Of a stretch of DNA of 64,000 nt, positions 1-64,000 are shown one piece after another (the stretch's first letter is position 1; each line of letters opens with the position of its first letter). The DNA lies in IMG/VR virus record IMGVR_UViG_3300003322_001075, positions 6,552 to 70,551 of that record; one strand, 5' to 3'. The translations under genes were made by a program, and so were the position numbers. This DNA is from a virus. The notes beneath the pieces were generated by a model. That model was not told where the DNA came from. It was given only the letters and a program-made list of their open reading frames with translations, and searched no databases.

Positions 1-225
1 GCTCCGTTTTTGAATCGTATGGTGGTACATCCTTTATGATTCGACTGGTTATAGGCCTAAACTTCGTTTATCAGGAACCTGTATTTTGACCAGTTCCCTT
101 GTTCATCGTGCTGTGCTACAGTCATATTGTACCAGACATCGTCATCAATTTCATGAGGCTGGAAGAGTGCCAGGCAGCGTATCCATCCGTTAACTACTTC
201 AAACTTTGGTTCTTTATTCATAATC

Positions 226-522
226 TTATACAGATAATCCTTTAGCCATAGATTTAAATTCCGGAGCCGCCTTAAACTTCACTACCTTGCATGCTGGTAC
301 ATGGAGCGGGGTATTTGCGGTAATATTCCTGCCGGATTTAGCCGCCCTGGTAATAACCCTGAAGGTTCCAAATCCCCGGATGCTGGTATTTTCTCCTTTG
401 CTGGCAGCTTCTTTTATAGCTTCTGTAGCTGCATTGATAATGGACATGATATCTTTTCTGTTTTCCAGATACCCTTTGCCAGTCTTATGGCAAATCGCTC
501 TTACTAATTCCTGTTTTGTCAT
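226..522 (-). CDS. hup: HU/IHF-family DNA-binding protein
   Basis: MTKQELV start, IRGFGTF, R..GRN..T and VPA.KVVKFKAA motifs of HU; start reassigned to ATG at 522. Confidence 0.92.
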   Translation of the reverse strand: MTKQELVRAICHKTGKGYLENRKDIMSIINAATEAIKEAASKGENTSIRGFGTFRVITRAAKSGRNITANTPLHVPACKVVKFKAAPEFKSMAKGLSV

Positions 523-671
523 GATCAGTTTTTTATGTTTTATCAATTGATAATCATTACAAATGTATGAATTATCATTATAATTCAAAAGAAATCATCT
601 ATTTATAATATTTTTTTCATTTTTACATATCAAAAATTTGTTTTTAACGTATCTTTTTGTAATTTTGACCC

Positions 672-938
672 ATGAAAGAAGAAATTGACATTATAGCCAC
701 GCCCGAAAAGTTTGAGCGCTTAGGCAGAGAAATTAAAATTAGTCCCAAATCAGTGATCAATGTAAATGCTCCAGGACTAAAAATCCAGTTCTATTGTAAA
801 ACAGCTGAAATCCTTATCAGCATAGGTAAGGAACATACAGCCCGTCTTATTATGGATGAGGACGCTTTGCGGGCATTGAGAGCTGGAGAGGGAATTGACA
901 TTACAACTGCCAAAGAATTCAGAAATTCAATCAAATAA
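672..938 (+). CDS. hypothetical protein
   Basis: 88-aa ORF; TAATTTTG promoter element (660-667) 4 nt upstream of the ATG. Confidence 0.7.
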   Translation: MKEEIDIIATPEKFERLGREIKISPKSVINVNAPGLKIQFYCKTAEILISIGKEHTARLIMDEDALRALRAGEGIDITTAKEFRNSIK

Positions 939-948
939 ACACATAACT

Positions 949-1617
949 ATGAAATATGTCGAATATACTCGTGTAAGCACAGATGGTCAAGGTCGAACCG
1001 GATTAGGTTTGAATAGTCAATCCATTGCAAATAAAAAATATGTAATGGATCAAAAAGGAATATTATTAAGAAGCTTTATTGAAATAGAGAGCGGAACCTC
1101 TAAAAAATTAAAGCTAAATATTGATAAACCAATGACTATTGATGATATTTTTGCCCAAAGGCCTCAGCTTGTCGAAGCCGTTAGATATTGTCAGAAAGAA
1201 AAGGCAGTCTTGGTAGTGTTTGATATTGACAGGTTGGGCCGTTCAGAATTTCTGATTTCATATTTGGCTCAATGTGGGATACAATTTGTATGTTCCGCAT
1301 ATCCTCAAGATCCCCCTATGATCCTTTCGATTCGTGCTGCTATGGCGGCAGAAGAAGCTCGAAAAATCAGCGTAAATACCAAAAAGGCATTGGCAAGATT
1401 GAAAGAAAGTGGCAAAAAGCTCGGAAATCCATATACAAAAGCTAAAGATCAAACAGGTAACACTAGGAATCAAAGTGTGGCTGGCTATGTAAAATTATTG
1501 CGATCCCAGGGATTATCTATTGAATCCATAGCGCAAAAGCTCAACAAAGAGGAATTTACCACAACAACAGGCAAATCCTTTCAAAAAGGAACAATTCACT
1601 ATTTATTAAACCATTAA
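949..1617 (+). CDS. small serine recombinase (resolvase/invertase family)
   Basis: YTRVST catalytic Ser motif, IESG, DRLGR, E..KIS.NTK.AL...K..GKKLGNP, C-terminal HTH-like segment; start reassigned to ATG at 949. Confidence 0.92.
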   Translation: MKYVEYTRVSTDGQGRTGLGLNSQSIANKKYVMDQKGILLRSFIEIESGTSKKLKLNIDKPMTIDDIFAQRPQLVEAVRYCQKEKAVLVVFDIDRLGRSEFLISYLAQCGIQFVCSAYPQDPPMILSIRAAMAAEEARKISVNTKKALARLKESGKKLGNPYTKAKDQTGNTRNQSVAGYVKLLRSQGLSIESIAQKLNKEEFTTTTGKSFQKGTIHYLLNH

Positions 1618-1628
1618 TCACAAAAAGT

Positions 1629-2033
1629 ATGAAAAACATGTTATTGATCATTTTTGCTATCTCAATGATAGCCTGCAAAAAAGAAACTCCGGCAGAAATT
1701 GAAGCCCCTATTGTAAATTATTTAAAGGGAACCAAATGGCTCATGCTTAATAAGCGGGATAGCTTCGAGTTCACCGAAGATTCTCTATATATCTATCAGG
1801 ATATGAGTGATGTGAATAAAGGGAACGCTATCCGGGGATATGGGTATAAATTTATTGATAGAGATAAGATTGACCTGGAAGAACATTATCTGAAATATCA
1901 TGATACGATCCAGGATAACAGAAATCAAAATGCCTTCTACCCATATATTTATTTTATCAGGATAGAAGGCACGGATTTATATCAGGCTATTAATCCTGAT
2001 GCTTATTCGTTCTGGGGTAGTCCTATTAACTAA
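1629..2033 (+). CDS. putative lipoprotein
   Basis: Signal peptide ending in a lipobox-like IAC followed by KKE. Confidence 0.65.
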   Translation: MKNMLLIIFAISMIACKKETPAEIEAPIVNYLKGTKWLMLNKRDSFEFTEDSLYIYQDMSDVNKGNAIRGYGYKFIDRDKIDLEEHYLKYHDTIQDNRNQNAFYPYIYFIRIEGTDLYQAINPDAYSFWGSPIN

Positions 2034-2466
2034 ACAGGTATTCAACAATGAACTCGTATTGATGCCAAGGAATATCCTTTAACTTAAGGGTTTTATCGAT
2101 ATTTTCTTTGTTTGGGATGATTAAGTCAACATCGTATTCTTTTTCATCCCATTCTTTATGGAGCGCCTTTAGCTTTTCATTTGCCTCGGCATCTTTGGCT
2201 CCAAAATCGTAAACCTGAATAGGTTTTCCTTGTGCATCGAAACCGGGTTTTGTTTTGTAGCGTTCAGTTCCATCTTCTGCTGGTTCTTTAATGCCATAAA
2301 GTTCAATAACTGCACTTCTTTCCAGGTAAAATTGTTCAAGTTCAGGATCAAAAATGCGTTTGGTTCTAATCTTGTTTCGTGCAATTTCAATGCTGCACGT
2401 AGTGGAATGGTTGAACGCTTGGAGTTGGGAGCTTAAAGCCCCCAGTTCATTAAACTTAATCTTCAT
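2026..2466 (-). CDS. hypothetical phage protein
   Basis: 146-aa ORF directly downstream of the stabilisation gene. Confidence 0.6.
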   Translation of the reverse strand: MKIKFNELGALSSQLQAFNHSTTCSIEIARNKIRTKRIFDPELEQFYLERSAVIELYGIKEPAEDGTERYKTKPGFDAQGKPIQVYDFGAKDAEANEKLKALHKEWDEKEYDVDLIIPNKENIDKTLKLKDIPWHQYEFIVEYLFS

Positions 2467-2478
2467 AATTCTTAATAG

Positions 2479-5400
2479 TTATCTAAATGGAGTTCTTTCT
2501 CTGAATACAAAAGTAGTAATAATATTCGTAATGCGAATAAAGGCTGTTGAAATGATTTTAATTTCACCCCAGCTTGCTATAAGTGGCTTATCATCGCCAT
2601 CATTTCTAACGGCAAAAGCCAAGTTTGGCCCTCTGAGCTCCATTTGGTCCCCGGTAATAGTAGATAATTGTGTTGGGGTTGTTACTGTTACAATAGGATT
2701 ATTCTGATTGTCTTCTCCAACGTTGAGGGTGCAGGCCTTTATTTTTTTACGTTGAGGACTCCTTTCGTTAGCGATAACTGCCAACCTGAATTGACCTTGT
2801 TTGAAATCTCCATCCTGATCAAAATATTGAAGGTAGGTGTCTCCGGTATCCATCTCGTATACTACATTATAATTCGGACGCGGATTAGGGCATAAAAGAA
2901 ATGACATGTATTCAAAATACCTGCGCGGAAGTAATTCGTGTGTGGTTGTGAAGCATTTCCATTTCTCCGAATAAATGAGTGTCCAGTAGTTATAATACCT
3001 CGTGTCAGTAGGTTGTATATATTCCCAGGCATCACTTGAAAAAGGAACTAATCCTGTATTTGGTGTTACACATACATATAGGTTCGGAAGAAATTCAAAG
3101 GTATTTTGCTCCCCCTCTACCTGATAATTAACTACAGTTCCTGCTTCATAAGGAGTTTCTGAATCCCAGTTACCCACTGATTTATTGATGGCTCTAGCTG
3201 TAATATACCATTTGCCAAGTTGTATGTTATAGCCTATGATAATATCAAAATCCTGTGAAATAAGTCCGGTATTGTTAATAAACCAACTCCTGGTATTAGC
3301 GTCTTCAGATATACATCTAACGCCATCATACGGAGTAAATTTCATCATTTTCTGATATGTATCACTATACCAGCCCAGAATGTCATTACCATTTTCATTC
3401 TTTGAAATATGTATAGCGGTACGAATAGAGGCACCGAATATGGATTTCTTTTCTTCCCTTTGCGCATAAACACCTCCAGATCCAACATACAAAGAACTTG
3501 AATTCTCTGAAGATAATCCTACATCAGCCTGGTAAGGAAGCAATGAAACGGCATTTGGCTGAATGGCAATCATGGAATCATTCACATCGCATAATGCTAC
3601 AATATCTCCATTTTTTGCGTCAAGATCCTTAAATGATAATGGATCAATTTGCCGATAAAAATCATACACGCTTCCTGTAGGCTTTTCCAGAGAATACCAT
3701 ATCCTGGAGCCAAATTTTGAATTGACAATCTGATCCGGATTGTAGGGCGCCTGCTGGCTTATAGTATCAACAGAAGCATATGCCAGATCTCTATTAAATT
3801 GCTCTTGTGCATTGTCATTAGATGCTATCGGAGGAAATAAATACCGGAGAACTGTACCGGCTCCAGATAAATTGTATGTTTCAAGAGGCTGTGTAAAGTC
3901 TGTGTAGAATAATTGAGTATTAACACGATTTTGTGCATAATATGTTATGAATGAATAACTTAATGCACTGGTATTTTCTCGTGATTGTTGGCCATAGCAC
4001 AGTCTTCTTATAGTTTTTTGGGTATATGTATCCCCGCCAAATAATTCAACCCCACTAAGCAGATCGGGAGTTGAGTCATTTATTTCAATGAAGCATCCGG
4101 TAGGAACACATTTGATATTCTCCTTATCTACAGCCGAATCTAGTTCATATTGAGCAATAAAAAGCCCATTATCAGAAGCTGCCGATGCAGGATTTTCTGT
4201 ATTAACCGGACTATCTGTTTGTAAGGCTAATACTTCACATGATAAACCGCCAGGTACAGACATATTGTAATGAGTACTCGGAGCATAAGGAGACGGCTGA
4301 GAAAATGGGGTGTTATAAGCGGTATTAAAATCGCAATATTGCCCGTCAATGGCGTTATAGAAAGAAAAACCACTGGAATATTTGTAACCCTTATATTGGG
4401 CAAAATTTCCTATAGCAGTTCTTTGATTTCCAGCAGAATCATTGACAGAATATGTTTTCTGTGAAAACCCCTCTAAAGAAGGTGTCCCATGAATTACCAA
4501 TGTGCCTCCTGAAAATTGTGTTTTATTAGTCTGAATATCCGGAGATAGAAGCATCCCTAAGCGTCTGCTTACGTTCCCATTGGCAATAATTGTTCCGTAG
4601 GTTCCATTTGTCACTGGTATGCCCGAATAATATCCACAGGTATATACCCCCTTTGCTAATTGGTCCGCTGGCATATAAACTCCGCTTCCAAGTACTGCTG
4701 GTGCAGCAAGCCCTCTCCAAACACTAATCCCCTTAACTCCCATGCTCTTTAGTGTTGCAATAGGGAGGTTATTCAATACTGCATAATAAGCGTAAACCTT
4801 AATATCGTTGAAATTGTTATCATTCGTAAATAAATCATTGGGGAATGAAGTTTGAGTGCAAATCAAGTTAAATGCCCATACGGGTTTAGATATTGAGTCA
4901 TCCTGCATATGGAATCTGAAATACATAGGATAACGGTCACGATACATATACCCTGTATATTTTGCTACATTTTCAGGTAATTGATATTCTCCAGGTCTGG
5001 TATCCTGAAAATCGGTAATGACATTGGTATCGACATAAGAAGCATTGAAATAAGATAGCGTTCCCATGCGTATACCTCCGCTGTTCAAATCATCACCATA
5101 TAGCCTCATAGTTATGGTAAAAACTTCAGAAGTATTACAGGTCCATGAGTTATTCCCAAACAATTCCATTGAGGTCATGTATGCCTGCAAATTACCTCCC
5201 GGACCCATATTAAGATCTGTTTTGGTTCCAGTAGCAATAGCTACACCATTTCTGGATAAGGTAACATCAGCTCTGCTACATGTCGATGGATCAATTGTAG
5301 ACGCATATACTAGTTCAATTGAAAAATCAAGAATAACATTTGTAATTCCGGCAGTATTGATCGTGTATTCTCCTGTTACAGTATTATATTCATTGTGAAG

Positions 5401-6993
5401 ATCCAGCGTTTCCTGGGTATAAACGATAGTATTATTTACGCCAAACTGGGGAAGGGATGCCAATGCAACATTGGGTTGACGGGCTTGAACTACTGTTGTA
5501 AGTCCAGGTAAATTGATTCTCCCAACTGACTGAAGTTCTTTCCTTTGAATACTATAATATGTTTCTGCAAAATCAGTACGCCATGATTCCAAAACGGATA
5601 CAAAGTCAGGATTAGTTGTAGCTATAGTGTTATTTGCTAAATTTAACCTGTTTTTCTTAATCTCCATATCCCCGCATTTTAATATGACCTCACTCACATC
5701 AATGAGTTGTGCCGAATCAATTGATTGGATAGAAGACTCGTTACCATAATGTGTAATGGTCATGGTATCGCCTGTAAGGTTATATTTCCCTATTATGAAT
5801 GCTGATTCTGTCCCATTAGCATTATAGACATAAGCAAGTTCAACATAATTGAATATCTCAGCTTGACACCCTTCAACCAAAACCACGTTAGCTTTTGTAG
5901 TTGGTTCTCCAGATACATCTCCTTGTATTTTAATGTACGCAGATGGAGCATCAATGGATGTTTTAAAAACAGGGATATTCTGAGATAAATAACTGAATGG
6001 AGTGACGTTTTGTGTACCTTTAAATCCAAATCTTACTGCGTAACGATAACCTCCGGAAACTAGAGACCCACCACCTTGCAATTGGTTGCTGTATTCAACC
6101 CGCCCTATCCCATTATAGAGTTGCAGGTTTGTGGTTTTATCCAATGACGAAAGTGTGTAATACCCTCCTATTCCTTCATTATAATTGGAAGGAGTATATT
6201 TCAGCGCACAATCTTCAAAATATTCTTTTGGAAAATAAAGAACCTTAGGCTTTGATTCACGGTTGGTCCAGTATGCTCCATAGTAATCATTTGCTTGATT
6301 CTCAAGTTTTATCCTAAAAAATTGATCATCGCTAAATCCAAATCGATTTGTTCTGATTATGCGTGTATATTCATAAGTTCCATTTACTTTTTTTACCATT
6401 CCTATCTCATCAACCTGGGCAGATACACCACAGGAAAATACAATATCAACATCCTGAATATTGTTTTCGAAAAGAGGCAGGAGTGCTGTATCTTCTGTTA
6501 CCGCATCTTGGATAGTGTATGTTGTAAATGGAGTCGAATTGAATGAATAACCGAGCCGATATTTAAGTGGAGTCGAATTGAGTGTGTTATACAAAGTAAA
6601 TGTGTAAAAATCACCTTGTAGTGCTCCTACCGTTACAGTATATCCATATAAGGCAAAAAGGAATGAGATTCCGGATAAGGCCGCAAAATTAGCAACAGGA
6701 ATAATAATTGGCGCCCCTATGATAGAAGTTCCTGATTCATTATATACGTCAAAAGAGTAGGTTCCTGGGCCAAAATATTCTAATCGTTGAATCTGATACG
6801 ATTTCTCGGCAATAGGTATAGTATACCCATATTTTGTGCTTTTGAAGGGCTCTACAGAGAGTTTTTTATTGCTTTCTATTGTCGAATATTCGACATCATT
6901 AGCCAGCGTTGTTCTATTATTTTTAACCAGGTTTTTATCAGTATCTAAATCAAGTCCGCCTGTAAAATTATTAATCTGGTTACTAGTTGCCAT
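2479..6993 (-). CDS. tail stabilisation / muzzle-like virion protein
   Basis: 1504 aa; N-terminal NNFTGGLDLD and C-terminal beta-rich region (RIWYS, FKDLD, GDIVAL) resembling crAss-like/P22 gp10-type stabilisation proteins. Confidence 0.7.
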   Translation of the reverse strand: MATSNQINNFTGGLDLDTDKNLVKNNRTTLANDVEYSTIESNKKLSVEPFKSTKYGYTIPIAEKSYQIQRLEYFGPGTYSFDVYNESGTSIIGAPIIIPVANFAALSGISFLFALYGYTVTVGALQGDFYTFTLYNTLNSTPLKYRLGYSFNSTPFTTYTIQDAVTEDTALLPLFENNIQDVDIVFSCGVSAQVDEIGMVKKVNGTYEYTRIIRTNRFGFSDDQFFRIKLENQANDYYGAYWTNRESKPKVLYFPKEYFEDCALKYTPSNYNEGIGGYYTLSSLDKTTNLQLYNGIGRVEYSNQLQGGGSLVSGGYRYAVRFGFKGTQNVTPFSYLSQNIPVFKTSIDAPSAYIKIQGDVSGEPTTKANVVLVEGCQAEIFNYVELAYVYNANGTESAFIIGKYNLTGDTMTITHYGNESSIQSIDSAQLIDVSEVILKCGDMEIKKNRLNLANNTIATTNPDFVSVLESWRTDFAETYYSIQRKELQSVGRINLPGLTTVVQARQPNVALASLPQFGVNNTIVYTQETLDLHNEYNTVTGEYTINTAGITNVILDFSIELVYASTIDPSTCSRADVTLSRNGVAIATGTKTDLNMGPGGNLQAYMTSMELFGNNSWTCNTSEVFTITMRLYGDDLNSGGIRMGTLSYFNASYVDTNVITDFQDTRPGEYQLPENVAKYTGYMYRDRYPMYFRFHMQDDSISKPVWAFNLICTQTSFPNDLFTNDNNFNDIKVYAYYAVLNNLPIATLKSMGVKGISVWRGLAAPAVLGSGVYMPADQLAKGVYTCGYYSGIPVTNGTYGTIIANGNVSRRLGMLLSPDIQTNKTQFSGGTLVIHGTPSLEGFSQKTYSVNDSAGNQRTAIGNFAQYKGYKYSSGFSFYNAIDGQYCDFNTAYNTPFSQPSPYAPSTHYNMSVPGGLSCEVLALQTDSPVNTENPASAASDNGLFIAQYELDSAVDKENIKCVPTGCFIEINDSTPDLLSGVELFGGDTYTQKTIRRLCYGQQSRENTSALSYSFITYYAQNRVNTQLFYTDFTQPLETYNLSGAGTVLRYLFPPIASNDNAQEQFNRDLAYASVDTISQQAPYNPDQIVNSKFGSRIWYSLEKPTGSVYDFYRQIDPLSFKDLDAKNGDIVALCDVNDSMIAIQPNAVSLLPYQADVGLSSENSSSLYVGSGGVYAQREEKKSIFGASIRTAIHISKNENGNDILGWYSDTYQKMMKFTPYDGVRCISEDANTRSWFINNTGLISQDFDIIIGYNIQLGKWYITARAINKSVGNWDSETPYEAGTVVNYQVEGEQNTFEFLPNLYVCVTPNTGLVPFSSDAWEYIQPTDTRYYNYWTLIYSEKWKCFTTTHELLPRRYFEYMSFLLCPNPRPNYNVVYEMDTGDTYLQYFDQDGDFKQGQFRLAVIANERSPQRKKIKACTLNVGEDNQNNPIVTVTTPTQLSTITGDQMELRGPNLAFAVRNDGDDKPLIASWGEIKIISTAFIRITNIITTFVFRERTPFR

Positions 6994-7009
6994 TATGTAT
7001 TTGTTTGCT

Positions 7010-7030
7010 CAAAAATAATCCCTAATTTTG
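7010..7030. promoter_or_regulatory. back-to-back divergent Bacteroidota promoters
   Basis: TATTTTTG on - (7010-7017) and TAATTTTG on + (7023-7030) match the TAnnTTTG -7 element. Confidence 0.6.
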
Positions 7031-7049
7031 AATAAACAAAAAAGATAGA

Positions 7050-7829
7050 ATGGCACTTCAGTATATAGCCCCGGCAGTAGGATTGGGCATGAATATATAT
7101 AATGCTATACAGGCCAATAAAGACCGTAAAACAGCACAAGATAGGCTTAACGAGCTGTCAAGTCAGCCATGGGAACGTTATACCGTAAATCCGGCCATAT
7201 CCCGTTATTATCAAACAGCTTCGAATATGGCTGCCAATCCTTATGGCTTCACATCGGCAGAGCGCAACAATTTCAATCAGAATCTGAATAGGACACTTGC
7301 AGGACAAAGATATTTAGCTACAAATATGACTGGCGGGAATCTGAGCAAAGCTATTAATTTTCTTGATGTTAATTCAAGAATAGGCGCACTCAATGATTTC
7401 GCTTCCAGAGACGCATCTCTCAGAAGATCTTTTCAAAACGAAGCTTTGGGAAGACAATTCCAAGGCGCAAGCGCTATGCAAAGTATTGATAATATGAACA
7501 CCCAGACTCAATTGGCCAGACGTATGCAGGCATTGCAAGCATATGGAGCAGCAGTGCAGTCTAATAAGGATTTTGTTCGTAATACTATAGGAGGAATAGG
7601 TAGGGATCTTATATCGGGTGGTATTGGATATTTTGGGAATAATGCTTCAGATGGAACGATACCTATGGCTGGGGCCAGAAATTATTTTTACAATATGTTT
7701 AATAACCCAGAGTCCAGCTCTTACAGTGTTCAACCTGAAGCCTACGGGTACAATGCCAATTCTTCTTTAGCTAATCCTTCCTTTAATATTCCGTATACCA
7801 GAACGCCTGTAATTCCCAGAGTAAGATAA
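7050..7829 (+). CDS. putative internal virion / ejection protein
   Basis: Ala/Gly/Gln/Asn-rich with hydrophobic Gly-rich N-terminus typical of podovirus ejection proteins. Confidence 0.5.
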   Translation: MALQYIAPAVGLGMNIYNAIQANKDRKTAQDRLNELSSQPWERYTVNPAISRYYQTASNMAANPYGFTSAERNNFNQNLNRTLAGQRYLATNMTGGNLSKAINFLDVNSRIGALNDFASRDASLRRSFQNEALGRQFQGASAMQSIDNMNTQTQLARRMQALQAYGAAVQSNKDFVRNTIGGIGRDLISGGIGYFGNNASDGTIPMAGARNYFYNMFNNPESSSYSVQPEAYGYNANSSLANPSFNIPYTRTPVIPRVR

Positions 7830-8683
7830 TGGAAGCATCTTTTTTTGCATCGTATCAATTGCCGAGTCTATCGCAAGTAAGGATTTATGATAATTCTGTT
7901 TTTGACGATCTCACGCCATATGATATTAACGCCACAAGGCTGTTGTTTTCAACTGTAAATTCTCGCAATAATGCCAATACACAAGTTACTGAAATTATAG
8001 CCTTTAAGGAATATATTGTGACTTTTGGTGTTATCTTTGTTAATGGGCGGACATTTGTTACAGGAGATACTATTTATATGGCCAATAATGCTTCAATATC
8101 AAGCCGTAGCTCTAATTACAAAGTGGCTGAAACTGGTTTTTATGGAATACGATCAACCTACTTGCCTACAGAGTCTTATGTATCTTATACTCCAGGCCAA
8201 ATGCTGTATGGAGAGAACGGCCTATATTTTACTGATAATGTGGTTACATTAAAATACGAATTATATTCAACAAAATATAGTGCAGGGGTTGTATCAGTTT
8301 CGGAAGAAACCCAGTTTATAGTGACAGGAAATCAGGGTAATTCAATAACAATATCTGGTCAAACTTTTTACGTAGGCGAAGTATTTAAAAAGACAGCTAA
8401 TTTTACATTTTCTAATGCTTCGGGAACAAATTATGTAGTTAAATTTGAGGCTTCTACAGAAAAAAACTTCAGGACTTGGTATTATAATTGGATATTATGG
8501 AGTAATTACTTCAATACCATAAGCACAAGCTACCAGGTATCTCAGAGCTTCCTTGCAGATTTCCTAGCTGTGACTGCAAGAATTAATCAGTGTGATCTTT
8601 ATGATTATCAGAATTTCAATACTTCGCTGCAATCAGTACAAGATCTGATGAATGATGTGAATTCCAACTATCAGATCAAATGA
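7829..8683 (+). CDS. virion structural protein (paralogue of 13514-14389)
   Basis: Beta-rich; shares I.A.RLL, G.TF..GD, ETG.Y, YE.Y and Y..GEVF motifs with 13514-14389. Confidence 0.55.
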   Translation: MEASFFASYQLPSLSQVRIYDNSVFDDLTPYDINATRLLFSTVNSRNNANTQVTEIIAFKEYIVTFGVIFVNGRTFVTGDTIYMANNASISSRSSNYKVAETGFYGIRSTYLPTESYVSYTPGQMLYGENGLYFTDNVVTLKYELYSTKYSAGVVSVSEETQFIVTGNQGNSITISGQTFYVGEVFKKTANFTFSNASGTNYVVKFEASTEKNFRTWYYNWILWSNYFNTISTSYQVSQSFLADFLAVTARINQCDLYDYQNFNTSLQSVQDLMNDVNSNYQIK

Positions 8684-8901
8684 GAACACCGGCACAATAC
8701 GAGTTTACATATAATCAAATGGCTGATAAATATCTCGCCAATACTGATATATATGTTGATAATGTGCAAAATGGAAATTATTTGCAAAATGGCGGGGTTA
8801 TTACTTTATTGTTCAGTTACGCACAGTATTCCATAAATACTAACATTACTCAATCGAAAACCAGTGAACATGTACTGGATAAAATTATAATACTAATATG
8901 A
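8680..8901 (+). CDS. small structural/hypothetical protein
   Basis: ATGA overlaps with both neighbours. Confidence 0.55.
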   Translation: MRTPAQYEFTYNQMADKYLANTDIYVDNVQNGNYLQNGGVITLLFSYAQYSINTNITQSKTSEHVLDKIIILI

Positions 8902-9191
8902 CAGCGTTAGCATCTTTACAATCAGTTTTCAATTCGGCTCAATTAGACGTATTGGAACAGTGGATTAATAATAGAATGTCCATTAAAATTCCTTTTGGCA
9001 ATGCAACAATGGACAACGGCATTGTTGAAGTTGCATTCGAAGATATAACAGATGATAGTGTTGTCATATTGACTTCTCAGTTCGCCCTTATAGGGTCACT
9101 TTTTTATACCATAACACCAGGAATTGGATTCACTATAAATTCTACTGATAGTGGTGATTCCGGTGTGATTTCATATATTATACATTTGTAG
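8898..9191 (+). CDS. short fibre-tip-like protein
   Basis: G.ATM..G.VEV...T.DSVVILT...GFTINST..D...ISYII resembles C-terminal domains of phage fibres. Confidence 0.45.
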   Translation: MTALASLQSVFNSAQLDVLEQWINNRMSIKIPFGNATMDNGIVEVAFEDITDDSVVILTSQFALIGSLFYTITPGIGFTINSTDSGDSGVISYIIHL

Positions 9192-11328
9192 GCTCATTGG
9201 ACTTTAAAAGTTCACGCATGTTGGCCCCCTGCTCTTTCATTGCTGTTTCCTGTAATTTGCCATCAATTTGAGCATTGGTTACATCCTTCTGCGTTTGGGC
9301 TGCCACTTCTGCATTCTGTGCTACTGATTGCTGTTGGACTTGTGCAGCAGCTTCTTCACGTTGTTGCGCCTGAATTTCTTTCTCTTCAAAGTAATTTTCA
9401 AGCTCAGCCATATTATTGAGTCTTTTTATCTTAATAAAATCCCTCATGCTCAATGCTCCGGCACCTGCCAGTTGGGCAGCGAATGATTTAATTTCTCTTT
9501 CATCGTCCTCAGTAATAATATCTTTGGGATCAAGATTAAGAAGAAAATCTTCAAACTGCATTTCTCTCAATGTTTCCATTGAAAGCAATGTTGTCATTGA
9601 GTCTCCTATAATAAGGGATAATTGCTCTTGTCCCTCAAGAGTCTCAGGCATTACAATTTTAGCGAGATCCGCGCTATATTCCAAAATGCGCTGAACCCAA
9701 TTAAACATGCTGCCATAATACCATTTAAGGCCTTTATTGGATTGTTGAATATTCGAACTTACCACATCTTTGGGCAGATATTGGCTCATTTGCCCCCTTG
9801 CAGTAGCTGGTATATTAAGAATATCTGCGATTACATTATCATAGTATTGGATTAATTGTAATATTATAGAAATACCAGGGTCCAAGCTAAGATCAATAGG
9901 CTCAATGAGTTTTTGCAGTTTGTCTGAATCCTCTTCATCAATATCGGCTCCTTCCATAACTACTACTTTGGCTTGTTTAAGCTGAGATATTAACTGTGGC
10001 GTTCTGAGTCCTTCAGGTAGTTTATTGGCATTAATGAAATATGATTTACCAATAGAGGAGGCTACCAGATCAATCATTTTAGTGGTAAACGCATCCTTTA
10101 GATCCTGAAATCTTTTTACCATATCTACTACTGATACTACGCATCCCAAAAGGGTATTTGGAGTCACTGTGATATAGCCCAATTCGCGTCTGCCATCATT
10201 GTGCTTATTCCAAATTTGTGTATCGGATATTTTTTGATCTCTCAGGTACTTATTACCAATAAGAATTCCCTCCCTAACAACTTCTGCCCATTTCCCATTA
10301 ACTTTTTCCATACTTCGCCACTTACCTTTAACACAGCATATTTTAGGTACACCATTATATATTTGCCACCAGGCAAGGCCATTAATATTGGTATAAGTAT
10401 TATATACAGACCAGTTGTTGTTATTAGAGGCCATATCCTTAATGTCCTTTATTTCATCTGTGGTCCATTCCCAGCGACTAAGAACATCAGCAACAGACAC
10501 CTCAAAAACTTCGCCTCCATAATCGTCCAATAAATGCTGATCATCATCCTTACTGCTATCAAAGATGGCTTTATGAGGCGGTACCAGGTGCCATTTAACT
10601 CTGTTATTATGCATGTAAATATCCATCATCGCCATCCCTCCTATGAATACATAGTTATTACCCTTGGCCAGCAGATTTCTATAGTTGTTCCGATAAGTTG
10701 TATCGACCGCAATTTGTTGATAGGCTATCTCCATTCCCTCTTGGAAACTTTCTATCTTTTTTTGAATAAAGTATTGATTTTCATAATTTTGGTCGATTGG
10801 ATTGAATTGGAAGCCGGATAGTTCCTGCATGAGTTGGTAGAACTGATCATGTTCGACCCTGGCTTTCAGTGCATCCTGCATCATCTTCTTTTTTGAAAGC
10901 ACATTTTCAGATCTACCGGATACATTGATCATCTTAGGAAGAAAATCAATCATATCCCTCCATTCTCCATCCATGGTATTATAATATTTCGTAATATCCA
11001 TACCACGAAACATTGGTGTCCTTATATCATTACCAGACTCGTCTTTAACAAAAAAACCATAAGTTGAAATTACTTGATTGCCAAATATGTATTGAACATT
11101 TTGGATATATTTCTTCGCGAATCCTATCTGTTGGTCGCTGAAGGCTCCATTAACATTTCCAGCATTAAGATTGAATGTGGGATTAACAATGAAACTGGTG
11201 TTTCTTATGTTCCATTGGGAGGCAATAAATCTCAAGGTGCGGAAATATATAGAATCTCCATATTCATCAACGGCCTGATCCGGGAATGCACTGACTGGTG
11301 ATAGATCTTCTGGTTGGGCAGCACTCAT
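9178..11328 (-). CDS. portal protein
   Basis: 716 aa, helical, adjacent to terminase, Gln-rich C-terminal coiled coil as in P22/crAss-type portals. Confidence 0.78.
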   Translation of the reverse strand: MSAAQPEDLSPVSAFPDQAVDEYGDSIYFRTLRFIASQWNIRNTSFIVNPTFNLNAGNVNGAFSDQQIGFAKKYIQNVQYIFGNQVISTYGFFVKDESGNDIRTPMFRGMDITKYYNTMDGEWRDMIDFLPKMINVSGRSENVLSKKKMMQDALKARVEHDQFYQLMQELSGFQFNPIDQNYENQYFIQKKIESFQEGMEIAYQQIAVDTTYRNNYRNLLAKGNNYVFIGGMAMMDIYMHNNRVKWHLVPPHKAIFDSSKDDDQHLLDDYGGEVFEVSVADVLSRWEWTTDEIKDIKDMASNNNNWSVYNTYTNINGLAWWQIYNGVPKICCVKGKWRSMEKVNGKWAEVVREGILIGNKYLRDQKISDTQIWNKHNDGRRELGYITVTPNTLLGCVVSVVDMVKRFQDLKDAFTTKMIDLVASSIGKSYFINANKLPEGLRTPQLISQLKQAKVVVMEGADIDEEDSDKLQKLIEPIDLSLDPGISIILQLIQYYDNVIADILNIPATARGQMSQYLPKDVVSSNIQQSNKGLKWYYGSMFNWVQRILEYSADLAKIVMPETLEGQEQLSLIIGDSMTTLLSMETLREMQFEDFLLNLDPKDIITEDDEREIKSFAAQLAGAGALSMRDFIKIKRLNNMAELENYFEEKEIQAQQREEAAAQVQQQSVAQNAEVAAQTQKDVTNAQIDGKLQETAMKEQGANMRELLKSNEPTNV

Positions 11329-11354
11329 TTTACTCTATGTTTGTACAAATATAA

Positions 11355-13193
11355 CTATTTTACCTTTTTTATGTATTCTTTAGTCTCCCATTGGGGAACC
11401 CCATTAATATAGCCCACAATGATTTCCATTTTAAAAACTTTCTGCTCCTTTGGTTTATCGCCTAATAAATCACCTGTTCTAAACCCATAAAGACATGCAA
11501 GAAAGCTATCCAGTTGATCGACATTTGTTCCATAAGGTTTTTCGCAATCTTCTAATAATTTTTTGAACTTAACCATTTGGGAATATTTTTTAAAATATGT
11601 ATTGGCTAGCTGATATTGCTTTTCAACCACTTCTTCTGTCCGGTGGAACCAAGGTTTTTTAGTATCTGTGTACCCTTTCATGCTTATATCCCACGCAGGA
11701 ATAAGTAGATTTTTAAGTCCTGTTTTTATAATATCACCCACCAAGACAGAACCTGTTGCATTCCTCTCACCGGTAATCATAGCATTCCCAAATTGATTAT
11801 AATACCTAAGCAAATCAATGGTAGTCATGAACGGTTCATCAAAGTCATTAGGCTTCATGTTATATGTTGCAATGGGGGCAAATTGTAGTTCGCTTTCCGG
11901 ATCAATTCCTTTCATAATCGTCAGGGAAAATTTAGACCGGCTGCTTGAGTCACTAGTTTCAGAAGTGGTAGATATGCTATCTACTCCTAAGATATATTTT
12001 ACTTCTGGCTTAGGGTGTTCTAGTATTATAATGTCTGATTTTTTGTTTGGATAGGCTGTGCATTCTCGTTTGCTGTCAATTTCGATAGAATATGAATGCA
12101 TGGGAGGGTTTTCACGAATAAGTGCTTTTTTTTGCTCATTTATTTTTTGTAGTGCAAAGTCACTGAATTTCCCACCTCTTCCAATTTCAAATATCTCATC
12201 AATATTAAGGGGGTTATTCTTGATGTAGGCCCTTAGCTTAGTTTTGTCAGGCAATTTATCTAATTCTGCCCGCCTTTGAAGTATTTCTTCTTCAGCCCGT
12301 TTATGATCGCTATGACCATTTATCATGTGCTTGCCATAGGTGGCAGAAACAAAAACAGGTCTTATTCTATAAGTAGAAGCGTTTTCCCAGACATCCTGAA
12401 TTCTTTGAACATCTTCAGGTTTTATAGTATCTTCGCAAGTTCCTCCATTAAGCAGCAATCCAGCCATGCGATTATTTTCATGATCCATGAAACACTCGAT
12501 GGCCGAATCGAAAAATATGCTAAACCTTTGCATTAACGGGGCTTCGTCAGCAAACCCATAAATAGCACCGGCCCCTGAGAAATTATTGGCAGCCTTATCG
12601 CTTTCTTGTGTATCTCTGCATAATAATTCACTTACCGCATATTTTTCTTGCTTTCGGTCATCCAGATATTTCATTCCGAGTTTAAGGAATGATTCGCTGG
12701 AGGTCTGATTTTTATTGACCAAATCTGGTTTAATATAAGGGTTCATTTCATCATAAGCTATCATCGTCTTGTCATTGAACAGCTTACCTAATGTTTTTTT
12801 GTCCCTGCTAGTAGCTATACAGGTAGACCCTGGCATTGTTCTAAAGAAATAAAATGGCATATTCATGCCTATTGAGCTCAAGCCTATTCCACGTCCCTTA
12901 ATAATAAATGGGGATTGTCCATTATCCATTGCAGCTTTCAGTTCATTGAAGATAAAAACATCAGCATCTCTTACTGTAGGATAATACAATTCCCCAGTGC
13001 GCCTGTTTTTGAGCATTATTTGGGTAGCGTAGAAATAAAGCATTCCATTAATATCCACATTGTATCCTTCAAGCCAGTATTTTTTTTCTTTGGCCCAATA
13101 TTTCTGTTCATCTAATGTGGTTTTAAATATATTTGGAATCTCTTTCCGTGTAAAAAAAGGGGCCGGATCTTTTATTTTATCTATGATAATCAT
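11355..13193 (-). CDS. terL: terminase large subunit
   Basis: Walker A-like IIKGRGIGLS, Walker B GFADE, GGT motif III, nuclease YILGVD and terminal D..D. Confidence 0.9.
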   Translation of the reverse strand: MIIIDKIKDPAPFFTRKEIPNIFKTTLDEQKYWAKEKKYWLEGYNVDINGMLYFYATQIMLKNRRTGELYYPTVRDADVFIFNELKAAMDNGQSPFIIKGRGIGLSSIGMNMPFYFFRTMPGSTCIATSRDKKTLGKLFNDKTMIAYDEMNPYIKPDLVNKNQTSSESFLKLGMKYLDDRKQEKYAVSELLCRDTQESDKAANNFSGAGAIYGFADEAPLMQRFSIFFDSAIECFMDHENNRMAGLLLNGGTCEDTIKPEDVQRIQDVWENASTYRIRPVFVSATYGKHMINGHSDHKRAEEEILQRRAELDKLPDKTKLRAYIKNNPLNIDEIFEIGRGGKFSDFALQKINEQKKALIRENPPMHSYSIEIDSKRECTAYPNKKSDIIILEHPKPEVKYILGVDSISTTSETSDSSSRSKFSLTIMKGIDPESELQFAPIATYNMKPNDFDEPFMTTIDLLRYYNQFGNAMITGERNATGSVLVGDIIKTGLKNLLIPAWDISMKGYTDTKKPWFHRTEEVVEKQYQLANTYFKKYSQMVKFKKLLEDCEKPYGTNVDQLDSFLACLYGFRTGDLLGDKPKEQKVFKMEIIVGYINGVPQWETKEYIKKVK

Positions 13194-13480
13194 TAAATTG
13201 CTTTAGATTGACTTTTTGATAGACGTTTATCCTCCTTGGTGATTTCAGGCAAAATAACAGCCATACCTTTGCTCATTGCTATCATAATTTTATCCGAATC
13301 CTTGGCAAGTGCAAATAAGGATTTCTGATAGGAATCGTCAAAGTCCAGCGATTTATTTTTAATATGGGTTGTTAACCCCTTTATTCCTTCTACAAGAGCA
13401 GTGTAGAATTCTGCTGCCGGAGAACCTTCATAAAAGGCCAATTTTTCCTCCAGCTCCTTTATTCTTTTTTCTGAGCTCAT
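13193..13480 (-). CDS. small protein upstream of terL (possible terminase small subunit)
   Basis: Position and helical character only. Confidence 0.4.
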   Translation of the reverse strand: MSSEKRIKELEEKLAFYEGSPAAEFYTALVEGIKGLTTHIKNKSLDFDDSYQKSLFALAKDSDKIMIAMSKGMAVILPEITKEDKRLSKSQSKAI

Positions 13481-13513
13481 AATTCTCTACATTTGAATAA
13501 AATAATTCAAATC

Positions 13514-14389
13514 GTGTTAATTCTTACTCCAAATTTAAGCCTTAACAGCCAAAATACCGCGAATTTTTATGATCTGACAACTGATAACGGTACTAATGGC
13601 TATGGCATTGATGGTAATATTACATATTCAGATATAAAAGCAATCCGGCTTCTTACCGCTGATTATAACACTTTAAATACTCCAAGCGTTCCTGCTGAGG
13701 GGGGATTTACTCAGTATGTACAATACATGAAAATATCCGGTTCGCCCGAATTAATTGATGGCAAGACTTTCAATGTCGGAGATATTTTTGTGCCTCAATC
13801 TACCGGTTTAACTACTGTATCTCCAGAAAATTGGGAAACAACGGGTTATTACGTATATCCGTTTCTGAATACTTGGCTACCAACAGCTGCTCAAACACCT
13901 TTAGAAATAAGTATTTCGCAATTAAATCAGTCAGGGAATACAATTGCCAATAATATCTATATATATGGATATGAGGTTTATTATAACCAACAAACTGACG
14001 ATTTTACGACTGTTGAAAACGCTACTTATATGTTAATCGGTGGAAGCGCCATTTATCTTGGGAATATGTATGTTTCAGGAGAAGTATTTACTGCAACTGA
14101 TAGCTCAGAGGCAATAGTTACAGGCACTGTGGTTCAATTGTATGCTTCCACCTCTGGATATGCTCCGTTAATTTATGAAATCCTTACCGGCATAAATGAT
14201 TTGACAGAACAGCAAATAGGATTAAATAATCAGGACCTTGTCCAACCGCAAGAAAATTATATACTGAAGCTGAGGACTAAGATTGAAGCTATTAACTATG
14301 CCTGTAAAACAAACAATGTTTCCATGCTTTATTGTTATGAGACAATTCAATATCTACAAGCCAGAATATCACAATTATTACACCCATGA
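13514..14389 (+). CDS. virion structural protein (paralogue of 7829-8683)
   Basis: Shared motifs with 7829-8683; probable GTG start at 13514 downstream of TACATTTG (13488-13495). Confidence 0.55.
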   Translation: MLILTPNLSLNSQNTANFYDLTTDNGTNGYGIDGNITYSDIKAIRLLTADYNTLNTPSVPAEGGFTQYVQYMKISGSPELIDGKTFNVGDIFVPQSTGLTTVSPENWETTGYYVYPFLNTWLPTAAQTPLEISISQLNQSGNTIANNIYIYGYEVYYNQQTDDFTTVENATYMLIGGSAIYLGNMYVSGEVFTATDSSEAIVTGTVVQLYASTSGYAPLIYEILTGINDLTEQQIGLNNQDLVQPQENYILKLRTKIEAINYACKTNNVSMLYCYETIQYLQARISQLLHP

Positions 14390-14661
14390 ATGATGATATA
14401 TTGTTAAGAGCCCAAATAAACATGTTTGATTCATTGATGTCGGTTTCAACGATATTGACAACCGAAATAACTCCTGAAATTGATCAAATAGAAATGGGTT
14501 GGGTTAGACAAAGTAATTTGATATATTTGCTGAGCAGCCCGTTTGCTACTGAAAAACAATTGGAATTGGCTGCTTCGGAGCTTGGAAGAATACAAGATAC
14601 GAGAATAAAACAGGATGGATATGCAGAAATTGGCTATTGGGATGGGGATTTTTCTCAATAA
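14386..14661 (+). CDS. small structural/hypothetical protein
   Basis: Coupled between the structural gene and the tail fibre. Confidence 0.55.
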   Translation: MNDDILLRAQINMFDSLMSVSTILTTEITPEIDQIEMGWVRQSNLIYLLSSPFATEKQLELAASELGRIQDTRIKQDGYAEIGYWDGDFSQ

Positions 14662-14664
14662 GCA

Positions 14665-17600
14665 ATGAGTATAGAAGTTAGTTTCAATTTACGTGAAGGG
14701 CAGAATTCGCCCTTGAGCACTCTACAGATTGATGAGAATTTTAAGCGTATAAAAGCCGCTTTTAGTCAAGTGCTCACAAGTGCAGGATCTGTTACGTCTG
14801 TAAGTGCGAGTGTTTTTACTGGATTGTCCGTAAATGTAAGCAGTCCTACTACTACGCCAAATATAGCAATAACAACTGCACTTAATGGATTTTTAAAAGG
14901 CAATGGTTCTGGATTTACTGCCCAGGCTTCCATTAACCTCGGATCAGACGTATCAGCAGTATTGCCTGTTGGGAATGGCGGATTAGGAAATAATACCTTT
15001 GCCTCAAACAGGGTGGTAGTGTATAATGGGGTGTATTTTGAGACCAGCTCGACTACAACCACACAATTATCTTATCTTAACAATGTTAGTGCTGATATTC
15101 AGACTCAATTAAGCCAAAAGAAAGATAATTTTACAGTACTTCCATATTCGCAAGGTGGAACTAATTATGCAGCTTCTTCCAGGCAAGATTTAATTAATAA
15201 TCTTACATCATCATCATCTGCTACTACTGATTATGTTCTTACAAGAGATTCTGGTGGGAATGCCGTATGGGCTGCAAATTCAGTTGCCGGAGTAAGTTCG
15301 CTGAATGGACTAACTGGAGATATTACACTTACAGTATCAAATACTGTAAATCCATTTGCATGGAGTGGTGATAATCTTAATATTCCATCAGCTACCGGGT
15401 CTGTGACCGGATTATTGACTAATACAGACTGGACCACATTTAATACAGTAACAACTAAACTAAGCCTCTCTGGAGGCACAGTAACCGGCCCTATTTTGTA
15501 TGCCGGTTATCCATCTTCAGGGAATGAATTGATCAATCTCAATTATATCACATCTGTTCTTAATGGATTAAAATATGTAACATCGGCCAATGCTGCTTCA
15601 ACTGCTAATGTAAACTTGGCTTCTGCCCCTTCTTCTATTGATGGTGTTACACTTTCAATAAATAACCGTGTTCTAATATGGCAACAAACAGATGCCAAAG
15701 AAAATGGGGTATACATTTTTAATGGTGTTGCTACCCCAATGACAAGGGCTACAGATGCTGATAGCTCATCGGAGCTTAATGCGCTTACTATATTTGTTCA
15801 AAGTGGCACAACAAATGGGAATCACACATATACACAAACTACTCCAAATCCGGTCATTGGTACAGATAATATCGTATTCGTTTTAAGCTCAACTTCTGGA
15901 ACATATACACAAGGAACCGGTATTTCGATAGTCGCTAATGTTATATCACTTGATACTACATATACCGACACGTTATACACTTCAAAGACATTAGCTTCTG
16001 CCAATATTTATGTAGGGAATATGTCGAATGTGGCTACGGCAGTTGCAATGGGCGGAGAGGCAAGCATTGACAATACGGGATCTGTAACTCTGGCAAATTC
16101 TGCTGTAATAGCTAAAGTATTAACAGGATTTACCTCAGGCGCAGGAACGGTCACAGCTTCTGATTCCATATTATCTGCATTCCAGAAAATTAATGGGAAT
16201 GTGGCTGGAATTGTTTCATCTCAATGGACCACTTTTGGAAGTGGAATCTATTACAATTCTGGATTTGTGGGCATGGGGACAAGTTCGCCTGTATCCACCT
16301 TACATAATGCAGGATCATTATCTTTGTCAAAAGGAACCAGTACAGGCTCAGGAAATTATACTGTTTTAAGCACTGACTTTTTACTTGACTGCTCGGCCGC
16401 GACCCTTCTAAACACAGCTGTTTACACTGTACCTCTTTCCACAGTAGTTGGATTGGGTAAAATATATGTATTCAATCACCCTTATCCTACTACTGTAAAT
16501 GGTGGAGCTGGGGCGGGGTTTGCCACTATTCAATTATCAGGTTCGGATAAGTTTAATGATGGCTCTGGATTATTGGCCTCTATTGTGATTAAATATGGGC
16601 AATGCATAACCCTCTATTCAAATGGAAATGGAACCTGGACATATTGGGTAGCATTTTCCGTTATAAATCTCACTACCAATAATTATCTATCCGGAGTTTT
16701 GCCTTATTCTTATGGTGGTACAGGACTTTCAGCACTTGGAACTGCTAATCAACAACTACGTGTAAATGCAGGAGCTACAGCCTTAGAGTATTTCACCCCT
16801 ACCTCTTTTGCGCTTACAAATGGTAGTGGTACTACAGCCAATAGCACCGCAGTTGACCTAGGAGGAACTTTAACATCTGCCGCTACGATCAACAGCAATA
16901 CTTTTGATTTAACAATAGCGCATTCAACCAGCAGCAGGAATACTAGGTTTACAGCAGCTGGAGATTTTAAGATCTGGAATGGTGTCACCAGCGGGGAGCC
17001 GGTTTTTTGGGTAAATCCTTCTGGATATAATTCATTGCCATCCTTAAGGCTAAATCCTTCTGGAGCAACATTTACACAGAATGGACTTTTGCATTTACGC
17101 GGTAGTGGTACTAGTTCCAACAATCTGTTTTATATGACAGATAGTGCAGGAACATTAAGATTGAGTTTAACAGAAAATGGTATCTTATCAACAAATAGGG
17201 TCGATTTTACCAGTACTGGGTCTGTTAACTCCAATGGATCTATACAAATATCAATGCTTGGCGCTAGTATCGGAGCATACATGGCCAATATTACAGGTCC
17301 GGGGTCATCAAATACTACAACAAATCATTCTTCTTTACTTATTAATGCAACTTATAGTCCGGCTTCAGGAAGCGCGGAATTTAATGGCATACAAACAGCA
17401 GTCACAATAAACCAAACGGGCTCATCCTCTGGAGTTGTCAGAGGATATTATCATAATCCTACTTTAACTTCTGTACTAGGGTCTCATAGAGCATGGGAAA
17501 ATACTACAGGTGATATGATAGTTGGTTCTACAAGCGGAAATTTTGCTGTTGGAACAACTAGCCCGCAAGCAAGAGCTCATATTGTTCAGGCTACGCTAGG

Positions 17601-18009
17601 AAATGAAGTGCTAAGGCTTGATAGCATTGCATCAAACGATGATCCTAGCGAAAGAACCTATCAGAATAAAGTAACAACTACAGATGCAACAGCAACAACT
17701 ATAGCCACCATTGCCATCCCATCATCTACAACAGTAATGATCGAAGCGAGGGTAACGGCAAGAAGGACTGGAGGAGCTTCTGGAACAGCTGAAGATAGTG
17801 CAGGATATATTATTGCTGCCGTATATAAAAATGTATCAGGGACTGCTACAGAAGTGGGAGAAACTGCTATATTTACAGCTGAAGATCAAGCTGGGTGGGA
17901 TTGTTCGGTTTCTCCATCTTCAGGAAATGCTCTTATCCGCGTTACAGGTGCTGCAAGTAATAACATTTCTTGGGTTATAACATATCGACTTTATCCTTTA
18001 TCAACATAA
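14665..18009 (+). CDS. tail fibre / receptor-binding protein
   Basis: 1114 aa, Ser/Thr/Gly-rich; LP..GGT repeats, V.SLNGLTGDITL, IDGVTL...RVL..Q.DAKENGVY and VG.GT.SP...LH fibre motifs. Confidence 0.8.
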   Translation: MSIEVSFNLREGQNSPLSTLQIDENFKRIKAAFSQVLTSAGSVTSVSASVFTGLSVNVSSPTTTPNIAITTALNGFLKGNGSGFTAQASINLGSDVSAVLPVGNGGLGNNTFASNRVVVYNGVYFETSSTTTTQLSYLNNVSADIQTQLSQKKDNFTVLPYSQGGTNYAASSRQDLINNLTSSSSATTDYVLTRDSGGNAVWAANSVAGVSSLNGLTGDITLTVSNTVNPFAWSGDNLNIPSATGSVTGLLTNTDWTTFNTVTTKLSLSGGTVTGPILYAGYPSSGNELINLNYITSVLNGLKYVTSANAASTANVNLASAPSSIDGVTLSINNRVLIWQQTDAKENGVYIFNGVATPMTRATDADSSSELNALTIFVQSGTTNGNHTYTQTTPNPVIGTDNIVFVLSSTSGTYTQGTGISIVANVISLDTTYTDTLYTSKTLASANIYVGNMSNVATAVAMGGEASIDNTGSVTLANSAVIAKVLTGFTSGAGTVTASDSILSAFQKINGNVAGIVSSQWTTFGSGIYYNSGFVGMGTSSPVSTLHNAGSLSLSKGTSTGSGNYTVLSTDFLLDCSAATLLNTAVYTVPLSTVVGLGKIYVFNHPYPTTVNGGAGAGFATIQLSGSDKFNDGSGLLASIVIKYGQCITLYSNGNGTWTYWVAFSVINLTTNNYLSGVLPYSYGGTGLSALGTANQQLRVNAGATALEYFTPTSFALTNGSGTTANSTAVDLGGTLTSAATINSNTFDLTIAHSTSSRNTRFTAAGDFKIWNGVTSGEPVFWVNPSGYNSLPSLRLNPSGATFTQNGLLHLRGSGTSSNNLFYMTDSAGTLRLSLTENGILSTNRVDFTSTGSVNSNGSIQISMLGASIGAYMANITGPGSSNTTTNHSSLLINATYSPASGSAEFNGIQTAVTINQTGSSSGVVRGYYHNPTLTSVLGSHRAWENTTGDMIVGSTSGNFAVGTTSPQARAHIVQATLGNEVLRLDSIASNDDPSERTYQNKVTTTDATATTIATIAIPSSTTVMIEARVTARRTGGASGTAEDSAGYIIAAVYKNVSGTATEVGETAIFTAEDQAGWDCSVSPSSGNALIRVTGAASNNISWVITYRLYPLST

Positions 18010-18011
18010 TT

Positions 18012-18269
18012 ATGAACTACATAATGAAAAGGTTTGTTTTTGATGGCAAACCAGAAATTGAAGTTACTGAAGACGAGAATCCTGTTTCATTGTATAAGCA
18101 GAATATAAATGTACTTGTCGAAACCTCAGATGGTAAAATTAGCCAATGGTTTCCAACTGTTGCAACTATCCCGATGCAGCAGTCCATTGATAATCTTAAT
18201 GATGTTCTTCAAATTATTACGGTACAGGCACAGCTATACGTAGACCAAAACTTTAATCAAAATGTGTAA
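18012..18269 (+). CDS. putative tail-fibre assembly protein
   Basis: Small ORF immediately after the fibre; ATG at 18012. Confidence 0.45.
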   Translation: MNYIMKRFVFDGKPEIEVTEDENPVSLYKQNINVLVETSDGKISQWFPTVATIPMQQSIDNLNDVLQIITVQAQLYVDQNFNQNV

Positions 18270-18290
18270 ATACTTCCATATCTTTGAAGT

Positions 18291-19769
18291 ATGGCAGATT
18301 TAAATGTTGGACAAGCAATAGCTTTAGACACCAAGGCTACGCCTTATTCCGGCTCCCCTATTACTCAGGGATTGAGACTTCGTGAATTCAATCAATTAAA
18401 ACAAGCCGAACTTGAGGCAAGAAAACAGGCCAAAGAACAAAAACGCAGGGATATGCTGGCAAAATTCACCAGTGTTAAGCCTATAAATGGCATTCATCCT
18501 GCTTTTACTCAAGAAAACATAAAACTGGCCAATGAGGCCAACATGATTCTTACTGATCCAACGGCAACACCTGCTGAAAAAGCAATGGCAAAATCAGAAA
18601 TTGCCGGACAAATGATCTTGTACTCCAATTATGGCAAGGAATTGAATGATTTTGGAGCTCATATCCGTAATAGACAGAATCTTTCTTATAAGGGGCTTCC
18701 AGACTTTCTAAACATTAAAAATATTTCCGAGCTACCTGATAAGGTTAACAAATACGATAATGAAGACAGGCTTATTATGTCCGGAGCCTACAATTTTACT
18801 CCTGATGGGCTTCCTTATGTGGAAACACCTTTGAAAAGGCAAAATGTATCGGATGTATTTACCAAAGCTCTTGCCAGGGAAACCGCCCTTTCTGACTACG
18901 ATATAGTTAATAAAACCAAGAATTTTACTGATGTAAAACAGTCATTGGATCAAAACAGGATAAATAATCTGGTTGAAAATCTTGTTGTTGATGATCCTAA
19001 TCTGGCCTACCAGCTTAGATTTGATAATGAACAGTTAACGAAGAAAATTTTAAGGGAAGAAAGGTTAGCAAATCCACGGTTAACCGATGAAGAATTAATG
19101 CTTGAAGTAGATAAGAGACTCGCCAGGGAGATAGGTGGAAAATATTATTCCGATAAATATGGATTAAGAACTAATCCAAAGGATGTGAATATGAGTGGTT
19201 ACACGGTGAATGGTAAGACTTTCAATCCAAGTCTTACTATCCCTGAGCAAAACCTTGATGCTTATCTCAAAGCCGGAGTTATTACTGCTGAAGAAGCAGA
19301 TTATTACAAAACAGCCTTAAAAACAAATCCTGATATTGCAAACCAAGCATTGGACAATCTTCCTGATCTTATTGCGATAGATCCTCCTAACACCGGAACA
19401 TTTACTATTAAAGATGAATCTGGCAAAACTTTTAAAGCGGATAATTTAAAAGCCGTCTATGTTCCTAAAACATCAAATGGTAAGGGTGGACAATGGTTTA
19501 TGATAGGTAACATGCCCGGTCCCAAAGGGAAAAATACTATTGTTACAATTCCTATCAATGAACGTACATATGGGAATATAATTTCTGTATATGGTAAAAT
19601 GGATGAGGATGATATTGAAGGATTATTCAATAAAAGAATGCAGGATGCTGGCATAACTAATGATAAGTTTGATATTAGCCCATTAAAGCCTCAAATTCCA
19701 GCAAAAAAACAAGGCACAGTAATAAAGCGAAAGTATAACCCAAAAACCGGCAAGTTCGAAAATGGATGA
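18291..19769 (+). CDS. putative ejection (internal virion) protein
   Basis: 492 aa with N-terminal coiled coil, coupled to the giant protein. Confidence 0.5.
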   Translation: MADLNVGQAIALDTKATPYSGSPITQGLRLREFNQLKQAELEARKQAKEQKRRDMLAKFTSVKPINGIHPAFTQENIKLANEANMILTDPTATPAEKAMAKSEIAGQMILYSNYGKELNDFGAHIRNRQNLSYKGLPDFLNIKNISELPDKVNKYDNEDRLIMSGAYNFTPDGLPYVETPLKRQNVSDVFTKALARETALSDYDIVNKTKNFTDVKQSLDQNRINNLVENLVVDDPNLAYQLRFDNEQLTKKILREERLANPRLTDEELMLEVDKRLAREIGGKYYSDKYGLRTNPKDVNMSGYTVNGKTFNPSLTIPEQNLDAYLKAGVITAEEADYYKTALKTNPDIANQALDNLPDLIAIDPPNTGTFTIKDESGKTFKADNLKAVYVPKTSNGKGGQWFMIGNMPGPKGKNTIVTIPINERTYGNIISVYGKMDEDDIEGLFNKRMQDAGITNDKFDISPLKPQIPAKKQGTVIKRKYNPKTGKFENG

Positions 19770-22700
19770 GGAATATTTAAAAGCTCTTTTTGAAGAGACT
19801 GAAAAAGACTATGATTTGGGAGGATATGAAAATTTTAAAAATCTCCTTTCTAATGATAGAAAATTCAGAGAGGCATTCTTCTCTGATGCTGGAGAAAAAT
19901 TGTCTCTTGGTAAAGATATAAATGAATTTGAAACCACATTAGGTTTAAAAAAAAATGGCTCTTCAATCTATTCGGAAGGCCCAAGATTTCGTTCGGAATA
20001 TTTGCCTTCGGATACGAAATCGGCTTCTATTTTAAACGCAAAACCTAAAATTCCAACAATCCAGGAAGCGACAACTAAGGCTGCGGCTAAACTTAATACC
20101 GGAGTTCAAGATGCTATCATTCCTGAACCTGAAAAACTTGATTTGCCTAAAAAAAGCCGGGCAGACATGTATACTTATGCCCTAAATCGAAATATTGATC
20201 TTTATAAAAAAGCTGAACAGGAATATAGTCAATATGAGGCATTAGAACAAATGGTAAAAGATTTGGCATCTGGTGACTTATTAGTAGATGAAGCACAAAA
20301 GGCTCAGATTATCGCTGATTATAATGCCGCCTTACCTAAAATTAATGAAATCAAAGATAGAGCACAACAGGCTTACGATAAAGCGGTTTATTTTGATCAG
20401 GCCTTACAGGGAAATCGTAAATTAAGAGCTTTGAATACTGATAGTGATTTCAAAGCTAGGTTTATTGATGTAGGATTAAATCAATTAGGGTCATTGGCAG
20501 GAAACGCCATAGCCGGAACAGCTAGGGTTTATGCAAATACGGTAAGTCCCCATGAACGTGCAAGCTTGGAACAAATACAGCAATTAGCGCAAAAATCAGC
20601 TGATGAACAACAAACAAGAGGCGAGTTCATGTCCCGACTGATGGATGAGAGGGATAACTATGCCAATAAAGAAATATCTGACATTTATAATCAAGCCGGT
20701 GGGGGATACAAAGGACTGAATGCTGCTACAGAGTACGCAGCTAAAAAATTTACAGAAAGCCTTCCTATTACATTGGGTATTATGGGGGCCTCACTGACCG
20801 GTGCAGGAGGGGCAGCAATAGCCAATACTGCCCTTTTTGGAGGTACGGCCAATCAGAAGTACGAATCATTGAAAGATCGTACTGATATGAGTGAAGAAGC
20901 TAAAATTACTAACGCCCTGGGAACTGGTACGGCTGAATTGCTATTTGAGGGTGTTTTGACCTCGGGCATGGGTTCTGTGTATAAGCAGATGATTAAAACC
21001 ATGGGGAAAGAAGCTGCTGCAAAGGAGATAAAGAAAAATATTATTGATTTACTTTCAAATAGCATCAAAAAAACCATGCCGTTATCCGGTGCGGTTATAG
21101 AAGGGTTAGGAGAGGGTGCTACTCAGTTTACTCAGAATTTTATTGATAAGGAAACTGATCCTACTAAGAAGGATATTAATTTGATGGATGGCGTAGTAGA
21201 TGCTATGGCCATCGGGACTGTAGGGGGTGCCGGATTATCTTCGCCAGCCACCGTGGCTCAGGGCGTAGGTTATCTTAATAGATCTGAAACCATCAAAAAA
21301 AATGAGGATTTGATGCAGAAACGAGAGGCGATTAAAAAAGATCTGAATACGGATATTTCAGAATCGACAAAGGACATTCTCTTGAAAAAAGATGCGGAGC
21401 TATTAGAAAAGCAAAATGAATTGGCAATTGAAGACCGCAATATATTAACAAATAAAATGTCGGATTCGGATCGTGAAACTGTGAAGGAATTATATAATCA
21501 ACGAGATGCCATTTTACAGTCTATTAATGAGGTGGAAGATCCGGTAACAAAAGAATCTTTACAAGAAAATTATGATGCAATTTCAAAAGAAATAGATAAT
21601 ATCTACACTAAAGCCGAAACCAATGATATACAACAGCCTGATAACATCACTACAACAGATGCTGGATCAGAACAGATTGAACCAGTTACAGAACAAACAG
21701 CAATTGGAGATGCTGAAGGAACAGGAATCACACCTGAATCAGGCGATACTGGAATACCAGTCGCTGAATCAGAATCCACCACAAGCAATGATATTGCAGG
21801 AACCGAACCAGCAACCACAAATCTAGAATCCACTTCTGCTGAAGATTTAAAGGAGAAATTAGTTAAATCAGGCAAGATTGTTCTTGATAAGTCTGGCAAG
21901 GTTCAAGATGTTAAGCAGAATAGTGGCGCATCGTCTCATTTTTTTCAAGACCTTGTTGCAATTTCAGGCACCGGAGACAAAGAGGAGGCTTTGAAAAAGT
22001 ACCTCAAATATAAAAATGATAAGGGTTCATTTAAAATGAATTTTGCCGATTGGGAAAACAAAATCATGAGGGATTATGGTCGTTCCGGTTACGAGTATGA
22101 TATAAGAACGGTTAAATCTGACGATAAAAACAATCCTCCGCCAACTCCAGATACTTATGCATGGTCGGGAGAGCAGAATGGCAAGCCTGTTATTTATTTT
22201 AATGGCGATTTGTTGGGCCGGAATGTTCCTTTCAAAGATCAAAAGTCAGGGTATATCAAATCTGTCATTGACCCTGAGATTGAAGCTTATAAAGAACAGG
22301 GAAATGAAAAGGCCGTGTCTAAAATGGAGGAATACAAGCGTTTATTTGAAGAAAAGGTCAATTCGAACCGTGATCTTAAACTGCATTTGATCCATAATGA
22401 AATGTATGGCATCATGAATAGTGGTAAGGAAATAACAGTGGACGATATTGATAGGAATTACATAATATCTGTTAATGAAGTTGATCGTCTTAATACTGTT
22501 AATCTTGCAAAAGATTATTTTGGGGAGCCGATGATTTTCACTACCGGAGCACCAGAAGAAATTACTAAATTTCGAAAGCCTGGGAGTGAAGGATATAAGA
22601 GGAATGACCCTTTTACTGGGCAGGAAGGCATTTATTTTTCAAGAGATATCCGTAATCAGGAAAAGTATGGAGGATTTGAAAAGGGAAATAAACCTGGACC

Positions 22701-25700
22701 GGGTAAAGATTTATATTATGTATTCCTAAGATATAAAAATGCGTACCATTTAGATGATCCTCAGGCACAGGCCAAATATCCTATTTCAGATATTCAAAAC
22801 ATTAGCACAGAACAAAGAAAAGCACTTGAGAAATTAGGGTATGATGCTATTATAAAATCATCTGTGGATAGGCCAAAGGAAGAAGTTGTGGTTTTTGAGC
22901 CTGATCAAATTGAAATTATTGGCACTTATAAAAATGGATTAAATGTTGAAAATACAGAAAAAAGTGATAATTTTGAATCTAACCCACAAAACAATGAAAA
23001 TAAAGCAGAATCAATACAGTCAACAAAGGAGTCGTCAAGCGCAGAAGGAAGTAGTCGAAATGCAGAAGCATCCGATGTCGCAAGAAGAATTCGTGGCACA
23101 GGTGAAGAAAGTTCGCAACTCAGTGACCAAGAAATAAAATCCAAAGAAGAATCTGCACTTCAAAAATATGCCAAAGAAAACGGTATTTGGTATGACTCAG
23201 CCATAGAAACATTTGGAGAACCACAAGCAGAAGGCACCGAGTCTTTGGTATACCTTGATGCTGATGGTAAAACTGTGTTTAAAATAAACACTGGCAGATA
23301 TTACAAAACGTGGGCAGATTTTTTTGATGCCATCGAAATAAATAATCAACTTTTCCCAGAAACTAAGTATGAAGTAATTGGATTTACCACTGCCAGGGGT
23401 AAATTTTCGGTTATTGTAAAGCAGCCGTTAATAACTGCCGAAAGAGGTGCAACACGAGAAGAGGTTAAGGCAGATATGGAGAAAAGGGGGTTCAGCCAGA
23501 TCGAGTTTGATGACTACCAAATAAAAGAAAATGGACTAATCATTAAGGATTTACACGGCCAAAACGTTCTTGTATCCAAAGAGGGCAATCTGTTTTACAT
23601 TGATCCGGCTATTTATATAGATCCGGAGTCAAAATATCTTAAAACCTCCAAAAATGACCAAAACTTGGAGAAAGGCGAACTTTCGGAAGCCGAAAAGGCA
23701 AACTTGGAAAATATTTCAGCTGAAACCAATGTAAACTTCAGAGAAATACAGAATGTATACACCAAATATGGTGAGGGAAAACCATTGTCTGAAATTACTA
23801 TCGAAGACTATCAAGAAGCACAAAAAAAGAGAGAAGACAGCAAAGAGCCCCCTGAAGGACCTGAAGATAATAGTGCATCTAAAGAATCGGATGGCAAAAA
23901 ATCAGGGAGAACGAAATCCTATGAGGAGTCAAGGGTTCCGGTAAGTAAGGAATATCGCGATATTGTTAACGACAATAAAGTGTATTACAAAGAGCTGAAT
24001 ATTGCTGACAATGCTCAAAGTGCTATTCAGTACCTGGAATCATTCGGAACCGATAAAGATGGCCTAGAAAAGGCATACGAGGATTTAATCAACGTTTTCC
24101 TGACCAATCCTTATTCAAGCCCTATTAATGGAGTGGCTGCGGAATTGTTATCTGACCGACTATTTCATGAGGCAAATAATGCTTATCTCAACGGTGATAA
24201 TAAAGAGTTTGAGCGCCTGACCGAACAATCCAATAAAATGCGGGAGGCAGCTTTTAAGGCAGCAACAGTAGCCGGGCAGTATAACGCAGCTTTGGGGATC
24301 TTAACAAGATCATCTAATCCTGATGCATTTCTGCTATTCGTTAACCGGGAAGTTGAAAATGAAATACAGGGACCAAATGCCAAGGCAAAAAAAGAAAAGG
24401 TTTCACGCAAGTCCAAAGAGCTTGAAAAGGAACTGGACAAAGTAAAAAAGGAGGTTCTTGACGAGGTAGCCGACACGGTTAAAGAACCGGCTAATAAAAA
24501 GCCTAAAAAACGAAGCAATCTTCAGAATCTCAAGGAACGGGGCCAGAAACGTCAGAAGGATGCTTTGGATAAGCTTAAAAAACTTGGTTATTTGGGATCA
24601 AGTGGCTTAAATAATGAATCTATAGAAGCCATAGGAGAGCTTATTTTAGCACAGATAGAGCTTGGAATTTATAAGGCAGCAACAATTGCAAAGAAAATAT
24701 CTGCACTTACAAATGGAAAGGTTAACTCTGATCACATAAAGGATGTATATGATCAGTATAAATTCGATGTGGATGGGAAGGAATATACGTTAAAGGAATA
24801 TTCTAACAAATTATTTAATGAGGAGTCAGCTGAAGTCAAAGAAAAGGAAATATCTAAACGAATTGATGATTTACTGAAAGATGAAAATCGTAAGGAGCTC
24901 ACTTTGTCTCAGCTTGTCAGACGAAATTTAGAAATTGGGGCCACTGTTGAATCATTGACCGATGCCATAGTAGCTGAGTTCGGATTAGGACAACAGGAAG
25001 CTCAAAGACTATCTGAAAGGGTTTATCAGACCTATAAAAGAAAACTTAGTGAAAAAATAGACAAAGTATTATCCCGGGAACTCGGAATTAAGCCGCTTAA
25101 AAAAATCAATGAGCAGGAGACTTCCGGGCCATACAAGCCAGAAGACAAAACCTTGGGAAGTAAAATCGTTAACCAAATCCTTGCCGGGGCATTGGATAAC
25201 AAAACTTTATCAGATGCTTTCTCCGTAAAATACGGACTTCCGGTTATTACGTCTACTGTGGCTAATAATATCCGTCTTCTGGCACTGAATGCCAAAAACG
25301 CAACTACCACCACCTCCAGGATGAGGGCTAACAAAATTCTTATGCAGTACATTCACCAGAATATGCCGATTAAATTCTGGAGTGTACTTAACAGCGCTTA
25401 TTACATTTCTTTACTTTCCGGGCCTTCAACTGCTGTTGTAAATACATTAGGAAACATTAATGCGCTTATCAATCAGCGATTTGAAAATGGGATTACCTCA
25501 ATTATAGAGGCTGCCCAGGGAAACAAAGCTAATTTGATAAATCCATTATCTTCAGATAAGATCAAGTATGCTATCAGCAATATAAATCAGGGAATCATAC
25601 AAGCGCTTGATATTCTTCAAAATGGTGGCGGAGAAAGCAAATATTACAACCTGAATCAAAAAGGACTGAACAATTTTGATGCAGAGCGCTTGGTTGCTAA

Positions 25701-27474
25701 AAAAAGTGATTTTAAGAACCTTGACCTTGCTAAAGCTCTTAAAACCGCAGCTAAGCTGTGGTATACTATTCCCACACTTGTCAATAGGAATCTTGATGCT
25801 TCGGATGTTATGTTTGATCATCTTAACTTCAACATGGAGGCGGTACGCGAAGTTAGGAAGGACTTATATAAACAAGGACTGCGTGGTAAGGACCTGGAAA
25901 CAGCAACATTTGAGACCGTATATGGAACAAAGGAGATTCAACAGCAAGCGATTAAGGATGCTCAGGTCGAAGCAGCTAAAATTGGTATAGACCCTGCCAA
26001 AGAAAAGAAATTCGTAAAACGTATTGCCTACGAGCTTATTCAACAGAGGCTTAGTGATGAAATTCAACGAGTTTCGAATATACAGGCTAAAGAAAATATT
26101 TATAAGGGTGCTCCAAGAGGGTTTACCGGTTATCTTGCCTCTAAAATTCCTACGATTGCTCTAATTACTCCTTTTGTGAGTACTGTAATGAAAATTGCAG
26201 AGCGAAACATGAACTATATACCTATCTATGGAATAGCCCGTTATGCAGGATACAGCGTCACAGATCTTGCCAGGAAATCAGATTCGATTGACAAAGCATT
26301 TACTGATAAAGGAATTGAGAATGTAAAACGGGAAGGAGAATTAAGGAATAAGCAATTGGCTCAAGTGCTGGCTTCTCATGCTTTGCTTTTTGGGTTGTAT
26401 GCCCTTTCTAAAGTGGGTTTTGATGATGACGATGACCCAAAAACGCCTGATATTCCATTAATTGACATTTCGGGTGGATATGTAGGAATGTCCTATAAGG
26501 ATCGTCAAGATGCAATTAATGATATGCCGGAATATATCATAAGAATTGGCAATTATTCGATGAACTATGAGCAAAATCCGTTACTTGCCATGGTCGCTTT
26601 GCCATTGTCAGTTCCGATGGATTACGAAAGAGCGGGGAAAGATAAAACAAATATGGATTTTCTCTTGGCGTATGCCAAGGCGCTCCCACTGTTCCTTATG
26701 AACCAGACTCCCCTCCAGAATTTCTCGGAGTTTTTCAAGTCTACCCGTGACTATGCAGATCCTTCATCCGAAATAGCGCCTGAACAATACGCAGCGAACC
26801 TGTTAAAATTCGTTATAAAACCTGTTTCGAACATTGTAGCTCCTAATACATACCAGCAGACAGCGGATTATATCAATCCTACAAAATACAACGCTACAGA
26901 CCTTAATGAAGTTCTTTGGAAATCGTTCAATATGGAAAAAATTGGCGGCCTTCATCCTACTTATGACGTTTGGGGAAGAACAGTTGAATTTTATCCCGGT
27001 GAACGTAGGTTGCCGCTACATTATTGGATGAAAAATGCCGGAGATGATGAGATTGACGCCTGGGCTTCAAAAAATGACATTTCAATACCAAGTATAAATC
27101 TCAAACAATTAGTGCTGGATCTGGAAACCTCTAAAAGTCATACGCTGAAAGACTGGGAACAGAAACAAAAGGATAAAGAGATGGATGATATGTCGGACGT
27201 GGGTGATGAAATCGAAGATACTTTAAATTATAAGGTTCTCTCATCTAAAGAATGGCAGGATATGGATCAAACCATCCGCTTTGAGGTATATAATGTCGTG
27301 AAAAATAACTTCCATAAGGTAAAAAATGATGAGAAGGATGCATCTGGACGTCAAATCATCTCAAAACCTTTCTCTCAGATGACAAAAAAAGAAGCCGATG
27401 AACGAATTGAATACTTTTTCAGACAAAAAAGACTTGAGTATATAAACGAACACTATCCGGTTTCAGAAGAATGA
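19762..27474 (+). CDS. giant polyvalent virion/ejection protein with ART-like and protein-kinase-like domains
   Basis: 2570 aa; Gly/Ala membrane-like segment; GEP...G.YFS...GYD.II...EVVVFEPDQI (ART-PolyVal-like, ~22500-22920); GTESLVY..VFK...DLHGQNV...YIDP (Kinase-PolyVal-like, ~23200-23620). Confidence 0.75.
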   Translation: MDEEYLKALFEETEKDYDLGGYENFKNLLSNDRKFREAFFSDAGEKLSLGKDINEFETTLGLKKNGSSIYSEGPRFRSEYLPSDTKSASILNAKPKIPTIQEATTKAAAKLNTGVQDAIIPEPEKLDLPKKSRADMYTYALNRNIDLYKKAEQEYSQYEALEQMVKDLASGDLLVDEAQKAQIIADYNAALPKINEIKDRAQQAYDKAVYFDQALQGNRKLRALNTDSDFKARFIDVGLNQLGSLAGNAIAGTARVYANTVSPHERASLEQIQQLAQKSADEQQTRGEFMSRLMDERDNYANKEISDIYNQAGGGYKGLNAATEYAAKKFTESLPITLGIMGASLTGAGGAAIANTALFGGTANQKYESLKDRTDMSEEAKITNALGTGTAELLFEGVLTSGMGSVYKQMIKTMGKEAAAKEIKKNIIDLLSNSIKKTMPLSGAVIEGLGEGATQFTQNFIDKETDPTKKDINLMDGVVDAMAIGTVGGAGLSSPATVAQGVGYLNRSETIKKNEDLMQKREAIKKDLNTDISESTKDILLKKDAELLEKQNELAIEDRNILTNKMSDSDRETVKELYNQRDAILQSINEVEDPVTKESLQENYDAISKEIDNIYTKAETNDIQQPDNITTTDAGSEQIEPVTEQTAIGDAEGTGITPESGDTGIPVAESESTTSNDIAGTEPATTNLESTSAEDLKEKLVKSGKIVLDKSGKVQDVKQNSGASSHFFQDLVAISGTGDKEEALKKYLKYKNDKGSFKMNFADWENKIMRDYGRSGYEYDIRTVKSDDKNNPPPTPDTYAWSGEQNGKPVIYFNGDLLGRNVPFKDQKSGYIKSVIDPEIEAYKEQGNEKAVSKMEEYKRLFEEKVNSNRDLKLHLIHNEMYGIMNSGKEITVDDIDRNYIISVNEVDRLNTVNLAKDYFGEPMIFTTGAPEEITKFRKPGSEGYKRNDPFTGQEGIYFSRDIRNQEKYGGFEKGNKPGPGKDLYYVFLRYKNAYHLDDPQAQAKYPISDIQNISTEQRKALEKLGYDAIIKSSVDRPKEEVVVFEPDQIEIIGTYKNGLNVENTEKSDNFESNPQNNENKAESIQSTKESSSAEGSSRNAEASDVARRIRGTGEESSQLSDQEIKSKEESALQKYAKENGIWYDSAIETFGEPQAEGTESLVYLDADGKTVFKINTGRYYKTWADFFDAIEINNQLFPETKYEVIGFTTARGKFSVIVKQPLITAERGATREEVKADMEKRGFSQIEFDDYQIKENGLIIKDLHGQNVLVSKEGNLFYIDPAIYIDPESKYLKTSKNDQNLEKGELSEAEKANLENISAETNVNFREIQNVYTKYGEGKPLSEITIEDYQEAQKKREDSKEPPEGPEDNSASKESDGKKSGRTKSYEESRVPVSKEYRDIVNDNKVYYKELNIADNAQSAIQYLESFGTDKDGLEKAYEDLINVFLTNPYSSPINGVAAELLSDRLFHEANNAYLNGDNKEFERLTEQSNKMREAAFKAATVAGQYNAALGILTRSSNPDAFLLFVNREVENEIQGPNAKAKKEKVSRKSKELEKELDKVKKEVLDEVADTVKEPANKKPKKRSNLQNLKERGQKRQKDALDKLKKLGYLGSSGLNNESIEAIGELILAQIELGIYKAATIAKKISALTNGKVNSDHIKDVYDQYKFDVDGKEYTLKEYSNKLFNEESAEVKEKEISKRIDDLLKDENRKELTLSQLVRRNLEIGATVESLTDAIVAEFGLGQQEAQRLSERVYQTYKRKLSEKIDKVLSRELGIKPLKKINEQETSGPYKPEDKTLGSKIVNQILAGALDNKTLSDAFSVKYGLPVITSTVANNIRLLALNAKNATTTTSRMRANKILMQYIHQNMPIKFWSVLNSAYYISLLSGPSTAVVNTLGNINALINQRFENGITSIIEAAQGNKANLINPLSSDKIKYAISNINQGIIQALDILQNGGGESKYYNLNQKGLNNFDAERLVAKKSDFKNLDLAKALKTAAKLWYTIPTLVNRNLDASDVMFDHLNFNMEAVREVRKDLYKQGLRGKDLETATFETVYGTKEIQQQAIKDAQVEAAKIGIDPAKEKKFVKRIAYELIQQRLSDEIQRVSNIQAKENIYKGAPRGFTGYLASKIPTIALITPFVSTVMKIAERNMNYIPIYGIARYAGYSVTDLARKSDSIDKAFTDKGIENVKREGELRNKQLAQVLASHALLFGLYALSKVGFDDDDDPKTPDIPLIDISGGYVGMSYKDRQDAINDMPEYIIRIGNYSMNYEQNPLLAMVALPLSVPMDYERAGKDKTNMDFLLAYAKALPLFLMNQTPLQNFSEFFKSTRDYADPSSEIAPEQYAANLLKFVIKPVSNIVAPNTYQQTADYINPTKYNATDLNEVLWKSFNMEKIGGLHPTYDVWGRTVEFYPGERRLPLHYWMKNAGDDEIDAWASKNDISIPSINLKQLVLDLETSKSHTLKDWEQKQKDKEMDDMSDVGDEIEDTLNYKVLSSKEWQDMDQTIRFEVYNVVKNNFHKVKNDEKDASGRQIISKPFSQMTKKEADERIEYFFRQKRLEYINEHYPVSEE

Positions 27475-27477
27475 TCG

Positions 27478-27648
27478 TCATCGCCCATTAATTTTCTGCC
27501 ATTCATTGAATATATAATTAAAGAAGGCCGAGTCTGACATCCCATGCAGATTAGCATAGTATTGAACTAATTTTTTTCGGTGCAAACCGCGAAACCAGAC
27601 CTTTGTATGAGGAGGTAATTTCCGCTTATTTTTTTTTTGTATCCCCAT
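27478..27648 (-). CDS. small ribbon-helix-helix-like regulator (not in ORF track)
   Basis: 56 aa MGIQKKNKRKLPPHTKVWFRGLHRKKLVQYYANLHGMSDSAFFNYIFNEWQKINGR; TATATTTG upstream; divergent from the capsid gene. Confidence 0.5.
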   Translation of the reverse strand: MGIQKKNKRKLPPHTKVWFRGLHRKKLVQYYANLHGMSDSAFFNYIFNEWQKINGR

Positions 27649-27728
27649 TGTAGTACTACAAATATAATGCCTGTGGTGTCATAATCAAATGCATATATGA
27701 AATTTGTTTTCAATAAATAAATTATCGC

Positions 27729-29057
27729 ATGCCACAACAGCCATTAGTACCCAATGATCAGGAGGCGTTATACCTCTTCGACTTGGCAGGTTATGTTCCT
27801 TCAGTATTTGAGAAGGCGGTAACCATTCAGAATCCAGCCTTTCAAAGACCAGCATTAACCAAATTGGTTCAATATTTTGGTAACGAAGGTATTCAAACAA
27901 CAGACCGTTCAGGTAATCGTGTATTTAATCAGGCAGTACAACAAAATGATTATCCATTCGCTACTATTCAGTCTTCGACTGCCAATGGATCATTGCTTGT
28001 TTTGACATTTACCGATCCTACTTTCAATGATTTCGCGCAAGGAACTACTATCGCATCGGATAGTAAAACGCTAGCAAGAATTGAATCGACTGCTCCTGGA
28101 ACTGTAACCATTTCTTGTGTAAAAACATCATCAGGAGGAACTTCTTTTGGGGTTTCTGATTTCGTAGCGGGCGAAGGCACTTCCTTGATGGGTATGTGGG
28201 GTAATATCAATAATCGTATTAATTACACAATCCCAACATCTATTCCAACAAAATATACAAATATCATTGGACAGTTTGATGGTGGATGTGAAATCAAATA
28301 CGATGAAGTATACACTAAGACATATTTCGATTTCCAAGGCAATACTGCTTACCTATCAGGTAAAGAATATATTGCTTTGCAGAAGTTCTACCAATACTAC
28401 TATGCGTACATGAGTAGCGATTTCCCATTAGTATATGGTAATATTCCAATGCCTGCCACATGGGTAAATCAAATCAAAACCATGGGTGGCTTCCAGATTC
28501 CTAAAACTGGGCCATTGACCCTTGCAGGATTCCAGCAAATTGCTAAGGAATATATCATTAATTCGGGTCTTAAAGGGGATAGAATTATGATCATCTGTGG
28601 ATCAGATTACGCTTTCCAGATCGGTGATATTTTAACTCCTTATGTACTTACTGCCGGAGTGAATAATGTGGTAGGAGGGAAAGATGTAAGTGGTATGTCA
28701 ATTACCAATTATAGCGTTCTTAGCAAACAACTGATGGTAATTACCGATCCGTTCATGGATAATCGTAAAATTTTCGGTGTGAATGATAATAGCGGTTATT
28801 CAAATCGTTCAGATTCAGCTATATGGTTCTCTCCTGAAATGGTACAGGTTGAAGGTGGTGGAGTAGTTCCTCCGGTGATCGACAAATACTTTGGTGTCCC
28901 AAATCTAATTACCAGTGAAACACCAGGTATCATTGACAGGCGTGGCAATCCAATCGAGAGAGGTGCCGGAAGTAATAAATCTTGTATTATTAACTACTCA
29001 ATGGACAGAGTAACACAAATTACCAACTGTGCCATGGCAATGTATCACGGTAACTAA
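27729..29057 (+). CDS. major capsid protein (putative)
   Basis: 442 aa, first gene of a terminator-bounded operon; size and composition fit an HK97-fold crAss-like MCP; weak motif evidence. Confidence 0.6.
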   Translation: MPQQPLVPNDQEALYLFDLAGYVPSVFEKAVTIQNPAFQRPALTKLVQYFGNEGIQTTDRSGNRVFNQAVQQNDYPFATIQSSTANGSLLVLTFTDPTFNDFAQGTTIASDSKTLARIESTAPGTVTISCVKTSSGGTSFGVSDFVAGEGTSLMGMWGNINNRINYTIPTSIPTKYTNIIGQFDGGCEIKYDEVYTKTYFDFQGNTAYLSGKEYIALQKFYQYYYAYMSSDFPLVYGNIPMPATWVNQIKTMGGFQIPKTGPLTLAGFQQIAKEYIINSGLKGDRIMIICGSDYAFQIGDILTPYVLTAGVNNVVGGKDVSGMSITNYSVLSKQLMVITDPFMDNRKIFGVNDNSGYSNRSDSAIWFSPEMVQVEGGGVVPPVIDKYFGVPNLITSETPGIIDRRGNPIERGAGSNKSCIINYSMDRVTQITNCAMAMYHGN

Positions 29058-29079
29058 CAATTAAAAAAAATTAAACAAC

Positions 29080-30111
29080 ATGCAAACCATACCATTAAAA
29101 GTATTAAACACTGTTACAGCTCAAGGAACTGACTGTTCAGTAGATACAAACGGAGTTGCCGTTATAGCGGGGTTTTCAGTAGATACGAAGAATATCGTTG
29201 ATATTACCAAGCAGGCATCTGTAGCTGAAACCAAGGCTGGGTGGACTATAACTCCTCCAGATCCTTCAGCAGATTCTGTGTTCCAGCTTGTAATCAGCGG
29301 TTATCATATTTCAACCGGAGAGCCTTATTATGTCCCATTAACTGTATATGCAGTATCAGCAGACACAGCTACAACTGTATGTGATGATTTTCGTAGTCAG
29401 CTTGCGGTTCTTACAGATCTGAATGTTGCAGCATCTGGCACCTCAACACTTATCCTTACAGCAACAGGAGTAACCAGTGCTGGTTTTAGTCAGCTTGCTC
29501 AATTTCAGGTAGACCAGGGAAATCTTACTACTGTAGATTTTACAAGTATTACCAATACTACACCGGGTGTTCCTGCACAAGGTACAGTAGATGTGCTGAA
29601 GCGTAAATATTCACAGCAAAACCTTATGACTAATCTTGGATATGGCTCGATTGCTGATCTTACTTCAGGATCAACATATACTGAGTATAATGTTTCATAC
29701 TACAGATATTCGCCAGGAAGTCCACTCCATGTCGGAAATCTTGCAACGATCACCTATGTTTTGTTGGTAAAAGAAGGCGTAACAAACTTTGACGACCTTT
29801 GCGGAACATATGGAACGCTTACAGGACTTAAAGCTGGTTATGCAACAACCATTTCAGCAGCTACTACTGTTTCAAATAAAGCAGCTGCAATCACGGTAAC
29901 TACTGGTGTGGTTACGCTGTCAGGCTCAGATTCTCCAACTTTTGCATCAGAAGATATTCGTGTAGATGATGTGATCAATATTGGAGGAACTTCCGGAACC
30001 TATACACGCAACCAATCAGTGCTCACGCAAACAACTGCCGTAGGCACAACGATTGTAGCTGTAGCAGCTTCGGCATACCGAGTCATTAAATATCGCCCCA
30101 TCCCTTACTAG
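29080..30111 (+). CDS. auxiliary capsid / decoration protein
   Basis: Thr/Val/Ala-rich beta protein directly after the MCP. Confidence 0.5.
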   Translation: MQTIPLKVLNTVTAQGTDCSVDTNGVAVIAGFSVDTKNIVDITKQASVAETKAGWTITPPDPSADSVFQLVISGYHISTGEPYYVPLTVYAVSADTATTVCDDFRSQLAVLTDLNVAASGTSTLILTATGVTSAGFSQLAQFQVDQGNLTTVDFTSITNTTPGVPAQGTVDVLKRKYSQQNLMTNLGYGSIADLTSGSTYTEYNVSYYRYSPGSPLHVGNLATITYVLLVKEGVTNFDDLCGTYGTLTGLKAGYATTISAATTVSNKAAAITVTTGVVTLSGSDSPTFASEDIRVDDVINIGGTSGTYTRNQSVLTQTTAVGTTIVAVAASAYRVIKYRPIPY

Positions 30112-30139
30112 TTTCTCATAATTCTTAATCAGGCAAATG

Positions 30140-30173
30140 GCCGGGTAGTTAACTCTATCCGGCTTTTGTTTTT
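30140..30173 (+). terminator. rho-independent terminator
   Basis: GCCGGGTAG-TTAACT-CTATCCGGC followed by TTTTGTTTTT. Confidence 0.8.
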
Positions 30174-30212
30174 ATCATAAAAGGTTTAATTTTGTGTAAA
30201 CAAAAAGAATTT

Positions 30213-31433
30213 ATGAGTGAACAAGACCTTCCTAAAATAGAGGTGAAAATCGCGTGTGTTTTCCCTAATTTATCAACGTACACGCTTCCTTTAAGTTCCA
30301 AAAACAAAAAGACAGGGCAATGGGAAACCCTATTAGAAGATGGGAGTATTATTGAGCGGACATTAACACAAATTGATGAAAGAGAAGGGAAGCGTATGGC
30401 TAAGATTACATTGGCCCAAGAAGAATTTGTTGAGATCCCGGATGTTATAAACCCAGCAATAAAACAAAGGGCGATAAGATGTTATACCAGACTATCGTAT
30501 GTTCCGGAAAAACATGAGCATCAAATAGCCAATCTTGATACTCAGGCTCAAAATAAGTTAATGAGGGGGAAGCATGAGTTTCTGGTAAAACACATGAATG
30601 CAGAAATTCAGAACATGAGAGGAGTCAATATCAACACAAATCTTCAAACTCCTTTGGTGATCGTGATTGATGAAACCAATGATGTAAGAGCTAAAAAAGA
30701 AGAAAATGAGCTCATTACAAAATGCAGGGAAATCGTAAATGCCTTATATAAAACTGACGAAAAAGGATTTGTTGATATGTGTTACGCGCTCAACATTCCT
30801 AATATCCACTTAAGTACTATAGAATCATTGTTTAATAAGGTAAATGAGGTTGTAATGTCAAACCCTATTCAATTCAATAGTGTTTATGATAGTAACCTTA
30901 AATCAATGAGAGCTATGGTTAACAGGGCAATATATATGCCATTATCAAATGGAGAAACAGCCCTGGAGATTAAAAACGGCTATTACAATCTTGACGGGTT
31001 AGCCCTTGTTAAACAAAAGCCAAATAAAGAAGAATCCCTTTCGGATCTTATTGATTATTTTGTGGCAAATCCAGAATCGCTTAAAAGACTGGAACAAATC
31101 ATGGGAATCTTTATTCCACGAACCACTCCACAAAAACTGGCTGAACCAGTAGAGGTAAGCCCAACAATAAAAGACCCTGCGTCCAAAGCAAGGACCATAC
31201 AGGAGCAGCAAAGATACGAGGCAGAAGTAAAGCAAAAAATTGTCAATATGGTAACTCACCTAAAAAGTAAGTCTGCTTTAGATAATAAAGATTGGGAGAA
31301 CTATACCGATAAAATAAAGGCATTGAAGTCAGAGCATCCTTCATTGGAAAAATTCATTGATATACAAAGCAATAGTCTTTGTGAAGCCAAAAAACTTGTT
31401 AATCCGTTCAAAACCCTTTTAACTACAAACTAA
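30213..31433 (+). CDS. head-module hypothetical protein
   Basis: Long ORF; ATG at 30213 preferred over TTG at 30192, which overlaps a TAATTTTG element. Confidence 0.6.
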   Translation: MSEQDLPKIEVKIACVFPNLSTYTLPLSSKNKKTGQWETLLEDGSIIERTLTQIDEREGKRMAKITLAQEEFVEIPDVINPAIKQRAIRCYTRLSYVPEKHEHQIANLDTQAQNKLMRGKHEFLVKHMNAEIQNMRGVNINTNLQTPLVIVIDETNDVRAKKEENELITKCREIVNALYKTDEKGFVDMCYALNIPNIHLSTIESLFNKVNEVVMSNPIQFNSVYDSNLKSMRAMVNRAIYMPLSNGETALEIKNGYYNLDGLALVKQKPNKEESLSDLIDYFVANPESLKRLEQIMGIFIPRTTPQKLAEPVEVSPTIKDPASKARTIQEQQRYEAEVKQKIVNMVTHLKSKSALDNKDWENYTDKIKALKSEHPSLEKFIDIQSNSLCEAKKLVNPFKTLLTTN

Positions 31434-31435
31434 TC

Positions 31436-32515
31436 ATGGAAAACGAATTAAATGAATTTTCTCAGGCCTTTTCAAAGCTAAAAACAGCAGAACCACAGGT
31501 TCATACTGATCCACCTGCGCCCCAAGTTGCACCAACAAATCAAACTCCGGAACCACCCTTGTCAGACCCCCCTCCTCCAGTAGAACCCACACTACCTTCT
31601 GACCCACCAGTTCCATCAGAAAAAGATTTGTTTTCACTACTTTCTGACCTTGATAAAAATGACCCCCCGTCTCCGGATAACAATCAAAATCAACCCCAAA
31701 AGCCTCAGGAGCTAACCGAAGATATTCAAGCTAAATTAAAACTGGCTGATGAGTATCAAATGCTGCTTGAACAAGCAAGGAATAATAATCCCATAGCGCT
31801 TGCTATTTTAGCCGGTGAAAATCCCGAAAAACTTGAACAGTTGGCCAGAAGTCTTATCCCTCAGGATTATTCTAATTTAGATTACGCCCAGCTGGTAAAA
31901 ATGGATTTTAAAGCAAAAGGGCTTGAAGGAGATGTACTTACTGAGGCTGTTGAGGAAACCCTGGAAGAATTCAAAAACTTGCCTCCATGGAAGCAAGCTC
32001 TAAAGGAAAAAGAACTGAAACAAGCTTTCAAGCCGAATGCGGATAAAACAGAAGCATTGAAGCAATATCAGAAATTCTATGAAGATGCCACTAAACAAGT
32101 TCCACAACCATCGGCAGAGCAACTTGAACAGACTAAACAGCAGGATATATCGGATATTTCTCAAGTAATTGAATCATTGGATGGAGCCGAATCATATGGA
32201 GTTAAGTTTTCTAAAGATAAATTGGGCAAGCAAATCCTGGAAAATTATAACGAAAGGGATATCCAACCCTATATTAAACCAGATGGTAAACTTGATGCTC
32301 AAAAATATGTTATGGATAGCATAGGGAAAAATTGGATGGCTATAGCAAAAGATGCTTTCGAAGAAGGGGCAAGGCAAGAGCGCCTAAAATCTGTATTCCC
32401 AAATGGCATAAAACGAAATGATCCTGCACCTACCAATCTGGGCGAATCTAAAAATAAGGTTGAACAGATAGCCGAATATCTTAATAATCCTGATAACGTT
32501 AATAAGAAAGTATAA
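31436..32515 (+). CDS. putative capsid scaffolding protein
   Basis: Pro/acidic disordered N-terminus then helical coiled coils. Confidence 0.5.
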   Translation: MENELNEFSQAFSKLKTAEPQVHTDPPAPQVAPTNQTPEPPLSDPPPPVEPTLPSDPPVPSEKDLFSLLSDLDKNDPPSPDNNQNQPQKPQELTEDIQAKLKLADEYQMLLEQARNNNPIALAILAGENPEKLEQLARSLIPQDYSNLDYAQLVKMDFKAKGLEGDVLTEAVEETLEEFKNLPPWKQALKEKELKQAFKPNADKTEALKQYQKFYEDATKQVPQPSAEQLEQTKQQDISDISQVIESLDGAESYGVKFSKDKLGKQILENYNERDIQPYIKPDGKLDAQKYVMDSIGKNWMAIAKDAFEEGARQERLKSVFPNGIKRNDPAPTNLGESKNKVEQIAEYLNNPDNVNKKV

Positions 32516-32805
32516 TGGCAGTTGCAAAATGGTCTACTGAAACGGAAGAGGAAGACCTGAAAAAACAAAAGATTATCGAATCTCTAAAAAGGGATGGATA
32601 TTGGCGTCCAGAAGTTGGAGTAAAGAAATCCTATCTCAAAACCGACATAAGACAACCATTGAGCGTCTTGTTCAATTGGAGGGAAGCCAGAATTATTCTC
32701 GCGCGATTAAGACGTATTGCACACAAAGCCGGCATGTCCAGAAATGCATGGCTTGTATGGCAAATTAAAGAACTTGTGGAGATTCATGACTATGAGAATC
32801 TGTAA
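32515..32805 (+). CDS. Arc/RHH-like DNA-binding protein
   Basis: LSVLF...RLRRIAHKAGMSRNAWLV pattern of RHH proteins. Confidence 0.5.
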   Translation: MAVAKWSTETEEEDLKKQKIIESLKRDGYWRPEVGVKKSYLKTDIRQPLSVLFNWREARIILARLRRIAHKAGMSRNAWLVWQIKELVEIHDYENL

Positions 32806-32820
32806 GATGCCTGATTAAGA

Positions 32821-32850
32821 AAGGGGCCGTAAAAAGCCCCTTATTTTTTG
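32821..32850 (+). terminator. rho-independent terminator
   Basis: AAGGGGC-CGTAAAAA-GCCCCTT followed by ATTTTTTG. Confidence 0.75.
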
Positions 32851-32883
32851 CTTTTACCTATGTAATTTTTTACATTTGAAGTA

Positions 32884-33567
32884 ATGGATAATAAACTTGG
32901 GACATACGAACAGGTTACAATAGATTATGTCGTTTCTGGCTGCAAGATGCGGCTTGGAATTAAGGACTCTTCCGAGGATGATCTTTTCCTTGCAGATTCT
33001 GTAAATAGGGGGTTAAAGAGGCTTCGTAATCTGGGAATGTTTATCCCAGCAGTTACAACGGTTCAAATAAATGACAACCATACGGCCAAGTTGCCCTTAG
33101 GATTTATAAGGTTCAACCAGCCATATCCTATTGTATTTGTAGATGCGGAAGGTCAATTGATTCAGAATGGTTGGTACCAGGTTCCTCGCTACATCAATAA
33201 TACCTTTTATACCGATTCTCCTATATCTGCTACTCAACAATATACAACTGGAGGAACCGTAAATCAGGTTAACGGCTATTTATTCTTTTCCAGTGATATT
33301 ACAGCAAGGTTCGCTAAAATTGAATTTTTAACTTCGAATGTTGATGACAATGGTGAATTAGTAGTTCCCGCTATAGCTGAAGATACTTTAGGAGCATTTG
33401 GTTGCCGGGAATATGGACTTGCTTTCCCTGACAAGGTAAGTCAAACATCTTTAAGAATATGGGATAAAGAATGGAAGGCTGGTAAAAAAATGTTAAAAGG
33501 AATATTTAATGGTTCTCAGGGAATTGACCAGCCCTATATTACATATAAAATGAAAAGTTTAGTATAA
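32884..33567 (+). CDS. tail ring / adaptor protein 1 (putative)
   Basis: One of three coupled ~220-aa ORFs with helix-beta-helix layout of podovirus tail tubular/ring proteins. Confidence 0.5.
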   Translation: MDNKLGTYEQVTIDYVVSGCKMRLGIKDSSEDDLFLADSVNRGLKRLRNLGMFIPAVTTVQINDNHTAKLPLGFIRFNQPYPIVFVDAEGQLIQNGWYQVPRYINNTFYTDSPISATQQYTTGGTVNQVNGYLFFSSDITARFAKIEFLTSNVDDNGELVVPAIAEDTLGAFGCREYGLAFPDKVSQTSLRIWDKEWKAGKKMLKGIFNGSQGIDQPYITYKMKSLV

Positions 33568-34208
33568 TGCTGGTGTCAGTAATAAAAAGTAGATTTTTAA
33601 CTGAATATGATGAGTTTCAATCGGATTATATCAGTCCTGCTAAAATGTCGAATATATTTTGGCATGCTCAAAACAATGTGTTCAACAATAATCTTATTCC
33701 AGCTTATCAGTCAACTAAAAGGATTACTGAAGATCTTTTGCCTATTAAAAAAACTCAAACACTAACCAGTCTTAGCAATAATACCATTAATTTAACCCAG
33801 CAGGTTACTGATTTTAATTCATTGATATGGCCTATCCCCACATATATAAGTGGAGGAATAACATATACCAATATAGCCACCTTGCTACTGGATGTTGATC
33901 GAAATTCCGTATACGCCCAAGGTGATCTGCGTTATCCAAAGTATACACAGAATTCAAATGATCTTAATGAAACAATTCTGATACTGCAACCATTATCCGA
34001 AGTGCCTACTCAGGTGGAAATTGAATACTTTAGGACGCCTATAGCTATAGATTTTGAAGTATCAGATTATGATATTCCATATGGAGACAATGTAATAGGG
34101 TTAATCATTGATTCGGCCAAACAAATAGCCGCTGAGGCCTTCAGAGATCCTGAATTTTTCAATACCAGTACAGCAATGCTTAACCAGGATAATACGCCTG
34201 TTATATGA
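33567..34208 (+). CDS. tail ring / adaptor protein 2 (putative)
   Basis: YISP..S..F..AQ and IEYFRTP motifs resemble crAss-like ring proteins. Confidence 0.55.
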   Translation: MLVSVIKSRFLTEYDEFQSDYISPAKMSNIFWHAQNNVFNNNLIPAYQSTKRITEDLLPIKKTQTLTSLSNNTINLTQQVTDFNSLIWPIPTYISGGITYTNIATLLLDVDRNSVYAQGDLRYPKYTQNSNDLNETILILQPLSEVPTQVEIEYFRTPIAIDFEVSDYDIPYGDNVIGLIIDSAKQIAAEAFRDPEFFNTSTAMLNQDNTPVI

Positions 34209-34888
34209 AATTAATAGAAGTAAAAGAGCAGCTTATAACGCTTATCAATGCCGGAAGCCCTACAATAGATATGAAATATCATGATAGGCAAGTTGAGGCT
34301 ATGATACCATCTTTACGCCAAGAGGCTATTTTGGTCCGTTATAATGGAGGGATTGTTAATGGAATAAAAACGGCAGGCTCCTATCGTATTAATGGGGCTT
34401 GGGTTCAGAAGTTTTCCGTAACAATAGATGCTTCAATACAGGAAAATGATTTGGAGTATTTAAGAGTAATTACTGCTGCTCCTATTATGATCAATTCGAA
34501 TGTGAGTGGTGATGTTTATGTAGGCAAAAATAAAAGTACAAATCAATTTAAAGTTTGCCAAACACGGGATGAACTTCAAACATTGAAGACAAGAGGATTT
34601 GTTGATAACGGTAAAAATATTATTGTCTTATTTTCAGATGGTGAATATGAAATTTATGGAGATAAAATGCTGAAAAACTTCTACAGGGAAAGTGTTTTGG
34701 CCAATCCGGTAGATAAACCAGGATTTAATCTTGTAACTGATGAATATCCGGTAAGCGAAGATTTACTTCTAATTATGGCTGATATTTATAAACAAAAAAT
34801 GGGTATCGCTATCCAACAAACAAAAGACCCCGTAATTGATCAAACTGTAACCTCAGAAAGAGGAAATGTTAAAGCTAATTTGCGATAA
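34205..34888 (+). CDS. tail ring / adaptor protein 3 (putative)
   Basis: VLANP...DEYPVS C-terminal pattern resembles crAss-like ring proteins. Confidence 0.55.
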   Translation: MKLIEVKEQLITLINAGSPTIDMKYHDRQVEAMIPSLRQEAILVRYNGGIVNGIKTAGSYRINGAWVQKFSVTIDASIQENDLEYLRVITAAPIMINSNVSGDVYVGKNKSTNQFKVCQTRDELQTLKTRGFVDNGKNIIVLFSDGEYEIYGDKMLKNFYRESVLANPVDKPGFNLVTDEYPVSEDLLLIMADIYKQKMGIAIQQTKDPVIDQTVTSERGNVKANLR

Positions 34889-35334
34889 AAAAACTCCTCG
34901 GCACTAACACATAATACTAACCATGGGTGGGAAAACTGACAAAAAGGGGATGTCCTCTAAAATAGACTGCAAAAAAATACTCTTTATTGTTTGCCTTTTT
35001 TTAGTTGTTCCTCTAAACTGGATTGTTTCTTTTTCAACGTATCCATTGTTTCGGTTAAGTGGAAGACAGTGTTTTCGAGAATATGGATTCTTTGCCTGGT
35101 TGCAGGGTCTGATTGCATCTCTAATTGCATTGGCTTGTTTGTTTGTTGGATGTTTATGTATAGCTGCCATGCTTGGATAGTTGTCGAAGGAATATTAAAA
35201 GGGTATGTCCAAAAAAAAGTACAATAAAAGTGATTCTCAATTAAGAAAATGGAAGAGATTTGCTCCTAAAGAAAAAGAAGATTGGGATAAAATGAGAAGA
35301 GAATGGCAAGAAGGAGACTCGGGAACATTGAAAA

Positions 35335-35790
35335 TTAATCTTGTAAAGGTTTATAGGCCCTCAAAGCCGACTCAATAGCGCTAATACTGTCTTGTCTTTT
35401 AATAGGCTCATACAAAACAATAGTCCAGTCCTCAACTGCTATAGCTATTTTAATTTGCAATTCATCAAATATTCTTTTAACAGCTTCTTCATATACTTCG
35501 GCAAGCATATTTAATGACTCTTCGGTATAAATATTACTCCATTGAAGTTTTTCAGTGGTTTTAAAGGCGATATAATAATCAGCCATAATCTGGTATTGAT
35601 CAATACTTTGATCAGGATAGTAAGTGGTCAGAAACGCCATTTCAAGTTCAACTACATTTTCTGCATAGAATTTTATGTTTTTAAATCTCAATATTGAGCT
35701 TGTATTAACATGTGGTGCAAGCTGCGAGGTTTTGATCTCTACATAAAGATTTGAAAACAAATCCCATTGATGTAATACTTCATATACCAT
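35335..35790 (-). CDS. hypothetical protein
   Basis: 151-aa ORF at the left edge of the accessory island. Confidence 0.55.
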   Translation of the reverse strand: MVYEVLHQWDLFSNLYVEIKTSQLAPHVNTSSILRFKNIKFYAENVVELEMAFLTTYYPDQSIDQYQIMADYYIAFKTTEKLQWSNIYTEESLNMLAEVYEEAVKRIFDELQIKIAIAVEDWTIVLYEPIKRQDSISAIESALRAYKPLQD

Positions 35791-35957
35791 ACATTTATGT
35801 TTTTATAATCTACAGTTATAATTTGTTGCTGGCTTATATCATTCCGGTAATTTTGAGGCGTAAAAGCTATTTAAAAGGCTTTTTAATCTTACAAACATCC
35901 ATTTTTACAACCATAAGAAAATGAGTGGATAAAAGGTACAACTATTCGTATTAGTTA

Positions 35958-36132
35958 TATATTTGTGGCGACATTTTATTGCGTTAATCGCTCTGTAATA
36001 GAAAAACGGCAAATTTTTTAAAAGCACAGACGAATGATTTAACGCCTACGCTACGCGTGGGCTTAGTCTATTCTGTGCTTGGGTATTTGCCGTACCTTCT
36101 ATTACAGTAGATTATTGTCCCACGCTTTTTTT
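35958..36132 (+). promoter_or_regulatory. promoter plus long structured 5' leader
   Basis: TATATTTG (35958-35965); nested stems CTGTAATAGAA/TTCTATTACAG, ACGGCAAAT/ATTTGCCGT, AAGCACAGA/TCTGTGCTT; ends CCCACGC-T7. Confidence 0.7.
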
Positions 36133-36179
36133 ATGGCTGCCTGGCAGGGACATAAGGGCACAAACCTATAAACCCCTTT

Positions 36180-36887
36180 ATGAAACCACTAAAGCTCCTT
36201 GTTTTATTGCTATTGTCTGCCCCAGTATTTACAATGGCCCAGGCAAATTATCGTGATGTAGTTTACCTTAATAACGGCATCATTGTCATAGGAATGATAG
36301 TCGAACAAGTCCCTAATCAGGGAATCAAGATCCAGCTTATCGACAATACCGTCTCCAGCTTCGCTTATTCGGAAATTAAGAAGATAACCAAGGAAGAGGT
36401 TATTGTCGAAAAGGAGCCCCATCAGAAGCGCTACAGCGGCATTTTTGAAGTCGGATATACCAAAGGAGTAGGAGATGAGTATTCGGAACTTGCCAGGGAA
36501 GCACGGTCAATAAACGTATTCAGCGTAAGAATGGTGAATGGCTACCAGATCAACAAAAACATGTCTGCCGGGGTCGGATTGGGAATTGACGCCTATGAGC
36601 TGGCTGTTCTTATGCCTATAACCATTGATTTAAGGGCTTATTTCATAGATGCCCCAGTATCTCCAACTTTCATTTTCGATGGTGGATATTCTCTGGCCCT
36701 GAATAATGATCATGGCTCTAATGGACTTGTGCTTAATCCGGCCGTGGGAGTAAAGATCAATACCTCTAAAAACACCTCCTGTCTGTTCAGCATAGGCTAT
36801 AAATACCAGAAACAGACGATTCATTACACCTTTATGCCAGAGCGATCACTCAGTTTCTTCACGATCACTGGGGGATTTTCCTTCTAA
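36180..36887 (+). CDS. outer-membrane beta-barrel protein
   Basis: Signal peptide, DVVYL.NG..I.G.I.EQ N-domain, alternating beta strands, terminal GFSF. Confidence 0.8.
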   Translation: MKPLKLLVLLLLSAPVFTMAQANYRDVVYLNNGIIVIGMIVEQVPNQGIKIQLIDNTVSSFAYSEIKKITKEEVIVEKEPHQKRYSGIFEVGYTKGVGDEYSELAREARSINVFSVRMVNGYQINKNMSAGVGLGIDAYELAVLMPITIDLRAYFIDAPVSPTFIFDGGYSLALNNDHGSNGLVLNPAVGVKINTSKNTSCLFSIGYKYQKQTIHYTFMPERSLSFFTITGGFSF

Positions 36888-37160
36888 CACCATTAAAACC
36901 AATATACTTATGCAACAACTCTCAGATTCAGAGAGAACGTACCCTGAGCGCTTTTCAGGATGTGTTCTTATTGCAGTGCTTGTTACTGTCTCTCTCATTA
37001 CAGGAGCCTTAATACTTTACTATGTTCAAGGTTCGTGAGATAACAATAACGCTAATGTCGGGTATAGTGGCTATACTCCTTGGCATAATCGGAACTATAA
37101 TGCTATTTGGATGGATGATTCTGGAATATTTTAAACCACTGAAAAATTAACCCCAATATC

Positions 37161-37370
37161 ATGCGACCAGAAGACCTAATACAAGCCGAGAACAAGCTAG
37201 CCCAGGAGCTTATAAAACAGATCCAGGAGGATTTAGCAGCGGCAGAGCAGTCCCGTATTTTCCTGGAGAATCACCGTAAGCGGGAGCCATTTGTAAGAAT
37301 GCTCTGCTTTATAGCCGGGATGTTCTTTATGTCTGTAGGGTATTTGGTGTATTGCCTGGTTGTGAGGTAA
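37161..37370 (+). CDS. small membrane protein
   Basis: C-terminal hydrophobic helix. Confidence 0.5.
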   Translation: MRPEDLIQAENKLAQELIKQIQEDLAAAEQSRIFLENHRKREPFVRMLCFIAGMFFMSVGYLVYCLVVR

Positions 37371-37574
37371 TGGAAAAGCCACCGGGTGGGACTATGAGTG
37401 TATTTTATCGAAAAATATAGTTTACAAAATGCGTTTATATGTGTGTATATTTATGAAATACAGACATTTAAGGTGTGAATAAACAATGTCAATTTGTTAG
37501 TTTATGTTGTATATTTGCTATGAATCTGAACGGGAGCTAGTTTCCCTAGTAGGATTCACCCGGGGTAGCATAGG

Positions 37575-38057
37575 CTATCCCTTTTCCTTTTGTTTATCCT
37601 GCTGTTCTTTAGCTTTCCTATATTCTTCCTGCTCTTTTTTCTTATCTATTATTAAATCGTGTACACTAATTGATGGAAGAACATATCTACCGAATGGAGT
37701 ATACGAAGTCATATTGGATATATATCCCCTCAAACTATTCATTAGCATTGATATGGCAGAAGTAGTTAATAGGTTAACCTTATCCTGTTCACTAACTGAT
37801 GAGTCTAACGTAAATATTCCAACACCTTCAACTTGAAGCGAATGACCCGGAAAATCCTTAGTCCAATTAATCTCAATCTTCATGAAAAGTCTATAGAATT
37901 TATCTGCTTCAAGCGAAGGTGAAGTAAAATCAATATCCACAGGATAATCCTTCAAATATTTTGTCGGGTCTTCTTGGTCGTCAGAAAGTAAAAATTCATA
38001 CTTAGAGTTGAGTATGAATATGTCCATTAACTTAAGTGGAGACTCTTTAATCTTCAT
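37575..38057 (-). CDS. SecB-like chaperone
   Basis: VE..GIF....LL..SAISML...LRGYISNMTS.TPFG.YVLPSI is the SecB-fold C-terminal signature. Confidence 0.75.
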   Translation of the reverse strand: MKIKESPLKLMDIFILNSKYEFLLSDDQEDPTKYLKDYPVDIDFTSPSLEADKFYRLFMKIEINWTKDFPGHSLQVEGVGIFTLDSSVSEQDKVNLLTTSAISMLMNSLRGYISNMTSYTPFGRYVLPSISVHDLIIDKKKEQEEYRKAKEQQDKQKEKG

Positions 38058-38518
38058 ATTGCATATTTTTCATTTGAAGCAAATAGTTTGTCGATATCAT
38101 CATATAACGGAATAACGTTATCATAAGCTGCAATATCAAATGTGCTACTTGGCTCTTCAATAATATTCTTAGCTAAGAACTTATTTAGTTCTGAAATAAG
38201 CCCATAATTAAACTTGGGCTCTTTAAAATCACTAAGCTCATAGTTAATACTGTCATGAAAAACTTTAATATCCAAGGTTCTTTGAATATCCAAAAGAGTA
38301 TCTGTTGTAAAATTATGGGCTCCACTGACCCACTTAGATATAACGGAAGGCTCTTGATCAATTACAGCGGCATAATTAATCTTTGTCCCATATTTGAATG
38401 CTATAGCATCTTCGATTTTAGATGCTAATAACATTCTAAACTCAGTTTTGCCATAAGAGGCTTTAGCTCTTTTAATAGCATTTTGCAACGTTTTACTACT
38501 CCTCTTCTTCATCGTCAT
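38054..38518 (-). CDS. HigA-like HTH antitoxin with C-terminal extension
   Basis: Xre HTH (PSVISKWVSG.HNFT.DTL..I...L) plus ~60-aa C-terminal tail. Confidence 0.75.
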   Translation of the reverse strand: MTMKKRSSKTLQNAIKRAKASYGKTEFRMLLASKIEDAIAFKYGTKINYAAVIDQEPSVISKWVSGAHNFTTDTLLDIQRTLDIKVFHDSINYELSDFKEPKFNYGLISELNKFLAKNIIEEPSSTFDIAAYDNVIPLYDDIDKLFASNEKYAI

Positions 38519-38996
38519 TAAATATTAAATTACCGTCCAATTCACCATTATTGCTAAGTTTAATTTCTTTATCCTTAATCCTTTTGGTTATTCGGCATGA
38601 AATTTCTATAAGCATATTGGCGAAATAATTTAAATCCCCATCTTCTTGCCAAGCTCTTATATCTTTCCCTTTTGGACCACCACCACCTAGCACAACCGTA
38701 AGGGTTCCATATCTTAAACAATATAATCTAAGATTAGATTCGTCCATATCGTACAATGCACACATTCCGTCTCCGGGGATACCCTCATATTCTTTAAAAT
38801 ATTGGGCTCTAGCGCCATGTTTATTACCAATCAACATCACTCTATTAACAATATCATCAACTTCTTTCTCATAATTGCCCTCATGAGATGATATGAAATC
38901 TTCAAACAAAGTATCTTCTTCTCCGTCTATTATGACGGAATATATCTTTGCTGAATTACCACTAAAGCCTTCTAATTCGACTATTTCAAACTTCAT
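38496..38996 (-). CDS. RelE/HigB-like toxin
   Basis: FK.YEG..GDG.CALYD...LRLYCLRYG...VVLGGGG.K RelE-superfamily pattern; ATG at 38996. Confidence 0.7.
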   Translation of the reverse strand: MKFEIVELEGFSGNSAKIYSVIIDGEEDTLFEDFISSHEGNYEKEVDDIVNRVMLIGNKHGARAQYFKEYEGIPGDGMCALYDMDESNLRLYCLRYGTLTVVLGGGGPKGKDIRAWQEDGDLNYFANMLIEISCRITKRIKDKEIKLSNNGELDGNLIFNDDEEEE

Positions 38997-39009
38997 GGTA
39001 ATTGTGATG

Positions 39010-39053
39010 CAAAGGTAAATAAATATTAGTAATTTCACTTATAAGTGAAATTA
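39010..39053 (-). promoter_or_regulatory. TAC operon promoter with palindromic operator
   Basis: TACCTTTG (39010-39017, -) and perfect 24-bp palindrome TAATTTCACTTATAAGTGAAATTA (39030-39053). Confidence 0.75.
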
Positions 39054-39220
39054 AATATAGCCTAATATTCAGTGTTTTATGCATTTATGATTTAATTATG
39101 ACAAAAGATAAAATGCCTTATATCTTAATATGAGTCAAGCAATTCAAATCTAGAAAACTATCACTATTTTTCAAGTAAACACCTTACGCTTTGCTCAAAT
39201 TCTTAGCTTTCCACGTAGAA

Positions 39221-39460
39221 CTACGCGCTGTACTTCTTAGCCAATTCTTCGCGGATTTGCTCCTCAATATCGAGCAAAAACTGGGGGCATTCCGATCTAA
39301 GTGTAAACTCCAGAGAATCGGCACCATTCCCCTGCATATGAAAACGCTTCTTTTGGCCGTCAATTATGGCGAATACCTGGAATAGCTTAGGACCGTATAT
39401 GTTCATCGATATAAAGTCAAGGGGGACCCCGTTTACGGTCAAAGAAAAATATGTGTTCAT
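39221..39460 (-). CDS. hypothetical protein
   Basis: 79 aa; TATCTTTG 4 nt upstream of the ATG. Confidence 0.6.
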   Translation of the reverse strand: MNTYFSLTVNGVPLDFISMNIYGPKLFQVFAIIDGQKKRFHMQGNGADSLEFTLRSECPQFLLDIEEQIREELAKKYSA

Positions 39461-39546
39461 GCGCCAAAGATAAGAGGCTAAGTCTAATTCCGGGATACCA
39501 AAATTCTTAGCTTTACCTGCATAGGTATCGAATATAACTTTGGGGA

Positions 39547-39867
39547 ATGAACCTATCTGAAGTACACGAAAAACTTTCCCAAGCCCTGCCGGAACTTTCC
39601 CGGTTTACAATCAACGACATAGACTCCTTATGGACATGGTGCCAGGAATTATCGGATTACCTGGAGCCACATGACCCAGATTTGCCGTTTGATATTCTAA
39701 TGATCCAGGCTTGTTTACGGCTAAAATTACAGGAATTACGGGAAATAGACCGGGATGCAGGAGGTATTTATACCCGGCAGGACATCTTTGACTGGCGTGT
39801 TTCCTCTATAAGAAGGGATATGGAGAATGCTATCAGGTTTTTGGCTTCTTCCGATCCTTCCGCTTGA
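39547..39867 (+). CDS. hypothetical protein
   Basis: 106-aa helical ORF. Confidence 0.55.
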   Translation: MNLSEVHEKLSQALPELSRFTINDIDSLWTWCQELSDYLEPHDPDLPFDILMIQACLRLKLQELREIDRDAGGIYTRQDIFDWRVSSIRRDMENAIRFLASSDPSA

Positions 39868-39951
39868 TTTTAGGGGTATTAAGCGCTTTTCGCGTCAAAT
39901 CATCAAAATCCTTCTTTTTCACTATGCCTTCAGTCTTTATTTGCTTCTTGT

Positions 39952-40887
39952 TCATGCTGCTCGTTTTAGGTCTTTTCTTTTGATCCTGGAGTCGGAATGC
40001 GCAATTAATAGCTCTATCCTCCCTTTTGAAGTCAAATTTCGGGTATTATATCGAAAAACAAACTCCTGGACGTATTTATCCAGGTGCTTTTTGCTTACGT
40101 TGTGATAGACTCCAATGATTCCCCGCTTGAAAATGGACCAGAAGTTCTCGATCCCGTTTGTGTGAGAATCCTCGACCACGTACACCTTGGCTTGGTGCTT
40201 TACCCGCTTATGAGCATACCAGTATTCCATTCCGTTGTAGCCTACATGGTCATCGGTCATTAACGGAGATCCGGATTTGACAGAACCCATTATAATGGGC
40301 CTAAGAGTGGCGTTAGTCCGGTCAGGTATGACCATGGCCTTAACCTTTCCTCCGCGTTCCAGCAGCCCTAATACCAATGCTTTATCTGTTATATCCGAAT
40401 CCTTCACGTATGTCTTCTTTTTGTTCTTGTGCCGGTTTTTGTTCTTTCCGCCCACCCAAGTTTCATCTACTTCAACCACTCCTTCAAAGGGCTTTTCCTC
40501 CTTTTTGTTAGCTATGGCAAAGTTTGCCCGGATATTGGTCAGCATCAGCCACGCTGTATTCTGGGTCACTTTGATCTGCCTGGCCAGTTCATAGCTCGAT
40601 ATTCCCTTGTTGGACACCAATTCAAGATACTGAGCGATGAACCACTTCTGTAAGGGCAGCTTGGTTCCTTCATAAATAGTGCCCGTCTTGGCATTAAACT
40701 GCCTGCGGCAAGTCCGGCATTTTAACCGATTCCCATCGCTGAATCGGCAAATATTATCACTCTCGCAATGGGGGCATTTGATTCCGTCTCTCCATCTTAT
40801 TTCTTCCAGGTATCTTAAATTCTTATTCTCATCACTGAAAGTTTCCACCACTTCGATGATGCTTGAGTAGTCTTGTATGTTTTTCAT
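39952..40887 (-). mobile_element. tnp: IS1595-family (ISXO2-like) DDE transposase
   Basis: RW..G..CPHC and C..C zinc ribbon, VEVDET.VGG, LMTD, HTN.IENFWS..KRG..G.YH.VS.KHL..Y..EF.FRYN; element ends not identified. Confidence 0.92.
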
Positions 40888-40988
40888 TTTGACTATGGGG
40901 ATTAGTCCTGCCAGCTCAGGCTAAAAGCGGGCATTTTAATTGTATTTTATTGATTTTGTTATATTTGAGTAAACCTTAAACTTAAACC

Positions 40989-41528
40989 ATGATTGCTCAA
41001 TTCTTAAAAGACTACGGAGAACTTATCTCAATTTCACTAGTCCCCTTTATTATATGGGGAATGGGAACGTATTTTCAAAACCGGAAGGGAAAACGGAATG
41101 CTCAAATGATGCTGTTCCTAGATTTAATGAAGACCCGAAAACACATGCCGCCTTCGCAGATATGGGTTGATGCACTAAATCAGATTGACGTTGTTTTTCA
41201 GAAGAATAAACAGGTTCGCTTAGCTTGGCGAGCTTATTATGATAGCCTACACCCACAGTCACAGCACTTTGAAAATCAAGGCGCTTTTCAGCTTGATCTA
41301 CTCTCTGAAATAGCAAATTCTTTGGGATATAAGGACTTGAAGCAGACCGAGATTGACCGCTTCTATTCACCAAGGGCACATGGCACCGCCATAACACGTC
41401 AAGAGATTTTTTATGATGAATACCTTCGGGTTCTTTCAAGATCGAAAAGCCTTTCAGAAAGTTTCTCACAAGAAGAGTTTGAAGAACATCTGCAACAGAT
41501 CGGGGATAAGTATAACCCGATTTTGTAG
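40989..41528 (+). CDS. membrane-anchored accessory protein
   Basis: N-terminal TM helix, ALN.IDVVF, V..AW..Y, YSP motifs (DUF6680-like from recollection). Confidence 0.55.
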   Translation: MIAQFLKDYGELISISLVPFIIWGMGTYFQNRKGKRNAQMMLFLDLMKTRKHMPPSQIWVDALNQIDVVFQKNKQVRLAWRAYYDSLHPQSQHFENQGAFQLDLLSEIANSLGYKDLKQTEIDRFYSPRAHGTAITRQEIFYDEYLRVLSRSKSLSESFSQEEFEEHLQQIGDKYNPIL

Positions 41529-42081
41529 GAGTACAAGGTGCCATAACGTCATGTTTAAATTAACAAAAGTTAGTCATGGCTAGCACCAAAAGTTAAGTCT
41601 GCGTTTTATTGACCTTCCCAACCGTTCTCTTTCCAATTGTTACGCGGATTCCAGCGTTTTTAAGCCGTTTTAGATTAGCCTAAATAGGAGCTGGTTAAAC
41701 TTGTGGGTTGCTGCCGATGAATCTACGGACAAAGGTAGGAATATTAATGAGAAAACAAAATTAATTTGGTTCTTTCGTGAGAACTATTTATTTTTGTACA
41801 TGAGCCTATCTGAAGCATATAAGATATGGTGCAAAGAAACCAAACGTAATGGGGCTGTTTTAATCGGTAGCTCTATTCAGGAATTCTTTACATGGTACGA
41901 AACTAAATTTAAACCCAAATAACCCATGAACATCCTTGACGAACTCACCGAAAAAGTGCTCACTACAAAAGAAATGAGCGTAATGGAAGCGTGTGAAATT
42001 TATATGCGTAGCCAATCGCAGGAAAAACCTCAATTACTCGTGACGACCTTTGAAATAATTCCAATGCAATAACTCGCTACA

Positions 42082-42645
42082 ATGAAACCATTACATGTTA
42101 TCTCTTCCCTTGAAGGTAAAACGCCAATTCCTGGACATGATCAGTACTTTATAGATCAACAAGGAGGAATATTCCGCCAGGTTTGTTATAAAAACAAAAC
42201 AGTCATAATTAAGATGAAGTCCTATATTGAACGGTATTCTCATCATGAATATATAAAATTCCCAGTCAAAAGCAGCACTGGTAATAGTACGTATAGAAAG
42301 CGAACATACGTGGCAGATTTGCTTGAAAAAACTTTCCCACTTGCGTATCCGGGCAACTCAAGTAAAAAGCTAACTGTTATCCGATACGAATCAGGATCAG
42401 GCAGAAAACCGCTTAAACGGGAGCAGGTCATAAATCATTTGCTGAAATTTCATCCTGGGGTTCAAATTCCACTTACAAGGAATTCGGAAGGGATATACGA
42501 TACATCCGAAGGAATGAAACAGCTTGGGATTTGTATCTGTGAGAAATGTGGCCATCCCCAAAACGTAGAGGTCGTGGTTTGCAAGGAATGCGGTACGTGG
42601 ATTACTAAACTTCCACCACGTCAATTCCCAGGCAGGCACGCATAA
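42082..42645 (+). CDS. NUMOD4-like protein with C-terminal zinc ribbon
   Basis: IPGH..Y.I...G.I.R start; CEKCG...CKECG. Confidence 0.45.
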   Translation: MKPLHVISSLEGKTPIPGHDQYFIDQQGGIFRQVCYKNKTVIIKMKSYIERYSHHEYIKFPVKSSTGNSTYRKRTYVADLLEKTFPLAYPGNSSKKLTVIRYESGSGRKPLKREQVINHLLKFHPGVQIPLTRNSEGIYDTSEGMKQLGICICEKCGHPQNVEVVVCKECGTWITKLPPRQFPGRHA

Positions 42646-42952
42646 GATTCTTTTTGAGCTTAAAAATGCCGTAGGCGGTGCCCTTAGTGTAGCCTTTGCA
42701 GTCGTAATACACAATCCGGTTATCTGCGTAGGTTACTTTAAAATCCAGCCTATAATCACAGATTTTAACCCCGTTTGCCTCCAAACGATAAGTTACCTGT
42801 TCTTCGACAGCTACAACACGTTCTTTGGGATCTTTGGCCGATTTTAACAGTTCGAGCTTTTGAGCGAACGTTTTCTCCTTTTTACTGGCGTATATTTTGC
42901 CATTAAGGATTCTTTCAGCTTTGGGCGCTACTCGGAACTTGTTGTAGGGCAT
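42605..42952 (-). CDS. DUF1064-like PD-(D/E)xK nuclease
   Basis: NKF.........NG..Y.SKKE, Y..DF.V.Y...V..D.KG..T..Y...K.K. Confidence 0.8.
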   Translation of the reverse strand: MPYNKFRVAPKAERILNGKIYASKKEKTFAQKLELLKSAKDPKERVVAVEEQVTYRLEANGVKICDYRLDFKVTYADNRIVYYDCKGYTKGTAYGIFKLKKNLMRACLGIDVVEV

Positions 42953-43079
42953 TCTTCTTCTATTTTAACTATATCATCACTTTTGCACATTCTGTTATCG
43001 CATCCTAAGACTTCTTCATGTTCAGATCCCCATATTACGGGCTCTTTGAATATTGATCCGCAGTCACAACAATAGTACA

Positions 43080-43933
43080 TTAGTCTTCGAGTTTAGGAAC
43101 GATAGTATTAAAATCCATCGTTAAATGCTTATAGTCGCAAGTATTATATCCTTGCATCCAACATTCTATGGCTAATTTATTCGTACTTTCAATAGGAAAA
43201 ATTGCGGCATAGTTTTCCCATGAATCGAATTTCATATCTCGCGCAACTTTTTCTTTTATCTCTTTCAGGCTGTTCATAGCTAAAACAGGTTTTTTAGGCG
43301 CTTCCAAAATGACTTCCAGCGGAAATAATGAATGGTATTGCAACTTCGGCAATATTCAGAATTATACTCTTTGGTATTTACCGAAACGTAAAGGTGTGGT
43401 CTTCCGCATTCTTCACACCACGCTTCTTTTGATCCTATCATAACACAATCTTCTTCCATGCTATTCAAATTTACTTTATTTTAGTGACTCTTCAAACTGT
43501 TTTACTTCTTCTTTTGTGTCGAAATGCCGTATTTGACTATCCTGTTCACATAGAAAACAAAATTCAGCATCATCTTCATTTAAGATCATAAAACCTGTTT
43601 CATCCGACTCTTTACAAACCTCACAGTCGCATATTGTCTTTGTTCGGAAAACTCTCTTTCCAATCCGGTCTTTAAACCATTGCTCGCGGTCGGTCATAGT
43701 GCTTCCAGTTCTTTGCGAACATTTTCCCAGAATTCTTCTGTTCTATCCTCAATTACATCCCTTTCCATTTGGTCTTTTGAAGAATATAGATTGCCATACT
43801 GTAAAAGTTCATCTACAACTATTATGGAACACTGAATTGCAATTTTGCTATCCTCATATTTCCAGCCTTCATAAATTGGAAGAAATTTCCATAGAAGGTC
43901 GTTTGCTTTTTCTTTTGGTGTCATTTCTTTCAT
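43080..43933 (-). CDS. cluster of small hypothetical ORFs (43080-43352, 43280-43468, 43476-43697, 43694-43933)
   Basis: Closely packed co-oriented ORFs. Confidence 0.5.
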
Positions 43934-43966
43934 ATTTCTCTTATTACTCTTTCCGAGAGTGGCGGG

Positions 43967-44767
43967 TTAGGATAAATCAGGGTTTGCGGAAGTACAACTT
44001 GTATCTGGTAAAACGAAATCGTGTTTTTTAACGTACTGCATGAACGCGTGTAGCTTTTTATTCCATTGTGCGTCAGCAAGTGCATTGTGCTCGTTTTCTT
44101 GCTTAGGGAATAACGGGTGTTTTTTTGAGTCCATAAGCCATGCTTCTAATCGAGTTAGGTCTTCATATTTATTGGCTTGATACATGTACATTTCGTCCAG
44201 CATTTGTTTCAGATCACGGCAGTACTTAGGAAATGCTTTTGGTAGATCCATCATTCTGCCGAACAACCAGCAAAAAGCCACCCAATCGTAGTCTGCGTAG
44301 TAAGCATAAAATTTAGGCTGCACAAATTCAAATTCGCCTCCGTAGGTTCCTGACCTAATAAAATCTTCAACTTCTTCCGCTATTTGCTGGTTTGACTTTC
44401 CGTACAATTGAATGAGTCGCTCAAAGTTTTTATACGTAAAATCATTGCTTATATGATGCAGATTTACCATGTGGCATTTTGCCCACCACAAATCCTTAAA
44501 TATTGGCCTTAAAACATTTTCACGAATCCAGTATTCTTTTGGCTGAGTATTATTCCTATCACCTTGCTCAGTTCTCGGTTGCCAACGATTCCATGCTTCT
44601 TTCAGGTTAAAATCCTTTGAAATGGCGTAGTATTCACGCCCATCCTCGGCAACTATACCGATTGAAATAAGATCTATTGTCGGCTTTGTTTGTCCATATT
44701 TGAAGCCCATGAATGTTTTGTCATGTGGTCCTTCGATAAACTCTGTATCAATGTAATATTTTGTCAT
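43967..44767 (-). CDS. DEDD 3'-5' exoribonuclease (RNase AS-like)
   Basis: YYIDTEF, LISIG.V.EDGREYY, YDWV.F..LFG.M..LP, HNALADA. Confidence 0.85.
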   Translation of the reverse strand: MTKYYIDTEFIEGPHDKTFMGFKYGQTKPTIDLISIGIVAEDGREYYAISKDFNLKEAWNRWQPRTEQGDRNNTQPKEYWIRENVLRPIFKDLWWAKCHMVNLHHISNDFTYKNFERLIQLYGKSNQQIAEEVEDFIRSGTYGGEFEFVQPKFYAYYADYDWVAFCWLFGRMMDLPKAFPKYCRDLKQMLDEMYMYQANKYEDLTRLEAWLMDSKKHPLFPKQENEHNALADAQWNKKLHAFMQYVKKHDFVLPDTSCTSANPDLS

Positions 44768-44799
44768 AATTATGTGGTTTTATAGGATTCATTAGATAA

Positions 44800-45309
44800 T
44801 TACATTACTCGTTTTGCTTTCAAATCTCTTCCGTGTTCCTTGCTGTGACAGTCTTCACACAAAGTTACAATGTAAAAATGCGGAACCTCCCAAACATACT
44901 TTCCGGCAATATATTTTAAGTGGTGGGCATGTAGTGGTTTATCTGTTGCTCTACAATCCACGCACCTAAACTGATCTCGCCTAAATATGTATAATCTCAT
45001 TTTCTGCCAGTTAGGATGTAAATACTGATCTGACCAAGACATTATTTTAACACAAGGTTCAAAATTTAATTTAGCTCCCCGGCCGGTCTTCTTTATTTGC
45101 AATCGTTCAAGTTTTTCAGGATTGAAATGTGCATCTTTTAACGACAGGAATAATTCTATTGCCTCACGAGGCAAATCTTTGCCAATTATTTGAGCTGGCC
45201 ATCCGCGCCTCTTTTTTATTCCTTCAATTCCAATAGCAGCCAATTGCCTATTGTTCCAGCCTCCATTTGAACTTTTTCCTTTTTCAAACAACTCTTTTGT
45301 AAATATCAT
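44800..45309 (-). CDS. HNH endonuclease with extra N-terminal domain
   Basis: W...R..IF.RD...C..C....L.AHH..Y...VTLC..CH..EH; ATG at 45309. Confidence 0.85.
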   Translation of the reverse strand: MIFTKELFEKGKSSNGGWNNRQLAAIGIEGIKKRRGWPAQIIGKDLPREAIELFLSLKDAHFNPEKLERLQIKKTGRGAKLNFEPCVKIMSWSDQYLHPNWQKMRLYIFRRDQFRCVDCRATDKPLHAHHLKYIAGKYVWEVPHFYIVTLCEDCHSKEHGRDLKAKRVM

Positions 45310-45342
45310 TTTTATCAATTATACATATTAAACATCCTTTAT

Positions 45343-45771
45343 GCTCGAAGAGCCATCTCTCTTCTTAGCATTTGTATTTAGCTGAATATCATGGCAATAG
45401 CTAAACACGTTTTAAGACGATATAGAAGTGTACCGTTCGAGTACAGTGCCTATGCTAGAGCCTTATGATATTCAACTTCACTTCGAGCCCCCGTTGTGAG
45501 TTTGCACATTGCGGGAATTTTTATCATAAGCTATACCGGCTAGTTGTTTTTGGTTTGAGCATCAAGATTGCCAGCTCCAGGATGTACAATTCATACAACA
45601 CCCCATTTCAATAAAACTTTTGGAAGGGATTTTTAAAAACGGTCAACTTTTGGGTGTCGCGTAAAATGAAAAAGCCCAGAGGGCTGAGACTCCGAGCTTT
45701 TTGTGTATTTGGCTTTCGCCAATCAAACTTTTAGTTTGCAAAATATTAAGCTTGTTGACTCAGCCTCCAAC
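45343..45771 (-). ncRNA. structured non-coding leader of the HNH gene with attenuator
   Basis: TAGGTTTG promoter (45776-45783), terminator/antiterminator pair, and nested stems such as GCTCGAAG/CTTCGAGC and GTTGAATATCAT/ATGATATTCAGC. Confidence 0.5.
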
Positions 45772-45829
45772 ACCACAAACCTAGGCACAAAAATTGAGAA
45801 AAACAAATTCCGGTAAAAATTTCTACAAA

Positions 45830-46051
45830 AAAAATAAAAACAAAATGCCAACCCTATTAAAGATTGGCATCATTGCCGATAGTAAGACACTACTATCCCC
45901 TTTTATTTGCCATACAGTAGTTATTAGGTCTGCGAGCGGCTTGCTTTCCAGGGAAGACAGCTCAACGAACGAAATAGCTAACCAAGAAAGTGACTCGGAA
46001 TCCGACTTGACAAACCAGTCAAGAGGAACGGGCTGGGCCTTTCTTTGTATT
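45830..46051 (-). ncRNA. candidate standalone ncRNA
   Basis: TATTTTTG (46056-46063), several hairpins, terminator ATGCCAATC/GGTTGGCAT plus U-tract. Confidence 0.45.
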
Positions 46052-46087
46052 TAAACAAAAATACAATTAAATTTTAAAGGAGGAAAT

Positions 46088-46194
46088 AAAAAAAGAAACC
46101 CGGCCTCACTAACCGGGTTCCAGAACCACTAAACTATGAAAAACATCCAGCAAAAGCCGAAAGTTTAAAGATTGCTGCCTATGAACTCAGCAAT
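46088..46194 (-). ncRNA. candidate sRNA
   Basis: CATCTTTG promoter-like element, 5' hairpin, terminator GGAACCCGG/CCGGGTTTC-T7. Confidence 0.5.
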
Positions 46195-46295
46195 ACAAAG
46201 ATGAGAAGAAAAAGAATGGGAACAAAAGAAAAAAGTTGAAATAAATTTGGTTCTTTCCAAGAAACCGATACCTTTGTATTCAAATCACTAAAACT

Positions 46296-46568
46296 ATGAC
46301 AATCGAAGAAGCAAAACAACAGATAGCAAAAGATATGGGATTTGATAACTTCAACAATCTTATAACTACATATGTTGACAAGAAATATCCCGAAAATATT
46401 GTAGAAATAGCTACAGAACTTGCTAAAACATATGCAACAGAAGTAGCAAAAGGCGTGAAAGGAGCTTGCATTGAAACAGGAAGAGATTGTATTGGTGGTG
46501 GAGATGTAGGTACTTATTTCGATCCAGAAGAGATGGAGAAACTGGACATTTCACAATTCATCAAATAA
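46296..46568 (+). CDS. hypothetical protein
   Basis: First gene after the TACCTTTG promoter (46269-46276). Confidence 0.6.
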   Translation: MTIEEAKQQIAKDMGFDNFNNLITTYVDKKYPENIVEIATELAKTYATEVAKGVKGACIETGRDCIGGGDVGTYFDPEEMEKLDISQFIK

Positions 46569-46571
46569 AAA

Positions 46572-47033
46572 ATGTTCAAACCTCACTATGCTATATGCAC
46601 CGGAACGGAAAAGATAAAAGGCTGCGGTAATAACGGCCTTATCGCAACGAACTCCCGTAGATTGTGCACTACATGCGAGAGTAGGAGAAGACAGCCTAAA
46701 TCAATATTAAAAGTATCTCCCAGGCAGCGCGAAAAGATCAGGGAAAACAAACAGTTCTACGCTGACTTCATTGAAAACCATCCGACAAAGTGCTGTGATG
46801 AATGTGGAGATATTATACGAAACCCGACCGGCTCAAATGTAAGCCATATTGTAGCAGGTGGAACAAACCCAGCGGTGTATAGTGACCCGCAGAACGCTTT
46901 TCTGCTCTGTCAAACCTGCGAAGGAATATGGACAACAAAAGACCGAACCAAAATGAAGCTTTGGCCGCTGGCGCAGAGTATACGAACAGAAGTTTTAAAC
47001 AGGCATTATGTGAAACCAATAACTAAGAAATGA
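46572..47033 (+). CDS. NinG-like / HNH-fold zinc nuclease
   Basis: C..CG, SHI..G..P...D..N..LLC..C. Confidence 0.55.
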   Translation: MFKPHYAICTGTEKIKGCGNNGLIATNSRRLCTTCESRRRQPKSILKVSPRQREKIRENKQFYADFIENHPTKCCDECGDIIRNPTGSNVSHIVAGGTNPAVYSDPQNAFLLCQTCEGIWTTKDRTKMKLWPLAQSIRTEVLNRHYVKPITKK

Positions 47034-47786
47034 AAGATACATTACAATTTATACTAGGCGACTTTTGGGTATTTGCTGGGTTTGTTGTTATATTGGAATT
47101 AATCTTATCCTTTTTATTTAGGGCATGGAATAGATTCTGGCGACACATGAATATAAGGAAGCATGGGTATCCACCAAGCTACTGTGATGCGGATGGAGAT
47201 TTTAAGCAAGAATAAATAAAATGAAACCCAAACCCACCCATGGAAAGTACACCGGAGAGATAAAGCCTGAAACAAGCTATCTCTGCCCAAGCGACAATAC
47301 TATTTTAATGGTAGAGAGCATTACCCGTCCGAATGCAGTATGGGTAGTTAACCTCCGCTACACGCAAAGCATAACAAAGCTTGGACAAACAGTTCCGATT
47401 GTGGAGTACGACTTTATGGAGGATATTAAGAAAGGTAAATTTGTAAGAATATGAAAAAAAAGATAGTTCCACTTATAATGAAGATAACGGCAGTTAATGG
47501 TGTTGCTGACTTCCCTGAACAAGTATATCAAATATTGTCTATAAAGACAAAAGAATCAAATTTATACCTTATACATTCAAAACTAAACGAGCAACCTGAA
47601 TATGAATCTGTTTTAAGGTCTTTATATTATAGAGTGGTGGGGAATAAGATATATTTCACTCGCCATTATAGCAAATATAAATTTATTGCTATGTTCCAGC
47701 GTTGGAAAGAAAACATCTTCCCAAAAAACATTGACTACATCATCGAATACTATGATCATGTGCAATACCTAAATCTCCACAAATGA
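47030..47786 (+). CDS. three small hypothetical ORFs (47030-47215, 47221-47454, 47451-47786)
   Basis: Coupled co-oriented ORFs. Confidence 0.5.
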
Positions 47787-47940
47787 CCATCATTTTCGCC
47801 ATAATGAAGTACGGAATAGTAGCTCTTGTTCTAGGAATGATCTTTCGCTATGTAGTGTTTTCGCGGGATGAAAAAGAAAGTGAAAAATAATTTGAAATAA
47901 TTCTTGCAGAATTGAAATAAGTCTGTATATTTGTACCTGA

Positions 47941-48114
47941 ATGAGCGACAAAAAACACATACAAGCGTATATTGATAAGGACTTGGCTGAAGCCATAGAC
48001 AAATCAGGCCACCCCGAATTAAAGAATCTTCAAAAGTTCTCACCTAGAGTAGAGGCTCTTCTTAAAGTGGCGTGTGAAGTAATGGGAATTGAGATTAAAC
48101 CAAAAGACAAATGA
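47941..48114 (+). CDS. small RHH-like protein (not in ORF track)
   Basis: 57 aa MSDKKHIQAYIDKDLAEAIDK...; TATATTTG upstream; ATGA overlap with the next gene. Confidence 0.5.
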   Translation: MSDKKHIQAYIDKDLAEAIDKSGHPELKNLQKFSPRVEALLKVACEVMGIEIKPKDK

Positions 48115-48526
48115 AATACACTGCTGCTCAACTTTACGATTCTGTACACACATTCTCAACCATCACTTGTTCAAGGTGTGGTAAATCCGAAGATAGGCTT
48201 GGGAACGACGATGAGTGTTTAGATGGTTTCTTTGATTACGGATGGAGAGCTACAGCTAATCACACGTATTGTCCAAAATGTGCTGAAAAATATCTTAAAC
48301 CAAAAGATAAATAACTATGATAAAAGCTAAAAACAAAACCTCTATAATATTAGGGTTAAGTGATGAAAACATGAGGCGTCTGTCGGAAGGGCAGCCAATT
48401 AAGTTTAACCTCAGTGAATTTAATATGTCGCCAATGGACGTTTTAATATTCAATGGAAGAACAGAGGAAGACATGGAGAAGGAACTAGCGCCCTATATGA
48501 ACGAAAACACAGAAATACGAAAATAA
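48111..48526 (+). CDS. two small ORFs (48111-48314 zinc finger; 48317-48526)
   Basis: CSRC...GW....YCPKC in the first. Confidence 0.55.
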
Positions 48527-48699
48527 TATGGCACAACCAACTTTACCTCAAGGCCCTGCAACAGGAACAGGGTTTGAACAATGGATTAGAAAAGAGCAGG
48601 ATGCTCCAAGTCTATATGAATTGCTAAAACAATCTCCATCTCCTGATAAAGGAGGTGACGATTCAGAAAACGACAAAGAAAAACAACAATCAAAATAAT

Positions 48700-48942
48700 A
48701 TGGGAACCGAAGAGCAACCAATAAATGGAACTAAAATTCCAACTTACATAGGAACAAAGGTAGTAAATGCCTATCCTCAAACACATCACGATTCATTGAA
48801 ATCAAGGGGATTTGACACCCCAAATCCAGATCAATCCGGCTACTGTGTAATTTACGAAGACGGATATACATCATGGTCGCCAAAGGATGTATTCGAACGC
48901 TGCTATCGTGAAATAACCGCTGCTGAAAAAGCAATGATGTAA
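48700..48942 (+). CDS. conserved small phage protein
   Basis: YIGTK.V.A.P...GY.V.YEDGY.SWSPK.VFE..Y motif. Confidence 0.7.
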   Translation: MGTEEQPINGTKIPTYIGTKVVNAYPQTHHDSLKSRGFDTPNPDQSGYCVIYEDGYTSWSPKDVFERCYREITAAEKAMM

Positions 48943-49064
48943 CCATGCTTCTGCCGCTTCTCATACCATTAATCTGGGCTCTTCACAAGAAGTACAGCAG
49001 AAAGTACCGGAATCCGGGAGTACTGATAAGAACGAAACATTTCACCTTTTAAACCAAATAAATT

Positions 49065-49532
49065 ATGGGACAGACAAAAGCACAAAGAGAAGCCAAAGAA
49101 GAGGCTCAGAAAAGATCAGAAGCAGCGAAAGCCGGATGGGCTGTTCGTAGAAACAGGCAATTTGCTCAGAAGGCATCCAAAACAGTTGGAATTTTAGTTC
49201 AGGGATCAAAAGTCAAGGTTGCAATGAACACAGATCGAAGTTCGGACTATGTTGTGGTTGGGGAGCAAATACTGCCTTCAGGTGTTATTACGTCACAATC
49301 AGAGAAAAATGATCAATTGTCTTTGGCGCTTGGAGCATCTTTAGCAAGCCTGTTGCATCGATTAACTGAAAAGCTTGGCGGAGGAGTGTCAATTTCGAAT
49401 CAGGAGGATGCAAAAGAACCAGGATTCTCAAGCCTCCAAATATTGGGATCATTACAACGTACTCAAATCAACCTTGAAACATGTCAGAACCTTGTAGATC
49501 GTATTGACAACCTGCAAAAGGAAATGTTGTAA
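49065..49532 (+). CDS. hypothetical protein
   Basis: 155 aa, basic N-terminus, C-terminal coiled coil. Confidence 0.6.
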   Translation: MGQTKAQREAKEEAQKRSEAAKAGWAVRRNRQFAQKASKTVGILVQGSKVKVAMNTDRSSDYVVVGEQILPSGVITSQSEKNDQLSLALGASLASLLHRLTEKLGGGVSISNQEDAKEPGFSSLQILGSLQRTQINLETCQNLVDRIDNLQKEML

Positions 49533-49547
49533 TGGGTGGAGAAGCAT

Positions 49548-50942
49548 AAAATATTGGGGCGTGGTCCGCTGGAATTTGCGAGAAAGTCTATTGTGCATAC
49601 TACCCTAAGTAATACTGGCCTAAACCACAGCTATTCAATTAGCAGCCCCTTCGTTCTTTAAAATATTGTTATCGCATTGCTTGGGTTGGCCGTCTAGCAG
49701 AACTCGGATCACGGCTCCACAAATGTGGGATAGGCACGGACCTGTCACCGAGGTGCGGTAACAAAAAATATTGTTGGGATAACGCAGTGGGTGTAAGGGA
49801 CGGCCTTCTAAACCGTGAGTCTTACTTCCTCGCTGTCTTCAACTGACAGGATGGATCTGTTAAATCTTAATCCCGTAGACGAAGATATTCCCAACATCAT
49901 TCTTTAAAATATTCCCTGCTGGAAGTCGAACAGAGGTTGAACTCAGCTATTACAGGAGCGTTGTTTGACGGAAGGTGAGTAGAATGCCAGCCCAGCCATC
50001 GCTGGTGGTCTGAGAAAAGCTCAGCCAACTCATAGATTTGGTAGTTTCAAGCGTTAAGCAGACAATATCCGGAACTGTAAGCCGGACAGGGATAAAAATA
50101 TTAAGCGTCTGGGTAATAACCTGCTAAAAGAAAGTACTAGTACAGGCTCTCCTAATCGCGTGACTCGCGACCGCGTAAAGAGAAGGCGCTTAAAATATTG
50201 AGATAGTGTGTTAATAGTACTGAGGCGGATAAAGGATGCCGTCCATCCAACACTATTAATGCAGATTGAGTGTCAGCATGCAAGGCATTTGATTCAGATT
50301 AAGAGTTGGATTCAAGCTGCTATCTCATAAAATATTGACTGAAAACTATTCCTAGTCACTAGCGCAGGGAGGATCGTTAGAATCCTGTAATATTCTGGGT
50401 GGTATGAGAATGTTCTAATCATGCTTTCAGTCATCCCCTTCGGGGGAAAGAAACAGCGGTAGCCCGAAAGGGCATTCCTGAGTAAATGCGCTCAGGAGTA
50501 CGGCAAGCCGCACCGGTCGGTCTGAAATATGGCCGACCTTTAAAATACAATCAGCCACAAGAGGATTGGCGAGATAGTTTGCGCAGACGATTCCCGCAAG
50601 TGGCACTCATTAAACATTGAAGTGAGTATAAATAAAGATACTAATCCTGAATAGAAGAGGATGATATATTAGAAGCTGTTAGTAATAGTAATATTGCGAA
50701 CAATGTTCATAGTTTACTGTGGATAATGGGTATATCGGAGTAATCCTAGATGTGTTGCCCTAAATGAGAAATGGGAGTATCGGAGAGATTTTCACTCACA
50801 ACACAAATGAGTTCTCAGCAAGTAGTTAGGTTGGAGGCTTAAACGTGCTATATTAACTACATGACCCTACTCTTATAGGATAATAAGACAAGAGGGTGCT
50901 AAACGAAGGTAAGTGGGTCGCCTAAGAGCCCGCAAATTTCAA
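49548..50942 (+). ncRNA. array of about nine structured ncRNAs
   Basis: No ORF; seven AAAATAT leaders each followed by a unit whose ends base-pair, several via G-U on the + strand. Confidence 0.8.
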
Positions 50943-50960
50943 TTTTTCATAGGTTGGAAA

Positions 50961-50990
50961 GGGTGGTAGCAATACTGCCCTTTTTTATTT
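50961..50990 (+). terminator. rho-independent terminator ending the ncRNA array
   Basis: GGGTGGTA-GCAA-TACTGCCC-TTTTTT. Confidence 0.85.
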
Positions 50991-51015
50991 GCACAGAAAA
51001 TTCTACATTTGAAGC

Positions 51016-51574
51016 ATGACACGTAAATTTGACCTCTTAACCCCCGCTGAGCAGGAAATGCTCCTTTTTTGTTGTGCTTACTTATCCTGGTGTGATATCA
51101 AAGTTGGGTTAACAATAAGTGAACACCAGCTGGATACAGCCCTTGAATACGGATCAGAGTACGAAATAACAGTAACAGACTATGCCGCAGTGGACACAGT
51201 ATTTCCAACCCTTGGGGAACCTAAGCCGCCAAAACGTTAAAAGCGTTTGGATATTCTTTACCGGTATTGCCCTCTTGTTCTTCCGGCATAGTTTGGCGCT
51301 CTACCTTTCAGGTGGGGATGAAGGAGTATATTGGGGCAACATCTACACGATCGACATGTGTGTAATGGCCCTGATGGCTCATGCGTTCTTTACGGGTATC
51401 CTTATCATAGACTTTCTTACTGAAACATTTGCCTGGTTTTGCTGGTCGGACCTGGCTGACAGAATAGTTTTCCACAACACAAATTTCACAAAAGAAGATT
51501 TATTGTATATCTTTATTGCGGCCATAACGCTGGGGTACAAAATCTACAAATGGAATAAGCCTAAGAAATCATGA
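51016..51574 (+). CDS. small protein (51016-51240) and multi-TM protein (51182-51574)
   Basis: Start of the lysis operon after TACATTTG. Confidence 0.5.
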
Positions 51575-51906
51575 AAGAACCTACCTTAAAGGACATATAC
51601 GATGAAGTTAAGCTCTTGGTAGTTGCTGTTACAGGTGACGAAAAAATGGGCATCAAAGGTACCAATCAACGCCTTGAAGAAACCCAGCAGCAGGTAAACG
51701 GGCACGAAAAACGGATTACAAAGCTTGAGGCTGAAAGTAAGAAATTTAAGGTTATGTCGTTTGTAAAGGGAATAGGAGTAGGGGCCACCAGCGCAAGTTC
51801 TGCATTTGCCATTGGAAGCGGGAAAGCCGGGGCTGCAATTGCTAAGATTGCCACGGCCTTAGGTGCAATAATTTTTGTTTGTTATTGTTTAATGCTTATA
51901 CTATGA
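51571..51906 (+). CDS. coiled-coil plus TM protein (holin-associated)
   Basis: HEKRITKLE coiled coil and C-terminal TM helix. Confidence 0.5.
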   Translation: MKEPTLKDIYDEVKLLVVAVTGDEKMGIKGTNQRLEETQQQVNGHEKRITKLEAESKKFKVMSFVKGIGVGATSASSAFAIGSGKAGAAIAKIATALGAIIFVCYCLMLIL

Positions 51907-52109
51907 TCTACGAGACACCAAAAGAGCCTAAGCGCAGGAATCAGGTGATTAAACGCCTTATGAGCCCCAAAACTACTATTATAGGCCTGCTTTTAATAGG
52001 CCTTGGCATGTGGGTACTTAATATGAACTTGGAAGAAACAACTAGGCTTACGATTGCCCTGTTACTTTTTGGGATGGGTGGTGTTTCATTGGGCTTAAAG
52101 GACAAGTAA
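51903..52109 (+). CDS. holin (putative)
   Basis: Two TM helices, KTTIIG...KD pattern, directly before the lysozyme. Confidence 0.6.
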   Translation: MIYETPKEPKRRNQVIKRLMSPKTTIIGLLLIGLGMWVLNMNLEETTRLTIALLLFGMGGVSLGLKDK

Positions 52110-52110
52110 C

Positions 52111-52566
52111 ATGAAAGTAACCAAAATATCTCAAGCTGGTATAGATCTGATTCTTTCATTTGAGGGGTTCGAACCGAGGCCATATCTATGTTCCGCTGGT
52201 GTTCCTACCATAGGATTTGGCACTACAAGATACCCGGATGGTCGAAAGGTAAGTATTACAGACCCGGGAATAACAAGAGCAAAAGCCGTTGAGTTTTTTA
52301 AGCATGACCTGGAATATTTTGAAAAAAAAGTGGATGCTTTTTGCCGGGACGACATAAACCAAGCTAATTTTGATGCACTTGTTTCTTTCTGCTATAACTG
52401 CGGAGAAAATAACCTTAAAAGTTCCACCCTTCTGAAAAAGGTAAATGCCAATCCTAAAGATCCCGCTATTCGTGAAGAATTTGTTAAATGGACCCGGGCT
52501 AACGGTAAAGTTGTAAAAGGGCTTGAGCGAAGAAGAATAGCCGAAAGTAGCCTGTATTTTTCATGA
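52111..52566 (+). CDS. GH24 phage lysozyme (endolysin)
   Basis: FEG....Y.C.AGVPTIG.G.T, FDALVSF.YN.G, STLL.K.N, GL.RRR.AE. Confidence 0.95.
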   Translation: MKVTKISQAGIDLILSFEGFEPRPYLCSAGVPTIGFGTTRYPDGRKVSITDPGITRAKAVEFFKHDLEYFEKKVDAFCRDDINQANFDALVSFCYNCGENNLKSSTLLKKVNANPKDPAIREEFVKWTRANGKVVKGLERRRIAESSLYFS

Positions 52567-53102
52567 AATTTGCTGCAAACATACTAAAAGCCATTCTGAT
52601 TGGTTGCGCCTTGTATCTGATAATGACCTGCACGAGCTGTAAAACACCGGAGCAACAGTGTCGAGATGCCTATGCAACGCTACAAAAGAACGGTTGTTTG
52701 AAATCTGACACCACCAAGAAGGATACAACGATATACAGCTACGCTTACCGGGATACGGTAATCTTTCGGGAAAAGGACAGCGCAACAGCTAAAGTAAAAA
52801 ATCCCTGCGACCAGAACGGAAAATTAAAGCCTATCAATGTAACCTATAAGAACAAGAGCGCCACAGTAAACCTGAAAAGCGATACTGCAACAAACGAAAT
52901 AACCGCCACGGCCACCTGTGATGAACTGGAGCTTAAAATAAGGCTACAGGACAAAATAATCTCCCATTATCGCGAAACTATTATACAGAATAGCTTCAAG
53001 ATCGAGCCAAGCTTATTGGATAAGCTAAAGAATATTTGGTACTGGCTGTTGATAGCGGTTGCTGTCGGATTTTCGGCTGGAGTGTGGATGAAGTCAAAGT
53101 AG
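52563..53102 (+). CDS. spanin-like lipoprotein
   Basis: Lipobox TSC and C-terminal TM helix, after the endolysin. Confidence 0.6.
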   Translation: MKFAANILKAILIGCALYLIMTCTSCKTPEQQCRDAYATLQKNGCLKSDTTKKDTTIYSYAYRDTVIFREKDSATAKVKNPCDQNGKLKPINVTYKNKSATVNLKSDTATNEITATATCDELELKIRLQDKIISHYRETIIQNSFKIEPSLLDKLKNIWYWLLIAVAVGFSAGVWMKSK

Positions 53103-53103
53103 T

Positions 53104-53463
53104 CTATTCGAAATCCAATGTTTTTTTAAGCTTTTCGATTTCTGACTTTAAATAATCGTTTTGATGTTTCATTTCAATCATTGAGTGTTGATAATCGGCT
53201 ATGAGCCTTTCAAGTCGATACACATGGGACAAATCCCCTACAATTTTCTTATAAGCTTCCTGTAATTCCTCATATTTCTTAATTTGTTGCGGGGTCCCGT
53301 TATCTCTTATCGACATATAAATGTCAAAAATGTATTTGCTCAGGTAGTTTGCTCCGGAAGTCCCCTGATGCATTGCGGGGTCATTCGTACTCATGCCTGT
53401 AATTTCTACCGCAGATTTGTCCATCTTAGAATGCCGGGTTGTTAAATTGTTGTTCGTCATCAT
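53104..53463 (-). CDS. hypothetical coiled-coil protein
   Basis: Downstream of the helicase. Confidence 0.5.
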   Translation of the reverse strand: MMTNNNLTTRHSKMDKSAVEITGMSTNDPAMHQGTSGANYLSKYIFDIYMSIRDNGTPQQIKKYEELQEAYKKIVGDLSHVYRLERLIADYQHSMIEMKHQNDYLKSEIEKLKKTLDFE

Positions 53464-54313
53464 GTCTTAATTTATAGCGTCCAGTATTGTAATCGTAATC
53501 AATTTCGAATATTCCTTTTTTACCTACTTTTTTAGGTTTAGCCTTCTGTATAATAATATCTACATAGGTTCGCTCAAAAAGCGATTCGCTAAACTCAAAT
53601 GGTCTGTTTACACAGATTATGCTTTCGGCTTTAGCATACCATGTTGCACCGCCACTAAACTCGAAAGCTGTTGGGGGGTCATATTTACCATCCTTGTTTT
53701 TGACCAACGTGCGTGGGTGGGCGATAATGAACGAATGCACATTCATTTTTCGAGAAAACCGCCTAATGTTTCCTAGCACAACCTCAAGATATGTATCCTG
53801 TCTTCCCCCATGCTCTCCAAAATTGTGCGAAAGTTCATTCCAGGGATCTATTGTGAATGTATTTATTTTCAATTCTATCATTTCCGCCTTGACTTGTTCA
53901 AGTAATTCTGACGGAGAAGGCGCCTTTTCTTCAATATCCCGAACAATAAAGTGTTCATGTATGAAAGATACAGCATGTCTAAATTCATCCTTCCTGATGC
54001 GATTAAATGCGTTTTCTCGTGAAACTTTCTTAAGATACTTACAAGCAAGTTCCAAATAAACCTCTTCGGCATTACCTGTTTCTGGCGAGTAAATATAATG
54101 TTTGAATCCATGCATTTCGCTTAAACGCATAAGCATCTCAAATAGCCACTCGCTCTTACCATGTGAGGGAATTCCAGCGATATAAGTAGTTGCCCCAAGC
54201 GCAACTTTGTAGTATTGATCAAGTTCTGGAAATCCTAGTGAATAAGTTCCTGAAGCAGGAAAATCAATTAAAGTCTCAACTTTATCAATTATGTCATTAA
54301 GACGCTTTATCAT
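53426..54313 (-). CDS. DnaB/gp4-like replicative helicase
   Basis: GIPSHGKS Walker A, SPE, IDPWN, IAHP, SGG..W. Confidence 0.85.
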   Translation of the reverse strand: MIKRLNDIIDKVETLIDFPASGTYSLGFPELDQYYKVALGATTYIAGIPSHGKSEWLFEMLMRLSEMHGFKHYIYSPETGNAEEVYLELACKYLKKVSRENAFNRIRKDEFRHAVSFIHEHFIVRDIEEKAPSPSELLEQVKAEMIELKINTFTIDPWNELSHNFGEHGGRQDTYLEVVLGNIRRFSRKMNVHSFIIAHPRTLVKNKDGKYDPPTAFEFSGGATWYAKAESIICVNRPFEFSESLFERTYVDIIIQKAKPKKVGKKGIFEIDYDYNTGRYKLRHDDEQQFNNPAF

Positions 54314-54900
54314 ATAAGGGCGCGTTGTGATGATGTTGAATTGTTCTGTTTTTCAGAAATAGGACTTTTATCATTTTTGGCCCACCTCTCAAGACGCAAG
54401 CTAAGATTCCATGTTTTTTCAAGTTCAGCCCTAAACTTAGTGTTTGATTTATTCTGTTCTGTCCAATATTTATAAAATTCGGTAATTAACTCTTTCCCAT
54501 ATTTAGCCACAAAAGGTTTTAAGGTATCAGCAAATTTTAATTTGCGATCTTCTATACTATATACTTTAGTATCCTTCTCATTATCATTATCGGCCCCCAC
54601 TGGGTTTAAATTATCCCACTGGGTTTTTTGGGTTCCACTGGGTTGACGTTTTCTGCCACCTTTAGCCCCGTTTGTAATATTGCGCTCGACAATTTTCTCA
54701 TATTTTTTATTGTCTAAAACAAACTGATTTTTTGCTACTAAATATAAAATAATCCATTGGGTTTTTTGGGTTAGGTTGGGTTCTTCACCATCGCATTGAT
54801 ACTTCAAAATTGCTTTAAATAATTTCCCAGCATCCTCGTCTGTGAGAAATTCCAAAGGGTCTCGAAAAGATTTATACAGGAGAAAAGATTCTTTACCCAT
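54310..54900 (-). CDS. replication initiator / replisome organiser
   Basis: SFLLY...L..E.AG.LF.AI..Y, NG.KGGR, F..YW...W...L..W; upstream of the helicase; contains iterons. Confidence 0.75.
   Translation of the reverse strand: MGKESFLLYKSFRDPLEFLTDEDAGKLFKAILKYQCDGEEPNLTQKTQWIILYLVAKNQFVLDNKKYEKIVERNITNGAKGGRKRQPSGTQKTQWDNLNPVGADNDNEKDTKVYSIEDRKLKFADTLKPFVAKYGKELITEFYKYWTEQNKSNTKFRAELEKTWNLSLRLERWAKNDKSPISEKQNNSTSSQRALI
54597..54772. repeat. iterons (probable replication origin)
   Basis: CCACTGGGTT at 54597, 54616, 54635 (19-bp period); CCA(C/T)TGGGTTTTTTGGGTT at 54616 and 54754. Confidence 0.7.
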
Positions 54901-54916
54901 AGTGCCAAACAATTAA

Positions 54917-55040
54917 GCCGGACAGGAACGCAAGTGTCAAAAGGTGCTCACTACACCTATCCTGCGCCCGTCCGGCCTATATGAAACGTAAAAGGATTGT
55001 AATTTTCACAAGTGAGAGAATTTATTGACAATCCAAATAT
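54917..55040 (-). promoter_or_regulatory. promoter and structured leader of the initiator gene
   Basis: TATATTTG at ~55034-55041; hairpin GCCGGAC/GTCCGGC with loop and bulge complementary to upstream hexamers. Confidence 0.6.
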
Positions 55041-55093
55041 ATGAAATTAGTGGGGAGGTGTTTTCACAATCAGGACATATTTATCCACAAAAT

Positions 55094-55158
55094 GCGTTAA
55101 GGATCGCAGCAAGCTACCGTGTAGCGCGGAGAGCCTGACGGCTTTAGACGTAACGCCC
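55094..55158 (-). repeat. Flavo-1-like dispersed structured repeat, copy 1
   Basis: GGGCG...GTCAGGCTCTCCGC-GCTAC/GTAGC-...ATCCTTAACGC. Confidence 0.6.
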
Positions 55159-55382
55159 TAGTCTTTCCCTCCAAATCTTGTAAATTTTGGTTCTCTGAAT
55201 TCTTCTCTTGTTCTTCTTATTGATTCTACAATTTGTTCATCTGTCCATGCTCCCATAAAGGATTGTTTAAACAGCACGGTACTGGAAACAATATCCAGGT
55301 TAGCACCTGAATTAGCTTTTCTTGAATTTGGCGAGGGAATTGCCCTCTGTAGTGAGTCGTTCATAGTTTATAGGATTAAAGG

Positions 55383-55721
55383 TTAGTCTTCAATAGCAAT
55401 GTATGGCTTAAGGCGTTCATACATTGACTCATCGGTATATCCTATAGCCAACCAGTCTTGGCCGGCACCAAAAATATTGGTCTTGTCAACTCGTGAGAAA
55501 TCACCTTTTTCAAAGTCAATAAGTGAAATCATGGCCATCATTCCAACCTGTTTGAGCACTATTTTACCATAGCGGTATGCGATGAACCAATTGTCGAGAT
55601 CATTGTACCTTACGCAATCCCCAATGTAGGCGGGGCTCCCATCTTCGTATTTACCAACTTCAATTGTTTTGAAGTGAGGCATAAAGTCAATAATGCTGAT
55701 TTTGAATTTTTTATTTTCCAT
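55383..55721 (-). CDS. hypothetical protein
   Basis: 112-aa ORF. Confidence 0.55.
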   Translation of the reverse strand: MENKKFKISIIDFMPHFKTIEVGKYEDGSPAYIGDCVRYNDLDNWFIAYRYGKIVLKQVGMMAMISLIDFEKGDFSRVDKTNIFGAGQDWLAIGYTDESMYERLKPYIAIED

Positions 55722-55733
55722 AGTTTTAGCGAG

Positions 55734-56138
55734 TTAAATTGATATTTCTAATTGCGAATTTGGATCTGGCAGCACCACCCCTAGGCTATCTGCTGCCCAT
55801 ATTTGTAGTTGGCTCACAAGCTCTGCAAATTCAGTCTTGTTATAGGCCGTTGTGGATTTCAAATAGTCAAACGTCTCACCTGATCGTTCATCAACAGCAG
55901 TACGTTTACAAAGCTTCATTTTAGCTATTTCATGCATCATTTCGGTATCATAACCCAGCTCTTGTCCTAATATTTTCATGCATAGCCACCAGTATCTATT
56001 CTGTCTTACAGACCGTTTAGATACAGTTTTCTTTATGGTAATTGTCACATACTTTCCATCCAGGGTTTCTATGCACTCATTTAAGGCCCGGTTGTTTATG
56101 ACTAGTTTTTTGCCCTCGACCCTACCATGAAATTCCAT
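55734..56138 (-). CDS. NinB/Orf-like recombination protein
   Basis: KRS..QNRYWW, LGY..E.MHE..K, ST.....EF.E....I..WAA..LG..LP.P. Confidence 0.7.
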   Translation of the reverse strand: MEFHGRVEGKKLVINNRALNECIETLDGKYVTITIKKTVSKRSVRQNRYWWLCMKILGQELGYDTEMMHEIAKMKLCKRTAVDERSGETFDYLKSTTAYNKTEFAELVSQLQIWAADSLGVVLPDPNSQLEISI

Positions 56139-56139
56139 G

Positions 56140-56613
56140 TTAATCCAGCGAACATTTTAATCCGCTTGTAGATGTTTTAAGGGGAGGATATACTGTGCAT
56201 ATTTCCCCGGTTTCCTCATCAGCAATTGAAATGCTACCCTTAATCCCCTTAAGAAAAGTCTGACGATCCTTAAGTGCTCTATTGACTTTCTCCGCTTTCT
56301 CGGTTAGCCTTTTGAGTTCAGGGTCACCGCATTTTGAATAATCGTACTGTGTGCCATTTTCTGCCAGTTCAATTTTAAGACCATGGTAAACAAAAGATTT
56401 TCCGTGTTTCTCGGCTTCTTCCCGTGAATATTCATCCAGAACTGGTTTAACGGTTTCAAAAATCTTATCAAAGCACTTTTTGAATCTCAACAGGTCAAGT
56501 GGATTAACCTCTCCAGATACGAGTTCCGATTCAATTTTACGGGCAAAGGAAAATACTTCATCTTTGGTGCTGGGAAGTATTTGTAATGTACTGCTAGCTG
56601 TTTCCATGATCAA
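56140..56613 (-). CDS. conserved phage recombination-module protein
   Basis: G..YDYS.CGDP, LK.R..FLK, D.ETGE....PP.K. Confidence 0.6.
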   Translation of the reverse strand: MIMETASSTLQILPSTKDEVFSFARKIESELVSGEVNPLDLLRFKKCFDKIFETVKPVLDEYSREEAEKHGKSFVYHGLKIELAENGTQYDYSKCGDPELKRLTEKAEKVNRALKDRQTFLKGIKGSISIADEETGEICTVYPPLKTSTSGLKCSLD

Positions 56614-57353
56614 AACGGTAAATCTAAATCGTTAGGGACTTCCTGTGTAAAGTCTTGAATATTCTTCGGGTCCCCATAAATACTGGCATGCGCCTCTTCT
56701 ACTGCTTTCCCCAGGCCAGCCTCTGTAATCATCTCATTCGCCTGAACATCTTTATTTTTCGCAAAATATGACTTCAGGTAAGATTGAAGCTCTTTATCCA
56801 TATCAATGGCGATTTGATTGTCATTTGTTGTGGGTTCACTTGTCTCAAAAACAGGCATATAATATTCGGTTTTCCCCTTTTTCCCTTTTACGGTTCCGGT
56901 GATCGTAATGGCCAGATCAAAGATTTTCGCTTTCTTACGAAATTCAATCCATGCACTCAAGGATGAGCCTACCATCTTAATATTGCCTATTTCGGCCTCT
57001 CCGACTTCATTTTTGAACATAATATACACCGACTGACAGTATTTTGTACCGGTGATATTTGCTGCCTGTAGTTGCTCGTAAGTTCCCTCAAACTGCTTCC
57101 CTTTCTTGTTTCTTACTACAAGTACTTCATTTTTTAAATCTCTTACTTCATTTGACCAGAATCCTGAATTGTCAGCATCAGAAAACCCGGTAATTGTAGA
57201 AAGACAATCCAAAACAAGGAATTGGAAAGGTAATTCCAGCTCGATTTGCTTCTTTTCCTGCTTGTCATAATATTTTATGAGCCCCTTCTCCCCGTTCCAT
57301 TCAAAAAAACGGGTGGCTGGATTGATTAATTCGGTGTTGTTGCTTCTTGACAT
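56610..57353 (-). CDS. putative ssDNA-binding/annealing protein
   Basis: Beta-rich core, K.GK.EYY.P.F, acidic tail ending DLPF. Confidence 0.55.
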   Translation of the reverse strand: MSRSNNTELINPATRFFEWNGEKGLIKYYDKQEKKQIELELPFQFLVLDCLSTITGFSDADNSGFWSNEVRDLKNEVLVVRNKKGKQFEGTYEQLQAANITGTKYCQSVYIMFKNEVGEAEIGNIKMVGSSLSAWIEFRKKAKIFDLAITITGTVKGKKGKTEYYMPVFETSEPTTNDNQIAIDMDKELQSYLKSYFAKNKDVQANEMITEAGLGKAVEEAHASIYGDPKNIQDFTQEVPNDLDLPF

Positions 57354-57358
57354 ATTTT

Positions 57359-58384
57359 TTAAGTTATTGTAAATCTTGTGTTTTCGATCTTGGTTAGCAA
57401 ATGCTTGGCTTTGTAGAATTGTTCGTGGTTTCGTTCTTTTGAGGCTTCAAAAAGAAGGCGCTTAACCTTTGCTTTCCTGGCATCCAGTATTTGTTGGTAG
57501 GTTATGAATCTAACCTCATGCGTGACCGGAATAAAGTCCTGGGAAAGGTATTGTTGTATGGTTGTGAGGAATGTTTTCATGATTAGTCATTTTTCAAGTC
57601 AAATTCTTGAAGGGATTCAATTAGCGATTTTCGCTCCGAATCACTCAACCAAGTACCACATATTTCTAAACACGAATCTACATCTGACTGGCCGTTATGG
57701 CGAAATATCTTCATTGCTGATGTAATAAGCATTTCAGCAACATTAGGATCGGCAATCCATCGTTCTTTTTCTTTTGAAAATATGGCGATATCCTTAGTTA
57801 TTTGCGTGTTATCATCGGTTATAATTAACTCTGATAATGAGTTATTTGGAGCTCTTAGTTTTATTTCCATTTGATTTACAGTATTTTATGTTGTTCAGGG
57901 CACGAAGGAGCTTGTTGTGGCGAGTCACCAAGCGGCAAGTTTCCAAATATTACCTTACTCATTGAAGCGATAAGGGTAAAATCCAACTTTGTCATTATAC
58001 TACTTTCGGCAGATACTATAAACGGCTTGTCGAATACTATGTAATCCTTCGGTAAATCCATGATCTTTAATATTTAAAGGTTATTAATCGCGTTAGGGAT
58101 TGACAACGATACCGTGTATCGCAGAAAGCCCGACAGCTTTAGCTGTAACGCCCAAATTAACTGATGGCTCCCGGAATAATCTGAAGTACATGATCTGAAA
58201 GAACAGGATAATGACCACACATATTTCTGTATATCGGAGGCATAAGCTCAATCCCGCTCACATCGCAATTCCCGGATCTTTTGATGTGGCTGGCTATCTG
58301 GCGCCAGTCCGACAATTTGAGACGCACTCCGTTTTCAGATACGCTGGGAGTATTGCCAATGAGTTCAATGGTGAATGTTTTCAT
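57359..58384 (-). CDS. small hypothetical ORFs (57359-57580, 57583-57870, 57876-58061, 58157-58384)
   Basis: Co-oriented ORFs with A-rich starts. Confidence 0.5.
58090..58153 (-). repeat. Flavo-1-like repeat, copy 2
   Basis: GGGCGTTAC...GTCGGGCTTTCTGC-GATAC/GTATC-...ATCCCTAACGC. Confidence 0.6.
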
Positions 58385-58536
58385 AGTTATTCTGGTTTAA
58401 ATGTTTTACAATCAAATATGAGGTTGAGGTTTGGAATCCTTATACTTTAAACGCTACCTATAGCTGCCCGTTTGATTGTCCAAGCAAATTTTCAATAACA
58501 AAGTAAACAAGTTCCTTCCAGACAACCAAATTAAAA

Positions 58537-58764
58537 TCATTCTTTTCTACTATTTTTTTTGCCATCACCTGATACATAAGATTTTATTTCATCCATATTG
58601 CAGGTTAGAACATAGTATTTAGAGAATGTTTCAACCTTGATCACACCTGGAAGTTTAGGTTTTTCCCCGCGCAATTTTGCTTTACGAATAGCTTTGGTAA
58701 CTCCGGCAGGGGATATGGAGCGAAGCTGGGCATATTGAACGGGATTCATTTTAGTCATTTTCAT
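58537..58764 (-). CDS. small HTH DNA-binding protein
   Basis: M.PVQYAQLRSISPAGVTKAIRK HTH pattern; ATG at 58764 4 nt after TATCTTTG. Confidence 0.6.
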   Translation of the reverse strand: MKMTKMNPVQYAQLRSISPAGVTKAIRKAKLRGEKPKLPGVIKVETFSKYYVLTCNMDEIKSYVSGDGKKNSRKE

Positions 58765-58810
58765 GATACAAAGATAAAAGGTTTCCGGGAAAGAACCAAT
58801 AGGTGCAAGC

Positions 58811-58866
58811 CGCGACCCCGATAGTAGCAAGCTGCCATGCAGCGCGGATAGCGGGAAATGTCGCCC
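58811..58866 (-). repeat. Flavo-1-like repeat, copy 3 (divergent)
   Basis: GGGCG...GCTATCCGC-GCTGC/GCAGC-TTGCTACTATC. Confidence 0.5.
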
Positions 58867-59063
58867 TAAACATCTCTTGCACCCATTTTGCGAAGTTTTT
58901 CTTTAGCTTTCTGAATGCTTTTTCGTGAATTTTCTATTCTTTCCATAAGCTTTTCATTGAGTTCTTCTTCAGTTTTAATGAATTTCCGCAGATGTTTAGC
59001 TTCATCGTAATCAAATGGCTCTGACCGGGAATTTAGCCCATAATGGAGTGTATTTTTCATAGC

Positions 59064-59963
59064 TTACTGTTTAAATTCCGGCAGTGGCATCCAGCGTACA
59101 GCATATTCCGATTCGTCAACCAAACAATAGTCATCTATTTTACCACTGGAATCAACAGAAGATATGCCATAACTCCCCTTGTTACCCATAATCAGCACTT
59201 TTTCAAACATGATCGGTAGTTCATCTTGCACACGTATCCATTTCGGTTCCCTGTTGGATAGCATGAACAAATGAGCGGCTTCAAGTTCTTTTATCTGAAA
59301 TCCACCCAATCCGCTTTCACAATGCTTGTTCATTCGCTGAACATATTCCAAGGTCAGAGAGTCCCAATTTACAAATCCGGCTTCTTCCGCAATCTTATCG
59401 CATGCTTCTTCCCATGATAGGGCTTTGTCGAAAGCTGGCATACTTCCCCCAAGCGAAGTGAAGTACTCTTTCACCATAATTCCGTTAAAACCGAATGCTG
59501 TAACTTTATCTATTAATTGCTGCTGCTCCTCTTTTGATGTTTCCCTGAAATACTTGTCCAACAGGTCAAGTTGCTCTTCCTGGCTTAAAACCTTGATTTC
59601 CGGCTCCTGCGCTCTTGGTTGTTGTACGTAGAGTTCGGCTACTACCATTGATCCCTTGGATATTATATGCTGCTCCAGGTTCAAAGCATAAATTTTCCAG
59701 TCTGTAGGCTGTTTTTCTCCTCCACTTATTTCGTAATGTCCCGTAATAACCTCATCCCTAAGATCACGAAGGTGCTTCCTCTTTTGCTGCTGGTCCTCTG
59801 CTTCCTCCTGTAGGCTTAACGCCTTTGGTGGTGACTGCTGGGCCGATAAATGCATTTCAATTTTAGCTATAAGTTCCTTTTTCTCATAAGGCAGGATAGG
59901 ATGATGTTCCTGACTTAATAGTTCTGCTGCTTCCCGTAGAAGCGCTTCGCTTTGTTGTGTCAT
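59064..59963 (-). CDS. mosaic phage protein with C-terminal DUF551-like domain
   Basis: WI.V.D.LP....VL ... WMPLPE. Confidence 0.6.
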   Translation of the reverse strand: MTQQSEALLREAAELLSQEHHPILPYEKKELIAKIEMHLSAQQSPPKALSLQEEAEDQQQKRKHLRDLRDEVITGHYEISGGEKQPTDWKIYALNLEQHIISKGSMVVAELYVQQPRAQEPEIKVLSQEEQLDLLDKYFRETSKEEQQQLIDKVTAFGFNGIMVKEYFTSLGGSMPAFDKALSWEEACDKIAEEAGFVNWDSLTLEYVQRMNKHCESGLGGFQIKELEAAHLFMLSNREPKWIRVQDELPIMFEKVLIMGNKGSYGISSVDSSGKIDDYCLVDESEYAVRWMPLPEFKQ

Positions 59964-59978
59964 TGTTGAAATATGTTA

Positions 59979-60578
59979 TTAGTCAATTCCTGAGAAAAAC
60001 TCATCACCACTTGAAACTTCTGTTTGTTCGGGTTGTCCCGGAGTAGGCTCTTCGACAGGTATATCCTTACAGGCCATAATCATCTTTTTCATTTCGCCTT
60101 TACACATTTTATAACCCTTTTGATAGTATCTGAAGGCACGACTAACAGTTGAGGCCGGGAAAGTTATTTTATTGAACATTAGTTGTCTTTTTGCTAAGTC
60201 AATAAATGTAGTCTCTCCGTGGTAAACTTGTTCTGTATCGCAAGCAAATTGCGATACAGTAAAGTCAAACATATCAATTGTGGCTTGAGGGCTGTCAAAA
60301 TAATGCTTAACAATATCGAACTTGTGAGATTCAAAGGCGTATTTGGCACCATTGTCAGAACTCCATAACTCAGAGGCCCCTTTAGCCTTAAACCAAGTCA
60401 CACATTTCTCCATTTCCTTTTGATTTGGAAAGAATAGGTCAATATCGGATTTGATAGGCTGCCCAGCGAAATAATCGCGCAAACATCCTCCGGCAATCCA
60501 GCAGGTAATTCCAGCTTCTTTCAAGCGAGTTAAAATAAGCTTATTGTAGCGCTCAACGCAGTTTTCAAGTTGTATCAT
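59979..60578 (-). CDS. nucleotidyltransferase (CCA-adding/poly(A) polymerase head-like)
   Basis: WIAGG.LRD, DIDLFF, FDFT, RAF.Y..KGY. Confidence 0.8.
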   Translation of the reverse strand: MIQLENCVERYNKLILTRLKEAGITCWIAGGCLRDYFAGQPIKSDIDLFFPNQKEMEKCVTWFKAKGASELWSSDNGAKYAFESHKFDIVKHYFDSPQATIDMFDFTVSQFACDTEQVYHGETTFIDLAKRQLMFNKITFPASTVSRAFRYYQKGYKMCKGEMKKMIMACKDIPVEEPTPGQPEQTEVSSGDEFFSGID

Positions 60579-60652
60579 TGGTTAAACATTATTGGGTCGA
60601 ACTATCATTATTAAGCATGCCTGCCGTAGCAGGGCATCGGGTGTTGGTGTGG

Positions 60653-61200
60653 TCATGGCAATAATGATTGTATTTCTTTTTCAATTCGCTTTATAGTGTC
60701 GTTTGCCTTTTTAAGCCTTCCATTGAGCTGTATAAGCTTTCTCGCAGTCAGTTGCCATTCTTCATAGGTTTTGCCGTCCAAATTCTTAGTGAGCGCTTTC
60801 CTGATTTTGTCTCTATCATCTAATGCGAGATTGATAGCTTGCGTATGGGAGCCGTGTTTATCCCATCGGGAAAGCTTTCCAATCCTTTCATTTACTTCTT
60901 TCAGCTCCTTTGTGAAGTATTTCACAGATTCCCACTGTTTGTGAAAGTCTTTTTGTTCTTTATCGGTCATGACTCTACTTCAATAAATAATTCTACCATT
61001 GCAGGTATATAAATTCCGGCAATATTGTTTATAGCGTGCGGGCTGTATTCAATAAATTTAGGGCCACGGGTATAGTAATGGTCAGAATAATCAGGAACAT
61101 AAAACCCAAAATGAATTGTTCCGCCATAATGACCCGAAAGGCGAAATACTATTTTTTTACGCGGGGTTGGCATTGCGTCTTTTGTAAATATCGTTTCCAT
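60653..61200 (-). CDS. two hypothetical ORFs (60653-60970, 60967-61200)
   Basis: Coupled ORFs. Confidence 0.5.
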
Positions 61201-61283
61201 GAAGTTATTTTTATTATCCCCTCTGCCACTTTCAAACAGAGAGGGAATAATTTGTATAGTTTGTGAAAGTGATTAAATTAATG

Positions 61284-61706
61284 TCAATAGGTTATTTGCC
61301 CGTAATCTATCTTAACAATCCGGTCCTGATAATAACCGTAGTTATCTACTTTGTCATCACCCCCAAATCCCGCATCGATCCATTTATTGAAAAATCCTTT
61401 TTTGTATTCAAACCAATTATCACGCGCTTCGGGACTGTACATCATTTTATAAGGCAGCATTTCAATTTCTTTCTCAAGTCTAGCCGTGTCTGCTTTTTTC
61501 ATGATGAGAACCCAACCTCCCCAACTTGACCAAACTACCGGACAGAGTAATTCGCTTTTCGTATACTTCCATGTTTGGTTTTCGTGGATATTGGCTACTA
61601 GACCTTTAAGAAAGTGCTGCCAAGAATAAGTAAAGTTGGGTGTTTTAATAACCACGGAGTTTAATTCAATTACTATTCTGGTTATGCCAGTCCTGTTGAT
61701 TTTCAT
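61284..61706 (-). CDS. minimal protein-kinase-like protein
   Basis: G..R.V....VVIK.P, N..E, D.K.DNYG.....VKIDYG; ATG at 61706. Confidence 0.65.
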   Translation of the reverse strand: MKINRTGITRIVIELNSVVIKTPNFTYSWQHFLKGLVANIHENQTWKYTKSELLCPVVWSSWGGWVLIMKKADTARLEKEIEMLPYKMMYSPEARDNWFEYKKGFFNKWIDAGFGGDDKVDNYGYYQDRIVKIDYGQITY

Positions 61707-63827
61707 AGTTTTTGAATGATTACAATCATTTGGTCTTCTCGGAGCTTGAGGGATTCGGCTGCATGCCATTTATGTAGATCATCAATCCATGAAGAATTAC
61801 CGGTGTTTTTCTTAAAGGTTTCTCCATACGGATTAACCCAGTACTTTCCTTCGCGTTGAAGGAGAGAAATGAATGAGTCCGCTGGTTCCAATAAGGTAAA
61901 CTTGTTATCCGGACGTTGATTGACATAGTCTACCCAGCATCCCATGCCGTTATTCTCAACCAATGGCGTAGAGTCAAATCCTTCGCTAAGTACATGTTTC
62001 CCGTTTTCATAATGGACGGTGCCCAGGAGTTTATAATTACCATTAGGAATATCTTGGTATCCATTAGGAACAACTCCTTCTGTTTGGTAATTCAGCTCAT
62101 ATCCTTCCTTGAATTTATTGCCGATAGGAGAATATACAATGTTAAACTTGGTTGCATCTCTCGGCACAACAGGCAGGAGAAGTTCTATTCCGGTGTCGGT
62201 GGTGATGGTTTTCATGCGATTCTTTATTTCTTGAAGATTTGTTCTTGTTTGCAAATAGGACAACGCTCGCCATGTTGCCCAAACCACTTATGCTGTGCAC
62301 ATCCTGCAGCCGGATCGTTTGACGCTTTGAAATATGAAGCGGTCTCGTCTAATGCGCTTTGAGCATAGACTTTCGTTATCGGCTCTTTAGTTTCAAGCAA
62401 AATGGTTTCCAAGGCCGATTTCATCACTTTAATTACTCTATCTGCGTCTTTCATTCTCCCTCCTTTCTGATCACAATTACGCCCGCTTTAACCCATTCAT
62501 CAACGGGTATTCCCATATAGGGGAGGGCGATGGAGATGCTGCGCAGGTAGTCAAATAGGTTTAAAAAATCCTCTGTATCTATAGGACGCATGTTTCCATC
62601 GATATCAAAACTTTTGACCCATTCATTGAGACATATCATTTCAATAAGATGGTTGAGTTTTCCTTGATACGGGAAAAATGATTGAATAAATATTTTCTCT
62701 TCATCCGTCAGGCTGTAGAGCGAACGGAGCGATAAATGACCGTCTTTCCCGGTTTTATCGTCATTTAAAGAAATGCAATAATTATAATTGCGCTCTTGCC
62801 ATACCTCTTGTCCCCAGTAGAGCATCATATACCGCGCTTTCAGTTCTAGTGTTATTTCTGTTTTCATGATGTACGTTGCTTTTTATTGGATTCGAATAAG
62901 ACCTTATACCAGTCCTCCACCTTTTTATCAAAATAGAAAGCAGATGACGCAACTCTTCCCTTATATTCATAGCGTTCCGCTATTAAGTAAATATCGCCCC
63001 GTCCTATTGTTTTGTAGTGTCTCACGATGCCTCCCCTTTCATTTTGACGATTAATTCTTTACACAATCGAGCAATATTAGCTTGAGTGTTTATATCAATA
63101 CCTTTATTACTGAATGTGTTAGTAGCTGAAAATATGTCTTCCAGCGCAGCTAATAGCTCATCGCGCTGCTGGGTGAGTTCTGTAATAAGCTCTGTTGTTC
63201 TTAATCCTTTGGCGGCTTTAAATATGGCAGTCAAAACCTGTAAATTTTCAATACCAGCACACGCATTTACGCAATCAATGATGCGCTGAGCGTTTGCTTC
63301 AGCATTTGGATCTTGGTCTTTATCCAAAATGTTGTGGCAAGTATATCCAGGCTCTGTCTGAATCTCGAAAAGTCCCGAATATTCCTCAAAGTACCACGGC
63401 TCTGGGGTGTGAGTTGGTTTTGTTTCTTCTGTTTTCATTGCTCTTTTGGTTTATTGATTATTTTAATGACTTAAAAATCATTTGCCAAATCCCATACGCA
63501 GCAATAGCCACGTTAAGGGATAGGAGGGTGAAGTAGATTGCGGTCATGGGGTCAATAGTTGATTTTAAGTGGTATTACTTTGTTGTCGGAAGTGGTTTTG
63601 ATCTCGAAGTGATAGCATATACATACCTCTCTAGTACAACCATATGGTAGCTGTATAAATTCACATGTTGCATTTTTATAGCCATCATGTTGAACTTCTT
63701 CCATTTCTACTACCATTGATTTGATTACAGGGCGCAGGCATTGGATAAACTGATCCATATCGGGATGTTGTTCATTGACCCCATGGTATTTACCAAACTT
63801 CCTGCCTGCCTCAAAAGCCTTGCGCAC
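61703..63827 (-). CDS. cluster of small early-type phage ORFs (61703-62215, 62224-62454, 62451-62867, 62782-62970, 63022-63438, 63552-63827 and beyond)
   Basis: Coupled co-oriented ORFs; 63022-63438 has the common HTP.PW...ANA.RI..CVNA motif. Confidence 0.5.
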
Positions 63828-64000
63828 CTGTTCCTCAGTAAACTCCTTTGCTTGGGCGGCTTTGTAGCCCTCAATAAAACCTTCCTTGAAGGCTAATTGC
63901 TTACCGTTTAAATGTGTGTCTTTCCCTGCATAATAAGAATAACCGTTAGCTTTATTTGCTAATTGTTCAACATCATCTTTTAGTTCTGGGTTGGTGGAGA

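What the first reader, a model, noticed from the sequence alone, without database searches (positions are those of the whole stretch)
49548..50990. Array of diverse structured ncRNAs punctuated by AAAATAT, like a tRNA operon without tRNAs
Seen: AAAATAT at 49548, 49660, 49765, 49906, 50095, 50192 and 50329, each followed by a unit whose ends pair. The units are 49556-49649 GGGGC/GCCCC; 49667-49763 TGTTATCGCAT/GTGCGGTAACA; 49772-49896 TGTTGGGA/TCCCAACA; 49913-50092 TCCCTG/CAGGGA; 50102-50192 TAAGCGTCT/AGGCGCTTA; 50199-50327 TGAGATAG/CTATCTCA; 50336-50433 TGACTGAAA/TTTCAGTCA. A hairpin-dense block (50434-50604), a 325-nt unit after TAAACAT and a terminator follow. Units are 90-325 nt, multibranched and unrelated in sequence. 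G-U pairs support RNA on the + strand, and most have a hairpin abutting the 3' closing strand like a T-arm. Inference: one transcript cut by RNase P/Z/E-type processing into a library of distinct RNAs, such as tRNA decoys, RNA anti-defence factors or guides. This is the best candidate for an undescribed system.
Basis: partly seen in the sequence, partly recalled or inferred. Interest (0 to 1): 0.9.

Follow-up and report, generated by a model that had tools for sequence, protein, structure and literature searches.

The report
Phage operon of stem-closed RNAs
A crAss-like phage carries a 1.45-kb gene-free stretch that looks like a transfer-RNA or ribosomal-RNA operon in its layout but holds seven or more unrelated folded RNAs of unknown function instead.

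Summary
AAAATAT (always AAAATATT) stands seven times on the + strand in 49548-50335. Each copy is followed in register by a unit whose two ends pair. Terminal stems sum to 50 against 20.7±3.6 for random segments, reached in 0 of 3000 draws. The pairing collapses when the frame is shifted, and G-U pairs favour the + strand. No unit is a tRNA, a tmRNA or an Rfam family. The units share no sequence.

Two points need correcting:
- TAAACAT is not punctuation. It is the conserved loop of a hairpin that starts the last unit. That unit belongs to a widespread, uncatalogued phage RNA family, and its phi14:2 homologue is very highly transcribed.
- Thermodynamic support is modest. Two of the seven units fold no better than shuffles.

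New here:
- The spacer resembles the flanks of real tRNA genes in related phages.
- One junction matches the Bacteroidota rrn boxA element at 14 of 16 positions.

The best reading is an rrn/tRNA-operon-like stable-RNA operon without tRNAs. Processing is inferred, because no relatives and no RNA data were found. This scan's earlier notes report similar cassette arrays on other phage DNA.

The parts
49548..49555 (+). Spacer motif copy 1 (AAAATATT), 16 nt after the stop codon of ORF 49065-49532
49556..49649 (+). U1, closed by GGGGC/GCCCC; a UUCAAU-loop hairpin sits next to the 3' strand; MFE z -0.4
49653..49668 (+). Junction U1/U2, GTTCTTTAAAATATTG: matches 14 of 16 positions of the Bacteroidota rrn boxA element GTTCTTTGACATATTG; includes motif copy 2 (49660-49667)
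   Evidence: the only match with <=2 mismatches in the window; 0.11 expected
49667..49763 (+). U2, 12-bp closing stem with three G-U pairs, then a further 5 bp and three hairpins (four-way junction); z -3.0
49765..49772 (+). Spacer motif copy 3
49772..49896 (+). U3, closed by TGTTGGGA/TCCCAACA; z -2.5
49899..49914 (+). Junction U3/U4, ATTCTTTAAAATATTC (12 of 16 to rrn boxA, counted by eye); includes motif copy 4 (49906-49913)
49913..50092 (+). U4, 182-nt multibranch unit closed by TCCCTG/CAGGGA; z -1.9
50095..50102 (+). Spacer motif copy 5
50102..50192 (+). U5, closed by (T)AAGCGTCT/AGGCGCTT(A); its last base is the first A of the next motif; z 0.0
50192..50199 (+). Spacer motif copy 6
50199..50327 (+). 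U6, 10-bp closing stem with two G-U pairs; z -2.2
50329..50336 (+). Spacer motif copy 7
50336..50433 (+). U7, closed by TGACTGAAA/TTTCAGTCA; z -1.1
50434..50603 (+). Hairpin block: a UUCG-loop hairpin (50434-50447), a three-way module with a GAAA-loop hairpin (about 50456-50511), an 8-bp GC-rich hairpin (50515-50538) followed by TTTAAAATAC (a degenerate motif), and a small module closed by GCCAC/GTGGC (50553-50602); z -4.4
50604..50628 (+). P1 hairpin of the last RNA: stem ACTCA/TGAGT around the conserved loop TTAAACATTGAAG
   Evidence: the stem covaries among 60 homologue contexts
50611..50902 (+). Conserved core of the widespread uncatalogued phage RNA family (homologue of the abundant phi14:2 g004-g005 transcript), with the TGTGTTG/CAACACA helix and the TGAGAA/TTCTCA pseudoknot
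50961..50987 (+). Intrinsic terminator (GGGTGGTA-GCAA-TACTGCCC followed by a T run) that ends the non-coding unit

Best explanation
The stretch 49533-50990 is one untranslated + strand transcription unit built like a stable-RNA (tRNA or rRNA) operon. It is read through from the small-ORF operon upstream and ends at the single terminator.

It encodes at least seven unrelated RNA modules of 90-182 nt, each shut by its own end helix. A hairpin block follows, and then a member of a widespread phage RNA family. Every module is headed by the same single-stranded A/U-rich leader, AAAAUAU, followed by a U that opens the helix with a U-A pair. The motif always abuts the 5' strand of the helix. Its distance from the preceding 3' strand varies from 0 to 10 nt, so the motif belongs to the module downstream of it.

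The leader is the kind of flank that precedes real tRNA genes in related phages. In two junctions it extends into a near copy of the host-phylum rrn boxA element. The most likely mechanism has two parts:
- Host stable-RNA machinery keeps RNA polymerase going on the untranslated RNA through a Nus/boxA-type signal.
- The precursor is cut in or at the A/U-rich linkers by an endonuclease of RNase P, E/G or Z type. Exonucleases then trim to the end helices and leave a set of discrete, nuclease-resistant RNAs.

Shown: the motif, the in-register helices, the strand, the absence of known families, the flank and boxA resemblance, and the membership and expression of the last RNA's family. Inferred: co-transcription, cleavage, the enzymes involved, and any function of the released RNAs.
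For: - Motif cluster and in-register end helices.
- G-U asymmetry favours the + strand (59 pairs against 49). Summed MFE of U1-U7 is -242.6 on the + strand against -211.4 on the - strand.
- No ORF of 60 aa or more on the + strand in the gap. No sigma-70-type promoter inside U1-U7, and one + strand terminator after the array, at about 50961-50987.
- tRNA flanks in 97 loci of phages that carry the same last-unit RNA: in 111 distinct tRNAs, A stands at -4 in 65%, A at -2 in 67% and T at -1 in 61%, and the trailer positions +1 to +3 are A in 60-77%.
- AAAATAT scores 2.6-2.75 bits on that matrix in 6 of 7 units, the 98th percentile of the window. The trailers of 4 of 7 units score at or above the 96th percentile.
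- The 8 nt before the P1 hairpin of 60 homologues of the last RNA score like tRNA leaders (0.98 against 1.17; random positions -1.21±1.91).
- rrn boxA: GTTCTTTGACATATTG, or 1-mismatch variants of it, lies 86-249 nt upstream of the 23S marker in 11 of 30 fetched Bacteroidota loci. Leader and spacer copies flank the 16S in 3 further operons.
- Junction 49653-49668 matches that element at 14 of 16 positions. It is the only match with <=2 mismatches in the window (0.11 expected).
- 1-mismatch boxA copies lie inside tRNA arrays of two phages with the same RNA family, L061 and L285.
- The phi14:2 homologue of the last unit lies in the g004-g005 junction. The preprint (passages seen) reports that junction as transcribed above most protein-coding genes, early and persistently.
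Against: - There are no expression data and no homologue of U1-U7 or the hairpin block, so neither covariation nor processed ends could be tested.
- U1 and U5 fold no better than shuffles. Out-of-register windows are not significantly structured (p=0.10).
- The flank matrix carries little information (under 3 bits), and A/U-rich intergenic composition inflates its scores.
- Only 2 of 7 junctions carry the U-rich half of boxA. The first junction, where an antiterminator would be expected, lacks it.
- The whole-window chance of one boxA match with <=2 mismatches is about 0.1 (10 of 100 shuffles).
- The end helices lack a 3' CCA and a T-loop, so RNase P recognition is not evident. At 6-12 bp they are too short for RNase III.
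Confidence: 0.45

Rival explanations
1. The region is one large multi-domain RNA that is never cut. The conserved last unit would be its core, and U1-U7 would be lineage-specific peripheral domains joined by flexible A-rich linkers. This would resemble large ornate phage-associated RNAs whose variable half accompanies a conserved half.
For: - There is a single terminator and no internal promoter-like or terminator-like signal within U1-U7.
- Homologues of the last unit vary from 248 to 498 nt through inserted hairpins.
- The phi14:2 homologue sits in a 685-nt non-coding stretch.
- Domains closed by their own helices are typical of large RNAs (general knowledge).
Against: - Seven identical 8-nt linkers suggest repeated recognition more than unique tertiary roles.
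- None of the 97 other loci that hold the family has homologues of U1-U7, so these units are not part of that RNA's conserved architecture.
- The motif resembles tRNA flanks, which are processing contexts.
Confidence: 0.2
2. The array is a sponge or decoy. Rigid helices display seven single-stranded AAAAUAUU(G) sites, which titrate a host or phage RNA-binding protein or nuclease that recognises this word. NusB/NusE is one candidate, given the boxA likeness. An A/U-specific endoribonuclease of a defence system is another. Here the intervening modules matter only as spacers.
For: - Only the linker is conserved, and the modules share nothing.
- The linker is similar to the invariant GACATATTG half of the rrn boxA element at 7 of 9 positions (counted by eye).
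- Multi-site protein sponges such as CsrB/RsmZ have this logic (recalled, not checked here).
Against: - Mere spacers would not need perfect 6-12-bp end helices in exact register with the motif.
- No binding partner is identified.
- The motif is not exposed in hairpin loops, as it is in known sponges.
Confidence: 0.12
3. The region holds seven independent small genes. AAAATATT would be, or would overlap, a short initiator or promoter for a phage or modified host polymerase. The repeated word could also serve as a recombination handle for shuffling cassettes, as with the promoter-early stem-loop (PeSL) cassettes of T4-type phages.
For: - The motif is fixed relative to the 5' end of each module but not to the preceding 3' end.
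- PeSL cassettes are repeated promoter-plus-stem-loop units that mediate modular shuffling (PMC2839356, abstract seen).
- Earlier notes of this scan report cassette gain and loss in similar arrays elsewhere (unchecked).
Against: - No sigma-70-like promoter lies in U1-U7.
- The motif is a poor match to the Bacteroidota -7 box TAnnTTTG (consensus recalled).
- The other 13 + strand AAAATATT copies in the window lie mostly inside ORFs and not upstream of genes (ORF positions).
- There are no terminators between units.
- The phi14:2 preprint found no common motif upstream of early transcripts (passage seen).
Confidence: 0.1
4. The feature acts at the DNA level or arose by chance. It could be inverted-repeat elements (MITE-like insertions with a duplicated target), recombination sites, or an origin with repeated AT-rich words.
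For: Terminal inverted repeats flanked by a direct repeat are formally what an insertion with target duplication looks like.
Against: - The terminal repeats all differ.
- G-U pairs, which would be A-C mismatches in the other strand, lengthen the stems by 13 pairs on the + strand and only 3 on the - strand.
- UUCG and GAAA tetraloop hairpins and a bona fide RNA family sit in the same unit.
- Chance is excluded.
Confidence: 0.05

Closest known systems
[quoted passage not shown]
   Same: - Co-directional string of small stable RNAs with paired ends, separated by short A/U-rich spacers.
- The spacer matches the flank consensus of 111 phage tRNA genes.
- Non-tRNA passengers of unknown function occur in such regions.
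   Different: - There is no tRNA here at all.
- The units are 90-182 nt, with no T-loop, no anticodon arm and no CCA.
- The spacer is one invariant 8-mer, whereas tRNA spacers show only a loose consensus.
Bacterial rrn operons: a boxA antitermination element followed by the long-range helices that enclose 16S and 23S rRNA
   Same: - An untranslated operon in which a conserved word precedes the 5' strand of a helix closing each RNA.
- One junction matches 14 of 16 positions of the Bacteroidota element.
- In the one rrn operon examined (G124), the 20-bp helix enclosing the 23S starts inside the element.
- Related phages place the element in their tRNA arrays.
   Different: - Five of seven junctions lack the U-rich half.
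- The helices are 6-12 bp, against about 20 bp or more in rrn.
- Nus-factor binding is untested.
The abundant 'long non-coding RNA' of the g004-g005 junction of Cellulophaga crAss-like phage phi14:2 (Drobysheva et al., bioRxiv 10.1101/2020.03.07.982082; passages seen)
   Same: - The last unit (50604-50902) is its homologue. Window 50737-50828 matches at 77-81% identity, and all conserved blocks are shared.
- Both lie in a crAss-like phage and in the same orientation as the neighbouring small ORFs.
   Different: This covers the last unit only. phi14:2 has no AAAATATT-punctuated array upstream of its copy.
PeSL regulatory cassettes of T4-type phages (PMC2839356, abstract seen)
   Same: A repeated short element with stem-loops that punctuates a hyperplastic region of unrelated cassettes.
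   Different: PeSLs are promoter-plus-terminator units flanking ORFs. Here there are no ORFs and no promoter or terminator matches.
GOLLD and ROOL large phage-associated RNAs (Rfam families; PMC12286853, search listing and abstract start seen)
   Same: A large ORF-free structured stretch in a phage. Homologues of the last unit sit next to tRNA or tmRNA genes, as GOLLD and ROOL often do.
   Different: No Rfam match even at E<=10. The architecture is modular and punctuated.
ToxI-type antitoxin RNA arrays and CRISPR arrays (features recalled, not checked here)
   Same: A precursor RNA with a repeated recognition word, cut into units.
   Different: ToxI units are identical repeats next to a toxin gene. 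CRISPR repeats are 24-48 nt. Here the repeat is 8 nt and the units are all different and structured.

Membership tests
tRNA (RF00005 / ARAGORN) | Cloverleaf with T-loop, D-arm and anticodon arm, detectable by ARAGORN or Infernal | tested here: not met
   0 genes in the window. 0 genes in 49401-51100 with relaxed thresholds, introns allowed and the mitochondrial mode. No RF00005 match at E<=10.
tmRNA (RF00023 / RF04321) | tRNA-like domain plus a tag reading frame, detectable by ARAGORN or Infernal | tested here: not met
   Searches find none. The same tools find tmRNA next to the last-unit family in other phages: 14 of 60 loci by ARAGORN and 11 of 14 loci by Rfam.
Any Rfam 15 family (including GOLLD, ROOL and self-cleaving ribozymes) | Covariance-model match at the gathering score | tested here: not met
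   0 matches in the window at gathering score. At E<=10 there are 5 matches, all at 50869-51078 with E 0.77-7.1.
Uncatalogued phage RNA family of the phi14:2 g004-g005 transcript (last unit only) | Conserved blocks in order: P1 hairpin with loop TAAACATTGA; GATACTA; GATGTGTTG...TGAGAA; CAACACAAATGAGTTCTCAGCAAGTAGTTA; AACTACRTGACCCT; AGGGTGCTAA | tested here: met
   All blocks are present at 50604-50902.
Uncatalogued phage RNA family of the phi14:2 g004-g005 transcript (last unit only) | Helices supported across homologues | tested here: met
   On 34 sequences, 95.0% of cells pair against 36.8-47.8% when partners are slid. 7 of 27 pairs change on both sides, and 0 of 500 shuffles reach the observed score. 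The P1 stem is >=4 bp in 51 of 60 contexts, with arm types AGGT/ACCT, AGTCGT/ACGACT, TGGGT/ACCCA and ACTCG/TGAGT. The mismatched-partner control was weak (57% with >=4 bp) because most share AGGT/ACCT.
rrn-type boxA antitermination element | Sequence match to the host-phylum element (GTTCTTTGACATATTG in Bacteroidota rrn leaders and spacers) | tested here: inconclusive
   One junction matches 14 of 16 positions and one 12 of 16. Five share only the 3' half. The host of this phage is unknown. The only host hint is an IS1595 transposase 44% identical to one in Parapedobacter soli.
rrn-type boxA antitermination element | Binds NusB/NusE and confers resistance to termination | not testable with these tools
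   Needs a binding assay or a reporter assay.
Stable-RNA operon processed by RNase P, Z or E | Discrete mature RNAs with ends at the spacer | not testable with these tools
   No RNA run is listed for this DNA.
Type III toxin-antitoxin RNA array (ToxI-like) | Tandem near-identical repeats next to an endoribonuclease toxin gene | tested here: not met
   The units are unrelated. Pfam finds no family in the four flanking ORFs (49065-49532, 51016-51240, 51182-51574, 51571-51906) and a lysozyme at 52111-52566. PADLOC was not run.

The most novel reading that the evidence does not exclude
This is a new class of phage genetic element: a tRNA operon without tRNAs. One precursor borrows the host's stable-RNA signals, namely a boxA-like word, tRNA-type leaders and trailers, and end helices. 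The host's own maturation enzymes then release a private library of unrelated, nuclease-resistant small RNAs. These cassettes would be gained and lost rapidly, which would explain why none has a relative. They could act as decoys or inhibitors of host RNA-targeting defences or of RNA-binding proteins.
Probability: 0.25. Interest if true: 0.85.

Novelty: new variant of a known kind. Interest (0 to 1): 0.6.

Why it matters
If the modules are released as discrete RNAs, phages of Bacteroidota would carry operons of fast-evolving small structured RNAs that use the host's tRNA and rRNA maturation and antitermination machinery. Phage genome annotation does not currently recognise this category. It would give a handle on what the abundant unexplained non-coding transcripts of crAss-like phages do.

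The invariant 8-nt leader and the end helices make the prediction directly testable, by end mapping and by mutating the motif. The boxA-like junction offers a specific biochemical test, NusB/NusE binding. The array also illustrates a simple grammar, a short word followed by an end helix. With it, similar arrays can be searched for where sequence homology fails.

Tried and rejected
Searches for relatives of the array all came back empty.
- The upstream 155-aa ORF has no relative in viral contigs. It is alone in the 5.8-billion-protein collection.
- The portal protein gave no confirmed relative.
- 80 loci holding lysozyme relatives have no unit homologue. The only neighbouring-ORF hit across the loci then held was the 95-aa ORF against L021 at 45% identity. 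L021 shows no comparable array by ORF map.
- blastn (word size 7, E<0.01) of U1-U7 and the hairpin block found nothing in the first 81 loci, in about 280 loci, in 17 more or in 26 metagenome loci.
- A two-hairpin pattern from the hairpin block found 0 viral contigs.

Other searches:
They were mostly AT-rich giant-virus DNA or tandem repeats. Runs of >=5 motifs there had mean terminal stems of 1.7-5.6 bp. The exceptions were tandem repeats (L193, L194) and L198, which is 16% G+C and mostly coding. No analogue was found, and the scan is not exhaustive.
- 7 of 401 sampled Bacteroidota genomes gave weak hits. The best (E 3e-7) lies inside a large open reading frame of a high-G+C genome and was rejected as spurious.
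- Sequencing runs: no RNA holder is listed. One DNA run holds the stretch and may be its source.
- An rrn-operon duplex search gave an uninterpretable result for the 16S, because the partner fell in a tRNA. Only the 23S helix is used in this report.

Readings rejected:
- Small ORFs in the units. The units do not keep a reading frame, and U3 stops after 3 codons (read).
- A pairing of the P1 loop with a 3' TTCAAT word. It is present in only a few homologues.
- Integron attC-like or CRISPR-like readings (by inspection).

Literature: searches found no paper describing such an array. This is no proof that none exists, because subscription journals are not covered. The supplementary tables of the phi14:2 preprint (transcript levels, primer-extension ends) were closed and could bear on the 5' end of the homologous RNA.
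Full report
CONTEXT. The window is bases 6552-70551 of a 70,551-bp IMG/VR virus record with direct terminal repeats. A 1504-aa ORF matches the crAss muzzle protein family, and a 716-aa ORF matches a portal PHROG. One stretch matches only Cellulophaga phage phi14:2, a member of Crassvirales. This is therefore a small crAss-like phage, probably of a Bacteroidota host. The only host hint is an IS1595 transposase 44% identical to one in Parapedobacter soli. The finding lies in a 1483-nt gap without ORFs (49533-51015). Upstream is a run of small + strand ORFs. Downstream is a + strand block that includes a lysozyme at 52111-52566.

THE OBSERVATION. I measured the best contiguous stem between the first 0-2 nt after a motif and the last 0-12 nt before the next motif.
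- Random segments of the same lengths from the window average 3.4-3.5 bp.
- The six-unit sum is 50 against 20.7±3.6 (maximum 35; 0 of 3000 draws reach 50).
- Moving the frame by 5-30 nt either way drops the seven-unit sum from 59 to 21-31, so the pairing is tied to the motif.
- Counting G-U pairs as the + strand would form them adds 13 pairs over Watson-Crick only. Counting them for the minus strand adds 3.
- Summed folding energy of U1-U7 is -242.6 kcal/mol on the + strand and -211.4 on the - strand. U1, U3 and U5 individually fold slightly better on the minus strand.

The units share no sequence with each other, with the rest of the window or beyond chance at the k-mer level. ARAGORN finds no tRNA or tmRNA, even with relaxed settings. 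Rfam finds nothing at gathering score. At E<=10 it finds only five weak hits over the terminator.

Some results weaken the picture. In-register MFE z-scores are -0.4, -3.0, -2.5, -1.9, 0.0, -2.2 and -1.1. Arbitrary 120-nt windows across the array are not significantly more stable than the surrounding 12 kb (mean z -0.69, n=11, against -0.17, n=86; p=0.10). A global fold of the whole stretch keeps only some of the end helices. The solid signal is therefore the motif plus the in-register end helices. The interior structure adds no exceptional stability. The hairpin block is the exception: z = -4.4, with UUCG and GAAA tetraloop hairpins.

THE LAST UNIT. Window 50737-50828 matches phi14:2 at 77-81% identity, and the alignment extends over all conserved blocks. 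An exact 21-mer from it occurs in at least 80 IMG/VR contigs of 5-306 kb (the cap of the scan). A second word occurs in 26 contigs.

Conservation over 74 full-length flanks delimits an RNA from about 50604 to 50902 in the window. From 61 distinct sequences I aligned the 34 of 333 nt or less. On these, five core helices and a pseudoknot pair in 95.0% of cells, against 36.8-47.8% when partners are slid. Seven of 27 pairs change on both sides, and 0 of 500 shuffles reach the observed covariation score. The sequences were selected on an exact 21-mer that includes one helix strand, which limits the variation that can be seen.

In 51 of 60 distinct homologue contexts, TAAACATTGA is the loop of a hairpin of >=4 bp whose arms vary: AGGT/ACCT, AGTCGT/ACGACT, TGGGT/ACCCA, ACTCG/TGAGT, and in the window ACTCA/TGAGT at 50604-50628. 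The mismatched-partner control for this count was weak, because most homologues share AGGT/ACCT.

In the updated RefSeq record of phi14:2, g004 ends at 2904 and g006 starts at 4602. The homologue, which starts at 2917, therefore lies in the g004-g005 junction. The preprint (passages seen) reports this junction as transcribed above most protein-coding genes, in the rightward direction, from the earliest time point and without later decline, with function unknown. The family sits among stable-RNA genes. Of 60 loci scanned, 31 had at least one tRNA or tmRNA call and 14 had a tmRNA call. Rfam confirmed tmRNA in 11 of the 14 loci I gave it. Earlier notes of this scan describe the same family on other phage DNA.

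WHAT THE SPACER RESEMBLES. The motif always abuts the 5' strand of the next helix (offset 0-1 nt). In six of seven units that helix opens with a U-A pair. The distance from the preceding 3' strand varies from 0 to 10 nt. The motif therefore belongs to the downstream unit.

I ran ARAGORN on the 97 loci that hold the last-unit family and collected the flanks of 111 distinct tRNA genes.
- The leader is A at -4 (65%), A or T at -3, A at -2 (67%) and T at -1 (61%). The trailer starts with A in 60-77% of cases at +1 to +3. Background A and T are 34% each.
- AAAATAT followed by the helix fits both flanks. On the leader matrix, 6 of 7 units score 2.6-2.75 bits, the 98th percentile of all window positions and above the tRNAs' own mean of 1.13.
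- 4 of 7 trailers reach the 96th percentile or more.
- The 8 nt before the P1 hairpin of the 60 family homologues score like tRNA leaders too (0.98; random positions -1.21±1.91; Mann-Whitney p = 5e-17).
- Caveat: the matrix holds under 3 bits, and intergenic DNA is A/T-rich, so this shows consistency and proves nothing.

A BOXA-LIKE JUNCTION. I followed a lead from earlier notes of this scan on other phages and read the rrn operon of the Parapedobacter genome. AGTTCTTCAAAGATATTGA precedes the 16S, and AGTTCTTTGACATATTGG precedes the 23S.
- In a sample of 151 Bacteroidota genomes, 30 loci were fetched. The 11 loci in which an rRNA marker follows the match are those whose 16-mer matches with at most one mismatch. 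All 11 place it 86-249 nt upstream of a 23S marker.
- Three further operons have one copy before the 16S and one before the 23S, with GACATATTG invariant.
- In the one operon examined for this, a 20-bp helix enclosing the 23S starts inside the element.
- The U1/U2 junction, GTTCTTTAAAATATTG at 49653-49668, differs from the consensus at 2 of 16 positions. It is the only match with <=2 mismatches in the window (0.11 expected; 10 of 100 shuffles have at least one).
- The U3/U4 junction reads ATTCTTTAAAATATTC (12 of 16). The other five junctions share only AAAATATT(G) with GACATATTG (7 of 9).
- Two phages that carry the last-unit family have 1-mismatch copies of the rrn element inside their tRNA arrays. 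One lies 12 nt before a tRNA-Ser (L061). The other lies between tRNA-Lys and tRNA-Glu (L285).
- Over all 97 loci, matches with <=2 mismatches (5) were not more frequent than a reversed control word (3).

The boxA reading is a real resemblance for two junctions and weak for the rest.

MECHANISM. Taken together, the stretch has the anatomy of a stable-RNA operon:
- It is untranslated and co-directional with the genes around it.
- It has one terminator and no internal sigma-70-type promoter in U1-U7.
- It has end helices, tRNA-type flanks and a boxA-like word.
- It carries a well-supported, highly expressed type of RNA at its end.

I therefore favour co-transcription followed by endonucleolytic cutting at the linkers and trimming to the end helices, with a possible Nus-type antitermination or folding aid. 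The enzyme cannot be named. The leader fits what is recalled of RNase P leader preferences (U at -1, A at -4) and of the RNase E word RN|WUU (AU|AUU). The helices have no CCA or T-loop, and they are too short for RNase III. A 3'-5' exoribonuclease-like ORF lies 5 kb upstream, but nothing links it to the array. The function of the released RNAs is unknown.

RIVALS. The alternatives are one large uncut RNA, a protein sponge displaying AAAAUAUU, seven separate promoters or PeSL-like cassettes, and DNA-level elements. They are weighed in their own sections of this report.

LIMITS. No relative of U1-U7 or of the hairpin block was found by any route. Covariation and cassette turnover therefore could not be tested. 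No RNA run is listed for this DNA. Earlier notes of this scan describe comparable punctuated arrays of stem-closed RNAs in other phages. They are unchecked leads and do not count as support.

VERDICT. The array is a new variant of a known kind, a stable-RNA operon without tRNAs or rRNAs. It is of clear interest, but the evidence rests on a single sequence.

Noticed in passing
L016 reverse strand 1-1030 (same in L029): A different punctuated array. A word of about 25 nt ending in ACAGCAA[AT]TT is repeated 9 times at 60-240-nt spacing. Between the copies lie pieces that look like tRNA halves: T-arms such as GGTTCGATTCC, and a D-arm TAGCTCAGTTGGTTAGAGCA that follows an acceptor-like hairpin. These may be split or circularly permuted tRNA genes, sited upstream of a tmRNA, two tRNAs and the family RNA.
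   Followed up: no
L055 2893-3362 (phi14:2, about 4032-4501 of KC821624): ARAGORN calls a tmRNA (tag GSSVQKLAMVA) in the second highly transcribed junction of phi14:2 (g005-g006). Rfam does not confirm it at gathering score.
   Followed up: partly
L009, L052, L066, L068, L074, downstream of the family RNA: A conserved small element...GATAAGTG[CT]CCTCACATGAGG..., recurs between the family RNA and the tmRNA start GGGGGTGAC. It may be another uncatalogued small RNA or a processing hairpin.
   Followed up: no
L061 oriented 7377-7392; L285 oriented 3708-3723: One-mismatch copies of the host-type rrn boxA word lie inside phage tRNA arrays. This suggests that these phages borrow rRNA antitermination for their tRNA operons.
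   Followed up: partly
window 39952-40887 (-): An IS1595-family transposase (DDE_Tnp_IS1595 plus zinc ribbon) lies inside the phage genome. Its nearest genomic relative found is 44% identical, in Parapedobacter soli.
   Followed up: partly
window 43967-44767 (-): An ORF with a 3'-5' exoribonuclease Rv2179c-like domain (E 1.8e-8) lies 5 kb upstream of the RNA array, next to a 172-aa ORF without a Pfam match.
   Followed up: no
window 38789-38804 (+): ATTCTTTAAAATATTG, the same 15-16-nt word as the extended array junctions, lies inside a minus-strand ORF (38496-39038). This is probably chance.
   Followed up: partly
L299-L324 (metagenome contigs): 26 contigs carry a P1-type hairpin (ACTC..TAAACATTGA..TGAGT) but not the exact 21-mer of the family core. 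They may hold diverged family members or another RNA that uses the same loop.
   Followed up: no
window 19762-27474 (+): A 2570-aa ORF has a polyvalent-protein kinase domain (PF18762). None of the three largest ORFs contains a DFDxD motif, so the virion RNA polymerase typical of crAss-like phages was not recognised here.
   Followed up: no
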